From the NCBI GenBank assembly GCA_043228905.1, contig JBHGNT010000018.1:12958001-13022000 (forward strand): a stretch of DNA of 64,000 bases. The letters run 5' to 3'. The position numbers and the translations under genes were made by a program. Of the stretch, positions 1-64,000 are shown piece after piece; position 1 is the stretch's first letter; each line of letters starts with the position of its first letter. This stretch comes from Azolla caroliniana. Lineage: Eukaryota; Plantae; Polypodiophyta. The notes beneath the pieces were generated by a model. The model made no database searches, was not told the origin of the DNA, and was given only the letters and a program-made list of their open reading frames with translations.

Positions 1-116
1 TTATATGTGAATTTTTCTTGTGTTGTACGTGTTTCCCTAAATCCTTCTAGTCTAGAACCCTGGCGGTTCCGCCTTGCGATCCGCACATAGTGACGGATTT
101 TCATGACATAATCAAG

Positions 117-133
117 TGGTGAACCCGACGTGA
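117..133 (+). promoter_or_regulatory. Primer-binding site, tRNA-Trp
   Basis: TGGTGAACCCGACGTGA is the reverse complement of the plant tRNA-Trp 3' end (TCACGTCGGGTTCACCA). Same PBS at 51172-51188; decayed on the minus strand at 12873-12889. Confidence 0.85.
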
Positions 134-165
134 AAGAGGCGGTAGGGAGGATATCAAGTGCAACG

Positions 166-2353
166 ATGGCTTCCACAAGAGGAACTCAAGGAGAGGAATT
201 AACAAAAGGCATGGTGTTTTGTAGTGGAATACATGCTGAAGGTGAGAGATCGAGAAGCTTTAATTGATAAAGCTGTTGATTGTACGGTCGAGATAGCTGG
301 ACGATTTGGTGGCAAGAACATCACGGATTTTCTTGCTACCTATCGGAACTAGATGCAACAAAGGGATGTCAATGATCTCAAACAAATTTCTAGCTTCAAA
401 CGTGTGGTGGAACCAAGGATCCACAAGCGCGTCATGGAGATCCAAAACGAGCAAGCAACTTGGACGGAGTTCGAAAAGGCGCTTCTCACTGAATACATGC
501 TTGAAGATGCATCATGGATGACTCGACATACGCTAATGTCTTGGATCGAGAAGCAAGGGAAGAATATGTGTGTGTCTGGAGTATATGCCGAGTTCGACCA
601 GAAGTATAACCAACCTCCAAGTGTTGATCAACGAGTTCTCGATGGATATAAAGTCTTACTATTCCTAAAGGCAGTGGATGCAAAAGATCGACGTGAATTG
701 GGTAACTTTTTGGAGGATGAAACACAACCAAATGGCTTGGTAGCGGACTGGGCGGCGATGAAGAAGGCTTGTAGCCGTCTTGATAAGCGTCGACAATGGC
801 AAGAGGAAACTGATATGGAGAATCCACAATCGTGGAGGAGGAAGGCACCTGTGACGATCGAGTCTAATAAGTCGATCAACAATTTCGACAAGAAAGAAAT
901 GGAGGAATCTATAATTGAAGAGCTCTCCAAGAAGTTTGAAGTGGTATCGCTAGCCAACTTAGGTCGACGCGGGCCGAAGGGAAAAGAAGTGTATAGATGT
1001 GTGTGGTGTGACAGCCTCGAGCACTCGCGAAGAGAGTGCACTGACTTGCAAGACGCAATTCACAAGAATGTCGTCTATTTGGACAACAACATGATCCACT
1101 CGAGCGAGACCCGAAAGTCACTACGAGTGAACTTCGGAAGAGGTGGGCTGAAAAAGATCGTGGAAGAGGAAGATGCAAGGCATGTGGAAGCCATGGACTA
1201 TGCCGCATCGGCGGGAATACGAATCGGAAGAGAGAATCTAAAGACAATCAAGCTGGGAGCTGGGTTTTGGCCAATGGTAATCGAGTGCGAAAAGAAAGGA
1301 AAAATAGATTTGGAGGATCTAAAACATGTTGATCAGAATGTGCGACGAGTTACCGGATGGTCGGATCTAGTCGACGATAACACAAGCTTTGCGGAGGTTG
1401 TGTGTGACAACTATGAAGCTCTTGTTCAAGAGAAGAGGAAAAGAACCGGTGAAGAAGATGGCAGATCAAAGCGTCACCATACTAGGAATGCAGGGAAAGA
1501 AGAACAAGCCCAACCGACGCCATGAAAAGAGATAGGAGAAACAAGCATGAAGCCCGGTGGATCGAGCCAACCTTGTCAAAGGGAAGTCGATGAATTTGTG
1601 AAGAAAGGAAAAGAACGAGCGGCACCGACTTACAAGCTAAGGTCGGATATAGAACAAACAACCGACTTGCGGAAGGTTCTTGAGGAGAAGATTTTAGACA
1701 GTCATGTCGACCTTACTTTGAGAGAGCTACTTGGGATCGCTAAGAAGGAGTACCACGATACTATCGTCAACTTGATTGAGCGGAAGCGGCAACAATCGGA
1801 TGAAGAAGAGGTGAAAACAAGTGCCATAACCATGGCAAGATTAGAAGAGGAGGAGGAAGAAGAAGTGATGGCGGACAACCATTACTCTCGGCCTCATTGG
1901 GCAAGAGCGACAACGGGGACACCGGTGAAGATCGGAGAGAAGAAAGAGACCGTGGTAGCCTTGATTGACCATGGTTCGGAGATAAACCTCATGTCGAACG
2001 AATTCTACAAGAAAGGAAGATGGCCGATCAACACAAACCACAGATGGAAGATACGAGCGGCAACGAAGGCCACGGAAGACCTATACAGAGCTTGTCCCAA
2101 TGTGAAAGTCACGATCAGAGATGCGAAAGTCACGATCGGACACTTCTTCGTGCAAGACTCGACTTCACATCCCGTCATCCTTGGACAACCATATATCACA
2201 TCATCCCGGATGGAGACTACGGTGTTCGATAATGGAGTGGCCTTCGCGCGAGTCAAGAGCCTTGACAATCAAAGATCTGTTCAATTCCTTATGGTGCGGG
2301 CTAATCACGAAAGGAACCGAGATAGCCTTGGAGGTGAATCCTCGGATTTTTAG
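166..2353 (+). pseudogene. gag-protease ORF of copy A (frameshift and stops)
   Basis: ORFs 353..1525 and 1547..2353 are in the same frame, split by TGA; zinc knuckle and aspartic protease motif. Confidence 0.85.
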
Positions 2354-3805
2354 AGTGGATTATGGAAGTGAGGGGCACAAATAGTCCGAGCAATCATAAG
2401 TCCCCACAAGGAAGCAAAATAAGTGGATCGCAAGGAGAAGCAACATGTGTGACACCTAGTGGCGCATGTAAACTAACACTACTCAACAAGAAGGACAAGC
2501 GTTGGATACAAGACTTCGAGAAGATGCTGAAAGAAGAAAGCATAATCGAAGAAGAAGAATTCGTGTCTCATATTCTAGAGGAAGCCTCATTTAATGACAC
2601 CATCGGCAAAATCGAGGAAGTCGTGGACTTGAGCTACCCTCACGATCAAAATATGATTTCGGTTAACTCCGTCAACATGTACGCTATCATCGATGAATAT
2701 CAACAAAGGCATCTTGATGCAGGAAGTTGAAGTCGACACAAAATATAAAATGGTGGATAAGAAGATCAAGCCAGTTGTGGTTCCACTACCGGAAGATAGC
2801 TGGCAAAAGATGAAGGAAGTTGCTAATGATTCGAGCTTAAGGGATCCAAAGGCAATAGCTCATGTCTTCACCAAAGAGACGAAAGGAAAGCTACAAGTTG
2901 GAAGGGAAGATTTCCTTCTCCCTGAAGAGGAGAGAATGTTCCGCGGAATGCTTGAGAGACATGGGAAAGCCTTTGTCTTCTCTCCACAAGAGATCGGATG
3001 TGCCGACCCGAAGATGATAGAGTTGATGGTGATTTTTACGGTGCCGCATGTACCTTGGAACCTCAAGCCAATACCGGTTCCAAGAGCTCACATTCCAAAG
3101 TTGATTGAGCTTCTAAAGGAAAATGTTAGGATGGGAATACTTGAGCCATCCAATGCTCCCTACTCCAATAGATGGTTTACAGTGCCGAAGCAGAACGAGT
3201 CCTTACGCTTTATTCAAGATCTCCAACCCGTCAACAAGGTGACAATCTGAAATGCCGGAATTGGTCCAAGTGTGGATGAATTTGCCGAAGCCTTAGCGGG
3301 AAGATCGATCTATTCCATTGGTGATCTCTACTTGGGCTATGATCAATTTCAATTGGTCGTCAATAGTAGAGACATAATGACAATGAGGACGCCGATCGGG
3401 TTGGTAAGGATGTGCACCTTACCCCAAGGTGCAACAAATTCCGTAGCCCACATGGTGAATGCCATGTAGAAAGTGTTGAGGGATTGTATCCTTGATATCA
3501 GAATGCCCTTCTTAGATGATATTCCAATCAAAGGATGCTTGGTGGAAGAAAAAGATGAATCGAAAGATGAAGATGGTTGCCAAAGATTCGTCATCGATCA
3601 TATAAAGGATAACGAGAAGGTGCTGCAAAAGCTTGAGGATGCAAATCTCACGTTTTTGGGAGAGAAGTCTGCATTCGGTCAACTAGAAATATTGGTAGTA
3701 GGACACTTATGTGGGTCTTATGGCTGGAAGCCATCTCCATCCAAGGTGAACGCTATTCAAAAGATGAAAGAAGAATGTGTGTCTCAAACAGAGGTGCCAA
3801 GATTC
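2344..3805 (+). pseudogene. pol (RT) of copy A, starting in the -1 frame
   Basis: ORFs 2362..2730, 2693..3250, 3272..3469, 3473..; RT motifs YSNRWFTVPK, GYDQFQL, FLDD. Confidence 0.85.
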
Positions 3806-6507
3806 TATTGGGAGACAGGTCCCTCCGGATGGGAAGGGAGAAGAACAGTGTTGATGAGCAAACCGGATGACGAGTACCTGGCTACGGAGAGCCGGATGGT
3901 GTAGACCCGGTGAGAACCAGATGAGGAGTACCCGGCTACGGAGAGCCGGATGGTGCAGACCCGGTGAGAACCGGATGAGGAGTACCCGGCTACGGAGAGC
4001 CAGATGGTGCAGACCTGGTGAGAACCGGATGAGGAGTACCCGGATACAGAGAGCCGAATGGTGCAGACCCGGTGAGAACCGGATGAGGAGTACCCGGCTA
4101 CGGAGAGCCGGATGGTGCAGACCCGGTGAGAACCGGATGAAGAGTACCCGGCTACGGAGAGCCGGATGGTGCAGACCCGGTGAGAACCGGATGAGGAGTA
4201 CCCGGCTATGGAGAGCCGGATGGTGCAGACCCGGTGAGAACCGGATGAGGAGTACCCGGCTACGGAGAGCCGGATGGTGCAGACCCGGTGAGGAGTGCTC
4301 ACTGGATAAAGAGACATATTCGTAAATATGTTTCTGAGAGTCCATCATGGCTATATTTGTAAATAGCCGAAAATTCATATTAGTATAAATATGACTTAGG
4401 GAAAACTTTTAGAGATGTAGTTGTTGTCATTCTTGTTGGTGCAAGAGATCAGAGCGCGTAACTGTGTATAGAGAGAGAGAAAGAGAGGAAGAGGTCGTTG
4501 CCTCTGTTGTAACCGCCGCCTGTGGCGAAGATAGAAAGCTCGAGGTTGTTGCCTCGGTGCTTTATTGTTGTACACTGTAACATAGTGATAGTTTGCAGCC
4601 TGTGGGCTGCTGTGGTTTTTCCCTAGTTTGGGTTTTCCACGTAAACATCCTGTGTACTCTTCTCTTCACTGTGTCGTGCATTCATTCCTGTTTTTTTGTG
4701 TATGATTCTAAGCTCGGTTGTGGCCGAGTGCTGCGCATAGGGGACGTTTAGTTCTTGTCAAGTGGTATCAGAGCAAGGCAACACAGAAAATGGATGACTC
4801 GTTGGGAGGCATGTTCAAGCTCACCAGCTCCAACTATTCGGTATGGAAGTCGAAGATGAGGGACATGCTCGTGGTTAAAGATCTTTGGTTGCCGGTTCAG
4901 TTTAAGGACAAGAGACCGGACAAAATTAACGCCACGATATGGGAGGTGATGCACATGAAGACAATGGCTTACAGACGGTGCTTCATCGATATGAGCCTAT
5001 ACAACAACTTCAATGAAGAGAGCAAGGCTCATGAGCTCTGGGAGAAGATCGACATTATGTTTCAGAACAAAAATGCTGTTAACTAGGTTTCGGTATTCCG
5101 GAAGCTAGTAAGACTCCGGTACCAAGATGGCTCTAGCATGGCGGAGCACATGAATGCCTTCCAGGGGCTGATCCACTAGGCAACATCATTGGAAGTACCT
5201 CTCGCCGATGAGGTACTAGTGCTACTCCTACTCGGTTCCCTCCCGGATAGTTGGGAGACGTTGGTTGTCACTTTGGGCAATGCTGGGCCGGAAGGAAAAC
5301 GGTTATCCCTAGCAAGAGTGAAGTCGAGCTTGCTAGATGAGGAGGCAAGTTGGAAAGATAAGGATACGAGCTCCGACTCCAAAGCGCTCCTTACCGAATC
5401 GGAACGCGAAAGACATATAAACCGTAGTCCCCAGAACCGGGAGAAGTTGGGGACACAGTCAAAGTCAAGGGGGAGGCCTGCTTGCTTCTATTGCGGCAAG
5501 CTAGGACAATTCCAAAAGAACTGTCGGCATTTCCGAAAAGACAAGGAAACCGACGGTACCGATTTGAAGCGGACCCCGGACCGGAACGGTAAAGATCGGA
5601 GGGGGCCGGACCGGAAGGGAATGACGGCAATCGCCGCAAGTGAAGAAGAGTTGATGCTCATCACCGAGGAGAGTGAGATAAACCTTGCCGGCGACGAGAT
5701 GACCTGGGTGGTAGACTCTAGAGCGTCGTTCCACCTTACCCCGGACCGGAAGTGCTTCTCATCCTACTCAGCCGGTGATCACGGCTATGTCTGGATGGGG
5801 AATGAAGGTACATGCCGAATTGTCGGCATAGGAGACGTGTGGCTGACAACACCAACCGGATGCAAGTTGTTGCTGAAGGATGTCCGACACGTTCCGGAGG
5901 TTCGTCTGAACCTGATATCAGCCAGTCAGCTACATGATGAAGGCTACATGGGTACCATCCGGAACGGTGTTATGAAGTTCAGCAAAGGGAGCCTGATTGT
6001 GGCTCGGGCCCGGAAGGTAAACACGTTGTACCTGATGAATGCATGGTTATGTCCGAAGGAAGTGAACGTGGCATCCGACAGTGCCGGTGAGCTGTGGCAC
6101 AAAAGGTTGTGTCACATGAGCGAGAAGGGGATGAAGAGGCTTGTAGACAACAACCTCATTCCAGTGAAGAACGTGCACTTGGAGAAGTGCATTGATTGTC
6201 TGGCCGGCAAGCAAAACCGGACCTCCTTCCGACCAAGGCCACCGATGAGACGTAATGCTCCACTGGAGTTGGTGCATACTGATGTATGTCAAGTGGCTAC
6301 AAAGTCACATGCCGGATCTCAGTACTTCGTGACGTCATAGATGACCACAACCGGAAGCTGTGGGCCACACCGTTGAAGACGAAGGATCAGGTGCTATCTG
6401 TCTTCAAAGAGCTCCACGCGAGAGTGGAAAGAGAAACCAGACGGAAGCTGAAGGCGGTTTGAGCAGATAACGGAGGTGAATACTGGGGGTAGTTCGAGGA
6501 GTACTGT
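3806..6507 (+). mobile_element. Ty1/copia element, family A (Tork/Tnt1-like), 5' half
   Basis: LTR 3806-4760; PBS TGGTATCAGAGC (tRNA-iMet) 4763-4774; gag from 4790; CFYCGKLGQFQKNC; protease WVVDSRASFH; LWHKRLCHMSEKG; integrase HTDVC. Ends abruptly within integrase. Confidence 0.92.
3861..4292 (+). repeat. 54-bp tandem repeat, about 8 copies, in U3 of the copia A LTR
   Basis: Unit AACCGGATGAGGAGTACCCGGCTACGGAGAGCCGGATGGTGCAGACCCGGTGAG; visible as 18-aa periodicity in the overlapping ORFs. Confidence 0.95.
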
Positions 6508-6620
6508 TGCATTTGTGCTATTTGTTGTGGCTGAAATGGGAGGTCATTAGAATCCTTCGCCCAATTTGCGGCATGGTACTCCATCCGAGATGAAGCATCA
6601 GCAACCGTGTTGGATGCTCC

Positions 6621-7826
6621 TCACCGATAAATCATTGTAAAATTGTATTCTTGCAAAGAGACCGCCCATCGTAGTAGTCTTCCCGGTGGGTGAGTTTTTT
6701 GGATGAGTGATACCAATGGCTGGTGATCCGTTTCTACTTGGACGGATGTTCCATGCAGGTAAGGGTGGAACTTCTGGAATGCCCAAACAATTGCCAAGAA
6801 CTCTTTTTCTGTCGTAGAGTAGTTTTGCTCTAATTTCGTCAATGCTCTACTGATGTATGCTATCGGCCGCCAGTCGTCGTTTTCATCTTGTTGCAGGAGC
6901 ACAACCCCTATTCCATAATTGGAAGCATCTGTTTGAAGGCGGAAGACTTTGCTAAAGTCTGGGAATGCCAAGGTTCCCACATCCTTGATTAATCCTTTGA
7001 GTTTCTCAAAACTTTGCGTACAATCTACTGACCATTGATATTTTGATCGTTTTTTCAATAGTAATCTTAAGGAAGTTCTGACCATGGCTAGGTTAGGAAT
7101 AAACCGTAGTGAAAAGTTCACAAGGCAAGGGAAGCTTTGTAGGGACTTGATGTTGCTTGGCGTTGGGTAATCAACAATGGCTCGAATCTTAGTAGGGTCA
7201 AGTTGGATGCCTTTTGAGGATATCATGAATCCTAAAAATCGTAATTCCGTTGCTCCCCATTTGCACTTCTTAAATTGTAGTTGTAGGTTATATTTTTGGA
7301 TGCGTAGGAGGACTTCTTGTAGAACTTGAATATGTTGTGACCAGTTAGCAATGTGTATCAGTATATCGTCGAGATAGACCAGTATGACTCCTTTATGGAT
7401 TAGGTCTTGAAAAATGGTGTTCGCCATTCTTTGGAATGTGCTGCCTGCATTTGATAATCCGAAGGGCATTCTCTTAAATTGGTATAAGTTATGCTATGTT
7501 CTAAAAGTTGTCTTGTGTTTATCTTCAGGTCGTAAGGGTATTTGCCAATACCCTGAAGCCAGATTTAAGGATGTAAAGTATCTTGACTTACCGAGTTGGT
7601 CGATTAAATCGTCGATGCGCAGTAATGGATACCTGCCATGCTTTGTAATTTTATTTAGTAATCTGAAATCAATGCAAAATCTGAATGTATTGTCATCTTT
7701 TCTGACCAAATGAGGGTCTGATACCCATTCACTACTAGATGGCTCAATAATATCCTTTTGGAGCATTTCTTGGACTAAAGTGTTTATCCGTTGATGATCA
7801 AGTGGTGACTGCCTTCTAGCTGCCAT
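6621..7826 (-). pseudogene. RT-RNase H of G3
   Basis: ORFs 7494..7826 and 6621..7469 with canonical gypsy RT and RH motifs. Confidence 0.92.
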
Positions 7827-9434
7827 TCACACTGGAGGAGAGTCTGTTGTGGGTATGGCATGCTGCACTTGTAAAGTTACTTGAGTTGCCTTTTCTGTCT
7901 TCATAAAGATTTTCGGGAACTTCCCGAGTAGGTGGCGGAGATCCGCCAAACGTGATTGTACTGGTTCTGTTTGGATTTGAGTATGCATGATCTGTGTGCT
8001 AGTATGAGGTGTGTTAAGAAGGGGAATTGTGGTGCAAGGCCTAAGATGCGGAAGAACTAATGTCTGTGTGTCAAAATGCAATGGGGCCCCATGCTTAACA
8101 AACCAATCACATCCTAATGTTAAAGGAAAGAGTTGTTTTGGTAGGACATAGAATGAATGGATGAAAGTATGTTGTGCTAGTGTGAAAGTGCAATGTGCGT
8201 GTGTGAATGATTTATAGAGTTTTTGCTTGTTGCCAAAAATTACATGGATTAGTGGTGCAGATGATGTTGGTAAGTGCAACTGATTAACTATATCTAAACT
8301 AATTGAAGAGATTGTGCTACCTGAATCTAGTAAAGCTTTATGTGATGTATTCTAAATACATGCTATTGTGGAGCAGACTATTCGGTTGAAACATGTAGCG
8401 GCTTGGAAGTGGGGGAGTTGCTCTTCCTTCAACGTCCCACATTGATGTTTTCCTGTATGTCGGCTATAGATGTGGAATCGGCCAACTGGATTTGTGTGTT
8501 TTGATGGTGTCTAGATGCGGCGAATTTCCTGCAATATTCCTTAACATGACCATAATTATTGCAGTAAAAACAACGGGGGCATCCTTGAGTGTCTCGACTT
8601 GGGAGTTTCTTCTTAGCATTAATTTGTGCATTTTGGATGTCAATATCCATCGGGCATGTTGTGGATTTGACTTGATGCTTCTGATTGTTTTGTTGTGGCA
8701 TTGCAGGTGCTTGCGGCAATTCCATATAATCAAGTGCTTCGATACGTTGGGCGATTTGTATGGCCATTTGGAAGGTTGTCGGCCCTTGATCTTTTACTCT
8801 CCTATAGATGTCATGTCTCAGCCTAGGCAACAAGAAATATAGCTTCATAGTCTCTTTCATGTTTGGATCGACTCAAAGTAACAGTTGTTTTAATCTTACT
8901 GCAAACTGTGCTATTGATTCTTGTGTTTGTTGACGCATGTTACCTAATTGTTGTAGGGTTGTTTGTGTTATATCGTTATTGGTGAAGTGTTGTACCCGTT
9001 GTTCGTGCAGGTATGACCAATCTTGTTTTACTTCTTCTGGTTGTTGAATAAACCAGGTTGCTGCAACATTTTCCAATATCGTGCGCAGTTCTAGGGCTTT
9101 TCTGTCATCACTCCATTGATGATAGCCAATGACATTATCAAAGTGATCTAGCCAAGCCAATACGTCTTCTGTTGGCAGCCGAAAAATGATTGTGGTCTAA
9201 TTCGGGAGTCCTTCTATTTCTCTGTGTTGTTTCCTGTTTGTTTTGATTGATTAGTTAACCAATTCATTATTGTTTGATTTGTGTGGTTTACCTGCATCAT
9301 CATTGCTGACATAGCTTGAAGCATTTGCTCGGTTGCATTGCTTGGAGAGCTCTGTTCCATGAACTCTGGTTGCATAGTCATTGTGTTGTTGAAATCTGAT
9401 GTCTGCATCTTTCTTTTAGGTCGGCTACCTTCGG

Positions 9435-11530
9435 CTACTCCTCTTGAGCGACTCTTTTCTGGCTTTCTCCAGTTTCAGTTGCATTCGGCGTCTGCTCCGA
9501 CGATTTCTCCTCGTCACTAATGTTAATTTTCTCCGTTCTTCTAGGCTCCATTTGTTGTCTCCACTCTCGTTCGTAACGGTCGAACTGGAGTTGGGTATCT
9601 AGTTGGTTGTCATCCAACTATTCCACCAACCGGCCCACCGCCACCCGTTACTCTCTGGACAAGTACGGGAATTCATCCGATAACTCCTCCCGTATGGTCA
9701 CAACGCTTTCCGTGTCAAGTTTGTAGAAGTTATCGCCGTCCTTTTGCCGGTTCTCCGCATCCGCTCGCAACACCTACAATTTGGCTGCTTGCTTTGCCCA
9801 TTTGGACCACCACTATACTGCACTTTCTTCAACTAACTTCTTCGTCCGATCCCTCCATGTCAGTACAATATCTCGAATATGGTCAAGTCCCATCTTTGAC
9901 TTCTTCTCTATGGCTTGCTTTTCATCATTTAATTGTTTTATGAGGATCGCGGTTGCCTTAGCTTGTCCCTTATATTGCATCAGTTGCGTCAGATAAGTCA
10001 TTTGAACTCTGTTCAGAGCCATCTTTGCTCGTTCCATCTCCTCATGATGTTGCCGGGTAAGCTCCAGCTTGTCTTTCACCACTTCTACCAGCATCTTTGC
10101 TGCTTCAACTCCCTTGGTCCTTTCCTCCGCCAATGCCACCGTCGTCCTGTGGACTTCATCCCGGAGTTCCTGCATCTTTTCTTGCTGCCGGTCACCTTCT
10201 GCCATCAATTTCTTAGGTTCTGCCTCTAGGTGCTTGTCATCCCGGTGTGACCTGTCAAAGTCCTTTGTTTTCTGTTTCAGCCTCTAGTTGATTTGGCATC
10301 GGGCCCGGTCCTCCCGATCCTTCTATTGCCGGAGTTCTTCTTGGAGCCGATCAATCTCAACTTCCGCCGAACGATGGAGTTTCTCCCTTTCTTGCAACAA
10401 CTTGTCTTTTTCTTCTTTTAATTAGTCATATGCTTGATGACCTTTCTGTAAATTTTCTTCGGCTCTTCGGAGGTGCTCCACCGTTTTCTGTTGTTCTTCC
10501 TCCGCCACCTTCTTCAGGTCTCTTTCTCTAGCCCTTAAGGACTCTTGGGCTACCAATTCCTCTTTGAGAGTGACGAGTTCTTGTTCTTGTGCCTTCTTTG
10601 CACCTGGTGCTATTTTAGTTATTGAGACCTAATCGGTCAGTTCGTTCCTTGAAGTCACCAGTTTTGGTAGTCATGGTCCTTTTGTGACCTGCTTTGCCGC
10701 CTTTGCTTTGGCCTACAAAATTTCTTCTTCCATGCTCTGGATCCTCGATCGGGACTTCTCAAGTTCTTCATTTGTGGCGAACAACCGGTTCCCCTATGCT
10801 CTCTCCTCCATTTCTCCCCGGCCACCTGCTCGTTGATCCACCGTAGCCATTGACTGTCGGTGCCTTTATGTCGTGCCGGTTCTGGTTGTGGTGTGGCCTC
10901 TATTCTCGCCGGAAGCCCTTTAGGAATTGTTGACTGCAGCGACAACTCCTGCTCTTGCTGTGTATGCGGCCCCAGTGAGATAGGCAATTCAATCACCGGT
11001 TGGTGGACCACCGACACTGCTGCTTCTTGCCATATAGGTAACTCTTCCATCGATTCTAGTTGAACTGGTTCCGCCTCCTTGGCTCTGGTCCCTCAAAGCG
11101 GGGTGTCGGTGTGCTATCCTTCACTGGACCCGATTCGTCCCTCTTCTGCTCCGCATCGCTATGCTTCTGGCGACGTAGGAGGTTATCGGCGGGGTCTTCC
11201 TCCGCCTCCTCCTCCTGGGTCCTTACATTGATTTTTATTGCCAAGGGGTCTGATTCTTGTTCCTATTGGTGCAACTTGATTTTCAAAGGCCTAACTAGTG
11301 GTTCCACCGATGTTTCCCCTCTGCTTGCCTCTTCCGGCTAGGTTGTTCTTTCCCTTGTTGCGAGGAACTGCCCTCTGCCAGGAGTTGCTGCCGTTTTGAA
11401 GGTTTGTTGTGTGTGGTCTCCGTTACTCGAACCTGCTTCTTCGTCCTTACCGGCTCCACCGGTGGCGCCAACAGAGTCAGCCACTGAGCCACCGCCGTCC
11501 ATAGTTTCTTGCCGTTCTGCACCGATTCTA
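9435..11530 (-). pseudogene. Broken extra ORF upstream of gag, E/K/Q-rich, probable coiled coil
   Basis: Consecutive minus-strand ORFs 11295.., 11056.., 10655.., 9813..10208 (heptad-like QQEKMQELRDEVHRTTVALAEERTK) and 9435..9617, lying between LTR and gag. Confidence 0.6.
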
Positions 11531-11723
11531 TCGCCGACTGAGTTACAAACCGGTGCCAACCGGCAACTGGCAATGATCCAGTCCGGATCCGAATCGGCAT
11601 ACCGATTCTGGGTCCGTCCGTCCGTCCGCTTCTCAAAATAATGTAATACTTATTAATTCTCATAATATTTCCTAATACTTATTAATTACAACTCCCTATT
11701 CCTAATTAAATACCCCTTTTACA

Positions 11724-12143
11724 TTCTGGACTCTAAGAGGCCCTTTTTGCCTTGCGGCCAACACTCACCGGATCCCATCCGGAGGGATTGATTTCCTGTT
11801 GAGTGACAAGTTCAACATTGCGTGCGTAACACGGTGCGTAACCTAGTGCGTAGACTGGGCGCGTAAAACAACACGCATAACGTGGCCGTATCGGTGCGTA
11901 AACCGAAAGGCCGTTAGAGTGTTATTCCTTGTAAGGAATAATTTTGGGAGTTTGTGTAGTCGGCTCATTTATGAGCAGTCAAATACTATCAGTACTTGTG
12001 TCAGCCCGATAGTCTCGTTTTCTATCTTTCCCTCTCCATCTCTGCGTTTTCTGTGTTTTACCGAACTATCATACTTCCAAACTGTGTACTCTGTGCTTTC
12101 GGCATACGCTTCTACACACGCTATTCTTTTACATTTCCCAACA
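11724..12143 (-). mobile_element. Start of a copia A-like LTR, split by a solo LTR
   Basis: On the minus strand TGTTGGGAAA (from 12143) rejoins ...TCCCTCCGGATGGGATCCGG once 11797-12133 is removed; matches the LTR starts at 28644 and 33301. Confidence 0.7.
11797..12133 (+). mobile_element. Solo LTR, copia family B
   Basis: TGTTGAG...TTTTACA termini; TSD TTTCC at 11792-11796 and 12134-12138; similar to the LTR at 59258-59673. Confidence 0.85.
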
Positions 12144-13540
12144 CCATCTCCTTTAGCAACTGCTCCACTGTGGTTGCATCGATTCCATTCTTGGTCGTAG
12201 TCTCCTGAGCCCATGGTTGATGGTCTTCCAATCCGGATCTTGGTTTCGGAATTGGTTGTGAAACCCTCTTTTCTTCACTACCAAGCCATTGCCCCCTCTT
12301 TGTGTATCACGTAACGATGTCCTGCATGTTTTCCCATGTATTGGTGAGGCCACTCTCAGTAGTGGTGTCCTCTAGAACATTCCAAGATCTTTCCGGTCCC
12401 GGATATCCACGGCTCGTAAGAACATGATCACTTTGTCCGATGCGAGGATATTTTGATCTCTCGCAGACAACCTCCCAAACTGACTTTCGAATGCCGAAAA
12501 CAAATTGAGGACCTTCAACCCCTTGTCTAGCGTTTCCACCCAATCTTCGAATCCCCTCCGTGTTGCCTTGGGAGAGTCCTCGATGGCAAATGTGGTCGTA
12601 TCCCATGGATACTCCCTTGAAGCTCGTCCATAGCCACCCGATTGAAGAATGTCAACTACAATCCTTCCGATATTCCGCACTGTAGCATTTCCACCTTGTA
12701 ATCTGCAAATATCGTGACACATCCTTCCTGTTCAATTGCCCGTTACCTTGCACGAGCCACTCTACTACCGTCGCAATCTCCGACATCGCGCGTTGTTCTT
12801 GTAGCATGCGCTCGAACATCGTTATCATGTTGTTAACCTCTTGTTGATTTTCCATCTCCTTGCCACCCGGTTTCACATCAAGTTCACCACATGTGTCGGG
12901 CCTTTCGCTCCGGATCATTTCCGTGAGTCGGGTGGGAACCGCTGGGGTTTTTGACTAGCAAAAAGAAGAATATGAGATAAGGTTAGTTATGAATATATTG
13001 CAAGATGAAGATATGAAACTCGTGAATCCCACGAGTATAGTGTATTAATTGATACTTAGATTGTAAGAGAGAAATAGATGGCAAAATCATGAATCCCACG
13101 AATATTTTATATTATTCCACCCTTATAAAAAATCAACAACCCCTATACATCTTTCTCTCTTCCTTATATAGAGATGGAAGAGTCTAAGTTTATCACATGC
13201 AAGCATCATGCTTTTTCTAACTTTAGTTTTCATGCACACTACATGTGCATGATTATCTTTCTATCACATCTTTTCTTTTAACTCGAGTGTGTATGTATGA
13301 ATAACTTTTTCTATCATGCTTATCTAGAATATTTACATGGGATAAAGTTTAGTATAACTTTAAAACTCATAATATGCTAATACAGTGGTAAGACTTAAAA
13401 TTGTTAACATGGAGGTACAAGGTTCAAATCTTGCCCTATGCATGTAACATAATTATTGTAGTATTTCTCCTATTTCTTTATACTTGGTCAATTGGGTAGT
13501 CCACACATATTTTACGTAGTGTACAAAGTACACCACAACA
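12144..13540 (-). mobile_element. Phygy-like copy E: 5' LTR (12894-13540), PBS and N-terminal gag
   Basis: gag MENQQEVNNMITMFERMLQEQ nearly matches ORF 51207; decayed Trp PBS; LTR homologous to 50463-51167. Confidence 0.9.
13378..13442 (+). promoter_or_regulatory. tRNA-derived A-box/B-box cassette in LTR, antisense to the element
   Basis: TAATACAGTGG at 13378 and GGTTCAAATC at 13421; TGTTAA at the anticodon-loop position. Confidence 0.6.
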
Positions 13541-13618
13541 ACACTTATTGAGCCGAGTGAGTCACAAAGCTCCTTGATCTTCAAGGTGTAGCTTGTGATG
13601 GACATATCCCTTTGTTGG

Positions 13619-16600
13619 TGTCATAGACAGGATGCCACATGGAACGGTGGGGGTTGAACCCATAACCTTCTGGTCTTATTGGGCAACCTTACCAATTGAG
13701 CTGCATTCATCCATGCGTTATTGTATTGTGTAAGACTCAACTTATTTCATTATAAATTAATCACTAGAACTTTCAAGAACCTTCTAGATAATGCATCTTC
13801 ATGCACTCTTTAGAAATCTTCTAGCTTTCATGCATACCTCGACATTCTTGTATAAATACTAGGGTGCACCTTGATTACAATCAAGGTGAACAACACCAGT
13901 TACAAAAGCATATACAATTCTTGTTTATTTGTCTATCCTCTCTCTTGCTTGTCTCTTGTCTATGCTCTCTCTCCCACTATCTCTTAATATTGTGCCTCGT
14001 CTACTTGTCCTTGACAATCTTGTGACCTTGCTCATGCTCTCGCTCTCTCTTAGTACTTAGCATCATTCCACCCGTTCGTGACCATTTGTTCACCTTCCCA
14101 TTTTCTAAGGCTCAACATGTCGAATCTTACTGAGAGAATAAATCACCTCATGGAAGCCATGCATCAACTTCAACTTGAGAATGACAACCTTCGGGAATCA
14201 TTACGGAAGCCTCAAGTTGGAACACCGATGGAACTCGAAGAAAAAAACAACTCTCCTCCTACATCAACAAATATTCTACCTATAGAGCCTGGTTCCTCAT
14301 CTATGCTTTCTCCGACTCCTTCCCATCCCACTACAAGTTTGGAGCCCAATATTAGTTTACCTGACAAGTTCAATGGCACGAGGAAGCACTTCCGAGGGTT
14401 CATAAATCAAATCAGGCTTATTATCCAACTACAGCCTCAACGGTATGCGGATGATTTTCGTCAAGTTGGTCTCATAGGGACCCTTTCTATCTGGAGTTAC
14501 ACAAGCCTAGTTTGCACTGCTAGTCGAAACTTCATCACCACTTCTACAAAATTTTCCTACCTTTCTGGCAGAGTTTGAGGCAACATATGGGGATATGGAC
14601 CGACGCCAAATTTCCATCACCAAACTCTATTCATTGCATCAAGGTATGCATCCAGAATCTGTTTATGCCTCTGAATTTAGACAATTAGCATGTGATGTTC
14701 AGTGGGATGGCCAAGCTCTCCGCGACCATTTTCGTTGGGACCTTCGAAGCGAGATTAAAAATTTACTACTCAACTTTCCGGAGCCTACGTCATTGTCGCA
14801 AGCCATCACGCAAGCAATTAGTTGTGACAATCAGTTGTTTGAGCCTCGTCAAGAGGAATGAGCAACTTCAAGGTGGAAACCCTCTTCGAGATATTCTCCA
14901 TCATCATCGTACAATGACCTCGTGCCGATGGAAATTGATCGAGCTCGCGCCACGCCACTCACCGAGGGTGAACAGAGGTATTGTTGAACCAATGGACTAT
15001 GTTTATATTGTGGTGCATCCACCCATCTCATTCGTTTTTGCCCAATCAAGAATAATCAATGAAAAATATCTACAAACAATACGACAAGACGGCCCCAACA
15101 ATAGGAAAACGATGGTGTCCAACTACAGTAGGAGCCATGTGGTTGGACAATCCGCATTCGTGTCGCTCCCATAGTTCAGCTACATCGACAGAAGATTTCT
15201 CCTTTCCGGTAAGCATCAATTTCAAGTCGATTTCAATTAGATCCTTAGCACTTCTAGATTCCAGGGCAACAATGTGTTTTATGGACGAAAGGTTCGTTCG
15301 TAAACACAAATTCCTGGTTGTCTGATTGTCCAAGACAATCCCAGTGGAACCTATTGATGGCCACATGCTTTCTTCGGGATTAGTCACTGAAGCCACTGTC
15401 CCACTTATCTTACAGCTCGGGGACCACCAGGAGGCCTTAACGTTTTATGTCATCACTTCACCACGACATCCGGTCATCCTCAGTTTGTCTTGGCTAAAGG
15501 CACAGAATCCACTTGTTGATTGACACAATCACTCGATTACTTTCTCCCAAACCAGCTCAGAGGTGCAAGCAATATCTCATGTTGTTGCAGGAGCTCACCC
15601 TCCCATTAATGCAGGATTCAGCTCCAAGGCGGATGCCCACATCCCAATCACAACAAGGAAAATAGTGCATAGTGCCTCGTCGAACTATCCAATGAAGACA
15701 ACTACTGACTCACTACTATCCAAGTATGAAGACTTCAAGGACGTATTTCAGAAAAATAATGATGATCACTTGCTTGAGCATCGACACTACGACTGTCCGA
15801 TCGATCTGCAAGAAGTTGCTAGTCCTCCCTTTGGCCCAATTTATGGGTTTTCGGAACCAGAACTCTAGGCACTCCGAACGTATCTCAACGAGAACCTTGA
15901 AAAGGGTTTTATTCAACCCTCAAAATCACCAGCAAGAGCTCCTATTTTGTTTGTGAAAAAGAAAGATGGATCCTTACGCCTCTGCGTTGACTATCGGGGT
16001 CTAAACAAGATTACTGTTCGCAACCGCTACCCATTGCCTCTCATCCCAAAGTTGTTGGATTGACTCCGGACTGGGAAGATCTTCTCCAAGATGGACCTAC
16101 GGAGACCATACAAGTTGGTACGGATAAAACCTGGAGATGAATGGAAAACTGCCTTTAGAACGCGCTACGGACATTTCGAGTATAAGGTAATGCCTTTCGG
16201 CCTCACTAATGCTCCTGCCGTATTTCAACATATGATGAATGACACATTCCGAGAACATCTAGATCACTTTGTTGTGATCTATCTAGATGATATCTTGGTC
16301 TTCTCTTCAAACATCAAGGTACATACTCGACATGTCAGGTTAGTCCTTGCCAAACTTCGTGAGCAGGAACTCTATGCTAAAAGTGAAAAATGTGAATTTG
16401 ATCGTACTTCTGTACAATTTCTTGGGTATGTCATTTCGACACAGGGAATCACAATGGACACACGGAAAGTCAAGACTATCCAAGAGTGAGCCGTCCCAAC
16501 TCGGGTACGAGATGTGCAATCATTCCTTGGTTTTGCCAATTTTTATCGTCGCTCCATCAAAGGATTCTCAGTGATCGCACAACCTCTCATTGCTCTTACC

Positions 16601-19096
16601 CGCAAGGATGCTACTTTCGAATGGACAACAGCTGCCCAAAAGGCGTACGACTTGCTGAAACAAGGCTTTATTATGGCACCGTCCTTTTACATCCTGACCC
16701 AACTAAGCCTTTTCAAGTTGAAACGGATGCTTCTGATTTTGCCATTGGGGTGATCCTCTCCCAGCTAGATGAGGTCGGTGTGCTTCACCCGGTGGCTTAC
16801 TACTCCCACAAATTCACGGCCCTAGAAATCAACTACCCCATATACGACAAGGATCTTCTCGTCATTATTGCTGCTTTTGAAGAATGGAGACCCTATTTAG
16901 CCGGGGCGCAACACCGTATCCAAGTGATTACCGATCACAAAAATCTAATATACTTTTCTACCACACGAACCTTAAATCTTAGACAGGCACGATGGTCGAC
17001 CTTCTTGGTAGACTATGATTTTGAGATAATCTTTTGACTCGGTGTAGAACACACAAAAAGCGATGTCTTATCTTGTCGGTCTGAGTTCAAGCTCACTCCA
17101 GCGGATGAAGCCTATGTTCAGCAGCCCTAGAGTTTGTTAAAGCCTTACCAATTCTACAACTTCGCGACTTGCTTGCTCTAGGCAAATAGCTGAAGCCACT
17201 ACGACTGACAAGTTCACCACAAAGGTCAAGGAAAGTATCACAAACCCCTCCCATGAACCCAAAAGACTTGATTTAGCTCGTTTTACTATTCAAGATAATC
17301 TTTTGTTTCGAGATAATCTTTTGTATGTCCCAAAAGGTCCTTGTCGGACAAGGGTGCTTCACGAGTGTCACGATGATCCACTTGTTGGTCATTTTGGTGT
17401 TGGGAAAACATTGGAGTTGATATCTCGGGGATATTGGTGGCCACAACCATGGAAATTGGTCAAAGAGTTCGTTAAGTCATGTGACGTTTGTACTCGCTCT
17501 AAAGCATCTCATCATCAACCATATGGTCTCCTTCGCCCTCTCCCAATTCCCAAACAGCCTTGGGCCTCTCTTTCCAAGGATTTCATCACTGACCTCCCCT
17601 TCGTTGGTGGTTATGATTCGGTATTCTTCATGGTCGATCGCTTCACCAAGATGACTCATTTTGCTCCATGTGCCAAAACCATTACCAGAGAGGAGACAGT
17701 CGAATTGTATTTTAAAAATGTGGTTCGACTACATGGACTACCGAACGATATCACTTCTGATTGAGGACCACAATTTGTTTCCAATTTCTGGTGGCGCCTT
17801 CTGCAAACCTTCGGTTATACTGTGAATCTATCTTCTTGTTATCATCCGCAAACCAATGGAAAAACGGAGCGGGTTAACCAAATCTTGGAACAATACTTGC
17901 GGTGCTCTCTTAGTTACCAACAAAACAACTTGGGTTGACCTTCTCCCACTTGCCGAGTTCGCCTACAACAACTCTCTGCATGCATCTATGGGAGTTACTC
18001 CATCTTTCGCCAACTATGGTCTCCACCCCCGCTTCAACATTTCTCTTCCCTTTGACTCTGTCAATCCTTCTGTGGAGGACCAGGCACGTCTCTTGGAGGA
18101 TGTACATTGCGATCTTTCCTTGGAGCTCAACCTCGCAGACGAACACTACAAGGAGCAAGCTGACCATCATCGCTTAGATGCTCCCCAGTTTGAGGTAGGA
18201 GACATTGTTTGGCTTCTCCGTCGCAATATTGCCACCACTTGTCCTGGTCCGAAGCTTGATTACAAGAAGTTAAGCCCTTTCCGAATCACTGAGAAAATTG
18301 GTTCCATGGTTGTCCGCTTAGAGCTACCATCCCACTTTCGTATTCATAATGTATTCCATGTCTCCCTTCTATAACCTTGCCATATATCTGAAATCCCCGG
18401 TCAACACCCATCTCCTCCACCACCAATCCAACTCTCAACCGAAGAAGAATTTGAGGTCAACCAAATTCTCGACTCTTGTCTCTTCCAACGCCAACTTCAA
18501 TACCTTGTCCTCTAGAAAGGGTACCCAATCTCCGAAACAACATGGGAGGCAGCACATAATCTCAAGTATGCCCAGGACATAGTTCAAGCATTTCATGAAT
18601 TTTATCCACAAAAACCGGCTACGGGTCCAAGGAGCGGCCTTAGAGGGAGGATATATTAGTTCTGGTCTTATTGGGAAACCTTACCAATTGAGCTACATCC
18701 ATCTATGCATTATTGTATTGTATAAGGCTCAACTTATTTCATTATAGATTGATCACTAGAACTTTCAAAAACCTTCTAGAGAATGCATCTTCATGCACTC
18801 TCTAGAAGTTTCCATGCACTCTCTAGAAGTCTTCTAGCTTTCATGCATACCTCGACATTCTTGTACAAATATTGGGGCGCACCTTGATTACAATCAAGGT
18901 GAACAACACCAGTTACGAAAGCATATACAATTCTTGTTTATTTTTCTATCCTCTCTCTTGTTGGTCTCTTGTCTATGCTCTCTCTCCCGCTATCTCTTAA
19001 TATTGAGCCTCCTCTACTTGTCCTTGACAATCTTGTGATCTTGATTATGGTCTCGCTCCCTCTTAGTACTTAGCCTCATTCTACCCGTTCGTGATA
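13619..19096 (+). mobile_element. Full-length degenerate chromovirus, Tcn1-like (Tf1/sushi group)
   Basis: TSD GTTGG at 13614-13618 and 19097-19101; LTRs 13619-~14084 and ~18655-19096; PPT AGAGGGAGGA; gag PDKFNG; protease ALLDSRAT; [13 protein letters not shown] and YLDD; [10 protein letters not shown]; integrase; chromodomain EEFEVNQILDS...QYLVL*KGY...TWE at about 18445-18600. Confidence 0.93.
13637..13712 (-). promoter_or_regulatory. tRNA-like sequence at the start of the chromovirus 5' LTR, antisense
   Basis: Minus strand GGATGAATGCAGCTCAATTGGTAAG...CCAATAAG...AGGTTATGGGTTCAACCCCCACCGTTCCA; the 3' LTR keeps TAGCTCAATTGG but lacks the B-box half. Confidence 0.7.
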
Positions 19097-21290
19097 GTTG
19101 GATATTATTCAACTCTTGGCGAAGTTGAAGCTTTCTTGTGGTTGTGTTGGCCGCGGAAATCTTCTGTAGATTCTCCCACGCTTCCTTCGGCATCACGGCT
19201 TCTCGAATGTAGCTGAGCATGTGATCATGAACACATGTCACCAAGCAATACATCACTCGGCTTGCCGCTTGCTCCCATGTTGAGTAGTCGATGTCTTTCG
19301 GGTCAGGTCGATTTTCTTGTGCTCCTTTGATGTAGCTCCAATAGCCTTGGCCGACAAGGTATTGGTGCATCTTGTACTCTCAAGATGCAAAGTTGTTTCG
19401 ATCCAACTTCTCGCTAGGGAGATTGCTCCCAATTTGAGTATTCATTATGTCGATGAAGCTTTCTTTCTTCTTTTCTGTCTCTCTCAAACACAAGCTATGT
19501 AGTCGCACTACGATAGCGATGAAATAGTTCCTCTCGAACATCGGCGTAGAACACAACACACGCGGATGGGCTAGATCAAGCTACCAAACCGCTCTGATAC
19601 CATGTAAAGAATGGGATATGATTCTTGTGTCGCGGAAGAGGTGTGTTATGTGTGAGAGAAAAGAGATGAGAGAAGAGAAACACAAGGAGAAAAGATAAGC
19701 TAGAGAAATGAAATATTCAAGAAGAAGAAGATGTATATTCACAAGTGAAATATCAAATACAAAATGTAGCATTACAAGGAGTCACAACCGACTTAGTATG
19801 AAGTAGGAGAAGGGTGTTTTATATAAGGTCACCCTCTCTGTTCATTAACTCACTACAACAACTACTCACTCTTGGGGAATGTGAAGACACATAATCATGG
19901 GGAATATGGAACTCATTAGTTATGTGTCATAGAATATGATTCTATGACACATAGTTAATGTGTAGAGAGTAGTGGTGTGACTCTTGACCTTTGAGTGATC
20001 CTAGATTCTCAAAGGGTGTGTTCACACACTAGAGTAGGTTGAGCTTGATTCTCAACATTACCGAATACCCTCAAGTGTGCCAAGTTCGGCGTCTTCCCGA
20101 AATACATCTCATGTGGCGACACTCCTCCATTTCTAGTTGTCCGATTGTATAGGTAGACGACGGTGCAAACCGCCTCAATGCTTTAAAACTTCGGCTTATG
20201 CTTCTTCTCAAGCATTGCCCACACCGTTCTGCTTTGGTGTGTATCTACGAGAGAATTCTAGCCAAAATCCTTCCTTTTGTAGATAACTTGAGAACGGGTC
20301 GGAAAAGTACTCTTTTCCACCATCGGACCTCAAGCACTTGATTTTTTTGCTAGTTTTCCGTTCGGTAAGGCATGCGACGACTTGATTTTTTTCTTGATTC
20401 ACCTTCAAGAAGCATGCAAAGACTTCATCTTCTTTGCGGTCAAGCATACTGAAGTGTGTTGAGTGTAGTCATCAATGAAGGTTACAAACCAACGGCGTCC
20501 TCCGATGCTCACGTTCTATGCTGGTCCCCAAACATCCAAATAGATTAAATCGAGCCAGACCTAGCTCCGATTTCGCTCGTTGGGGAATGGAGTCAGTGCT
20601 TCTTCCCTACATGGCAGGCTTCACAGATTTGGTCGTTCCAAAGACAATGTTCTTTGTTCGCATCTTCCGAGGCCATAGGAAGTTGACATGGCTGAATCGT
20701 TTGTGCCATAGGTCGATGTCTGATTCAACCTTTTGCCTTTTCGCAAACATCATGGTTTCCACTTCGTGTGTTTCGAGGATGAACATCCTCCCTTCTCTGT
20801 GCCGTTGTGTGATGACTTTGCCCTCTTCTTTGAAGAAGCACCCGAGGTGTGTGAACCGGACCTTCATCCCTTGGTTGACAATCTGTCCGACCAACACCGT
20901 GTTCTTTGTGATTGTTGGGATGTGTAAGACGTTCATCAACTTCCCTTTCTGTCCCAACTGGTTTAAGGGAACTTCTCAGACATGTTCAATGGTATGTGGG
21001 GTGTCGTCACCAGTTTCAACAACCCCCGGTTGTTCCAGCTTCTCCAAGTAAGAGAATCCCTCCTTGTGTCTTGTCATATGGTTCGACGCTCCGGAATCAA
21101 CATACCATACCTCATTTGGTTTTAGGGTACTTGTCTTCATCACATTAGCCTTGTGCCTCATCACAAAGGTTGGGCCCGATCCATTTCCGGTGTTTCCGGT
21201 TCCGGATCCTTTTGATCCTTCGTCGTAGTGCGAGCTTTGTTGACTCCCGTGTCTAGCCTTTCCGGATTCGGATTTGTCCGTATCAGCGCT

Positions 21291-24200
21291 TGTGACAGTT
21301 AGCGTGCAGAAGCATATGCCAAACCGCCTCTGTTGGATAATAACAGTAAAGAGAAGAAGGTTTAATGGAAGCTTAACACAGAGAATAAGCATACACAAGA
21401 GAGACAGAGTGAGAGAGAATCTGCTCAGAAGGAACTTTTATACAAGTCCATAAAGGACTAACAGGTACTTCAATGCTCATACGATTGACTATCACTGACT
21501 CCCAAAAATATGCGTACATACTAGGCTAGATCTGTAGGTCTCTAACGGCCTATCGGTTTCACTCCGATCTGGCTCTCCGATCCGGATCCTGGTTCCAAAT
21601 ATCATCCGGACACCGATCCGGTTCTCCGTTCCGGATACAGATCCGGCTCAAGCTTATTCAGTCAATTCGGATCCGGTTGAGCTTGCTCGCTCAACACTCC
21701 CCCTCAAGCTCAACTTGAGATTGGATCGTGGTGTTAGTGTCTGCAATAGCCGGTCCTTTCCTCTAGCTCCTTCTAACGTCCTCCCACCTTGTTCGTGCTC
21801 CTCGTCCGGTCCGGTTCTACTTCCCATGACCCGTCCGGTTTTGTGCGCCTCGTCCTCCTTGGTCGGCTTGTCTGCTCAGCAGGTCCATCTCAGCTCCTTC
21901 TCTGGTATGACTCCGACGCTTGTCAACCCATCAGTTGTTCCGTGTCGGTGTCGACTTCCGCTGCCTTCTTGTTCGCTTGGCCTTTAGTTGATCCGGCTCT
22001 TCTGAATCCAACTGTTGAACCGAATCAGCTTCCTCGAATTCGTTCTAGCTCTTGTCCAAGTTGGTAGTCTCCAACTCGTCTTCTGTTTTTAGGCCATTCA
22101 CCACATCGGACCACATTTGGGTCTTGGCCTTCTTCTGGTTGGCTCTGTCCTTCTTGACTTTGCCACTTCTGCCGCTTCCTCCGACTTGTTCGGATGTGCC
22201 GACTCCTTTGGTCAGCTCGGCTTTCTTTATTTGCTTATCTCCCCCCTTGGTTCTTTCTTCCTCTCCGGCTCCTTGTCCGGTGCCATCCGTTCTCGTTCCT
22301 GTTCTCCCCCTCAAGTGCGGCACATCGAGATGCAGAATGCCGAGCATCTCCGACAAATGCTCCAACTTGTCTGATCCAAGTGGCTTGGTGAAGATGTCGG
22401 CAATCTGCCGATCCATGTGAACATACCAAAGTTCAACTTCACCGCTCAAAACCCGCTCACGCACAAAGTGATAGTGCACTTCTATGTGCTTTGTCCGAGC
22501 ATGGGACATTGGGCCCTTGGCAAGCTATATGTTGCTCATGTTGTCGCAATAGATCAGGATCGGGGTCAGCACCTCGATCTGGAGGTCATGCAGCAGTTGT
22601 CGAAGCCAAATGGTTTCACAGGTGGCAATGGTAGTGCCCCGGTATTCAGCCTCAATGCTCAACAGGGCCACTGTTGGCTGCCTTTTTCTGCTCCACGCAA
22701 CATCCACGCTACCAAGAGAAAACATGTAACCGGAGTTTGATCGGCAATCTGATGCATCACCAGCCCAGTCGGCATTGGTATATCCGACTAGCTTCCCAGC
22801 TAAACCGTGTCGGTATAACAGTCCCCTATCCTTCGTGCCGCTAACATACCGGAGTATCCGGTGTGCGCATTGAAGGTGCTCGACGGTCGGCTTCTACATG
22901 AACTGGTTGATCACCCCGACTGGGTAATTGATGTCGGGTCGAGTGATTGTCAAGTATATGAGGCTTCCGACAATTTGTTGGAACCGTTTCTCATCGCAGG
23001 CCGGGACGGAGTCGGGATGTAGCTCGAGGTTCCGGTCCACGGGTGTGGAGATCGGCCGGCATTCCGTCATGCCGAACTTGTACAACATATTCAGCACATA
23101 GTGTCTTTGTGAGAGCAATATGCCATCGGGGGTCCGGATCACCTCGATCCCAAGAAAATAATGAAGGTCCCCTAGGTCCTTCATTTCAAATGCGTTTGAC
23201 AACTGGGAATTCACTCTATCGATTTCATCCCATCCGGGTCTGGTGATGACTAAATCATCAACATATAGTAGGATACAAACCGAACCGTCTGAACCATTCC
23301 GGATGAACAATGATGAGTCGAACTTTGAGGTCGCAAACCCCATCTTATGAAATTTGTGTGTGATCATCGCATTGCAAGCTCGGAGGCTTGCTTCAGACCG
23401 TAAAGTGACTTCTTGAGTCGGCATACAGTCGACTTGTTTATCTCTGATTGGAATCCAGGGGGTTGGATCATATGGACCCGTTCTTCAAGGTCACCTTGAA
23501 GAAATGCATTCTTCATGTCCATTTGGTGAAGATGCCATCCCCTTGCCGCAGCAACAACTACCACACAAACCATTGTCATCTTCGCTACCGGAGCGAAGGT
23601 CTCGTCGTAGTCAATTCCGTGGGTCTATGCATATCCCTTTGCCACCAACCAGGCCTTGTACCGGTTGACCGAACCATCGTCATTGTACTTCACCTTATAT
23701 AACCATCTACAACCGATTGGTTTACATTGTTAGGAAGGGTCAACCAGGTCCCATGTGTCGTTGGCATCAAGTGCCCGCATTTCATCCTCCATAGCAGCAC
23801 GCCAATTTGCGTCTTTTGTTGCTTCTGCATAGCTCTCTGGCTTGCACACTTCTGCCACCTTAGTCATGTACGCATAGTGATGCACCATGTACTCATTGTA
23901 CTCATACCTCATGATGGTTTTCTTTTGACGGGTTGACTGGCGTAACTTTTCGTTACCCGGTTTGAGGCCCTTCTTGGCCGATTCAGACCTCCTTTCTTAA
24001 GATTTGCCTTCTTCTTTTCTAGGGTCAGATTCGTTCTGATCTGACCCTTCATTTCCGGTATCGTATTCTAGCATCTTCTTCTTCCCCTTCTCTTTGCGCG
24101 TGAATCGTCTCCTCAGTTCCTTGCGCGAGGAGAGCACGGCGGAATCTCCACTACTTGTTGGTTCTCCATCTGACTGGTCATCCCGACTCAGCCACTCATT

Positions 24201-27060
24201 CAGCCCACTTAGTCGGAATGAGATCAGACTCTTATCTAGAGTACCAAAGTCTTCATATTCTACCTAGACCTCTTCAGGCTCACCAGCCTCATCTTCAAGA
24301 ATCGGGTTGGAGTCGATTGAGAGTAACATGATGCCGATTCATCAAACTCGACATCTCGGCTTACTCGGACCTGTTTAGTCTAGGGGTTATAACACTTATA
24401 CCCCTTTTTCTCATGCGAGTAACGGACTAGGATGCACTTCTCTTACTTCGGATCCAGCCTCTTCTGCTTCTCATCTGGTACATGCACATATGTTATGCTA
24501 CCGAAGATCTGAAGGTGCCTCAAATTCGGCTTCCAATCGAAATACAGCTCGTGTGCTGACACCTTGTCATCGATCCGGTTTTGGATGTAGACGACCGTAT
24601 AGACTGCCTCAGCCCAGTAAAATTTGGGCATGCTCTTCTCCTCTAGCATTTCCCTTGCCACGTCGACAATCGAACGGTTCTTTCTTTCGGCCACACTGTT
24701 TTGTTTCGATGTATATCAACAGCTGAATTGTCTCTGAATTCCTTTTTGCTATAGATAACTATTGAATTGGCCGGAAAAGTATTCTTTTCCACCATCCGAC
24801 CGCAGGCACTTTATCTTCCTCTCCGTTTGCCTTTTGACTAAGCTTTGAAGGTTCCGGAAACAATCGAAGACTTTGCTTCGTTTCTTGAAGAGGTAGATCC
24901 TCGTGTGTCGGCTGTAGTCGTCGACGAAGGAGACAAAATACTGACTCCCGCCAAGACTAACATTCTGTGTCGTTCCTAATACATCCGAAAGGATTAGGTC
25001 GAACTTGTTACGGCTCTGGTTTTGTTCGGTGGGGAATGGAAGCCGGTGTTGCTTCCCGAGTTGGCAGGCTTCACATATTTGGGCCTTCTAGTGACTAAAC
25101 TTTGGCAATCCGAACACAACCTGTTTCGATTGTAGATCTTGAAGCCTCTAGTAGTTGACGTGGCCGATCCGCTTATGCCAAAGATCGATGTCCGATTCAA
25201 TCTTCTATCCTTTGGCAAACATCGTTGTGCCAACGTCATTTGTGTTGAGGATGAACATCCTCCCTTCCTTGTGCCCTTGCACAATTACCTGACCTTCTTC
25301 CTCGATGAAGCACCCGAGGTGTGTAAACCGCACTTGCATTCCCTGGTCGATTATTTTGATAGTCGGAACGTGTAATACGTTCATCAACTTTTCCTTTTGT
25401 CCTACATGGCTTAAAGGGACTTCTCCGACATGCACAATTGGGTGAGGGGTGTCATCTCCGGTTTCGACGATTCCCGGTTGTTCCGGTTTCTCCAGAAACA
25501 AGAACCAGTCTTCGTGGCTCGTCATGTGGTTTGCCGCTCCGGAATCAACATACCATACTTCCTCCGATCCAGAAATGGTCTTCTTCATCGAGTTCGCCTT
25601 GTGCTTCATCACGAAGGCTGGCCCTTTTCTGATCTTCCCAGTTCTAGATCCTTCTGATCCTTCTGCAAGTGTGAGCTTTCCCAGTCCGACCTTGCCGGAT
25701 TCGGATTTATCCGAATCGGTGCACTTCTTCCAACACTCACTTTCTTTGTGGCCTTCCTTGTCATAGTACCAACACTGGCTTGACGATCTTTCCATGCCGG
25801 TTTCTGGCACTGGCTTGACTCCCCCTGCTTGTGGAGGGTCCAAAACACCTGTCGGCATCGTCTCTGTGCCTTCGGTTCTGTTCTTGTCAGCCGCCTCCGT
25901 GTACAACATCCAATTGTCCGATGGAGTGGTCCTCGACCCACTCCCATGGTTTTCTTCAACCATCAACATTGATTGTAAGTCGAAGAAGGATGGTGGTTTC
26001 TCGCGGGTGAAAATTGCCATCCGGATTGGCCCGTACCGTTGTGCTAGACCACCGAGACAGATCTAGACCATCTCGTCTTCGTCCACCCTCACATTGATGG
26101 GCCCGAGATCGTCACAAATCTCCTTTATCTTAGTGGTGTAGTCTGCAACCGACATATCTCTTTGCCGGATGTTGTTCAGCTCCTGTCGGAGCTGCAAGTT
26201 ACGGGATGTGGTACTCGCAGCGAAAATCTTCCGAAGATTTTACTAGGCCTTCTTCGGCAATTTTGCATCCTTGATGTAGCCAAGCATCTGATCATGCACA
26301 CCGGACACGAGGTAGCACAATACTCGGCTCGCTCCTTGCTCCCATGCCGGGAAGTCTTTGTGTGCCCGCCCCAGTGCTACCTCGTTGGTTCCTTCCATAT
26401 AGCTCCAATATCCATGCCCCAGCAGGTACTGGTGTATTTTATATGAACAGGATGCATAGTTGCTTTGGTCGAGTTTTTCTATCGGAAGTGAACTTGCCAT
26501 TCCTCTGTCCATCTTAGGTTCTCTTCTGTTCTTCACCGGGTGTTAGGGTTTGTCTTCACTACTCGCTTGTCGGCTGCAGAGGTTCTCAACTTTCGTGCTC
26601 TGATACCATGTGAAAGTTAGCACGCGGAAGAGTATGCTAAACTAGCTCTGCCGGATAGTAACAATAAAGAGAAGAGGGTTTAATAGAAGCTTAACACAGA
26701 GAATAAGCATACACAGGAGAGACAGAGAGAGAGAGCATAACATAAAACTCTATTCTAAAATAATAATCCTCTGTGTACATAGAATATGCTCAGAGAGCAC
26801 ATTTATACAAGTCCATAAAGGACTGACAGAAGTACTGATAGGTACTTCAATGCTCATACGAGCAACTGTCACTGACTCCCAAAAATATGCATGCCTACTA
26901 GGCTGGATCCATAGGCCTCTAACGGCCTACTGGTTTCAATCTGATCCAGCTCCGGGTTCCGAATATCATCCGGACACTGATCCGGTTCTCCGTTCCGGAT
27001 ATCGATATGGCTCTAGCTTATTCAACTGATCCGGATCCGGTTCAGCTTGCTCACTCAACA
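21291..27060 (-). mobile_element. Full-length degenerate Ty1/copia family B, copy B1
   Basis: LTRs 26609-27060 and 21291-21696; PBS 26597-26608; PPT 21697-21705; imperfect TSD GCGCT/ATGCT; RT LYVDDL and SLYGLKQ; RH RTKHIEVHYHF. Confidence 0.92.
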
Positions 27061-27206
27061 ATGCTCTTCTTCCAACACTTGCTCTCCTCGTGGCCTTTCT
27101 TGCCCCAATACTAGCAGTCCGTTGCGGGCTTTCTTTGTAGGTTCCCAACGCTGGCTTGTCTCCCCCTGCTTTCAGAGGGTTTGAAACGATTGTCGGCATT
27201 CCGATT

Positions 27207-27909
27207 TGTTGGGAGACAGGTCCCTCCGGATGGGAAGGGAGAAGAACAGTGCCGATGAACAATCTCGGCCGAGGCCGAAACCGGATGAGTAGTACCCGGC
27301 TACGGAGAGTCGGATGGTGCAGACCCGGTATGAACCGGATGAGTAGTACCCGGCTACGGAGAGCCGGATGGTGCTGACCCGATATGAACTGGATGAGGAG
27401 TACCCGGCTACGGAGAGCCGGATGGTGCAGACCCGGTATGAACCGGATGAAGAGACATATTCGTAAATATGTTTCTGAGAGTCCATCGAGGCTATATTTG
27501 TAAATAGCCGAAAAGTCATATTAGTATAAATATGACTTAGGGCAAACTTTTAATTGTGGGTTGTTGTTGTCATTCCTGTTTTGCACGAGATTTGAGCGTG
27601 TAACAGTGTACAGAGAGAGAGAGAGAGAGAGAAAGAGGTCGTTGCCTCTATTGTAACCGCAGCCTGTGGCGAAGATCTGTGAGCACGAAGTCGTTGCCTC
27701 AGTGAACTCACTATTGTACATTCTTACATAGTGACAGTTTGCAACCTGTGGGTTGCCGTGGTTTTTTTTCCCTAGTTTGGGGTTTTCCACGTAAACCTCC
27801 TGTGTATCTTCCTCTTCTTTGTGTCGTGTTTTATTTCCCATTTTCTGTGTATCATTCTAAGCTCGATTGTGGCCGAGCGTTGTGCATTAGGAACGACCAG
27901 TTCCCGTCA
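27207..27909 (+). mobile_element. Solo LTR, copia family A, about 3 copies of the 54-bp unit
   Basis: TGTTGGG...CCCGTCA termini; TSD CGATT at 27202-27206 and 27910-27914; homologous to 3806-4760. Confidence 0.92.
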
Positions 27910-28643
27910 CGATTATGCCTTCAATTTTGCTCCTGTCGGCCACCTCCATTGCATGCCAATCCGCCTCGTCAACCACGACCACAGGGCCTATCTTCCTCCG
28001 TGTACAACATCTTGTTGTCGGTGTGAATACTCGTTGACGCACCCTCTTGGTTCTCTTCAACGAGTAGCATCAACTGCAACTCAAAGAATGACGACATATT
28101 CTCTCTCCTGTAGATGGCCATTCGGAATGATCCGAACTTACATGCCAGCCCCCCTAGACAGACCTGCACCATTTCATCGTCCTCGACGGTCACGTTGATG
28201 GAGGTGAGGAAGTCGTAGATGTCGTTGATTCGGGTTGTATAATCAGCCACAAACAAGTCTTTCCATTAGACATTGCTGAGCTCTTGCCGGAGCTACAACT
28301 TCCTGGCCATTGTGCTTGCCGCAAAAACCTTCTTCAGGTTTGTCCAATCATCTTTGGGCGTCTTCGCATCCTGAATGTAGCCGAGTAGCTGATCACCAAC
28401 GCTAGACGCGAAGCAGTACATTACTCTCCTTGGCGCTTGCTCCCAGGCTGGTAAATCCCTATGCGTTGTGTCCGGCATTGCATCATTCGCTCCTTCGACA
28501 AAACTCCCGTAACCGTGTCCAAGCAGGTATTGGTGTATCTTGTATTACAAAGATGTGTAGTTGCTTTTGTCGAGCTTCTCTGTCGGAAGGAGCATCCCAT
28601 ACCTCTATCCATTTCTCTTCTAATTTCAAAAAATAAAGAAAAC

Positions 28644-31600
28644 TGTTGGGAAATTGGTCCCTTCGGATGGGATCCGGTTATGAATGGAGAGAACTCGGTG
28701 AGAACCAGAAGAGATCCGAAAACTAGATCGGTGGACTCGGTGAGAACCGGAAGAGAAGACATATTTGTACATATGTTTTGAGTAACCTATTGAGGCTATA
28801 TTTGTAAATAGCCCTAAGTATGAATATGACTTAGGGCAATCACTTTATGTGTGTGAGAGAGTGTTGTAGTCATATTGTTGTTGAGATAACTGTTGTATAG
28901 AGAGAGAGAGAGAGAGATACAGAGCGATACTCTGTTGTAACCACCGTTTGGCAAGGATACAAAGCTCGAGGTCGTTGCCTCCGAGTCTCTATTTTCTACC
29001 TTTCCTATATAGTGATGGTTTGGAGTCTGTGGGCTCCCGTGGTTTGTCCCTGTTAGGGTTTTTCCCACGTAAACACTATGTGTATACTTTATCGTTCTTT
29101 GTGTGTGTAAGTGCGTGCACTCCCTTCTTTTCATTTCTGTGTTTTGATTTCCATCCAAGTGATTCAAGACTCGGTTGTGGTCAAGCAATATTCCGCTATT
29201 TTCTTCACATACTGGTATCAGAGCGCAACAACACAGGAAATGGAAGAATTGTTCGGCGGCATTTTCAAGCTCACCGGCTCCAACTACTCGGTGTGGAAGT
29301 CGAAGATGAGGGATATGCTAGTAGTTAAAGATCTTTGGTTGCCAGTTCAGTTCGGGGACAAGAGATCGGATAAGATCTACGCCATAGTGTGGGAGGTGAT
29401 GCACATGAAGACGACGGCATACATCCGGTGCTTCATCAACATGAGCGTGTACAACAACTTCAATGAAGAAAGTAAGGCTCATGAACTATGGGAGAAGATC
29501 GACATTATGTTCTAGAACAAGAATGGTGTTAATCAGGTTTCAGTGTTCCAGAAGCTAGTGAGGCTCCGGTACCAAGACAACTCTAGTATGGTGGAGCACA
29601 TGAATTCCTTCTAGGGACTGATCCACCAGGCAACCTCGTTGGAAGTACCTCTTGCTGATTAGGTACTCGCATTACTCCTGCTCGGTTCCCTCCCGGATAG
29701 TTGGGAGAGGCTAGTTGTTACGTTGGGCAACGCCAGGCCGGAAGGAAAGCAGTTGTCCCTAGCAAGGGTAAAATCAAGCTTGCTAGATGAAGAGGCTCTC
29801 CAGAAGAACCGGGAGTCTGGAACAGATCCGAAGGCCTTGGTCACGGAAGATGACCACAACCGGGGAAGAGGGCGGTATCAGAATCCCCAAAAGCGGGACA
29901 AATCGGGGACGAGGTCGAAGTCAAGGGAGAAGCCTACTTGCTTTTACTGTGGGAAGTCGTGGCATTTCCAGAAGAATTGTCGGCATTTCTGGAAAGAGAA
30001 AGAAACCGGCATCACTGATTCGAAGAAGAGTTCAAACTGAAACGGTTCGGACCGGAGAGGCCTAGATCGGAAAGGAACGTTGGCGATCGCGACAAGTGAA
30101 GAAGAATTGATGCTCATTACCGAGGAAAATGAGTTAAACCTTGTCGGCGATGAGACAACGTGGGTTGTCGATTCCAGAGCGTCGTTCCATCTGACACCGG
30201 ACCGGAAATGCTTCACATCCGACATAGCCGGTGATCATGGTTGTGTTCGAATGGGGAATGAAGGAACATGCCCAATTATCGGCATAGGAGATGTGTTGTT
30301 GATGACATCAACTGGATGCAAGTTGTTGTTGAAGGATGTCCGACACGTTCCAGAGGTTCGATTGAACCTGATATTAGCCGGTCGGCTAGATGATGAAGGC
30401 TACATGGGTAGCATCCGGAACGAAGTCATGAAGTTCAGCAAAGGGAGCCTAATAGTGGCTCGAGCCCGGAAGGTCAACACACTATACTTGATGCATGCCC
30501 AGATATGCTGGGAAGAAGTGAACATAGCATCTGACATTGTCGGTGAGCTATGGCACAAGAGATTGTGTCATATGAGCTAGAAGGGGATGAAGAGACTTGC
30601 CGAAGACAATCTCATTCCGGTAAAGGACATGCAACTTGAGAAGTGCACTGATTGCTTGGCCGGCAATCAAAACCGAACCTGCTTCCAGTCAAGACCACCG
30701 ATCAGACGGAATGCACCACTGGAGCTGGTGCATACCGATGTGTGTCAAGTGGACATGAAGTCACATGCCGGATCCCAGTACTTCGTGACATTCATAGATG
30801 ATCACAGCCGGAAGTTGTGCGCCTCATCGTTGAAGATGAAGGATCAAATGCTATCCGTCTTCAAGGAACTCCAGGCGAGAGTGGAAAGAGAAACCGGCTG
30901 GAAGCTGAAGGTGGTTCGAGCAGATAACGAAGGAGAATAGTGAGGGCAGTTCGAGGAGTATTGCCGGTCGAAGGGAATCCTGCTCGAATTTACCATGCCA
31001 AAGATGCCGAAACTAAACAGGTTGGCCGAAAGGATGAACCGGACCATAATGGAGAGAATCTGGAGCATGCTCACACATGCCAAGTTACCCAAGACGTTTT
31101 GAGCAAGGGCGTTGACAACAACGACCTATGTGATAAACAGATCACCCTCGTACCCTTGGAAGGAGACTCACCTCAGGAAGTATGGACCGGTAAGGACATA
31201 TCCTATCGGCATCTAAAGGCGTTCGGATGTCTCACTTACATGCATGTGGCGAAGGACAAGAGAGCAAAGTTGGATCCGAAGTCCCGACATGCATATTCCT
31301 TGGATACGGTGATGATGAGTTCGGTTACCGGGTGTGGGATATGGTCGACAAGAAGGTGTTTTAGAGTCGGGACATAGTCTTAATGGAAGACAGGACCATT
31401 GTCGACTGGAAGTCGGAGAAGAAGGTGATGAACTCCAGATCATCCAATTAAAAAAGGCTTGAGGACACAAGGACTTACCCGGTTGAAAACCGGATGTTAG
31501 CCGGTAACTGGATGACACTCGACGAACTGGCCGGATACGAACAAGAAACTGAACCGACCGAAGAAGAAGAAGACATCGGAACTAGACAAGATCCAGAATC

Positions 31601-33828
31601 AGATTCGGATGAGGAACAAATGGAGGAAGCGGTGGTCAGAAACTAGGGATGGAGATATCCTCTCCGAGAGAGAAGAGCCCCACAGAGATTTCCAGATGCA
31701 GAGCATGTGTTGCTAACCGATGAGGGGGAGCTGGAAAGCTTTGAAGAAGCAAAGAGAGACGCCCATAGCCACAAGTGGTTGAGTGCCATGCAGGACGAGA
31801 TGGATTCCATGCATGAGAACCACACTTATGAACTGACGGAGTTTCCGAAAGGGAAGAGAGCACTCCAGAACAAGTGGGTGTACAAGCTGAAACCAGGAGA
31901 CGTCGGAAATCCACCAAGGTACAAAGCCCGGATCGTGGTGAAGAGCTTGCAACTGAAGAAAGGAGTGGACTTCGATGAGATCTTTGCCCTTGTAGTAAAA
32001 AGGGCATCCATCCGAACGGTATTGAGAATAGTGGCAAGCATGGACCTCAAGGCAGAGCAGCTGGACGTGAAGACGACAATCCTACATGGCGACCTCGAAG
32101 AAGAGATCTACATGCATCAACCGGAAGGATTTGAGAAGAAAGGGAAGGAGCACCTGGTGTGCCAACTGAAGAAGAGCTTATACGGATTGAAGCAAGCCCC
32201 CCGGCAATGGTACCAGAAGTTCGACTCCTTCATGACCGATCAAGGGTACCACAAGACGTAGGCCGATCACTGCGTGTTTGTGAAGAAATTTGACAGAGGA
32301 GATTTCCTGATACTCCTCCTATATGTGGATGATATGATGATTGTCGAACGAGACCAAGGCAAGATTCGGATGCTGAAGAAGGCTCTGAACCGAACTTTCT
32401 ATTGGGTCTAGCAAGACAGATATTGGGAATGCACATCATCTGGGACCAGTCAAAGAAGCTATTGTGGTTGTCATAGGAGAAGTACGTGACAAAGGTGCTT
32501 CAATGGTTCAACATGTGGGAGGCGAAACCGGTCAGATCGACACTTCCGGAAAATTGCAAGCTATCCGGAAAACAAAGCCCAAGGATAAAGGTGGATAAGA
32601 CAAATATGATGAAGATTCCATATGCCTCTGCTGTCTAAAGTTTGATGTATGCAATGGTATGTACCCGGCCGGATATCGGATATGCAGTGGGAGTGGTAAG
32701 CCGGTTCATGAGCAATCCCAAAAGAGAGCATTGTAACGCGGTCAAGTGGATACACCGGTATTTAAAAGGCACCTCGAGTATGTGCCTCCAGTTCGGCTCC
32801 GGTAATCCCCAACTTGACGGATTCACAGATTCGGATATGTCGGCTGATGCGGATACCGGCTGGTCTACATCCGGATATGTCATGACTTATGTAGGGGGAG
32901 TTGTTTCGTGGCAGTCGAGGCTACAGAAGAAGGTTGCGTTGTCAACCACGGAGGCGGAGTACATGGCAGTTGTAGAAGCCGGCAAGGAGATAATTTGGAT
33001 GAAGGACTTCATCAGAGAGATAGGGATCCAACATGAGGAATACCAGCTCTACTGCGATAGTCATAGTGCCATCCACCTTGCAAAGAACGAGGCCTACCAC
33101 TCTTGGATGAAACATATCCAGTGGAGGTACCACTTGATCCGGGAGAGAGTAGAAGATCAAGAGTTCATGCTGACGAAAATCCACACGGAGGAGAACAGGT
33201 CAGATATGTTGACCAAGGTGTTGACAACCGACAAGCTAAACGCGTGTCGAAAGCGGATCAGGCTGGTGAGACATCCCATGCCAAGTGCAAAGGGGGAGAT
33301 TGTTGGGAAATCGGTCCCTCCGGATGGGATCAGTTATGAATGAAGAGGACCCGGTGAGAACCGGAAGAGAAGACATATTTGTACATATGTTTTGAGTAAG
33401 CCTATTGAGGCTATATTTGTAAATAGCCCTAAGTTCATATAAGTATAAATATGAATTAGGGCAATCACTTTACGTGTGTGAAAGAGTGTTGTAGTCATAT
33501 TGTTGTTGACATAACTGTTGTATAGAGAGAGAGAGAGAGAGAGAGATAGTTTGTTGTAACTGCCGATTGGCGAAGATATAAACCTCGAGGTCGTTGCCTC
33601 CGAGTCTCTGTTTTGTACCTTTCCTACATAGTGATAGTTCGGAGTCTATGGGCTCCCGTGGGTTTTCCCTATTAGGGTTTTTTCCACATAAACACTCTGT
33701 GTATACTCTATCATTCTTTGTGTGTGTAAGTGCGCTCACTCCCTACTTCCCATTTCTGTGTTTTGATTTCCATCCAAGTGATTCAAGACTCGGCTGTGGT
33801 CGAGCAATATTCCACTATTTTCTTCACA
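28644..33828 (+). mobile_element. Full-length degenerate Ty1/copia family A, copy A2
   Basis: LTRs 28644-29209 and 33301-33828; TSD AAAAC; PBS 29213-29224; PPT AAGGGGGAG before 33301; gag-PR-INT-RT-RH 29240-~33290 with many stops. Confidence 0.95.
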
Positions 33829-34347
33829 AAAACTTCCTTGGCTCTGTGTTTGAATGTTCTTGTTAACAGAAGAGGATGCTCTAACCCTCACGTTCTGCTA
33901 GCATGCAAAGATTACGACGTCTAAGCTAAACACAAACCACAACTGGCTTAGTCGGATACCAATGGAAAACGCAGAGAATGGAATACACATAGTAGGTGAG
34001 AGATAGACAGACAAACAACAAAAATTTGATTTCAAAACAATACGCTTTGTTCTGTACATCGAATGTGCTTAGAGAGCACCTTTATACAAGTCCTTAAAAG
34101 GACTGACACAAGTACTGTCAGTACTTGAATGCTCACAAAGGAGCTCCTACACTAACTCCCAAATTTATTCCTTCGCGGAATATCTTTCCAACAGCCTTCC
34201 AGCTCCCACTGATCTGGTCTACTAATCGGTTTCTATCCGATCTGGCTCCCAACTTCAGCCAATCCGCGCCTAACTGACCAGTCCAGTTCGGTCTAGTTCT
34301 CAGCTTCCTCAGTCGATCCAGCCCAAGTTGAGCTTGCTTGCTCAACA

Positions 34348-35305
34348 AGATTCAACATGCTCACAAAGAACCTACCTATGGATAGACTCAGAGTCTATCG
34401 ACAGAAGACAAAACTAGCCGACTCTGGCCATAGGAGTGAAGGGGGAGTTTGTTAGGAATTTGTCCCTCCTATGGGAGAAGTTGACAGTCGAAGTCTATGG
34501 GAGAAGTCTACAGCCGAACAGAGACAATCCAAACATTGGATGGTCGAGCGGATCAACCAGCAAGTCGAGAGGGTGGTCGAATAGATTAGAGGAAATGGTA
34601 GTCGATTGTATCAAATGGATAATCTAAGTTGAAGACAAGGTTGACAAGATGGGCCGAGTGGATAGTCAACGAAGGAGTCAGCTAGTCAAATCGACCGAAC
34701 TGTCGACTTGAGAGTCGGACAATTGAGTCAATCAATCAGCTAATTAATGACTATTATTATTATTATTGTCTAATAATAATAATGATAACATGTCCCTATC
34801 TATAAACAGGAAGAGCTAGGGCAAACTAGTGTGTATAGAAGATATCAAAGTGTTGCATAGAGCTTCTATACTAGGTGTATTAGAGGGGAGGAAGGGGCAC
34901 GAGAGAGATCATTTGTGGCAGCACAATTCAACGGAACTTGCAAGGAACCCTAACTGGGTATTCTCTGAGTTAGTATAGAGTGGTAATCTGTTCTTTTCTC
35001 CCTGTACATCTGTTCACATAGTGGAATATATGTTCCCCATGGTTTTCGCCTATTTAGGGTATCCATGTAAAACTTGTGTAATGTGTATATCTTGTTGATT
35101 TGTTGTTTACTATTTCCACGTTGTACATTTCAATCTACTTTTCTCATAGATCTACGGTAGATCTATGTTCCCCATGGTTTTCGCCTGTTTAGGGTGTCCA
35201 TGTAAAACTTGTGTAATTTGTATATCTTCTTGATTTGTTGTTTTCTATTTCCACGTTGTACATTTCAATCTACTTTTCTCATAGATCTACGGTCCATTTC
35301 TATCA
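34348..35305 (+). mobile_element. 3' end and 3' LTR (34450-35305) of another copia element
   Basis: NMLTK remnant; PPT AAGGGGGAG; TGTTAGG...CTATCA; internal tandem duplication of about 135 bp (35029-35160 / 35164-35292). Confidence 0.75.
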
Positions 35306-35890
35306 GATGCAACAGATGATGACAATCCTTAGGCAATCTCATAAAACTCACAGTTAAAACTAAAAAATCATGTTGGGTCTCTCTCAAGGGATCAAAATCA
35401 TGTTATCATTCCTGAAATTTAACCCATGCGCCTCGTATATCAACAAATTTCATAGCAAGTAATACCTGGATAGATGCCTCATCTTGAAACTCCACATAGT
35501 AATAGCCTCTTCCAAGGAACTGCACATCTTCAATACAACCAATTTCTGCCTGCAATCGAGCTTGTAGCAAGTGCCTCAACTCTTAGCGATTTGGCCGGAG
35601 ACCTACGACTTGTATGATTAAAGAAAATTGTTGCAATCGGTGGATCTCTTATTTCATTTGTAAATCTTCTTGTCGTGATAACTAAAGCTCGACCATCAGC
35701 CCCACAATAGCAAACTTAGAAGAACATAGATCATGGCTGAGAGAACAACAACGGCCCAAGCAACTACGACAGTGGGATGTTCCCACGAATCGCGTCCCGA
35801 TTTTCCTCGACTCAAATTAATCTAGATACAATGGCCATATGAAGTCTATGTGAGGGTATGTGTTTTATTTATAGTTGGATTAGTACCTTG

Positions 35891-36304
35891 TGTCATGAAT
35901 AGTCCTAAAACATAGAGAGAATTAGTACTAGAGAAGGGAAGTACTATTAGTACTAAGAGGATGGACTGCGTAAGACTCACGAGAGAGAGATAGTGAAGGC
36001 GAGAGAGAGAGAGAGAGAGAGAGGATGATGATAACAGATGATATATTATGTGAAGAGTAAGTATAAAATAGTTATGAGGCTTAAGACTAGCGTTGAACCA
36101 ATTTGGTTCGAAATAATGCCTTGTGCCTCTTTTTATAGTGTTCTCAAGAATACTCTTGAAGCTTCTAGAATGTTCCAGAGAAATCTAGAATATACAATAA
36201 TTTTCTATAGTAAAACTTGAATGAAAATAATAGATAATGTAATGGTCAAGAGCTCGACCTATATAACATAAAGTTATGGGTTCGAGTCTTGCCATATCAT
36301 GACA
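35891..36304 (-). mobile_element. Solo LTR, probably chromovirus type
   Basis: Perfect 8-bp terminal inverted repeat TGTCATGA...TCATGACA; near-TSD CCTTG/CCTTA; TCTAGA-rich U3 and TATAAAA as in the 13619 LTR. Confidence 0.75.
36235..36298 (+). promoter_or_regulatory. tRNA-derived A-box/B-box cassette in the solo LTR
   Basis: TAATGTAATGG at 36235 and GGTTCGAGTC at 36279. Confidence 0.6.
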
Positions 36305-36379
36305 CCTTAGGGTTCAGAACTTCAAGAATGCACAACTATGACAACAATAAAAGTGGTCCAGTACATTGTGGCAAGTGAT

Positions 36380-36610
36380 GCACACAAGAAACCATTGTGG
36401 CTTTTTTTACTATTTGATCATCATGGGGGAGACAGGACATGATCCTATTCCTTTGAGTGATAATCAAAGTACAATTGCAGTACCTAGAATCGAATATGCC
36501 ATTGAAGTTCCGTACCATGTCATTTCGAATTATATATTGAAAAAGTATTAGATTACTTTAAGCAAAGTCGATACAACTCAAAATGTGATTGATGCACTCA
36601 GTACTTTGTC
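36380..36610 (+). pseudogene. Highly decayed copia RNase H remnant
   Basis: SDNQSTIA...IEVPYH resembles the copia RH motif CDNQSAIA...HIEVRYH. Confidence 0.45.
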
Positions 36611-37657
36611 TACCAATCATTGTAAGTTACAATTCATTAAGAGTAGATCAACAATAATAATGCTTGTAGTTGTAGGTCACTATTGTTGTAACGAGCCAAC
36701 AATACTTGACCATCATTGATAATGGTAGATGACCGTTGAATGGACAAGCAATCCTAGAGGAAGACTCCTATTTAGGAACCTATATACCATTTTATGTAGA
36801 TATATATGTTCATGTTCAAAACTCTTGGCTATTTATGGTATTTGGTAGGGGATTGTTGTAATTAGAGAGCATTATGGGAAAGACCAAGTGGGTTTGGTTG
36901 GTGTGAGGCCTCCTAGTTCATGTGTTTAAAAGCTAGAGAGTTAGGTCTTTGAGAAAAGGGTGAGAGATTCATTGTTTTTTATAACTTTGTATTAATATCT
37001 TGTTTATGCTAAATACCTCTTTAAGGTCTTCATTATATAAAGCTTAAGGATTGATAACTTGAATTGCAGGAGGTCTTCATTGTATAAAGGCCGAAATACT
37101 CAAACAAATGAGAAAGAAAGCACATGTATAAATAAGTGATTTATTTGTTTAATCATCATTGCAACGTAGAATGCTTTGCTATAGGAGTACAAATTGAGTC
37201 ATTTCTCTATATCAAGGTGGAGATGTAATAATGTAAAGAATTATTAAGAAATCATGGTCGACTAACTTATAACAACATATAAAGGGCTCACATTCATTAG
37301 AATCTTTATTTCAACATCAACATGTGCCTTAAACGCATAGGCCCATTGCGTGAGATTTATATCTTCTCTTTATATTGCTCCAATAAAGAAAGTCTCTCCC
37401 TCCCTCCCTCCCTCCCTCCCTCTCTCTTTGTTTCAATTTTCTACTTCTCTTGGATCAATAGATTAAGTATCGTAATTTCTCATACCTTACATCTTGGATT
37501 CATGCATGATACAAAAAAGAAGTGTAGGAAACAAAAGAAAAGTAATACCAAATGTAGCCAAGTCTTAATGTAATTCTTACGAAGGCCCACAACAATAGAG
37601 AGATAATATGTATTACTTTTTATGCCAAATTATTATGGGCCCATCAAATAGATATGT

Positions 37658-38250
37658 TCATTTTGTATTAGTACCCTTTGTTGTTGATATGTATTGGAAC
37701 CTAGGAGAAGGGGATACATTATTTAGTTGAAGATTGGAAGAGATAAGGACAAACCATTGGGAGGTAGGGTCATCATCTTTCCCGCAATCTATTCCATCAT
37801 CTAAAACACAAATACATTTCCTCGTGGTCACTAAAGGAGGATTGCTCCCATCAAGACATAGCAACGCTCCACTGGCTGTGTTGTTGGATTGGGAATCGTC
37901 TTCGATATCCATATCATCCTTCATTATGTCATTCATATCAATGTTGTTGTGTCGAATCCTCGTTGCTAGCTGGAGCTTCGCAATGGACACCATGTCCCAA
38001 GCTCCATTCCTTTCGGTGCCAACAGTTTCGAACTTTGCCGGTTGTCCCTCCCCATCGGCTGCGATGCAAAGGTAGCTATTGACCACCTCAAGGCGGCCCT
38101 CTGTGGTGTGTTGCATGTGTGTAGTGTGATTAGGTGTGCATGGCCCGAGGACAACTGTATTGACAACACCTTTTTGCACACAAAGCCCCGTGCTAGGGTG
38201 AAACAATATGTGGTAATCTCGAGAAGATTGGCCCGACTTTGTCTTGTAAC
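37658..38250 (-). CDS. GH5 glycoside hydrolase exon 2 (ricin-B-like C-terminal domain)
   Basis: Acceptor TAG ending at 38251; G|GT TAC AAG joins in frame; ILFHPSTGLCV, LCLDG, CIC and QWF motifs typical of plant GH5 C-termini. Confidence 0.85.
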
Positions 38251-38388
38251 CTAGTATGCCCAAGGTTGGATAAAAAGGAGTAATGATGAGACACTTTCAA
38301 AGAATATGAATAACATATATATAATGGGAAGGTACTATTGTGGTAACATGTATAATGTGATGCATTGGATAGATTCATGTATATATAC

Positions 38389-39649
38389 CTTTCCATGTTT
38401 GTTGCATGGCTTGTAGTTTCCCAAGGACGGTCATGTTCCTTGGGGCATTCCATTGGGCATTAAGGATGCCCATGTACTCTTCATCCCCTTCATTCCCATA
38501 CCGTCTATAGTAGCTTCCTTGTAGAGCCCAATAGGACCAATCCAAGTCCAAACTAGCTATGAAAGCAAACAAGCAATTGATGTATCTATTGCTAGCTTTA
38601 TTACCTCCCCTTTGGTCAACGCCAAACTCACTTATGAAGAGAGGGGCAACGAAGGAAGAAGACGTATTTGATGAGGGCGAGAGCGAGGACAGGGAGGGGG
38701 AGGAAGCCACCATGAAAGCACCGGAGGCGGTGATAGTAGAGGTGGTAATGGCACAAACTTGGTTGAGATTACCTTGGGCGAAGTTAACCCCATAAGAGGA
38801 GGCATACCAATGCATCTCATAGACAAGCTTGTGCTGGGCGGTGCTAACATTAATGTACAGGAGGTGGTCTTCAGAGAATGAAGACAGGAAATGGAGGTCT
38901 GTATCATTATTGAGGCCAGCGATGAAGATGAGAAGATTAGGGTTAGCTGTGGAGACGACGCTGGCACCCATGGTCATGAATCGGTGCCAATCAGAAGGGT
39001 TCTGTTTAGGTCCCCGTAGCTCATTCCTAAGGCTTATACCGGCAAGATTGGGGACGTGAAGAGCCATGGCTCTGAGACCATCCAGCCATTCCTGGACGGC
39101 GAATCCAGGGTCACCCCAGAAGCCCTCCACATCGTTCTTGGCGCAGCACCACTGGCCTTGGCTCACGTGGTTGTCCGCGATGACGTACAGGCCCGCACGT
39201 GCCATGGACGCCACCGCCGCCTTGAAGGCATCGGGCAACGTGAGGTTCACAAGCGCTGGGTTGTGGATGTGTATCCCCCGCAGCGCCCTGCTCAGATTCA
39301 GTGCCTTGAACCTCTGCGACACCGTCGTGTTCCACCCCGCGCTGCGCGTGAGCATGTGCGTCGCCCACGTCAGCCGCACGCAGTTGAACCCCATGCCTCT
39401 CGTGCCCAGCGCCAGCCTCGCCAGCGGCTGCCTGTCCAAACCCTCCGCCACCATCGCCTCCAGGTGAGCCGCCCAATTCACGCACGCCAACTTCACGCGC
39501 GCCCCGTCCGACTCCCGTACCACCCATCTCGACGACTCCACCGACAAGTATCGCGTGTCCACGTGCCCACATTGCCCTACTACACCCATGCAAACAATCA
39601 CCACCACCACAACATAGCACCACCAATATGCCCAACTTCTAAATTCCAT
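38389..39649 (-). CDS. GH5 glycoside hydrolase exon 1 (plant GH5_11-like, secreted); spliced product about 617 aa, alternative ATG at 39691
   Basis: Hydrophobic signal peptide; RVKLACVNW, GFNCVRLTW, DNHVS..WCC, acid/base SLRNELRG, nucleophile LFISEFG, WSYWALQGSYY; donor AG|GTATAT at 38388; 138-bp phase-1 intron; TTTATAAA at 39704-39711 favours the second ATG. Confidence 0.92.
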
Positions 39650-42172
39650 TATCCTCCTCCTCCTCCTCCTCTCACACCATTGTTTGCTCATGCTCCCACA
39701 TAGTTTATAAATTTGGGCCCCTCTTACTTTACTTTGTGGACTTCATTCAATCATTGATTTTATTATGTTGTTGTCTCCACACTTTATCATTCATTGTGAG
39801 CGTGTGTTCTTTTGGGGGATAAGTCCACACACACACACACACACATGGAAGGAAGGAAGTTACGTAGGGTCATCATCGTGATGCTCCTTTTTGTTCGAAG
39901 CATTGAAAAGCGGATGTACTGTATATGCGTAGAAGCGGTTGATAACGTGCTTTTTCGGTGGTGGTTGCTTGGTCGGTTCCATCCCACTTGACTTGGGGTC
40001 TTTCTAAAGTTTATGTGGATGCGTGTAGGCTCAATTTCACTTTGCAAACTTGTACTCTCTCTCTCTCTCTTCTTACTTTGAAGCCACTCACGAGGCATTT
40101 TCTTTTAAAGTTACTACACATTTAGGCATCACATTCTTTGTCCTCAAGGCACACCGCCACCAGCAACAAGAATGAGCTTAGGAGACGAGGTAGACAACGC
40201 AGCTTTGTTTGCGTTAAGATTTCTAGTAACTTGGCTCTAAATAAGTATAAATAATCATTTAATTTGAATTACTCCATTGTTTTTATCCTCCAATAGCTTC
40301 AATTTTGTTTTCTTGTCTTTTCTTTTTATGTCATTCACATTATTGGTTTTTTTTTTTCTCCCAAAAACATTCACATTATTGTTCATTACTCGTTTTATTT
40401 GTTTGCTGATTTGCTTAGTTGATGTGGCTAATAGAAATAAAAGAGGCACCAAAATATTTTAGTTTATGTCTCTAATACAAATAAGAGAGGCACAAGAATA
40501 GAAATAGAAAGGGCACACAAAAAATAGAGAAATCTGGGAAGGAAATGGGATGAAACGAACACACATCTCAAACTTTTAGAGTTTCTAGGAGATAGTTAAA
40601 GAAGTATATGTTGCATGCATGTAGATCAAAACGAGGTTGGATTAGGATAAATACTTACATTGTAACAATTGTTGTGGTGAAACTTGTAACATTTATGGTG
40701 GTCAAACTATTATTATATTCTAACATAGCCCACACAATTTACATGCTAACTTAATTTATATTTGTATTTGCATTAAGGAGACATTATTTCTTTTTTGTGG
40801 ATATACAAACATATATGTTGCCAATTGTTTAAGTGCTTGCTTGCCTTTGGACAACCAAGTCATCTACAATTTCCACCAAAAAAACTTTGACAAATATACA
40901 ACTCACACGTTTGCATGATTCCATGGTTTTCTTTTACCCAAGAGATCCATGAAAGTAGAATACTTCATTGAAAGAAAGTGGCTTTAATGGATCTGTTTTT
41001 AACGACACAAGGATTCAAAACAATAGCTAGAAACTTGTGCTACCAAATAGTAGTGCTACAAAATACAATGAGTGATAGATGAGAATTGATGAAATATAGG
41101 ATATATTATTTATAGAAGCTAGGAGACAAGCCATGTCACCCTTATGGAAAGTAGGAGACAAGTAACATATGTTTCACACCGATTGAAATGATTTAACACT
41201 TGAATGGATTGAAACATTTTTATGGCATGTAAAACACGCTTGAAAATTAATTTTACATGTCACATTCTTTTTTAATTCTAGTTACTGTGTCGTTTTCCCT
41301 AGGTTGGCCAAATGTTTCCCCATATAATTAGTGGTGACTAGATAGTTTTGAAGTTGTAGTTAAACTAGTGACAAGTAATCGTCATCCCCCTCCTAATGCC
41401 AAGTAATACAGTTCCTAAACAAAGCGTGTCATCGATTCATAATGCCAAATAGATATGTTGGATCACTTTAGAATACAAATGGTAGAAATCTTGCTTCCTC
41501 GAATTTGTCATGATGAACTATTCTTCAGGGATATCTAGAACTACCTTCGTAAAATCTGATTTATCTTGTCTTGAAATATCCATTTTCTCAATATATGACC
41601 CCTTCCTTAATTCATGTCAAGTTATTATCTCAACTTTTGCTTTAGAGTCAAGAGGACCGCTTTTCTTTTCTTTTCAAAGATTATCTTCAATAGTATTAAG
41701 GAAAAATCACCCGAAGGTTACAACTTGAGCTTGTCTGCCTAGAAGCTTACAACTTTTTATGTACAATGATGTACAGTAATCCTAAGACCAAAGATAGGAC
41801 TTTGTAGAAGGTGTTGGAATTTATTGATGCACACTACCATGATTTACTGATATTCAAGAAAGGGTCCATGGAAGTCGATAGTGCCATTGAGGCCCTTGAT
41901 TGACTCTGTAAACAGGGGCAACATTTTCCATATGTAAAGAAGAGGATCTCTATTATTTTATCCGTGACTAGCTATTCATCCATATACATGATAAACAAGA
42001 TTAGGTTTCAATGTTTTTGTTGGTTATGTACTTGTGGGAATCCCCATTATCACATCTAATTCTCTTTAACCCCACAAATGAGTAAACATTATTTTACCAT
42101 TGGAAAGAGAGTTTTCTCTTCTTCAATGGACAAACCATCTCCTCATTTAGTTTGGAAACCCAATAGGTTCTC

Positions 42173-42250
42173 GAGATGAACAAACGGTCTTTCAAGTATG
42201 GTTGGGTATTGGACAAGCTCAAGGCTGAGAGGGAGCGTGGGATCACCGTT
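42173..42250 (+). pseudogene. EF1A: Elongation factor 1-alpha gene fragment
   Basis: Translates [26 protein letters not shown], against the plant eEF1A motif [26 protein letters not shown]. Confidence 0.85.
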
Positions 42251-42272
42251 GGATGTTGTTACTACAAGAGTC

Positions 42273-42730
42273 TGTTGAACGAGCAAGCTCAACTAGATCC
42301 CGGATCGACTGGATAAGAGAGAGCCGGATCATATCCGGATTTGTGTCCAGATGATATCCGGAACCAAGAGCCGGATCGGGATCAGGGAGATGGATCAGAG
42401 AGCCGGACCCACTTGTGTACTGGTAGGCCGTTTAAAGGTCTACGCTTGTAGACGGTAGTCATGGTCCTCGTAGTTAGTGTCAACTGCTTGTATGAGCATT
42501 GAAGTACACAGTACTTCTATCAGTCCATTGTGGATTTGTATAAAAAGTGCTCATTGAGCACATCCTATGTACAAAGTATTATTTTTTGAATATAGTTTTA
42601 TGCTATTCTGCTCTCTCTGTCTCTCCCACTCTCTATTTGTGTCCTGTAAGGTTTCCATTAAACCTGTACTCTCTCTATTGCTATCTGGCTGAACCGGTTT
42701 GTCAAAGCCCTCTATTGCTATCCCGTTGAA
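42273..42730 (+). mobile_element. Copia family B LTR, 3' end not resolved
   Basis: Starts TGTTGAACGAGCAAGCTCAAC; colinear with the reverse complement of 26609-27060. Confidence 0.8.
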
Positions 42731-43321
42731 CCGTAGCGGACTACCTGAGCCACATCGAGAATGGAGAAGACGTTATAGGTGGTGACGACGATTTTTCGGA
42801 CAACAGAATTGTTGTACGTTTTAGGGTTAGGGTTAAGGACGACGATGATGATGAATGATAACTATGATGATTGGTAATGAAGATAGACATGGTGATGGAG
42901 TGTATGATGGTGAGAGAGATCATATAGAGAAGCATTGCGGGGTGGGGGATGGTGCCTAGAATGGCTCCACCCCCCTCCCAAGGGGGTTCAACGTGAGAGA
43001 GGGAGAGAGAAGAGAAAAGGTGTCAAAGAGAGAGAGAGATTAGAGAGAAATGTTCATTCATGTTTCATTCATTCCCCATAAGGGGTTAAATAGTACAAGA
43101 GGGGGTAGATACATAGGGGTGTAAGCCCCATTGAGCATTCATATTGGACACTCACTCACACCTCCTCGTATCCCTCCACATGCACACATGTGTGCATGTG
43201 TTCACATACGTATAGACTCACAATTACATTTATGCCTCCTACACATACACAACAACATCATGATAACATTCGACCCTCTATCGTCACACTTGACTCTCCG
43301 TACATCTTGTACGGGGTAACA
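42731..43321 (-). mobile_element. Unclassified LTR-like repeat, family H
   Basis: Starts TGTTACCCCGTACAAG on the minus strand; shares start, CT tract and CCCTTGGGAGGGGG with 58288-58610. Confidence 0.55.
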
Positions 43322-45608
43322 CAATATGGCACGCCCGTGGGAAAGTGCCTTGGACGTCGATCCCACATGCCTTGATGATGATGATATTTCTTTGACCAGA
43401 ACTTCCATCGGTCCTTTCAACGATTGACTCCCTCGATTAGAGTGCTTCACTCGAACATCTTTGTCGGTCAACGAATCTCCCGCGACACGAACCTTCTCGT
43501 TCTATCGGCTTACGAACTTTGGTAACATCATTCGGGTCGTTAAAAAGACGTTGTATGTATGTGTGTTCTTCTTTGTATCTTGTGAGTTGTGTGTGGATCA
43601 CATCCATTTCTTTTAGGTAGATGAGTTTTCGAAATTGCCTCATTGCCCTTTGGTTATTAAAACTCTAATATATACCCTCGAACTTTTGAATTTGCAATGG
43701 GTACCCCCAAGGTTTTGAAATTTGTTGCCCTTGTCTTTGTTTTTTCCTTTCTCCTTTCTGTTTTGTCTTCCTCTCTTTCTTCATTTTTTCTCTTCTTCCT
43801 GTCTGTTGGTCCATTTGTGTCTCCTTCTCTTCTCTTTCTTCATTTCTACTTCTCTGTCTCTCCAGGTTGCTTCTTTGTCTGTCCGTGGTTTTTGGTGTCT
43901 TTCTCTTCTTCCATGACATCTTTTTCTTCCTTCACTGTTCTTCTTCTTCCTTGCATTTCTCTTCTCTCTTCTTCTTATTTTTTGCATGTCTACCTCTTTC
44001 TTCTCTGTGTTGTCCTTGTTTTGGTTGTCGTGGTTGGTCGTCTGTCCAGCCCGTTTGGCCACTCCGGCCACTGTTCGGCAATTACGGCCGCTTCGGCAGT
44101 TCCTCGGCCACTCTTTGGTTGCTCGTCCATCTCCATCTCTTGCCGTGGCCATCTCCGACCACTGATGCCGTCCTTGTCTAGCCACTACGACTGCTCTTAG
44201 GTCACTCTCCGGTCTCTCCTCCGTCTCTGTCGGTGTTCGGTTGTCGTCCTCCTCTTTTGACCGTGCGTTCGGTCCGTCGTCCCAGCCGTCTCGTCCATTG
44301 TTCGACAATTGGTGTGGCCGCGCCCTTTCGGCCTCACCGGCCTTTTCCATCATTGTCTTGGCCGCTGTCCGGCTGCCTCTGTTGCGGACTCCATCACCGT
44401 CTCTGTCGGTTCCCGTCCGTTTGAGTTTTCCTCTGTGTCTCCGGCTACATTGCTATCTCTGTACGGCCATAGTCCAGTGTTGCTGCTTTTTGGCCGCTCG
44501 TCCGTCGCCTTGTCCGGCGTGTCCGTCCGTTCCGGTCATCCTCTCGTCGTCTGTCCGGTCGTCAGTTGTCTGGTCCGACCGCCTCCGTTCTGGCGTTGTT
44601 CGGCTGTGTCTTTTCGGCCGCCTCTACAACTTTTTGATCATCCTTGCTATTCTGTCCGTCGCCTTGTCGCCGTCTATTCGGCCCGATCATTGTTCGTCTG
44701 TGTCTTTTTGGTTGTCTCTCACACCACGCTTTCTGGCACATGCACTATGTCATTAACTGCACATTTGCACATTCTCGTTTCCATTCTCGCACACTCACGT
44801 AACGTCCTATTCCATGACTTCCTCTCAACATTGTCATCGTTTTCGTACATCTTTGGCACCATTTCTTGGACATTTACACAAAAACAGACCAAACAAAACA
44901 TACGCATATAGAGATTAATTCGCTATAGAATTATGCGGCAGTTAATCTTCCATTTTGGACTTCTTTCGCACATTGTTGTCGCCTTTTGCACAGCATCATC
45001 GATTCCAATTTTATTTTTTATTTTTTATTTTTTGCACGTCTTCATTGCTTCTCCCACATCGTCGTTGCCATTTGGTGCATGTCATCATCATTTCTTGCTC
45101 GTCTCTCCCATATCATCGTCACTATGCCTCGAATCGCCGCGTATTATTGTTTGACTCCGTCCCCAAAGGGGGGTCGCCTTCGTGGTCGCCATAAACTGTG
45201 TTAACTCTTAGGGCCGGACAATGGCCTAACATAGGGTGTCTACGGAAGACACTTCACCAAAGGGGTGTTACGGCAACAGGATTAGAATCAACGATTAATC
45301 CGACTTAATTAGGCTACTTAGTAAGATCATCCTTAATAATCACACGCGTAAGATATAACAATGAATGCAGAACGGCAATTAACACAGAGAGATAAAAAAC
45401 AATAAGCTTTATTAATTAACCGCTTCTTGTTACATTGTATCCGGGCCTTTAAATAGGTTTCCGGTCTGTAGTACAAAACGGTGCCATCCGCACCTGTTCG
45501 GGATCGGTCCGGATCCAGAACGGCATACCGATTCCGGTCCGTCCGTCCACACTACTAATAGCTTACATACAACCATTCCTAATAATTAAATAACTCCTTC
45601 GTTTCACA
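43322..45608 (-). mobile_element. G3-family gypsy copy 2: LTR 45197-45608, tRNA-Arg-like PBS, long low-complexity leader
   Basis: LTR core CGGCATACCGATTC..GTCCGTCCGTCC shared with 11582-11626; PBS TGGCGACCACGAAGG (reverse complement 45177-45191). Confidence 0.7.
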
Positions 45609-45699
45609 CTCTGGACTCCTTTGCCGGCCGGTAACAAGAATATTACGAATTTCGACGACAGAGGTCGAAGCAGAAATGGTGACGCTAGAAGACAAATGG

Positions 45700-46255
45700 G
45701 CGAAGAAATGAGTCATTTCTTGACCACCGGATTGCCTCCCCCGCGGATGAGGATGAACCAAATGAAGCGTCTGGACATTCGCAACCGAAATTTGTGTCCG
45801 AAGTGACGAGAAGGTGATGATACTTTGGGAGGCACACTATGGGATAGCCGGAAGACATTACACTAGGGACACAACGGCTCGAAAAGTCTAGCATAGTGGC
45901 CTCTAGTGGCCGACTACACATAAGAACATGCAAACATACTATTAGTGGTGTGATCTCTGCCAGCGGATGGCTAGCCATCAAAGCGTGCCCGCATGCCGCA
46001 CCAACCAGTGCAGCCTTTGGAACCTTTCCAGAAGTGGGGCCTGGATTTTGTCGGCCCTTTCACTCCAGTGGCGCCCCGTACTAGGAATCGATACATCCTC
46101 GTGGCCATGGATTATTGTACGAAATGGGTGGAAGCGAAGGCACTTACTACCCCTAGGCAAACGGACTAGCGGAATCAATGACCAAAACTTTACAAAACAT
46201 TCTAAAGCAAATCGTCAACGAGAATCAGACAGACTGGAATACAAAGCTGCAAAGC
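45700..46255 (+). pseudogene. Athila/Tat-type gypsy integrase remnant with internal deletions
   Basis: [55 protein letters not shown]. Confidence 0.8.
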
Positions 46256-46257
46256 AT

Positions 46258-47210
46258 TGTCAAGGAATTACTCGTGTGTTAGCAAAATGAAGCGGGACCA
46301 CCGGGGTCCTGGACCGGAGGGATTCGAAGTTTGTACTAGCTTTAGCGAGAAAGTATTTAACATAGATAGAGAGAGATTGAGCGACAAAGATAATTCTAAG
46401 ACAGATTGAGACAGAGAGAGAGATTAAACCCTTGACTTCAATTTTGAGAAACAAGATACATAACGAATAAGATAACTACATATTATTATTATTTTTTGAT
46501 TCAGTACATAGCTTGCTTGATTAATTGATTGATGATCCTTTTCTTTTTCCTCCACTCTTTTATAGATGCCCCCATGCAGATGATGCATGTAAGGGTGCAA
46601 GACATGCATACAATGCATGTAATGCATGCGATGCATGTTTGCCATGTGGCGGTCATGCATTACATGTGATGCATGATAAACATGTCATTCATTCAAGCTC
46701 TCATGTATGAGAATTTACATATGAAAAATCATAATGATGAAAATACAACTTTTTAAGAAATGACTTGGCTTTGTGGTAAGTCAATTGTTTTATGTAAGAT
46801 TGTCTCTACTTGTGGGAGAGTTAGCTGGCCGAAATCAGTCAAAAAGTTGAAACAAGAGTCGGTTGGCCGAAATCGATCAGAAAGTTGAAACAAGAGTCAG
46901 TTGGCCAAAATCGGTCAGAAAGCTGAAATAACAGTTGGTTGGCCGAAATCGACCGAAAAAGGTGAAACAAGAGTTGGTTGGCCGAAATCGGTCAGAAAGC
47001 CGAAACAAAAGTTGGTTGGCCGAAATTGACTGAAAAGCTGAAACGGGTTTAGGTCAAACAAATATACACATATACATATACACATAGTCATATGTATATG
47101 TAAGATAAGTTGGTATATATATAGAGAGAGTCCTATTAGCTGCATATATATGTGGGATAACTCACTAAGAAAAAACAGTGAGAGAAGCGTGAAAGTGAAC
47201 CCTTCTCGGT
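46258..47210 (-). mobile_element. LTR-like segment whose end resembles the Phygy-like LTR end
   Basis: Terminus TGTCA at 46258; GCGGGACCACCGGGGTCCTGGAC resembles the reverse complement of 50-72; CATG-rich core. Confidence 0.5.
46823..47044 (+). repeat. 38-bp tandem repeat, about 6 copies
   Basis: Unit GGTTGGCCGAAATCGGTCAGAAAGTTGAAACAAGAGTC. Confidence 0.9.
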
Positions 47211-47211
47211 T

Positions 47212-49829
47212 GTTGTTCTTTCATGCAATATGGCGGATTTCTGGGTTCAAAGACTTGATATAGGCGATCCACCTTAGCATAGCCAAATCTGTTGTCGCAC
47301 ACCCTGAGATCATCCCAAGGATTGGGAGACAATCTGTCTCAATTATCACTTCCGACCCCCAATCAGGTAGTCTTTGTCTACCTTCACCGTAGACACAATA
47401 CCCCAAAGTTCCCGCTTGACTTGGGCATATCCTTGTTGTTGTTCGTTGAGGACCTTTGCTCCGAACCAGATGGCATACCGCGAACTATCTTCTCCTTCTT
47501 GGTTGATGACCCACATAAATCGGCTTTCCTTCAATATAGTCGGCCTTTCTTACCGCTAGAGCTTCAAGAAGTAGTTTGTTCAGTCTTCGCATCGCGTTTG
47601 TATGCTCCTCTCGCCATTCAAACTTCTTTCTTTTCTTTAACAATCCATATAATGGCTTGAGGACATGAGCGTAGTGCGGAATCGAGATATGATAAAAGGC
47701 ACATGCTCCCAAGAATCTTTGCACCTCTATCTGGGATATACATTCTTCTCACATCTCTTGAATAACATTCACCTTCTCAGGAGAGGGTTTCCGTCCATAT
47801 GGTCTACAAAGATGTCCCACTATTAGGACCTCGTGTTGGCCGAATGCCGACTTTTCTCCAGAAAATGTGAGCCCGACTCCTTCTAGTCTTTGTAGCACTC
47901 TCTCACAGTCTTCAATATGGTTCAAAACAAATCTTTGACATCCATCTTGATCTAAAAACTCGTCCTTTTTTTATTCAAGGTACCATTTTATAGGGATATC
48001 ATCGATTAAAGGCATCGTAATATCTGGGATGCAATCTCTTAGTACTTTGTTCATGGAATTTACCATGTGTGCTACAGAGTTGGTTGCGCCTTGAGGTAGG
48101 GTGCACATCCGTACCAATCCAATCGGAGACCTCATTGTTGTGATGTCTCTATTTTCGACTGTTACTTGAAATTGATTGTAGCCTGAGTAGAGATCACAAA
48201 TAGAATAAATGGACCTTCCCGCAAATGCTTGTGCGAAATCATCGATACTTGGACCGATCCCGGCATTGTGGATCGTCACTTTATTCACTGGTTGAAGATC
48301 TTGTATGAACCTTAAGGTTCCTTTCTTCTTTGGTACCGTGAACCACCTATTCGAGTAAGGAGCATTTGACGGCTCTAGAATTCCCATCTCGACCTTCTCT
48401 TTTAAGAGCTTGATTAATTTCAGAATGTGTGCTCTTGGGACTGGTATCGGTTTCAGGTTCCATGGCACATGTGGTATTGTGAATATCACCATTGGTTCTA
48501 TTATCTTTTGATTGGCGCATCCAATTTCATTCAAATAGAAAGCAAATGCTTTCCCATGTCTTTCCATCATTTCCCGAAATGCGACTTCCTCTTCTGGCAA
48601 GAGAAATTCATCTTTCCCGACACAAAGCTTTTTTCTTGTCTCTTTAGTTAAGGCATGTTCGATTTCTCTCGGATCCATCCCGTAAGCTTAGATCCCGTGC
48701 AACTTCCTTCATTCTTTGCTAGCTATCCTCAGGCAGCTGAATAACAAGTTTTACTTTCTTGTCCACCATCTTGTATTTCGTATTGAGTTCGACTTTCTTT
48801 GCCTGATACTTCCACTATATTCGTTGATGGTAACGCACATGTCAATGGAGTTTATCTGAATTGATCGTTGGCTACGAGGGCCCAAGTCCATGACATTCTC
48901 CATTTCGCCAATGGTGTCGTTAAATAAGGCTTCCTCTATTACCCATTCGATGCTTTCATCTCTTTCCATTATTTGTTCTTCTCTTAAGGTTTCCTCGAAG
49001 CTTTGCATTCGAGAAATCTTCTCTTCTTTATCAAACGTTTTGATTTTGCACACTCCATTAGGGGCTACGTACAACCCTCCTTTTGCAAATTCACAAACTT
49101 TTCTTTCTTCTTGGGGCATACGCTTGGACTATTCACGCCTTGCTCCCAAATAGCCCGCCCTAAAAATACGAAGCATCTTCCTCGAGACAATCCTGATTCC
49201 TTTTGTGGTTGGCACGTACAATCAATAATTGTACGACTGTCTTCCCATAAAGACTCCTTACTTGACCAAATGCTACACCATTGTCGAACACTTTGGTTTC
49301 CATCTGGGACGAAGTTATGTATGGTTGCCCAAGAATGATAGGATGGGATTCCAAATCTTGAACAAAAAAATGTTGGTCTATCTCGACGTCGCCAATCGTG
49401 ATGGGAATATTAGGTCAGGCACCATACAGGTCTTCGGTAGCTCTCCTAGCCACACGGATCTTCCACCCATGATTCGTATTTATGGGTCATCTTCCCTTTT
49501 TGAAGACCTTAGTCGACATAAGGTTGATCTCGGACCCATGATCTATTAAAGCTACGACTATCTCTTTTCTTTCTCCCAACTTTACTGGCGTCTCTGTCAT
49601 CGATCGCGCCCAATGAGGCCAAGTATAGTGGTTGTCCACCATATCTTCATCGATTTAGTCCCTTGCCATCGTTATGGCATTCACTTTTGATTTTAATGGC
49701 TTCTCTTCTTCCTTGTTGGACTATTGCCTTTTTCTCTTTATGAGGTCCACAATCGTATCATGGAATTCCTTCTTCGTAATGACGAGCAATTCCCTCAAGG
49801 ACAAGGTCACGTGGCTATCAAGAACACAT
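47212..49829 (-). mobile_element. Phygy-like copy C internal region (gag end, PR, RT, RH)
   Basis: ORFs 47971..48678 (RT), 47485..47724, 47221..47406 and 49160..49354 are homologous to 52793-55200. Confidence 0.9.
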
Positions 49830-50240
49830 TGTCACGGGTTTCCGCAAGTAAGCGTTGAAATGGGCAAGATCACAGGGGTCTCAAACCAAGCAGTTAGAGG
49901 GAGTAGGAAGAGCAAATGTGACGGTGTGCTTGGTCGGTTACCGGAAGCCGGAAAACGAGTGTGTAGGTTCGCGGAACGAACCATTCGCACAGTTCACAAG
50001 TAGAGCGGGAAACCAATTACAAAGAAACAAAAATAGAGATGAAAACCCGAAACGAGAAGAGATCGACCCGAACAATTGAAAGGAATAGATTAAGGTAAGT
50101 AGAATACAACCGGGCTCAGCCGGTAGCAGAGCAGTACGCTCTACAAAACACACCCCCACCGACACACGCACATAGACAGATCAAGGAGCCTCCGGTCAAG
50201 AGCTCACGGGCTTCTTTCTTACAACCCTCCATTAGGGGCT
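49830..50240 (-). mobile_element. Truncated LTR fragment, unclassified
   Basis: Ends CCCGTGACA at 49830 on the minus strand; non-coding; lies between two gypsy coding remnants. Confidence 0.45.
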
Positions 50241-50564
50241 CTCAGGAACTTGATGTACGCAATCCACTTAAGCAACGCCAGGTCTGGAGTCGTGCATCCG
50301 AAAACCATACCATGGATTGGTAGGCAGTCCGTCTTGATTATCACCTCTGTCCCGATCAAGTAGTCTTTATCGGCGTTGACTGCTGAAACAATACCCTAGT
50401 GTTCGCGTTAAACCTCGGCGTATCCTCCCTGCCACTCGTTCAACACCTTCGCACTAAACCGGTGTCGTAGTGTATTCCACACACTACGTGAAAACCATAA
50501 AATAATATATCCGAATTTAGATACATATAAATAAATAAATAATATATCAAAAGAATTTATCACG

Positions 50565-50629
50565 TGCATAGGGCAAGATTCGAACCATGCACCTCCACAT
50601 AGATAAATCCCAACTTTACCATTGTAATA
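50565..50629 (-). promoter_or_regulatory. tRNA-derived A-box/B-box cassette in the 5' LTR (repeated at 56945-57009)
   Basis: Minus strand TATTACAATGG from 50629, GGTTCGAATC from 50586, TTTT at 50549-50552. Confidence 0.6.
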
Positions 50630-51206
50630 ACTTATCTTTAGTGTTATAAATATAGATTTAATACGTATAAGACCTTTATTTACACATACCTTTATTAAAA
50701 GGTAAAAATCATGTATTCTTTAGAGTGTGAATATTTTATTTACACGTGACATTAAAAGTGACTCATGCACATCTAGCGTGCACGAGCCCTATATTTAGGA
50801 AATGACAAAACATCACATGCACATTTAGTGTGCATGGACACTTTAGGTGAAAAAGCATGAAGCCATGCTTAGCCTCTTCCATCTTTATATAAGGAGGAGA
50901 AAAATATGTATATGGTTGTTAATTAATATAGAAGAATTGATCAATCTAATATATTCGTGGGATTCACGAATTTTGCCATCTAAATTACTCTTATAATCTA
51001 AATATTGTTTTAATTACACTAAACTCGTGGGATTCACGAGATTGCTATCTTACTTCTCTTTCCACTATTCATAACTAGCCTTAAGTTGTATTCCTCTTCC
51101 TCCTAGTCCAAAACCTCGGCGGTTCCCACCCGACTCACGCAACGATCCGGAGCCGAAGGGCTCGACACAGTTGGTGAACCCGACGTGAAGACCGGGTGGC
51201 AAGGAG

Positions 51207-53254
51207 ATGGAAAATCAACCGGAGGCTAGCAACATGATGATGATGTTCGAGCGCATGCTACAAGAACAACGCGCGATGTCGGAGATAGCGGCATCAGTGG
51301 AGCGGCTCGTGCAACGAAACGGGCAATTCAACGGGAAAGACGTGTCGCGGTATCTTCGGGACTACAAGGCGGAGATGCTACGGTGCGGAATATCGGAAGG
51401 ACTGCAAGTGATGTCCTTCAACCGGGTGGCGACCGACGGGCTTCAAGCAAGCATCCATGGGCTACGACAACAAAATCCGACATGGGAGGCGTTTGAAGTA
51501 GAGCTAAAGAGGACGTTCGCCATCGAGGATTCCTCCAAGGCGACGCGAAGGGGATTCGAAGATTGGGTGGAGACGCCGGACAAGGGATTGAAGGTCGTTG
51601 ATGTGTTTTCGGCATTCGAAAGCCGGTTCGGGAGGTTGTCCGCGAGAGATCAAGCTATCCTTGTACCGGACAAGGTGATCATGTTCTTGCGAGCCGTGGA
51701 CGTCCGGGACCGGAAAGATCTCGGAGTACTCTTGGAGGACACGACCACGGAGAGCGGCCTCACCGAAACATGGGAAAGAGTGCGGGATATTGTCGCGCGA
51801 TACACGAAGAGGGGGCAATGGCTTGCCGACGAGGAAAAGAGGGTTTCGGAACCGATTCCGAAACCGAGAACCGGATTGGAAGACCATCAACCGAGGGCTC
51901 GAGAGGCTACAACCGAGAAAGGGATTGATGCATCTACGGTGGAGCAACTATTGAAGGAGATGGAGAATCTGAAGATCGCAATGGTGAAGAAGTCGGACGA
52001 TCGCCCCACAAGCTCCAAGTATATGGACCGACGGTGCATATGGTGCGATAGCGCCGAACACGATCGGAGGGATTGCGACGAGCATAAGGAGGCGCTACGG
52101 CGGGATCTCATCTACTACGAGGGAAACCGGATTCATTCGATGGACTCTTGGAAGCCACTCCGACCGAACTTCCGGAAAGGCGGCATGAAGAAGGTGCTCG
52201 AGGAGGAATTGGCGGCAAGAAGCAACTATGCGACAACCGCGGGAATATGTGTCGGGGAGTCATCGAGAGAAAAGACGTCTTTTTGGCCGGAAGTTCTAGA
52301 AAACACCGAGAAAACCGACTCCAACGAGATCCGAAGCACCGCGGAAGGCGTCCGGGAAGCTACGGGATGGGAGTGCCCTGTCGACAAGAATAGCGTATAC
52401 GCCCTGTGTCAATTGCATAAGGTGTATGTGGACGAGAAACGACGACGCACGGAGGATGCGGCCGGGCCATCGAAGATACCGGAAAGTTGGAACTCCGGAG
52501 GTAAGGGAAAAGAAAAGGCGACTCCGGCATTCAAGCTCGCCTCGGACATAGAACAACAAACCGACTTGAAAAGAGTGTTCGAGGAAAGAATCTTGGATAG
52601 CCGGGTAGATTTCTCGCTTCGGGAGCTACTCGGAATAGCAAAGAAGGAGTTCCACGATCTTCTCGTGGATCTCGTGAAGCGAAAAAGACAAAGTACGGAG
52701 GAAAATGCTCCAAGGGTGAATGCGAACACCGTTTTAATGAACGACACCGAAGCGGAGGACGAAATTCCGAACTCCCACTATACAAGGCCACATTGGGCAC
52801 GCGCGACGCGACTACGGAGACTCCGGTCCGAATCGGCAACATCAAAGAACCCGTGCTAGCATTGATTGATCACGGATCGGAGATCAACTTGATGTCCAAG
52901 GAGTTCTACCGGAAGGAGAAGTGGCCTATTAACACCAACCATGGATGGAAGATTCGGGCGGCCACCAAAGCAACGGAAGATCTATTTGCGGCTTGTCCGG
53001 ATGTGACGGTGAAGATCGGGGATGTCGAGATCGACCAAAATTTCTTCGTGCAAGATGAGGTTTCACATTCCGTCATCCTCGGCCAACCCTTTATCACGGC
53101 ATCACGGATGGAGACGAAGGTGCTCGATAGCGGTGCGGCTTTTGCGCGAATTCGGAGCCAAAACAGTGGGAAATCCGTCCAATTCCTAACGGTGCCGGCA
53201 AATCACAAAAGGAACAAGAGGGAACTCTTGTCCCAAGTGAGAATGGATTTTTAA
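51207..53254 (+). pseudogene. gag-protease of the young element, one frameshift near 52805
   Basis: ORFs 51207..52859 and 52793..53254; CIWCDSAEHDRRDC; ALIDHGSEINLM; GCGAC duplication breaks HWARATTETPV. Confidence 0.9.
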
Positions 53255-56200
53255 AGCGGACTGTTGCGGAGTGGGGAAGTGATAGTCCGAGAAGCCCTGA
53301 TACCCCACACAGGAAGAAAACTCTCGGAGCAAAACATGTACGAATCGGTCCGGATGGGGCATCTACGTACACGACCGTAACCAGAGGATTGAAGAAAGGA
53401 TACCGACAAGTGGAGGATAAGTTGCGGTCGGCATCAATAATAAAAGAAGATGAAGAAATCGTGGGGATAGTCGAGGAAGTGTTCTATGGGAGCACGCTAC
53501 AACGACTTGAAGAGCTTGCGGAAGATAAAAGCCAAGGGAACCGGGTAGTCCCGGTGGAATCGGTCGAGATGTACGAGATCATTGCGAAAATGGAGCCGGA
53601 TACGCTCCGTAAAGAAGAAGCAATGGTAAGTACGAAATACAAGACCGTGGAGAAGAAGGTGAAACCGGCCGCGGGACCACTACCCGACGATAGCGAACAA
53701 AAGAGGAAAGAAGTCTCGGGAGACCCGACACTTCGGAAGACCGTGGATATCGGACATGCCTTCACGGATGAGACCCGGAAGAAACTTCGGATCGATGGAG
53801 GTGGGTTCCTATTACAAAAAGAAGAAGAACGGTTTCGCGAGATGTTGGAGCAACACGGCAAAGCATTTGCATTTACATCAAGGGAGATAGGGTGCGTCGA
53901 TCCGAGAATAGTGGAGCCGATGGTGATCTTCACGATTGACCATGTACCGTGGAACCTGAAGCCGATTCCGGTGCCACGAGCGCATATTCCAAAAGTCATT
54001 GACTTGCTCAAGGAGAAGGTGGCGATGGGGATTCTAGAGCCATCAACTGCTCCGTACTCAAATCGATGGTTTACGGTTCCGAAGAAGAATGGGTCACTCC
54101 GATTTATCCAAGACTTGCAACCGGTGAATAAGGTCACGATCCAGAACTTGGGAGTTGGTCCGATAGTGGACGAATTTGCGGAAGCTTTTGCCGGTCGTGC
54201 GATATACTCCATCGGAGACCTATACTCGGGGTATGACCAATCCAACTAGCCGTGGAGAGCCGAGACATCACAACCATGCGAACACCGATAGGATTAGTCC
54301 GAATGTGCACACTACCACAAGGAGCGACAAACTCGGTTGCTCATATGATGAACGCGATGAACAAGGTGCTTCGAGACTGCATTCCGGAGATAACGATGCC
54401 GTTCCTCGATGACATTCCGATGAAAGGATGCGCGGTAGAAGAAAAAGATGAGACTATGGATGATCGGGGATGCCGAAAGTTCGTGGTCGACCATATTCAT
54501 GATTGCGAGAAAGTGTTGCGAAAGCTAGAAGATGTGCACCTAACACTTTCCGGGGAGAAATCGGCATTCGGGCAAGAAGAAATATTGGTGGTCGGGCATC
54601 TATGTGGGCCCTACGGCTGAAGACCGTCACCAACAAAGATCGATGCGATTCAAGCTATGGAGGAAGTATGCGAGTCAACATCCGAAGTCCGAAGGTTTCT
54701 CGGTGCATGTGCATTCTATCACATATGGATTCCGCACTATGCACATATAGCGGACCCGCTCTACCACTTGTTGCGGAAAGGTAAGAAATTCGAATGGAAA
54801 CCGGAACACACCAAAGCCATGAAGAAATTGAAGAAGACACTTCAGAGGGCGGAAGCACTTAAGAAGCCGAGCTATGACCGACCGATCATAGTAACGGTTG
54901 ATACAAGTCCAACCGGTATCGGGTGGGTCATCAATCAAGCCGACTCGGATGGTTCGCGGTATCCGATCCGATTCGGAGCAAAGGTTCTCAATGAAAGGCA
55001 ACGTGGATATGCACAAGTCAAAAGAGAACTGTGGGGAGTCGTGTCGGCGATAAAATCGGATCGGAATTATTTGATCGGAGCCGAAGTGGTGATCGAGACG
55101 GATTGTCTTCCGATACTCGGGATGATGCGGTGTTGTAAGATACCAGATGTAGCTATGCTAAGGTGGGTTGCATATGTCAAGTCGTTTAATCCGGAGGTTC
55201 AACACATCTCGGGGAAAGAAAACGCGGTAGCGGATATGTTATCAAGGGCTCGGTTCGGAGACGACATAACCGAATCGGATAATGAAGAATTTTCCGAAGA
55301 CTACTTCGCGTCGGAGCACATATGCCGAGTGAACGTAATCCGAGAATTCCGGGAAGAAGAATACGAGGGAGAAAGCTTGATGATCGGAAAGATGTTACAA
55401 GAGGCCGAGGATTCAACAAACGATAAAGGAAGAAGAGCCGAGATCCGAAGGAAGAAGAGGCAAGTCCAAAAGTTCTTCTTGGAAAACGGATTAATATGGA
55501 GGGCGCCGAAAAGACCGGATGGTATACCACTTCGAGTAGTCGGGACAAAAGAGCAACGAAACCGGATAATGTCCGAGTTTCACGAATCCGATTGGGCTGA
55601 ACACCGAGGAACATGGGCAACATTTGTGAAGATCAAGCAAAAATATTGGTGGAAGAAAATGTACAAAGATGTCGCGGAGTTCACGGAAAGCTGCGAGAAA
55701 TGTCAAGTCTACTCCGGGGTTCGACATCGAGATGAGTTACATCCGACATTCTCACCGACAATCAACTTCAAGTGGATGGTTGATATAGTGGCCATGCCGA
55801 CCGGGATCGGACAAAAGAAATACTTGGTATTAGCTCGGGAAGATCTCACGAATCAAGTAGAAGGTCGAGCGCTTCAGAGGAAAACGTGTTCCGCGGTATG
55901 CCAATTTCTTTTGGAGGAAGTATTTTGCAGGTACGGGTGCGTAGGACAAGTGATTGCAGACCGGGGAGAACTCGACTCGGACAAAGCTAGGGGATTCTTC
56001 GCCAAACACGGAGTTCGGTTATCGCTGACAACGGCATACAATCCGGAGGCCAACGGGAAAATCGAACGAGGACATAGTCCGATCGTAAAAGCACTTGCGA
56101 AGGCATGCGATGGAAAGGTGAAGGACTGGCCACAGATGCTTCCGTATGCACTATGGGCGGATCGGCCGACGCATAGCTCCATAACCGGTTACATGCCGGC

Positions 56201-56885
56201 AAAACTCATGACCGGACAAGCACCGGTAATGCCGATGGAAACCGCGATCGCGACATGGACAGTGCTACCGTGGAAGGAAGAGATGAGCCGGGAAGAACTA
56301 CTAGCGGTCCGGATACGACAACTAGAGGGAAGACCGGCAGACATAGCGGAAGCAATACGCCGACAACAAGAAGCACGATTAAGGAACAAAAGCCGGTTCG
56401 ACACAAAGCACCGACTGCGACCGAGGAGGATTGAAGAAGGAGACTGGGTGATCGTCTATGACAGTAGTTTGGACCATCAACATACAACGATGCGGAAATT
56501 CGCGAAAAGGTGGTTCGGGCCATACGAGGTTCGGAAAGTCTTCGACAACGGAACGTACCGACTGTCCGAGTTAGATGGAACAATACTACGAGTGCCTATA
56601 GCCGGGAAGCGGGTGAAGATTTTCAAGAAGCGGACCGACGACAAACCCTATGTGATCCAAGCCAAGGCCGACTATGAGGAGCAATCACACGAAGACCACG
56701 GGGATGCGGGAAGCGAAGAACGTGAATTACAACTCATAGTCGACATAAGGGGAGAATCGGAGGAAGCTTTGGGTGAAGACGGATATGGGGAATCGAGAAC
56801 TTTGGCACATACCGGAGGATGTGCGGGTTCGGAGGGGGCGAGTGTCGTAGTGTATTCCACACACTACGTGAAAACCATAAAATAA
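53245..56885 (+). pseudogene. pol (RT-RH-INT with GPY motif, no chromodomain) of the young element
   Basis: -1 frame open from the GGATTTT site; 1-bp loss near 54241; TGA at 54618; FLDD; VDTSPTGIG; NPEANGKIERGH; WFGPY. Confidence 0.92.
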
Positions 56886-58287
56886 TATATCCGAATTTAG
56901 ATACATATAAATAAATAAATAATATATCAAAAGAATTTATCACGTGCATAGGGCAAGATTCGAACCATGCACCTCCACGTAGATAAATCCCAACTTTACC
57001 ATTGTAATAACTTATCTTTAGTGTTATAAATATAGATTTAATACGTATAAGACCTTTATTTACACATACCTTTATTAAAAGGTAAAAATCATGTATTCTT
57101 TAGAGTGTGAATATTTTATTTACACGTGACATTAAAAGTGACTCATGCACATCTAGCGTGCACGAGCCCTATATTTAGGAAATGACAAAACATCACATGC
57201 ACATTTAGTGTGCATGGACACTTTAGGTGAAAAAGCATGAAGCCATGCTTAGCCTCTTCCATCTTTATATAAGGAGGAGAAAAATATGTATATGGTTGTT
57301 GATTAATATAGAAGAATTGATCAATCTAATATATTCGTGGGATTCACGAATTTTGCCATCTAAATTACTCTTATAATCTAAATATTGTTTTAATTACACT
57401 AAACTCGTGGGATTCACGAGATTGCTATCTTACTTCTCTTTCCACTATTCATAACTAGCCTTAAGTTGTATTCCTCTTCCTCCTAGTCCAAAACCTCGGC
57501 GGTTCCCACCCGACTCACGCAACGATCCGGAGCCGAAGGGCTCGACACCGGATGGGGAACCATGTGCCATCCTCTTCTTCTGGATTAATCACCCACCCGA
57601 TTCCGGTTGGACTCGTATCCATTGTTATGTAAATTGGAGGGTCTGCCTTGTATACCAGTTTCTTGAGAGCTGATGCTGCCGTCAGCCTCTCCTTCAGTCT
57701 TCGGATTGCCTCCGTGTGCTCTGTGCCCCATATGAAGTTCCGACCTTTCTTCAACAACCCATAGAGCGGCTTGGCAAGATGCGCGTAGTGTGGGATCCAA
57801 ATGTCGTAGAAGGCGCATGCTCCCAAGAATCGTCGGATTTCTATGACCAACCTGCAGTGCCCCACTACTAAGATCTCGGATTGTCCAAAAGCCGAATTAT
57901 CCCTAGAGAAGGTAAGTCGAGCGCCCTCAAGCCTCTCCAATATCTTCTCGCAGTCGGAGATGTGGTCCGCGACAAACTTTCCACATTCGTCCAGCTCGAT
58001 CGATTTGGACATCCCTTGATCGGGATGTCGTCCAAGAAAGGCATGGTGACGTCTGGGATGTAGTCCCGCAAAACCTTGTTCATTGCATTCACCATGTGCG
58101 CCACCGAGTTGATCCCTCCTTGCGGTAGTGTACACATCCGAACTAGGCCAAGAGGGGTTCGCATCATCGTGATATCCCTACTCTCCATGGCTAGCTGGAG
58201 CTAGTCATATCTGGAGTACAAGTCGTTGACTGAGTAGATCGACCTCCCTGCAAAGGCCTCTGCAAACTCGTCAATTGTTGGTCCGAT

Positions 58288-58610
58288 TGTTACCGGTATA
58301 AGTGCACGGGAGGGTTAGGTGTAATGTGGAAAGTGTAAGGTGTAATATGAAATGTTAATGTGTGAGTGTGAGGTGGGGTAAGTAGGTGTAACTACCCCCA
58401 TTCGGCTTTTTGTAATATTTGATCAAATCTTGTACTATTTAAACCACACCCGTGGGGCATGGAAAAAAGAAAAATATATTGAAGTTACCCTCAAACCGTG
58501 TTTGTCTCGATTCCGTCTCTCTCTCACACACACTCTCTCTCTGCATCTTTCTCTCTCTCCCCTCACATTCAAAATCCCTTGGGAGGGGGATGGTGTGGAT
58601 CTTGGCTCCA
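58288..58610 (+). mobile_element. Family H LTR-like fragment
   Basis: Starts TGTTACCGGTATAAG; homologous to the reverse complement of 42940-43321; host jumps from RT to gag across it, implying a deletion. Confidence 0.55.
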
Positions 58611-59102
58611 CCCCCTCTCCGCATGGTCCACTTCCTCCTTCTTCAGCTTCCTTCCGTGGAAGCCCTCTAGTACTACCGGCCAAAATCTAGAGTCGGCCAC
58701 AAAGCCGGTGACTTTCTCTCCACCCACATGGATGCCGGCTGAGTCTGAGTAGTGAATGGCCTCGACATGATGGACTTCCTCCTCCTCCATTATCCTCTTC
58801 ATGCCGCCTCGTCCTGTGTTTAATTCGAGCGGGCTTCACGGGTCGCTCGTGTGCACCCGACCATTCCAAAGGTACACCACGTTAGTTCTTAGCGCTTCAC
58901 CGAAGTCGGCGTAGTCTCTTCGGGTGTGGCCAACGTCATCACACCATATACACCTTTGGTGAATTGGCGGCAGTCAGTCACGAGATTGACCTCCGTCGTC
59001 CCTTCGGGCCTGAGGGATCTGGAGATTGTGCACCATCTTCGTCAACTCCTCTAGAGTCGTACCCCCGAACAATCCCGCGAATAGAGTGGTTGGAACTTGG
59101 CC

Positions 59103-59257
59103 TGACAGTCCCACATGAAATGGATAAGTATCGAGTTATGTGAGTGTAAAGTTTGAGAATAAGAGGAAAACAAAACTGTGAGATATCCCACATAGATAGG
59201 ACAACATCAGGATCCCACATTATATAAGTAGAGCCAAAACTCATTACTTTACATTTA
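59103..59257 (+). mobile_element. U3 fragment of another copia-type LTR
   Basis: TGACAGTCCCACAT start, three TCCCACAT motifs, TATATAA. Confidence 0.45.
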
Positions 59258-62200
59258 TGTTGAGAGACAAGCTCAACATTGGCCGGATCGGCTGAGCAAG
59301 CCGAGAACTGGATCAGTTGGGACCGATCGGTAAGGCTGGACCGGTGCGTAAAACGGTACGCATACCAGTGCGTAAACCGAAAGGCCATTAGAAAGATATT
59401 CCTCGTAAGGAATAGTTTTGGGAGTAAGAGTCGAGGCTCCTTTATGAGCAGTCAAGTACTGTCAGTACTTGTGTCAGCCCGATTGTCAGGGCTTGTATAA
59501 AAGTGCTCACTGAGCACATCCTATGTATAGATTGAGTATTATTTTTTAATTAAGTTCTGTGCTTACTCTCTCTCTATCTCTCCCGTGCATACTGTGCAAA
59601 CCTAAGCCTTCCATTAAACCTGCGTTTTATGTTCTTCAGTTTTCTATATTGCTTCCGCACACAATTCTTTTCATGGTATCAGAGCGCGAGGGTTGAGAAC
59701 CTTTGCAATCGACTTTGCTTAAAGGGAAAACCAACGAAGAAGAACAAGAAAACTGATGGACAGAGGAATGGCTAGCTCTCTTCCGATGGAGAAGCTCGAT
59801 AGAAACAACTACGCGTCTTGGTCTTACAAGATGCACCAGTACCTGCTCGGACACGGTTACTAGAGCTATGTCGATGGAGCAAATGACACAGCACCCGATT
59901 CGGCACACAAAGACTTCCTGGCATGGGAACAATCAACGAGTAGAGTGTTGTACTGTTTCGCATCTTTTGTGGGCAGGCAACTGTTAAGCTACGTTCGGGA
60001 GGCAAAAACGCCGAAGGGTGCGTGGGAAAATTTGAAGAAGATTTTCGCCACGAGCACCACAGCTAGGAAGCTTCAACTCCGATAGGAGTTGAGCAACCTA
60101 CGACAACGAGACTTGTCGGTGGCTAATTATAGCTCGAAGATCAAGGACATATGCGACTCCTTAGCTTCCATCGATGTGAACATCGAGGAAAGCGAGATGG
60201 TCCAGGTCTATCTCGGGGATTTGGCGTCAAATTTCGGAGCGTTCCGAACTGCTGTGTGTACCCGGGAGAATACGCCGTCGTTTTTCGACTTACAATCGAT
60301 GCTCCTTATAGAGGAGAACCACGTGGGTGTGTCGACAAGCACGCATGCCGACAGCAGGATGTACACGGAGGGAGAGAGGCCCCGTGGTCGTGGCGGACGA
60401 GGTGAGTCGGTACGCAATGGAGGCGGCCGACGGGATCAAGGAAGAAGGCATAGAAGTGATGCAGACAACAACTCCGGACCCTCCGAAAACAGGGGGAGTC
60501 GAGGCAACGAGAACCGGCAAGGGAAATCCGTCGTGGAATGCTGGTACTGTGGCAAGAAAGGCCATAGGGAGAGCGAGTGCTGGAAAAAGCGCGCCGAGTC
60601 GGAGAGGACCGGTTCTGGATCTGGTTCTGGATCTGGTTCTGGACATACCGACAAAGCAAACCGGCAGCGATCGCACTACGCCGAAGGATCCGGAGAAGCC
60701 AGAAAAGGGTCAGTCTTCGTGACTAGACACGAAGCAAACTCAATGAAGCAGTCCACCCCGAAATCAGACGAGGTGTGGTACGTTGACTCCGACGCGTCAA
60801 ACCACATGACATGCCACGAGGAGTGGTTCTCATATCTTGAGAAACCGACGCAACCAGGAGTAGTCGCAACCGGAGACGACACTCCGCATCCGATCGCGAA
60901 TGTCGAAGAAGTTCTCTTGAGCCATGTCGGGCAGAAAGGGAAACTTATGAACGTGTTACACGTCCCGACCATCACGAAGAATCTGGTGTCGGTCGGGCAG
61001 ATCGTCAACTAGGGGATGCAGGTTCGGTTTACACACCTCGGGTGCTTCATTGAGGAAGAAGGTCGTATCATTGCGCAAGGGCGCAGATATGGGAGGATGT
61101 TCATCCTCGACTCTACTGACGGTGGCACCGCAATGTTCGCGAAGGGACAAAAAGTCGAGTCGGACATCGACTTATGGCACAAGCGGATAGGCCACGTCAA
61201 CTACCAGCGGCTTCAAGACCTGCAATCGAAACAAGTGGTGTTCGGATTGCCCAAATTTAGTGGCCGGAACGCACAAATTTGTGAAGCCTGCCAGCTTGGG
61301 AAGCAACACCGACTTCCCTTCCCCAACGAGCGTAACCGGAGTCAGAACAAGCTCGACTTGATACACTCCGATGTGTGGGGGCCGGCACAAAACGTTAGTC
61401 TTGGCGGGAGTCGATATTTCGTCTCCTTCATTGACGACTACACGCGACACACATGGATGTACCTCATCAAGAGGAAGAGCGAAGTCTTCGACTGTTTCCG
61501 GGACCTCAAAGGGTTCGTGGAAACGGAAACAGGAAGAAAGATCAAGTGCCTACGGTCGGATGGCAGAAAAGAATACTTTTTCGGTCAATTCAACGGTTAT
61601 CTACAATAGATGGGAATTCGGCATGAATTCAGTTAAAGATACACGCCAAAGCAAAACGGCGTGGCCGAGAGGAAAAATCAGTCGATTGTGGAAGCGGCAC
61701 AGGCAATGCTAGAAGAGAAGAGCTTGCCCAAGTTCTACTGGGCCGAGGCGGTAAGGACCGCGGTATACATCCAGAATCGGATCGGAGATAAAGTGTCGGC
61801 GCACGAGCTATATTTCGGAATGAAGCCGAACTTGCGACACTTACGAGTTTTCGGTAGCATTGCGTATGTGCATGTGCCGAAGGAGAAGAGGAAGTTGGAC
61901 GCGAAAGCCGAGAAGTGTATCTTGGTCGGCTATTTAGACGAGCAAAAGGGTTATAAGTGCTATAACCCGCATACCAAACAAGCGCGTGTGAACCGCGACG
62001 TTGTGTTTGATGAGTCCGCGTCCTAGTACTTGCCTCCGACTCAAGAACTCACCTCCAATCCGAGTTCTGATGATAAGGACAGCGAGGCCGAGGTGCCTCC
62101 GGTTGAACCTGAAATCCGGACCCCCGAAGAGAGTCCGATTTCATTTCGGTTAAGTGGACCGAATGGACGACTGAGTCGGTACGACCAGTCCGATGAAGAG

Positions 62201-64000
62201 CCGGCAAGTAGTGGAGACTCGGTCTTGCATTCCCCGCACAGGAAGGCGAGGAGACGGCTTACGCACAAAGAGAAAGGGAAGAAGAAGGTGTCAGATTCCG
62301 GCACGGATAGGAACGAGTCAGACTGATGCAAGTCAGACTCCGAGGGAAGTGGTGACAGGTCTTCAAGATCGAGGTCCGCGTCGGCTGAGAAGACCTCGCC
62401 ATCGGCTAATGACCGATTACGCCGATCTACCCGCCAGAAGAACCCAGTTATGCGGTTCGGATTCAACGAGTACATGGCGCATCACTATGCGTACATGACC
62501 CGTGTAGCGGAAGTGCGTGAGCCGGACGGCTACGTAGAAGCGGCTCAAGATGCGAATTGGCGCGCCACAATGGAGGAAGAGTTGCACGCACTAGCGGAAA
62601 ACGAGACCTGGGACCTGGTTGACGCATTGAAGGGTGTGAAGCCGATCAGATGTAGGTGGGTGTACAAGGTCAAGTACAACACCGACGGCTCTGTCAACCA
62701 ATACAAGGCCCGGTTAGTAGCAAAAGGCTACGCGCAGAAACACGACATCGACTATGATGAGACGTTTGCGCCGGTCGCGAAGATGAAGACCATCCGTGTT
62801 TTGCTCGCGGTAGCCACGGCCAAGGGGTGGCACTTACATCAGATGGATGTAAAGAATGAGTTCCTGCAAGGTGAGCTTGAGGAATAGGTGTACATGGTAC
62901 AGCCCCCCGGATTTCACTCCGGAATGAACACTTCGGGAGTGTGTCGTTTGAAGAAGTCCCTTTACGGACTGAATCAAGCCCCGCGTGCTTGGAACGCGAA
63001 GATCACGCAACATTTGCGTCGGATGGGCTTTACGACATCAAAATCGGATTCCTCATTGTTCGTTCTGAAAGGTCGACTCGGGCCGGTTAGTATTTTACTC
63101 TATGTTGATGACTTGGTCATCACCGGCGCCGACCTAGGTGAAATCAACCACGTGAAGCTCTAGCTTGCAGCATCGTTCGACATGAAGGATCTGGGGGATC
63201 TTCATTACTTCCTCGGGATCGAAGTGATCCGCACCCCCGAAGGCATACTGATCAGCCAACGTCATTACACGCTGAATATGCTCTTCAAATTCGGGATGGC
63301 CGACTGGAACTCTGTCTCGACTCCTCTTGATAGAACCGTCAAGCTTCGCCCCAATTCTGAAAGGTGTGTGACCCAACGAGGTTTCGACAAATTCTCGGAA
63401 GCCTTATTTACTTGACAATCACCCGACCCGATCTTAGTTATCCGGTCGGGGTGATCAGTCAGTTTATGGCGGGACCTAGCGAGGAGCATCTTCAGTGTGC
63501 CCAACACGTACTACGGTACATAAGGATCTGCAGGTGGAGGTGTTCGATCTGACGACGATCTATTGCGAGAACCTTAACAGCATCCAGCTCACGAAGAACC
63601 CAATTTTCCACGCACGGGTCAAACACATTGAGGTGCACTACCATTTTTTCCATGAGTGTATCCTTTCTGGTGAAGTCGACCTTCAGTATGTTCCGACGGA
63701 TCGGCAGACCGCCGACATCTTCACCAAGCCTCTTGTTCTGGACAAGTTGCGACAATTCTCGGGTGCGCTTGGGTTGTGTCACCTTGACGTGCCGCACTTG
63801 AGGGGGAGAGACGTCCCAGATGACCACGACGCAAGGGAGCAAGAAAGGAGCGGAAAAGACCGTAGCGCCGAGTCGGATGACGAATTCGACTTCGGATCGG
63901 CTGAAGAAGCCGAGGGCGGATCCGCGGAAGAGTCCGAAAGCGGACATAAGGGGAGCAGCCGGAAGAAAGAGCCAAAGACAACCAAGCCTGAGGGAGATGA
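59258..64000 (+). mobile_element. Ty1/copia family B, copy B3, runs off the window
   Basis: LTR 59258-59673; PBS 59674-59685; gag ATG 59756; CWYCGKKGHRESEC; HSDVWGP; RYKARLV-like RT; LYVDDL; deletion near 63521 between RT and RH. Confidence 0.95.

Follow-up and report, generated by a model that had tools for sequence, protein, structure and literature searches.

In a 64,000-nt stretch of the Azolla caroliniana genome (contig JBHGNT010000018.1, positions 12,958,001 to 13,022,000; hereafter the window), which is a nest of gypsy and copia retrotransposons, several LTRs carry in their U3 region, antisense to the element, a pair of sequences resembling the A and B boxes of tRNA genes. The locus raises the question of what a tRNA-like promoter unit could do when it is built backwards into the LTR of an element that has a promoter of its own.

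tRNA-like cassettes and their carrier elements

The cassettes were scored with an A/B-box matrix trained on 30 unrelated bacterial tRNA genes, which avoids a hand-picked consensus. Among the 128,000 strand positions of the window, the five cassette sites occupy ranks 1 to 5. They coincide exactly with the box pairs of the original prediction, including the spacings of 43, 43, 43 and 44 nt, and the tRNA origin it had proposed is supported. The start-to-start distance between the boxes is 43 nt in both LTRs of E1 and in E2 and E3, and 44 nt in E4, as compared with 42–45 nt in the 30 real tRNAs. The cassette is antisense to the element in every LTR scored, element-sense scores being 8.3 at most. 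Relative to the LTR 5′ ends at 50463, 13540, 13619 and 36304, the starts of the A boxes lie 167, 163, 85 and 70 nt inward, in agreement with the limit of about 170 nt given earlier. That the units point outward is true of the 5′ and solo LTRs and not of the 3′ LTRs.

By themselves, the matrix scores are weak evidence and unconvincing. The five sites score 14.5–23.3 bits, the highest being the E3 5′ LTR cassette, whereas the 30 real tRNAs reach 22.5–39.7 bits against their own matrix. Five sites of at least 14 bits are seen versus 2.2 in 60 shuffles, four of at least 16 bits versus 0.95, and the best score was beaten in 2 of the 60 shuffles. No tRNA was called at any cassette site by ARAGORN, with normal and lowered thresholds, or by Rfam. 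The antisense zone formed by the first 170 nt of the LTRs makes up 0.8% of the strand positions, and three non-allelic LTR types have sites there. The copia LTRs contain no comparable site, the four that were scored (with approximate bounds) reaching 7.2 at most.

Four carrier elements, E1 to E4, were delimited (Table 1). E1, a young Phygy-like gypsy element, has LTRs (50463-51167 and 56843-57547) that differ at 2 of 705 nt, and a tRNA PBS from about 51172, the primer of which we take to be tRNA-Trp. Its 4-bp target duplication, CCGG on both sides, fits the NCGN listed for Phygy in REXdb, where these elements are described as lacking a chromodomain, having a tRNA PBS (81% Trp) and measuring 7.7–10 kb; E1 gives no Chromo domain match and, at 7085 bp, is shorter than that range. 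E3 is identified as Tcn1-like by its chromodomain (18444-18620, with a stop inside; PF00385, E=2.8e-10), by the GTTGG duplication and by an 11-nt self-priming complement (14086-14096 with 13884-13894) about 30 nt behind the TATA-like box. Chromodomain and self-priming in place of a tRNA PBS are the marks of Tcn1 chromoviruses, and both Phygy and Tcn1 elements are known from moss and club-moss (PMC6317226). The 3′ LTR of E3 has kept its A box, and about 50 nt including the B box are missing. E4 is a solo LTR with the cassette at its very 5′ end; its U3 behind the cassette resembles that of E3 (score 45 versus 23 in shuffles, 1 in 1000 being as high). Three LTR types are represented among the carriers. 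E1 and E2 are Phygy-like and E3 is Tcn1-like, while E4 is an unclassified solo LTR with affinity to the E3 type. The three LTR families originally proposed hold as types, but the sites at 50629 and 13378 belong to one family; the cassette does occur in two gypsy clades, the Phygy-like and the Tcn1-like. The TATA-like (Pol II) box lies about 90 (E4), 140 (E3) and 250 nt (E1) from the cassette.

Other features of the window were also recorded. E2 and E3 lie head to head, 78 nt apart (13540/13619), with their cassettes facing each other. The coding region of E1 is broken into four frames despite LTRs only 2 nt apart, and its integrase frame (54621-56885) extends 43 nt into the 3′ LTR. Directly 5′ of that LTR, at 56815-56842, a T-loop-like word is linked to the purine tract within a conserved stretch, likewise in loci L010, L020 and L026. 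Behind its TATA-like box, the Phygy-like LTR contains two copies (50955-50970 and 51025-51040) of a highly conserved 17-bp near-palindrome, with very few changes among copies. An intact 455-codon frame of glycoside hydrolase family 5 (38375-39742, minus strand; PF00150, E=8e-12) sits amid the transposon nest, and tandem arrays are found at 3753-4400, 27225-27494 and 46803-47081, comprising 54-bp arrays in two related copia LTR regions and one 38-bp array.

Table 1. Carrier elements and tRNA-derived units, in window coordinates
Feature	Position	Strand	Remarks
E1, young Phygy-like gypsy element	50463..57547	+	7085 bp; gag (DUF4100), PR, RH, IN
E1 5′ LTR tRNA-derived unit	50549..50636	-	in U3; tRNA positions 1-73, short trailer and T4; A/B starts 50629/50586
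E1 5′ LTR A box	50618..50629	-	T8, A14, G18, G19 kept; G10 changed in E1 subfamily
E1 5′ LTR B box	50576..50586	-	intact in this copy; CpG at 50581-50582 inside
E1 5′ LTR T4 run	50549..50552	-	candidate Pol III terminator, 13 nt behind tRNA position 73
E1 3′ LTR tRNA-derived unit	56929..57016	-	points into element; A/B starts 57009/56966
E2 5′ LTR, older Phygy-like	12894..13540	-	about 78% identical to E1 LTR over its 3′ half
E2 LTR tRNA-derived unit	13371..13443	+	A box from 13378, B box from 13421; T4 lost
E3, Tcn1-like chromovirus	13619..19096	+	5478 bp; pol domains; 5-bp TSD GTTGG
E3 5′ LTR tRNA-derived unit	13639..13710	-	A box from 13703, B box from 13660; no T4 before LTR end
E4, solo LTR	35891..36304	-	inverted termini; 5-bp TSD, 4/5 match
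E4 tRNA-derived unit	36228..36304	+	A box from 36235, B box from 36279; no T4 before LTR end

Inheritance and conservation across LTR copies

Phygy-like copies were gathered by means of a U5 motif located 540 nt from the cassette, which gave 45 metagenome loci. Of these, 44 are LTR loci, and they belong to one accession series, probably one campaign, so that they represent many copies and not many studies. Among the full LTRs with both ends, both boxes are found at one place in 12 of 15, the B box is truncated in one and a U3 deletion is present in two; L007 and L026-4322, in which the cassette is deleted, are within the 15 and outside the alignment. Excluded from the counts were L018, which lacks LTR flanks, L037 (68 nt), the E1 3′ LTR, which is a duplicate, and all loci that stop short of the LTR 5′ terminus. 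The position of the cassette is identical in all 17 aligned Phygy-like LTRs. Since it occupies the same place in every copy, the cassette has been inherited with the LTR, and independent SINE insertions, named at the outset as a check on the idea, were rejected; a single ancestral SINE insertion may have been its source. The E1 LTR is present in thousands of contigs in each of four runs, which bear four organism labels.

The other cassettes are known from fewer copies. That of E3 was seen in E3 alone, and that of E4 has a relative in L024 (76% over 74 nt). In these E4-type cassettes (window 36228-36304; L024:906-988), the B box recurs, inverted and imperfect, at tRNA positions 23-33, so that a long hairpin can form on either strand. 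L002, a related LTR, has another U3 without the cassette: at L002:380-900, Phygy-type U5 and PBS are joined to an unrelated U3 with short repeats, which would be either another subfamily or the result of a nested insertion. Scans of viral and prokaryotic sequences yielded 0, 1, 1 and 31 matches; L047 is bacterial, and ARAGORN found a tRNA in none of the 31. Across families, the cassettes compare with scores of 15–42, inside the range of unrelated tRNAs (mean 41.6), so that the three may share one origin or have separate ones. A relic LTR terminus in the Phygy U3, that is, a captured E4-type end, is visible in just 2 of 17 copies and was set aside as a lead only.

Three further tRNA-like sequences were met in the collected loci. 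At L012:2501-2555 (+) there is another A/B pair, with 44-nt spacing, 15 bits and a T4 just behind it. The pair follows a PPT-like tract by about 40-90 nt, is antisense to an E3-like gag lying downstream, and may represent a fourth LTR type. L026:4795-4878 is a degenerate tRNA-Leu(CAA) about 470 nt from the end of a Phygy-like LTR, and L042:616-669 contains a tRNA-like A/B pair.

Within the alignment, the A–B distance is 43 nt in 15 of the 17 LTRs, and this region is the most length-stable block of U3: the length of the 44-nt A–B block is shared by 15 of 17 copies and that of the adjoining B-box block by 12, against 2–7 for the other 12 blocks before U5. Cloverleaf pairing amounts to 48%, which is the control level and is equalled by 197 of 500 shuffles. 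The cloverleaf is lost, while the boxes and their spacing persist, as had been noticed for the Phygy-like copies together with the divergence of the intervening sequence. Counted as parsimony steps per column over the 17 LTRs, the anticodon arm is the most variable part of the cassette (2.95), followed by the 30 nt upstream (2.47) and the rest of U3 (1.76); the A box (1.64), the B box (1.73) and the variable loop (1.70) change less, positions 63-77, the 15 nt behind the B box, match the boxes in conservation (1.40), and the LTR ends have 1.0–1.2. The 16 tRNA-invariant columns show 0.44 transversion steps per column as compared with 0.90 in base-matched U3 (p=0.03, the copies being related to one another), but the difference is not significant when all changes are taken (p=0.16). 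Greater conservation of the boxes than of the adjacent U3, set at the outset as a check, thus holds for transversions; it is not significant for all changes, and the flank behind the B box is equally conserved. Constraint on the boxes over the neighbouring U3 is moderate.

The same pattern was examined in contigs from three runs, with 376-923 contigs per run. No variant of at least 4% occurs at T8, A14, G18, G19, G53, T54, T55, A58 or C61, versus 12 of 31 variable spacer positions, those near the stretch ends being under-sampled. Where the A box varies, position 11 remains a pyrimidine and position 15 a purine. Within the B box, C56 is replaced by T in 24.5, 37.5 and 29.6% of the depth, while the tolerated change at position 57 stays below 4%. 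A sub-lineage with a broken B box may have been amplified, or the C56T change may have come from local strand-biased deamination. Such deamination was set aside as a sign of antisense transcription, since the rare changes showed no strand bias (Fisher p=0.54 for the cassette). Of 16 copies, 5 retain the CpG of the B box; of the 19 other CpG sites counted, 16 are retained more often. The B box is intact in only 7 of the 17 aligned copies, and G10 is lost in the young E1 subfamily. Because the CpG is kept in so few copies, most of them have been unshielded from methylation-type decay. This speaks against the proposal of a shielding insulator for most copies, and protection from methylation is at most confined to the young ones.

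Possible functions of the cassette

The best fit to the combination of boxes, spacing and terminator without a cloverleaf is a type-2 Pol III promoter. In 14 of the 17 Phygy-like copies, the distance from tRNA position 73 to the first T4 is 12-13 nt, which lies in the +1 to +25 zone used for the terminators of plant tRNA genes (PMC13437025), although the linker there is T-rich. Of the T4 or longer run expected within 25 nt of a type-2 Pol III gene, the units of E3 and E4 show none inside the LTR. We suggest, with a probability of slightly less than one half, that in young copies the inherited tRNA-derived unit, facing away from the LTR promoter, has remained active as a type-2 Pol III promoter. 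Being antisense, the unit cannot transcribe the element, whose LTR has a separate TATA-like box 90-250 nt beyond the unit.

According to this model, a tRNA gene, or the head of a tRNA-SINE, would have been captured into U3 long ago, once or several times, and then inherited vertically. Binding of TFIIIC to the boxes would position TFIIIB in the interval that separates the unit from the Pol II TATA-like box, and the resulting assembly could keep an open patch or a boundary upstream of the LTR promoter. In the Phygy-like family, an antisense Pol III RNA of 85-88 nt is predicted, ending inside U3; the outward RNA considered in the original prediction is unlikely in this family, as the T4 run would end the transcript inside the LTR. 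Older copies would lose the function of the unit through decay of the B-box CpG. Once assembled, the unit may either help or damp the LTR promoter, and tRNA genes can also repress neighbouring Pol II promoters. In a 3′ LTR, a Pol III complex could obstruct the element's own transcript. A chromatin-shaping role at the LTR promoter is favoured by analogy with yeast, where tDNA and TFIIIC sites form orientation-independent barriers and block Pol II read-through (PMC2040200, PMC4228148). A Pol III role is weakened by C56T at 25–37%, by the retained CpG in 5 of 16 and the intact B box in 7 of 17 copies, by the loss of G10 in the E1 subfamily, by the E3 3′ LTR without a B box, by L002 without the unit and by the position of the T4 in a T-rich linker. 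A bolder version, which we regard as doubtful, is that two distant autonomous gypsy clades each maintain a divergent U3 Pol III gene as a portable TFIIIC boundary or opener; fresh insertions would then be transcribable in heterochromatic nests until the B-box CpG is methylated and decayed, and the module may have crossed clades by U3 exchange.

The main rival explanation, which we consider unlikely, is that an old tRNA or SINE fragment in U3 has been passively inherited, or that parts of it are kept as Pol II enhancer words, TFIIIC binding being gone. Such a relic would agree with the frequency of C56T and the heavy decay of the B-box CpG, with the lack of significance for all changes and the equally conserved flank behind the B box, and with matrix scores below those of real tRNAs and the loss from the E3 3′ LTR. 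It accounts less well for a box-shaped pattern with a variable anticodon arm, for a spacing frozen within an indel-rich U3, for a T4 whose position is fixed across subfamilies up to about 0.3 substitutions per site apart, and for the same position and orientation in two clades.

Less probable still is a docking function, in which a host tRNA would pair through its D and T arms with the 3′ U3 of the genomic RNA, so that the primer is anchored at the 3′ end and initiation or minus-strand transfer is helped. The antisense orientation and the U3 position are as needed for it, and the conserved box columns double as D- and T-loop invariants. There are also precedents in the U3 of autonomous LTR elements: the bipartite PBS of Ty3 has its 3′ part in U3, where it base-pairs with the T and D arms (PMC5371799, PMC11381356), the U3-R of HIV-1 is reported to contain a tRNA-Lys3-like sequence complementary to tRNA arms, and Drosophila Gypsy has a second 3′ PBS. 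However, Ty3 and HIV-1 match their own primer tRNA, which the 3′ part of the cassette does not: the Phygy-like cassette and the 3′ part of the primer (positions 59-73, read from the E1 PBS) agree at 6 of 15 positions, and E3, the carrier of the best cassette, is self-primed without a tRNA PBS. Besides, the element already has a long 5′ PBS, and the fixed T4 has no role in docking.

A Pol III hairpin processed to small RNAs is improbable for the cassettes as a whole, and such a role fits E4-type LTRs only. The E4 unit folds into a long hairpin (z -5.7), as does its L024 relative (z -3.5), the Phygy-like copies have an extended T-arm hairpin with 82% pairing, and the units of foamy-virus LTRs likewise have A and B boxes and a T terminator (PMC3993851). 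On the other hand, the covariation of the T-arm hairpin is not above that of shuffles, 55 of 500 reaching the same level, other U3 windows fold comparably (z down to -4.3), and the E3 unit has z -0.3. Finally, chance likeness of AT-rich LTR sequence to short boxes is largely refuted and retains a negligible share, for although single scores are attained by shuffles and neither Rfam nor ARAGORN gives a match, the top five sites all lie antisense in the proximal U3, a zone of 0.8% of positions, in three LTR types, one orientation and tRNA spacing, and a variable-loop word and terminator are also present.

Comparison with known systems and biological meaning

Helenus/TRIMp3 (Kojima 2024, PMC10886601) is the nearest known kind; neither these elements nor the docking explanation entered the original prediction. 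Its LTRs contain tRNA-derived sequence with conserved boxes A and B and no functional cloverleaf, for which a SINE insertion into the LTR has been proposed as the origin, and the cassettes described here share both the tRNA-derived boxes in the LTR and the promoter-only pattern. Helenus elements are, however, non-coding TRIMs of 311-1263 bp, whereas E1 and E3 are protein-coding gypsy elements (5.5-7 kb), each having a TATA-like box of its own; and the tRNA part of Helenus, where its orientation is given in the available text, lies in the sense direction and is considered to drive transcription of the element, whereas the cassette is antisense. The sole plant Helenus in the portion of that report available to us is from Selaginella, and the words “moss”, “antisense” and “opposite” are absent from its text. 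It also remarks, leaving them undescribed, that “not a few LTRs” among the Repbase entries are similar to a portion of a tRNA (PMC10886601), and the cassette-bearing families may sit unremarked in Repbase.

Other Pol III sequences in LTRs are more distant. The Cassandra and Ajax TRIMs, the former from plants, have a Pol III promoter in the LTR, as is proposed here, but it is 5S-derived, the elements are non-autonomous, and the Cassandra promoter drives the element RNA (PMC10886601). The nearest autonomous case is that of the foamy viruses, whose LTRs contain an A/B-box Pol III unit with a T terminator (PMC3993851); those units are experimentally shown miRNA precursors in animal viruses, while the present ones keep a tRNA layout and have a predicted RNA. 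The yeast tDNA and TFIIIC barriers, which supply the mode of action proposed here, are host loci, whereas the cassettes sit in plant LTRs (PMC2040200, PMC4228148). Within the open literature searched, the accessible portions describe no antisense tRNA-derived unit in Phygy or Tcn1 LTRs, and no such cassette is mentioned in the available parts of one Tcn1 paper and one LTR-structure paper. The cassette is a real and family-wide feature of these LTRs, and apparently an undescribed one.

Foamy viruses and non-coding TRIMs already provided examples of Pol III promoters in LTRs, which in the TRIMs serve to transcribe the element. A backwards unit in protein-coding plant retrotransposons would be a new use, because it cannot drive the element. 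If the cassette is a relic, the capture of a tRNA in U3 is still documented, together with a possible sharing of the module between gypsy clades. The cassettes could add many extra TFIIIC sites to host genomes, and the LTRs that carry them would make it possible to test directly whether TFIIIC barriers function in plants and whether an anti-silencing element is carried by the transposons themselves.
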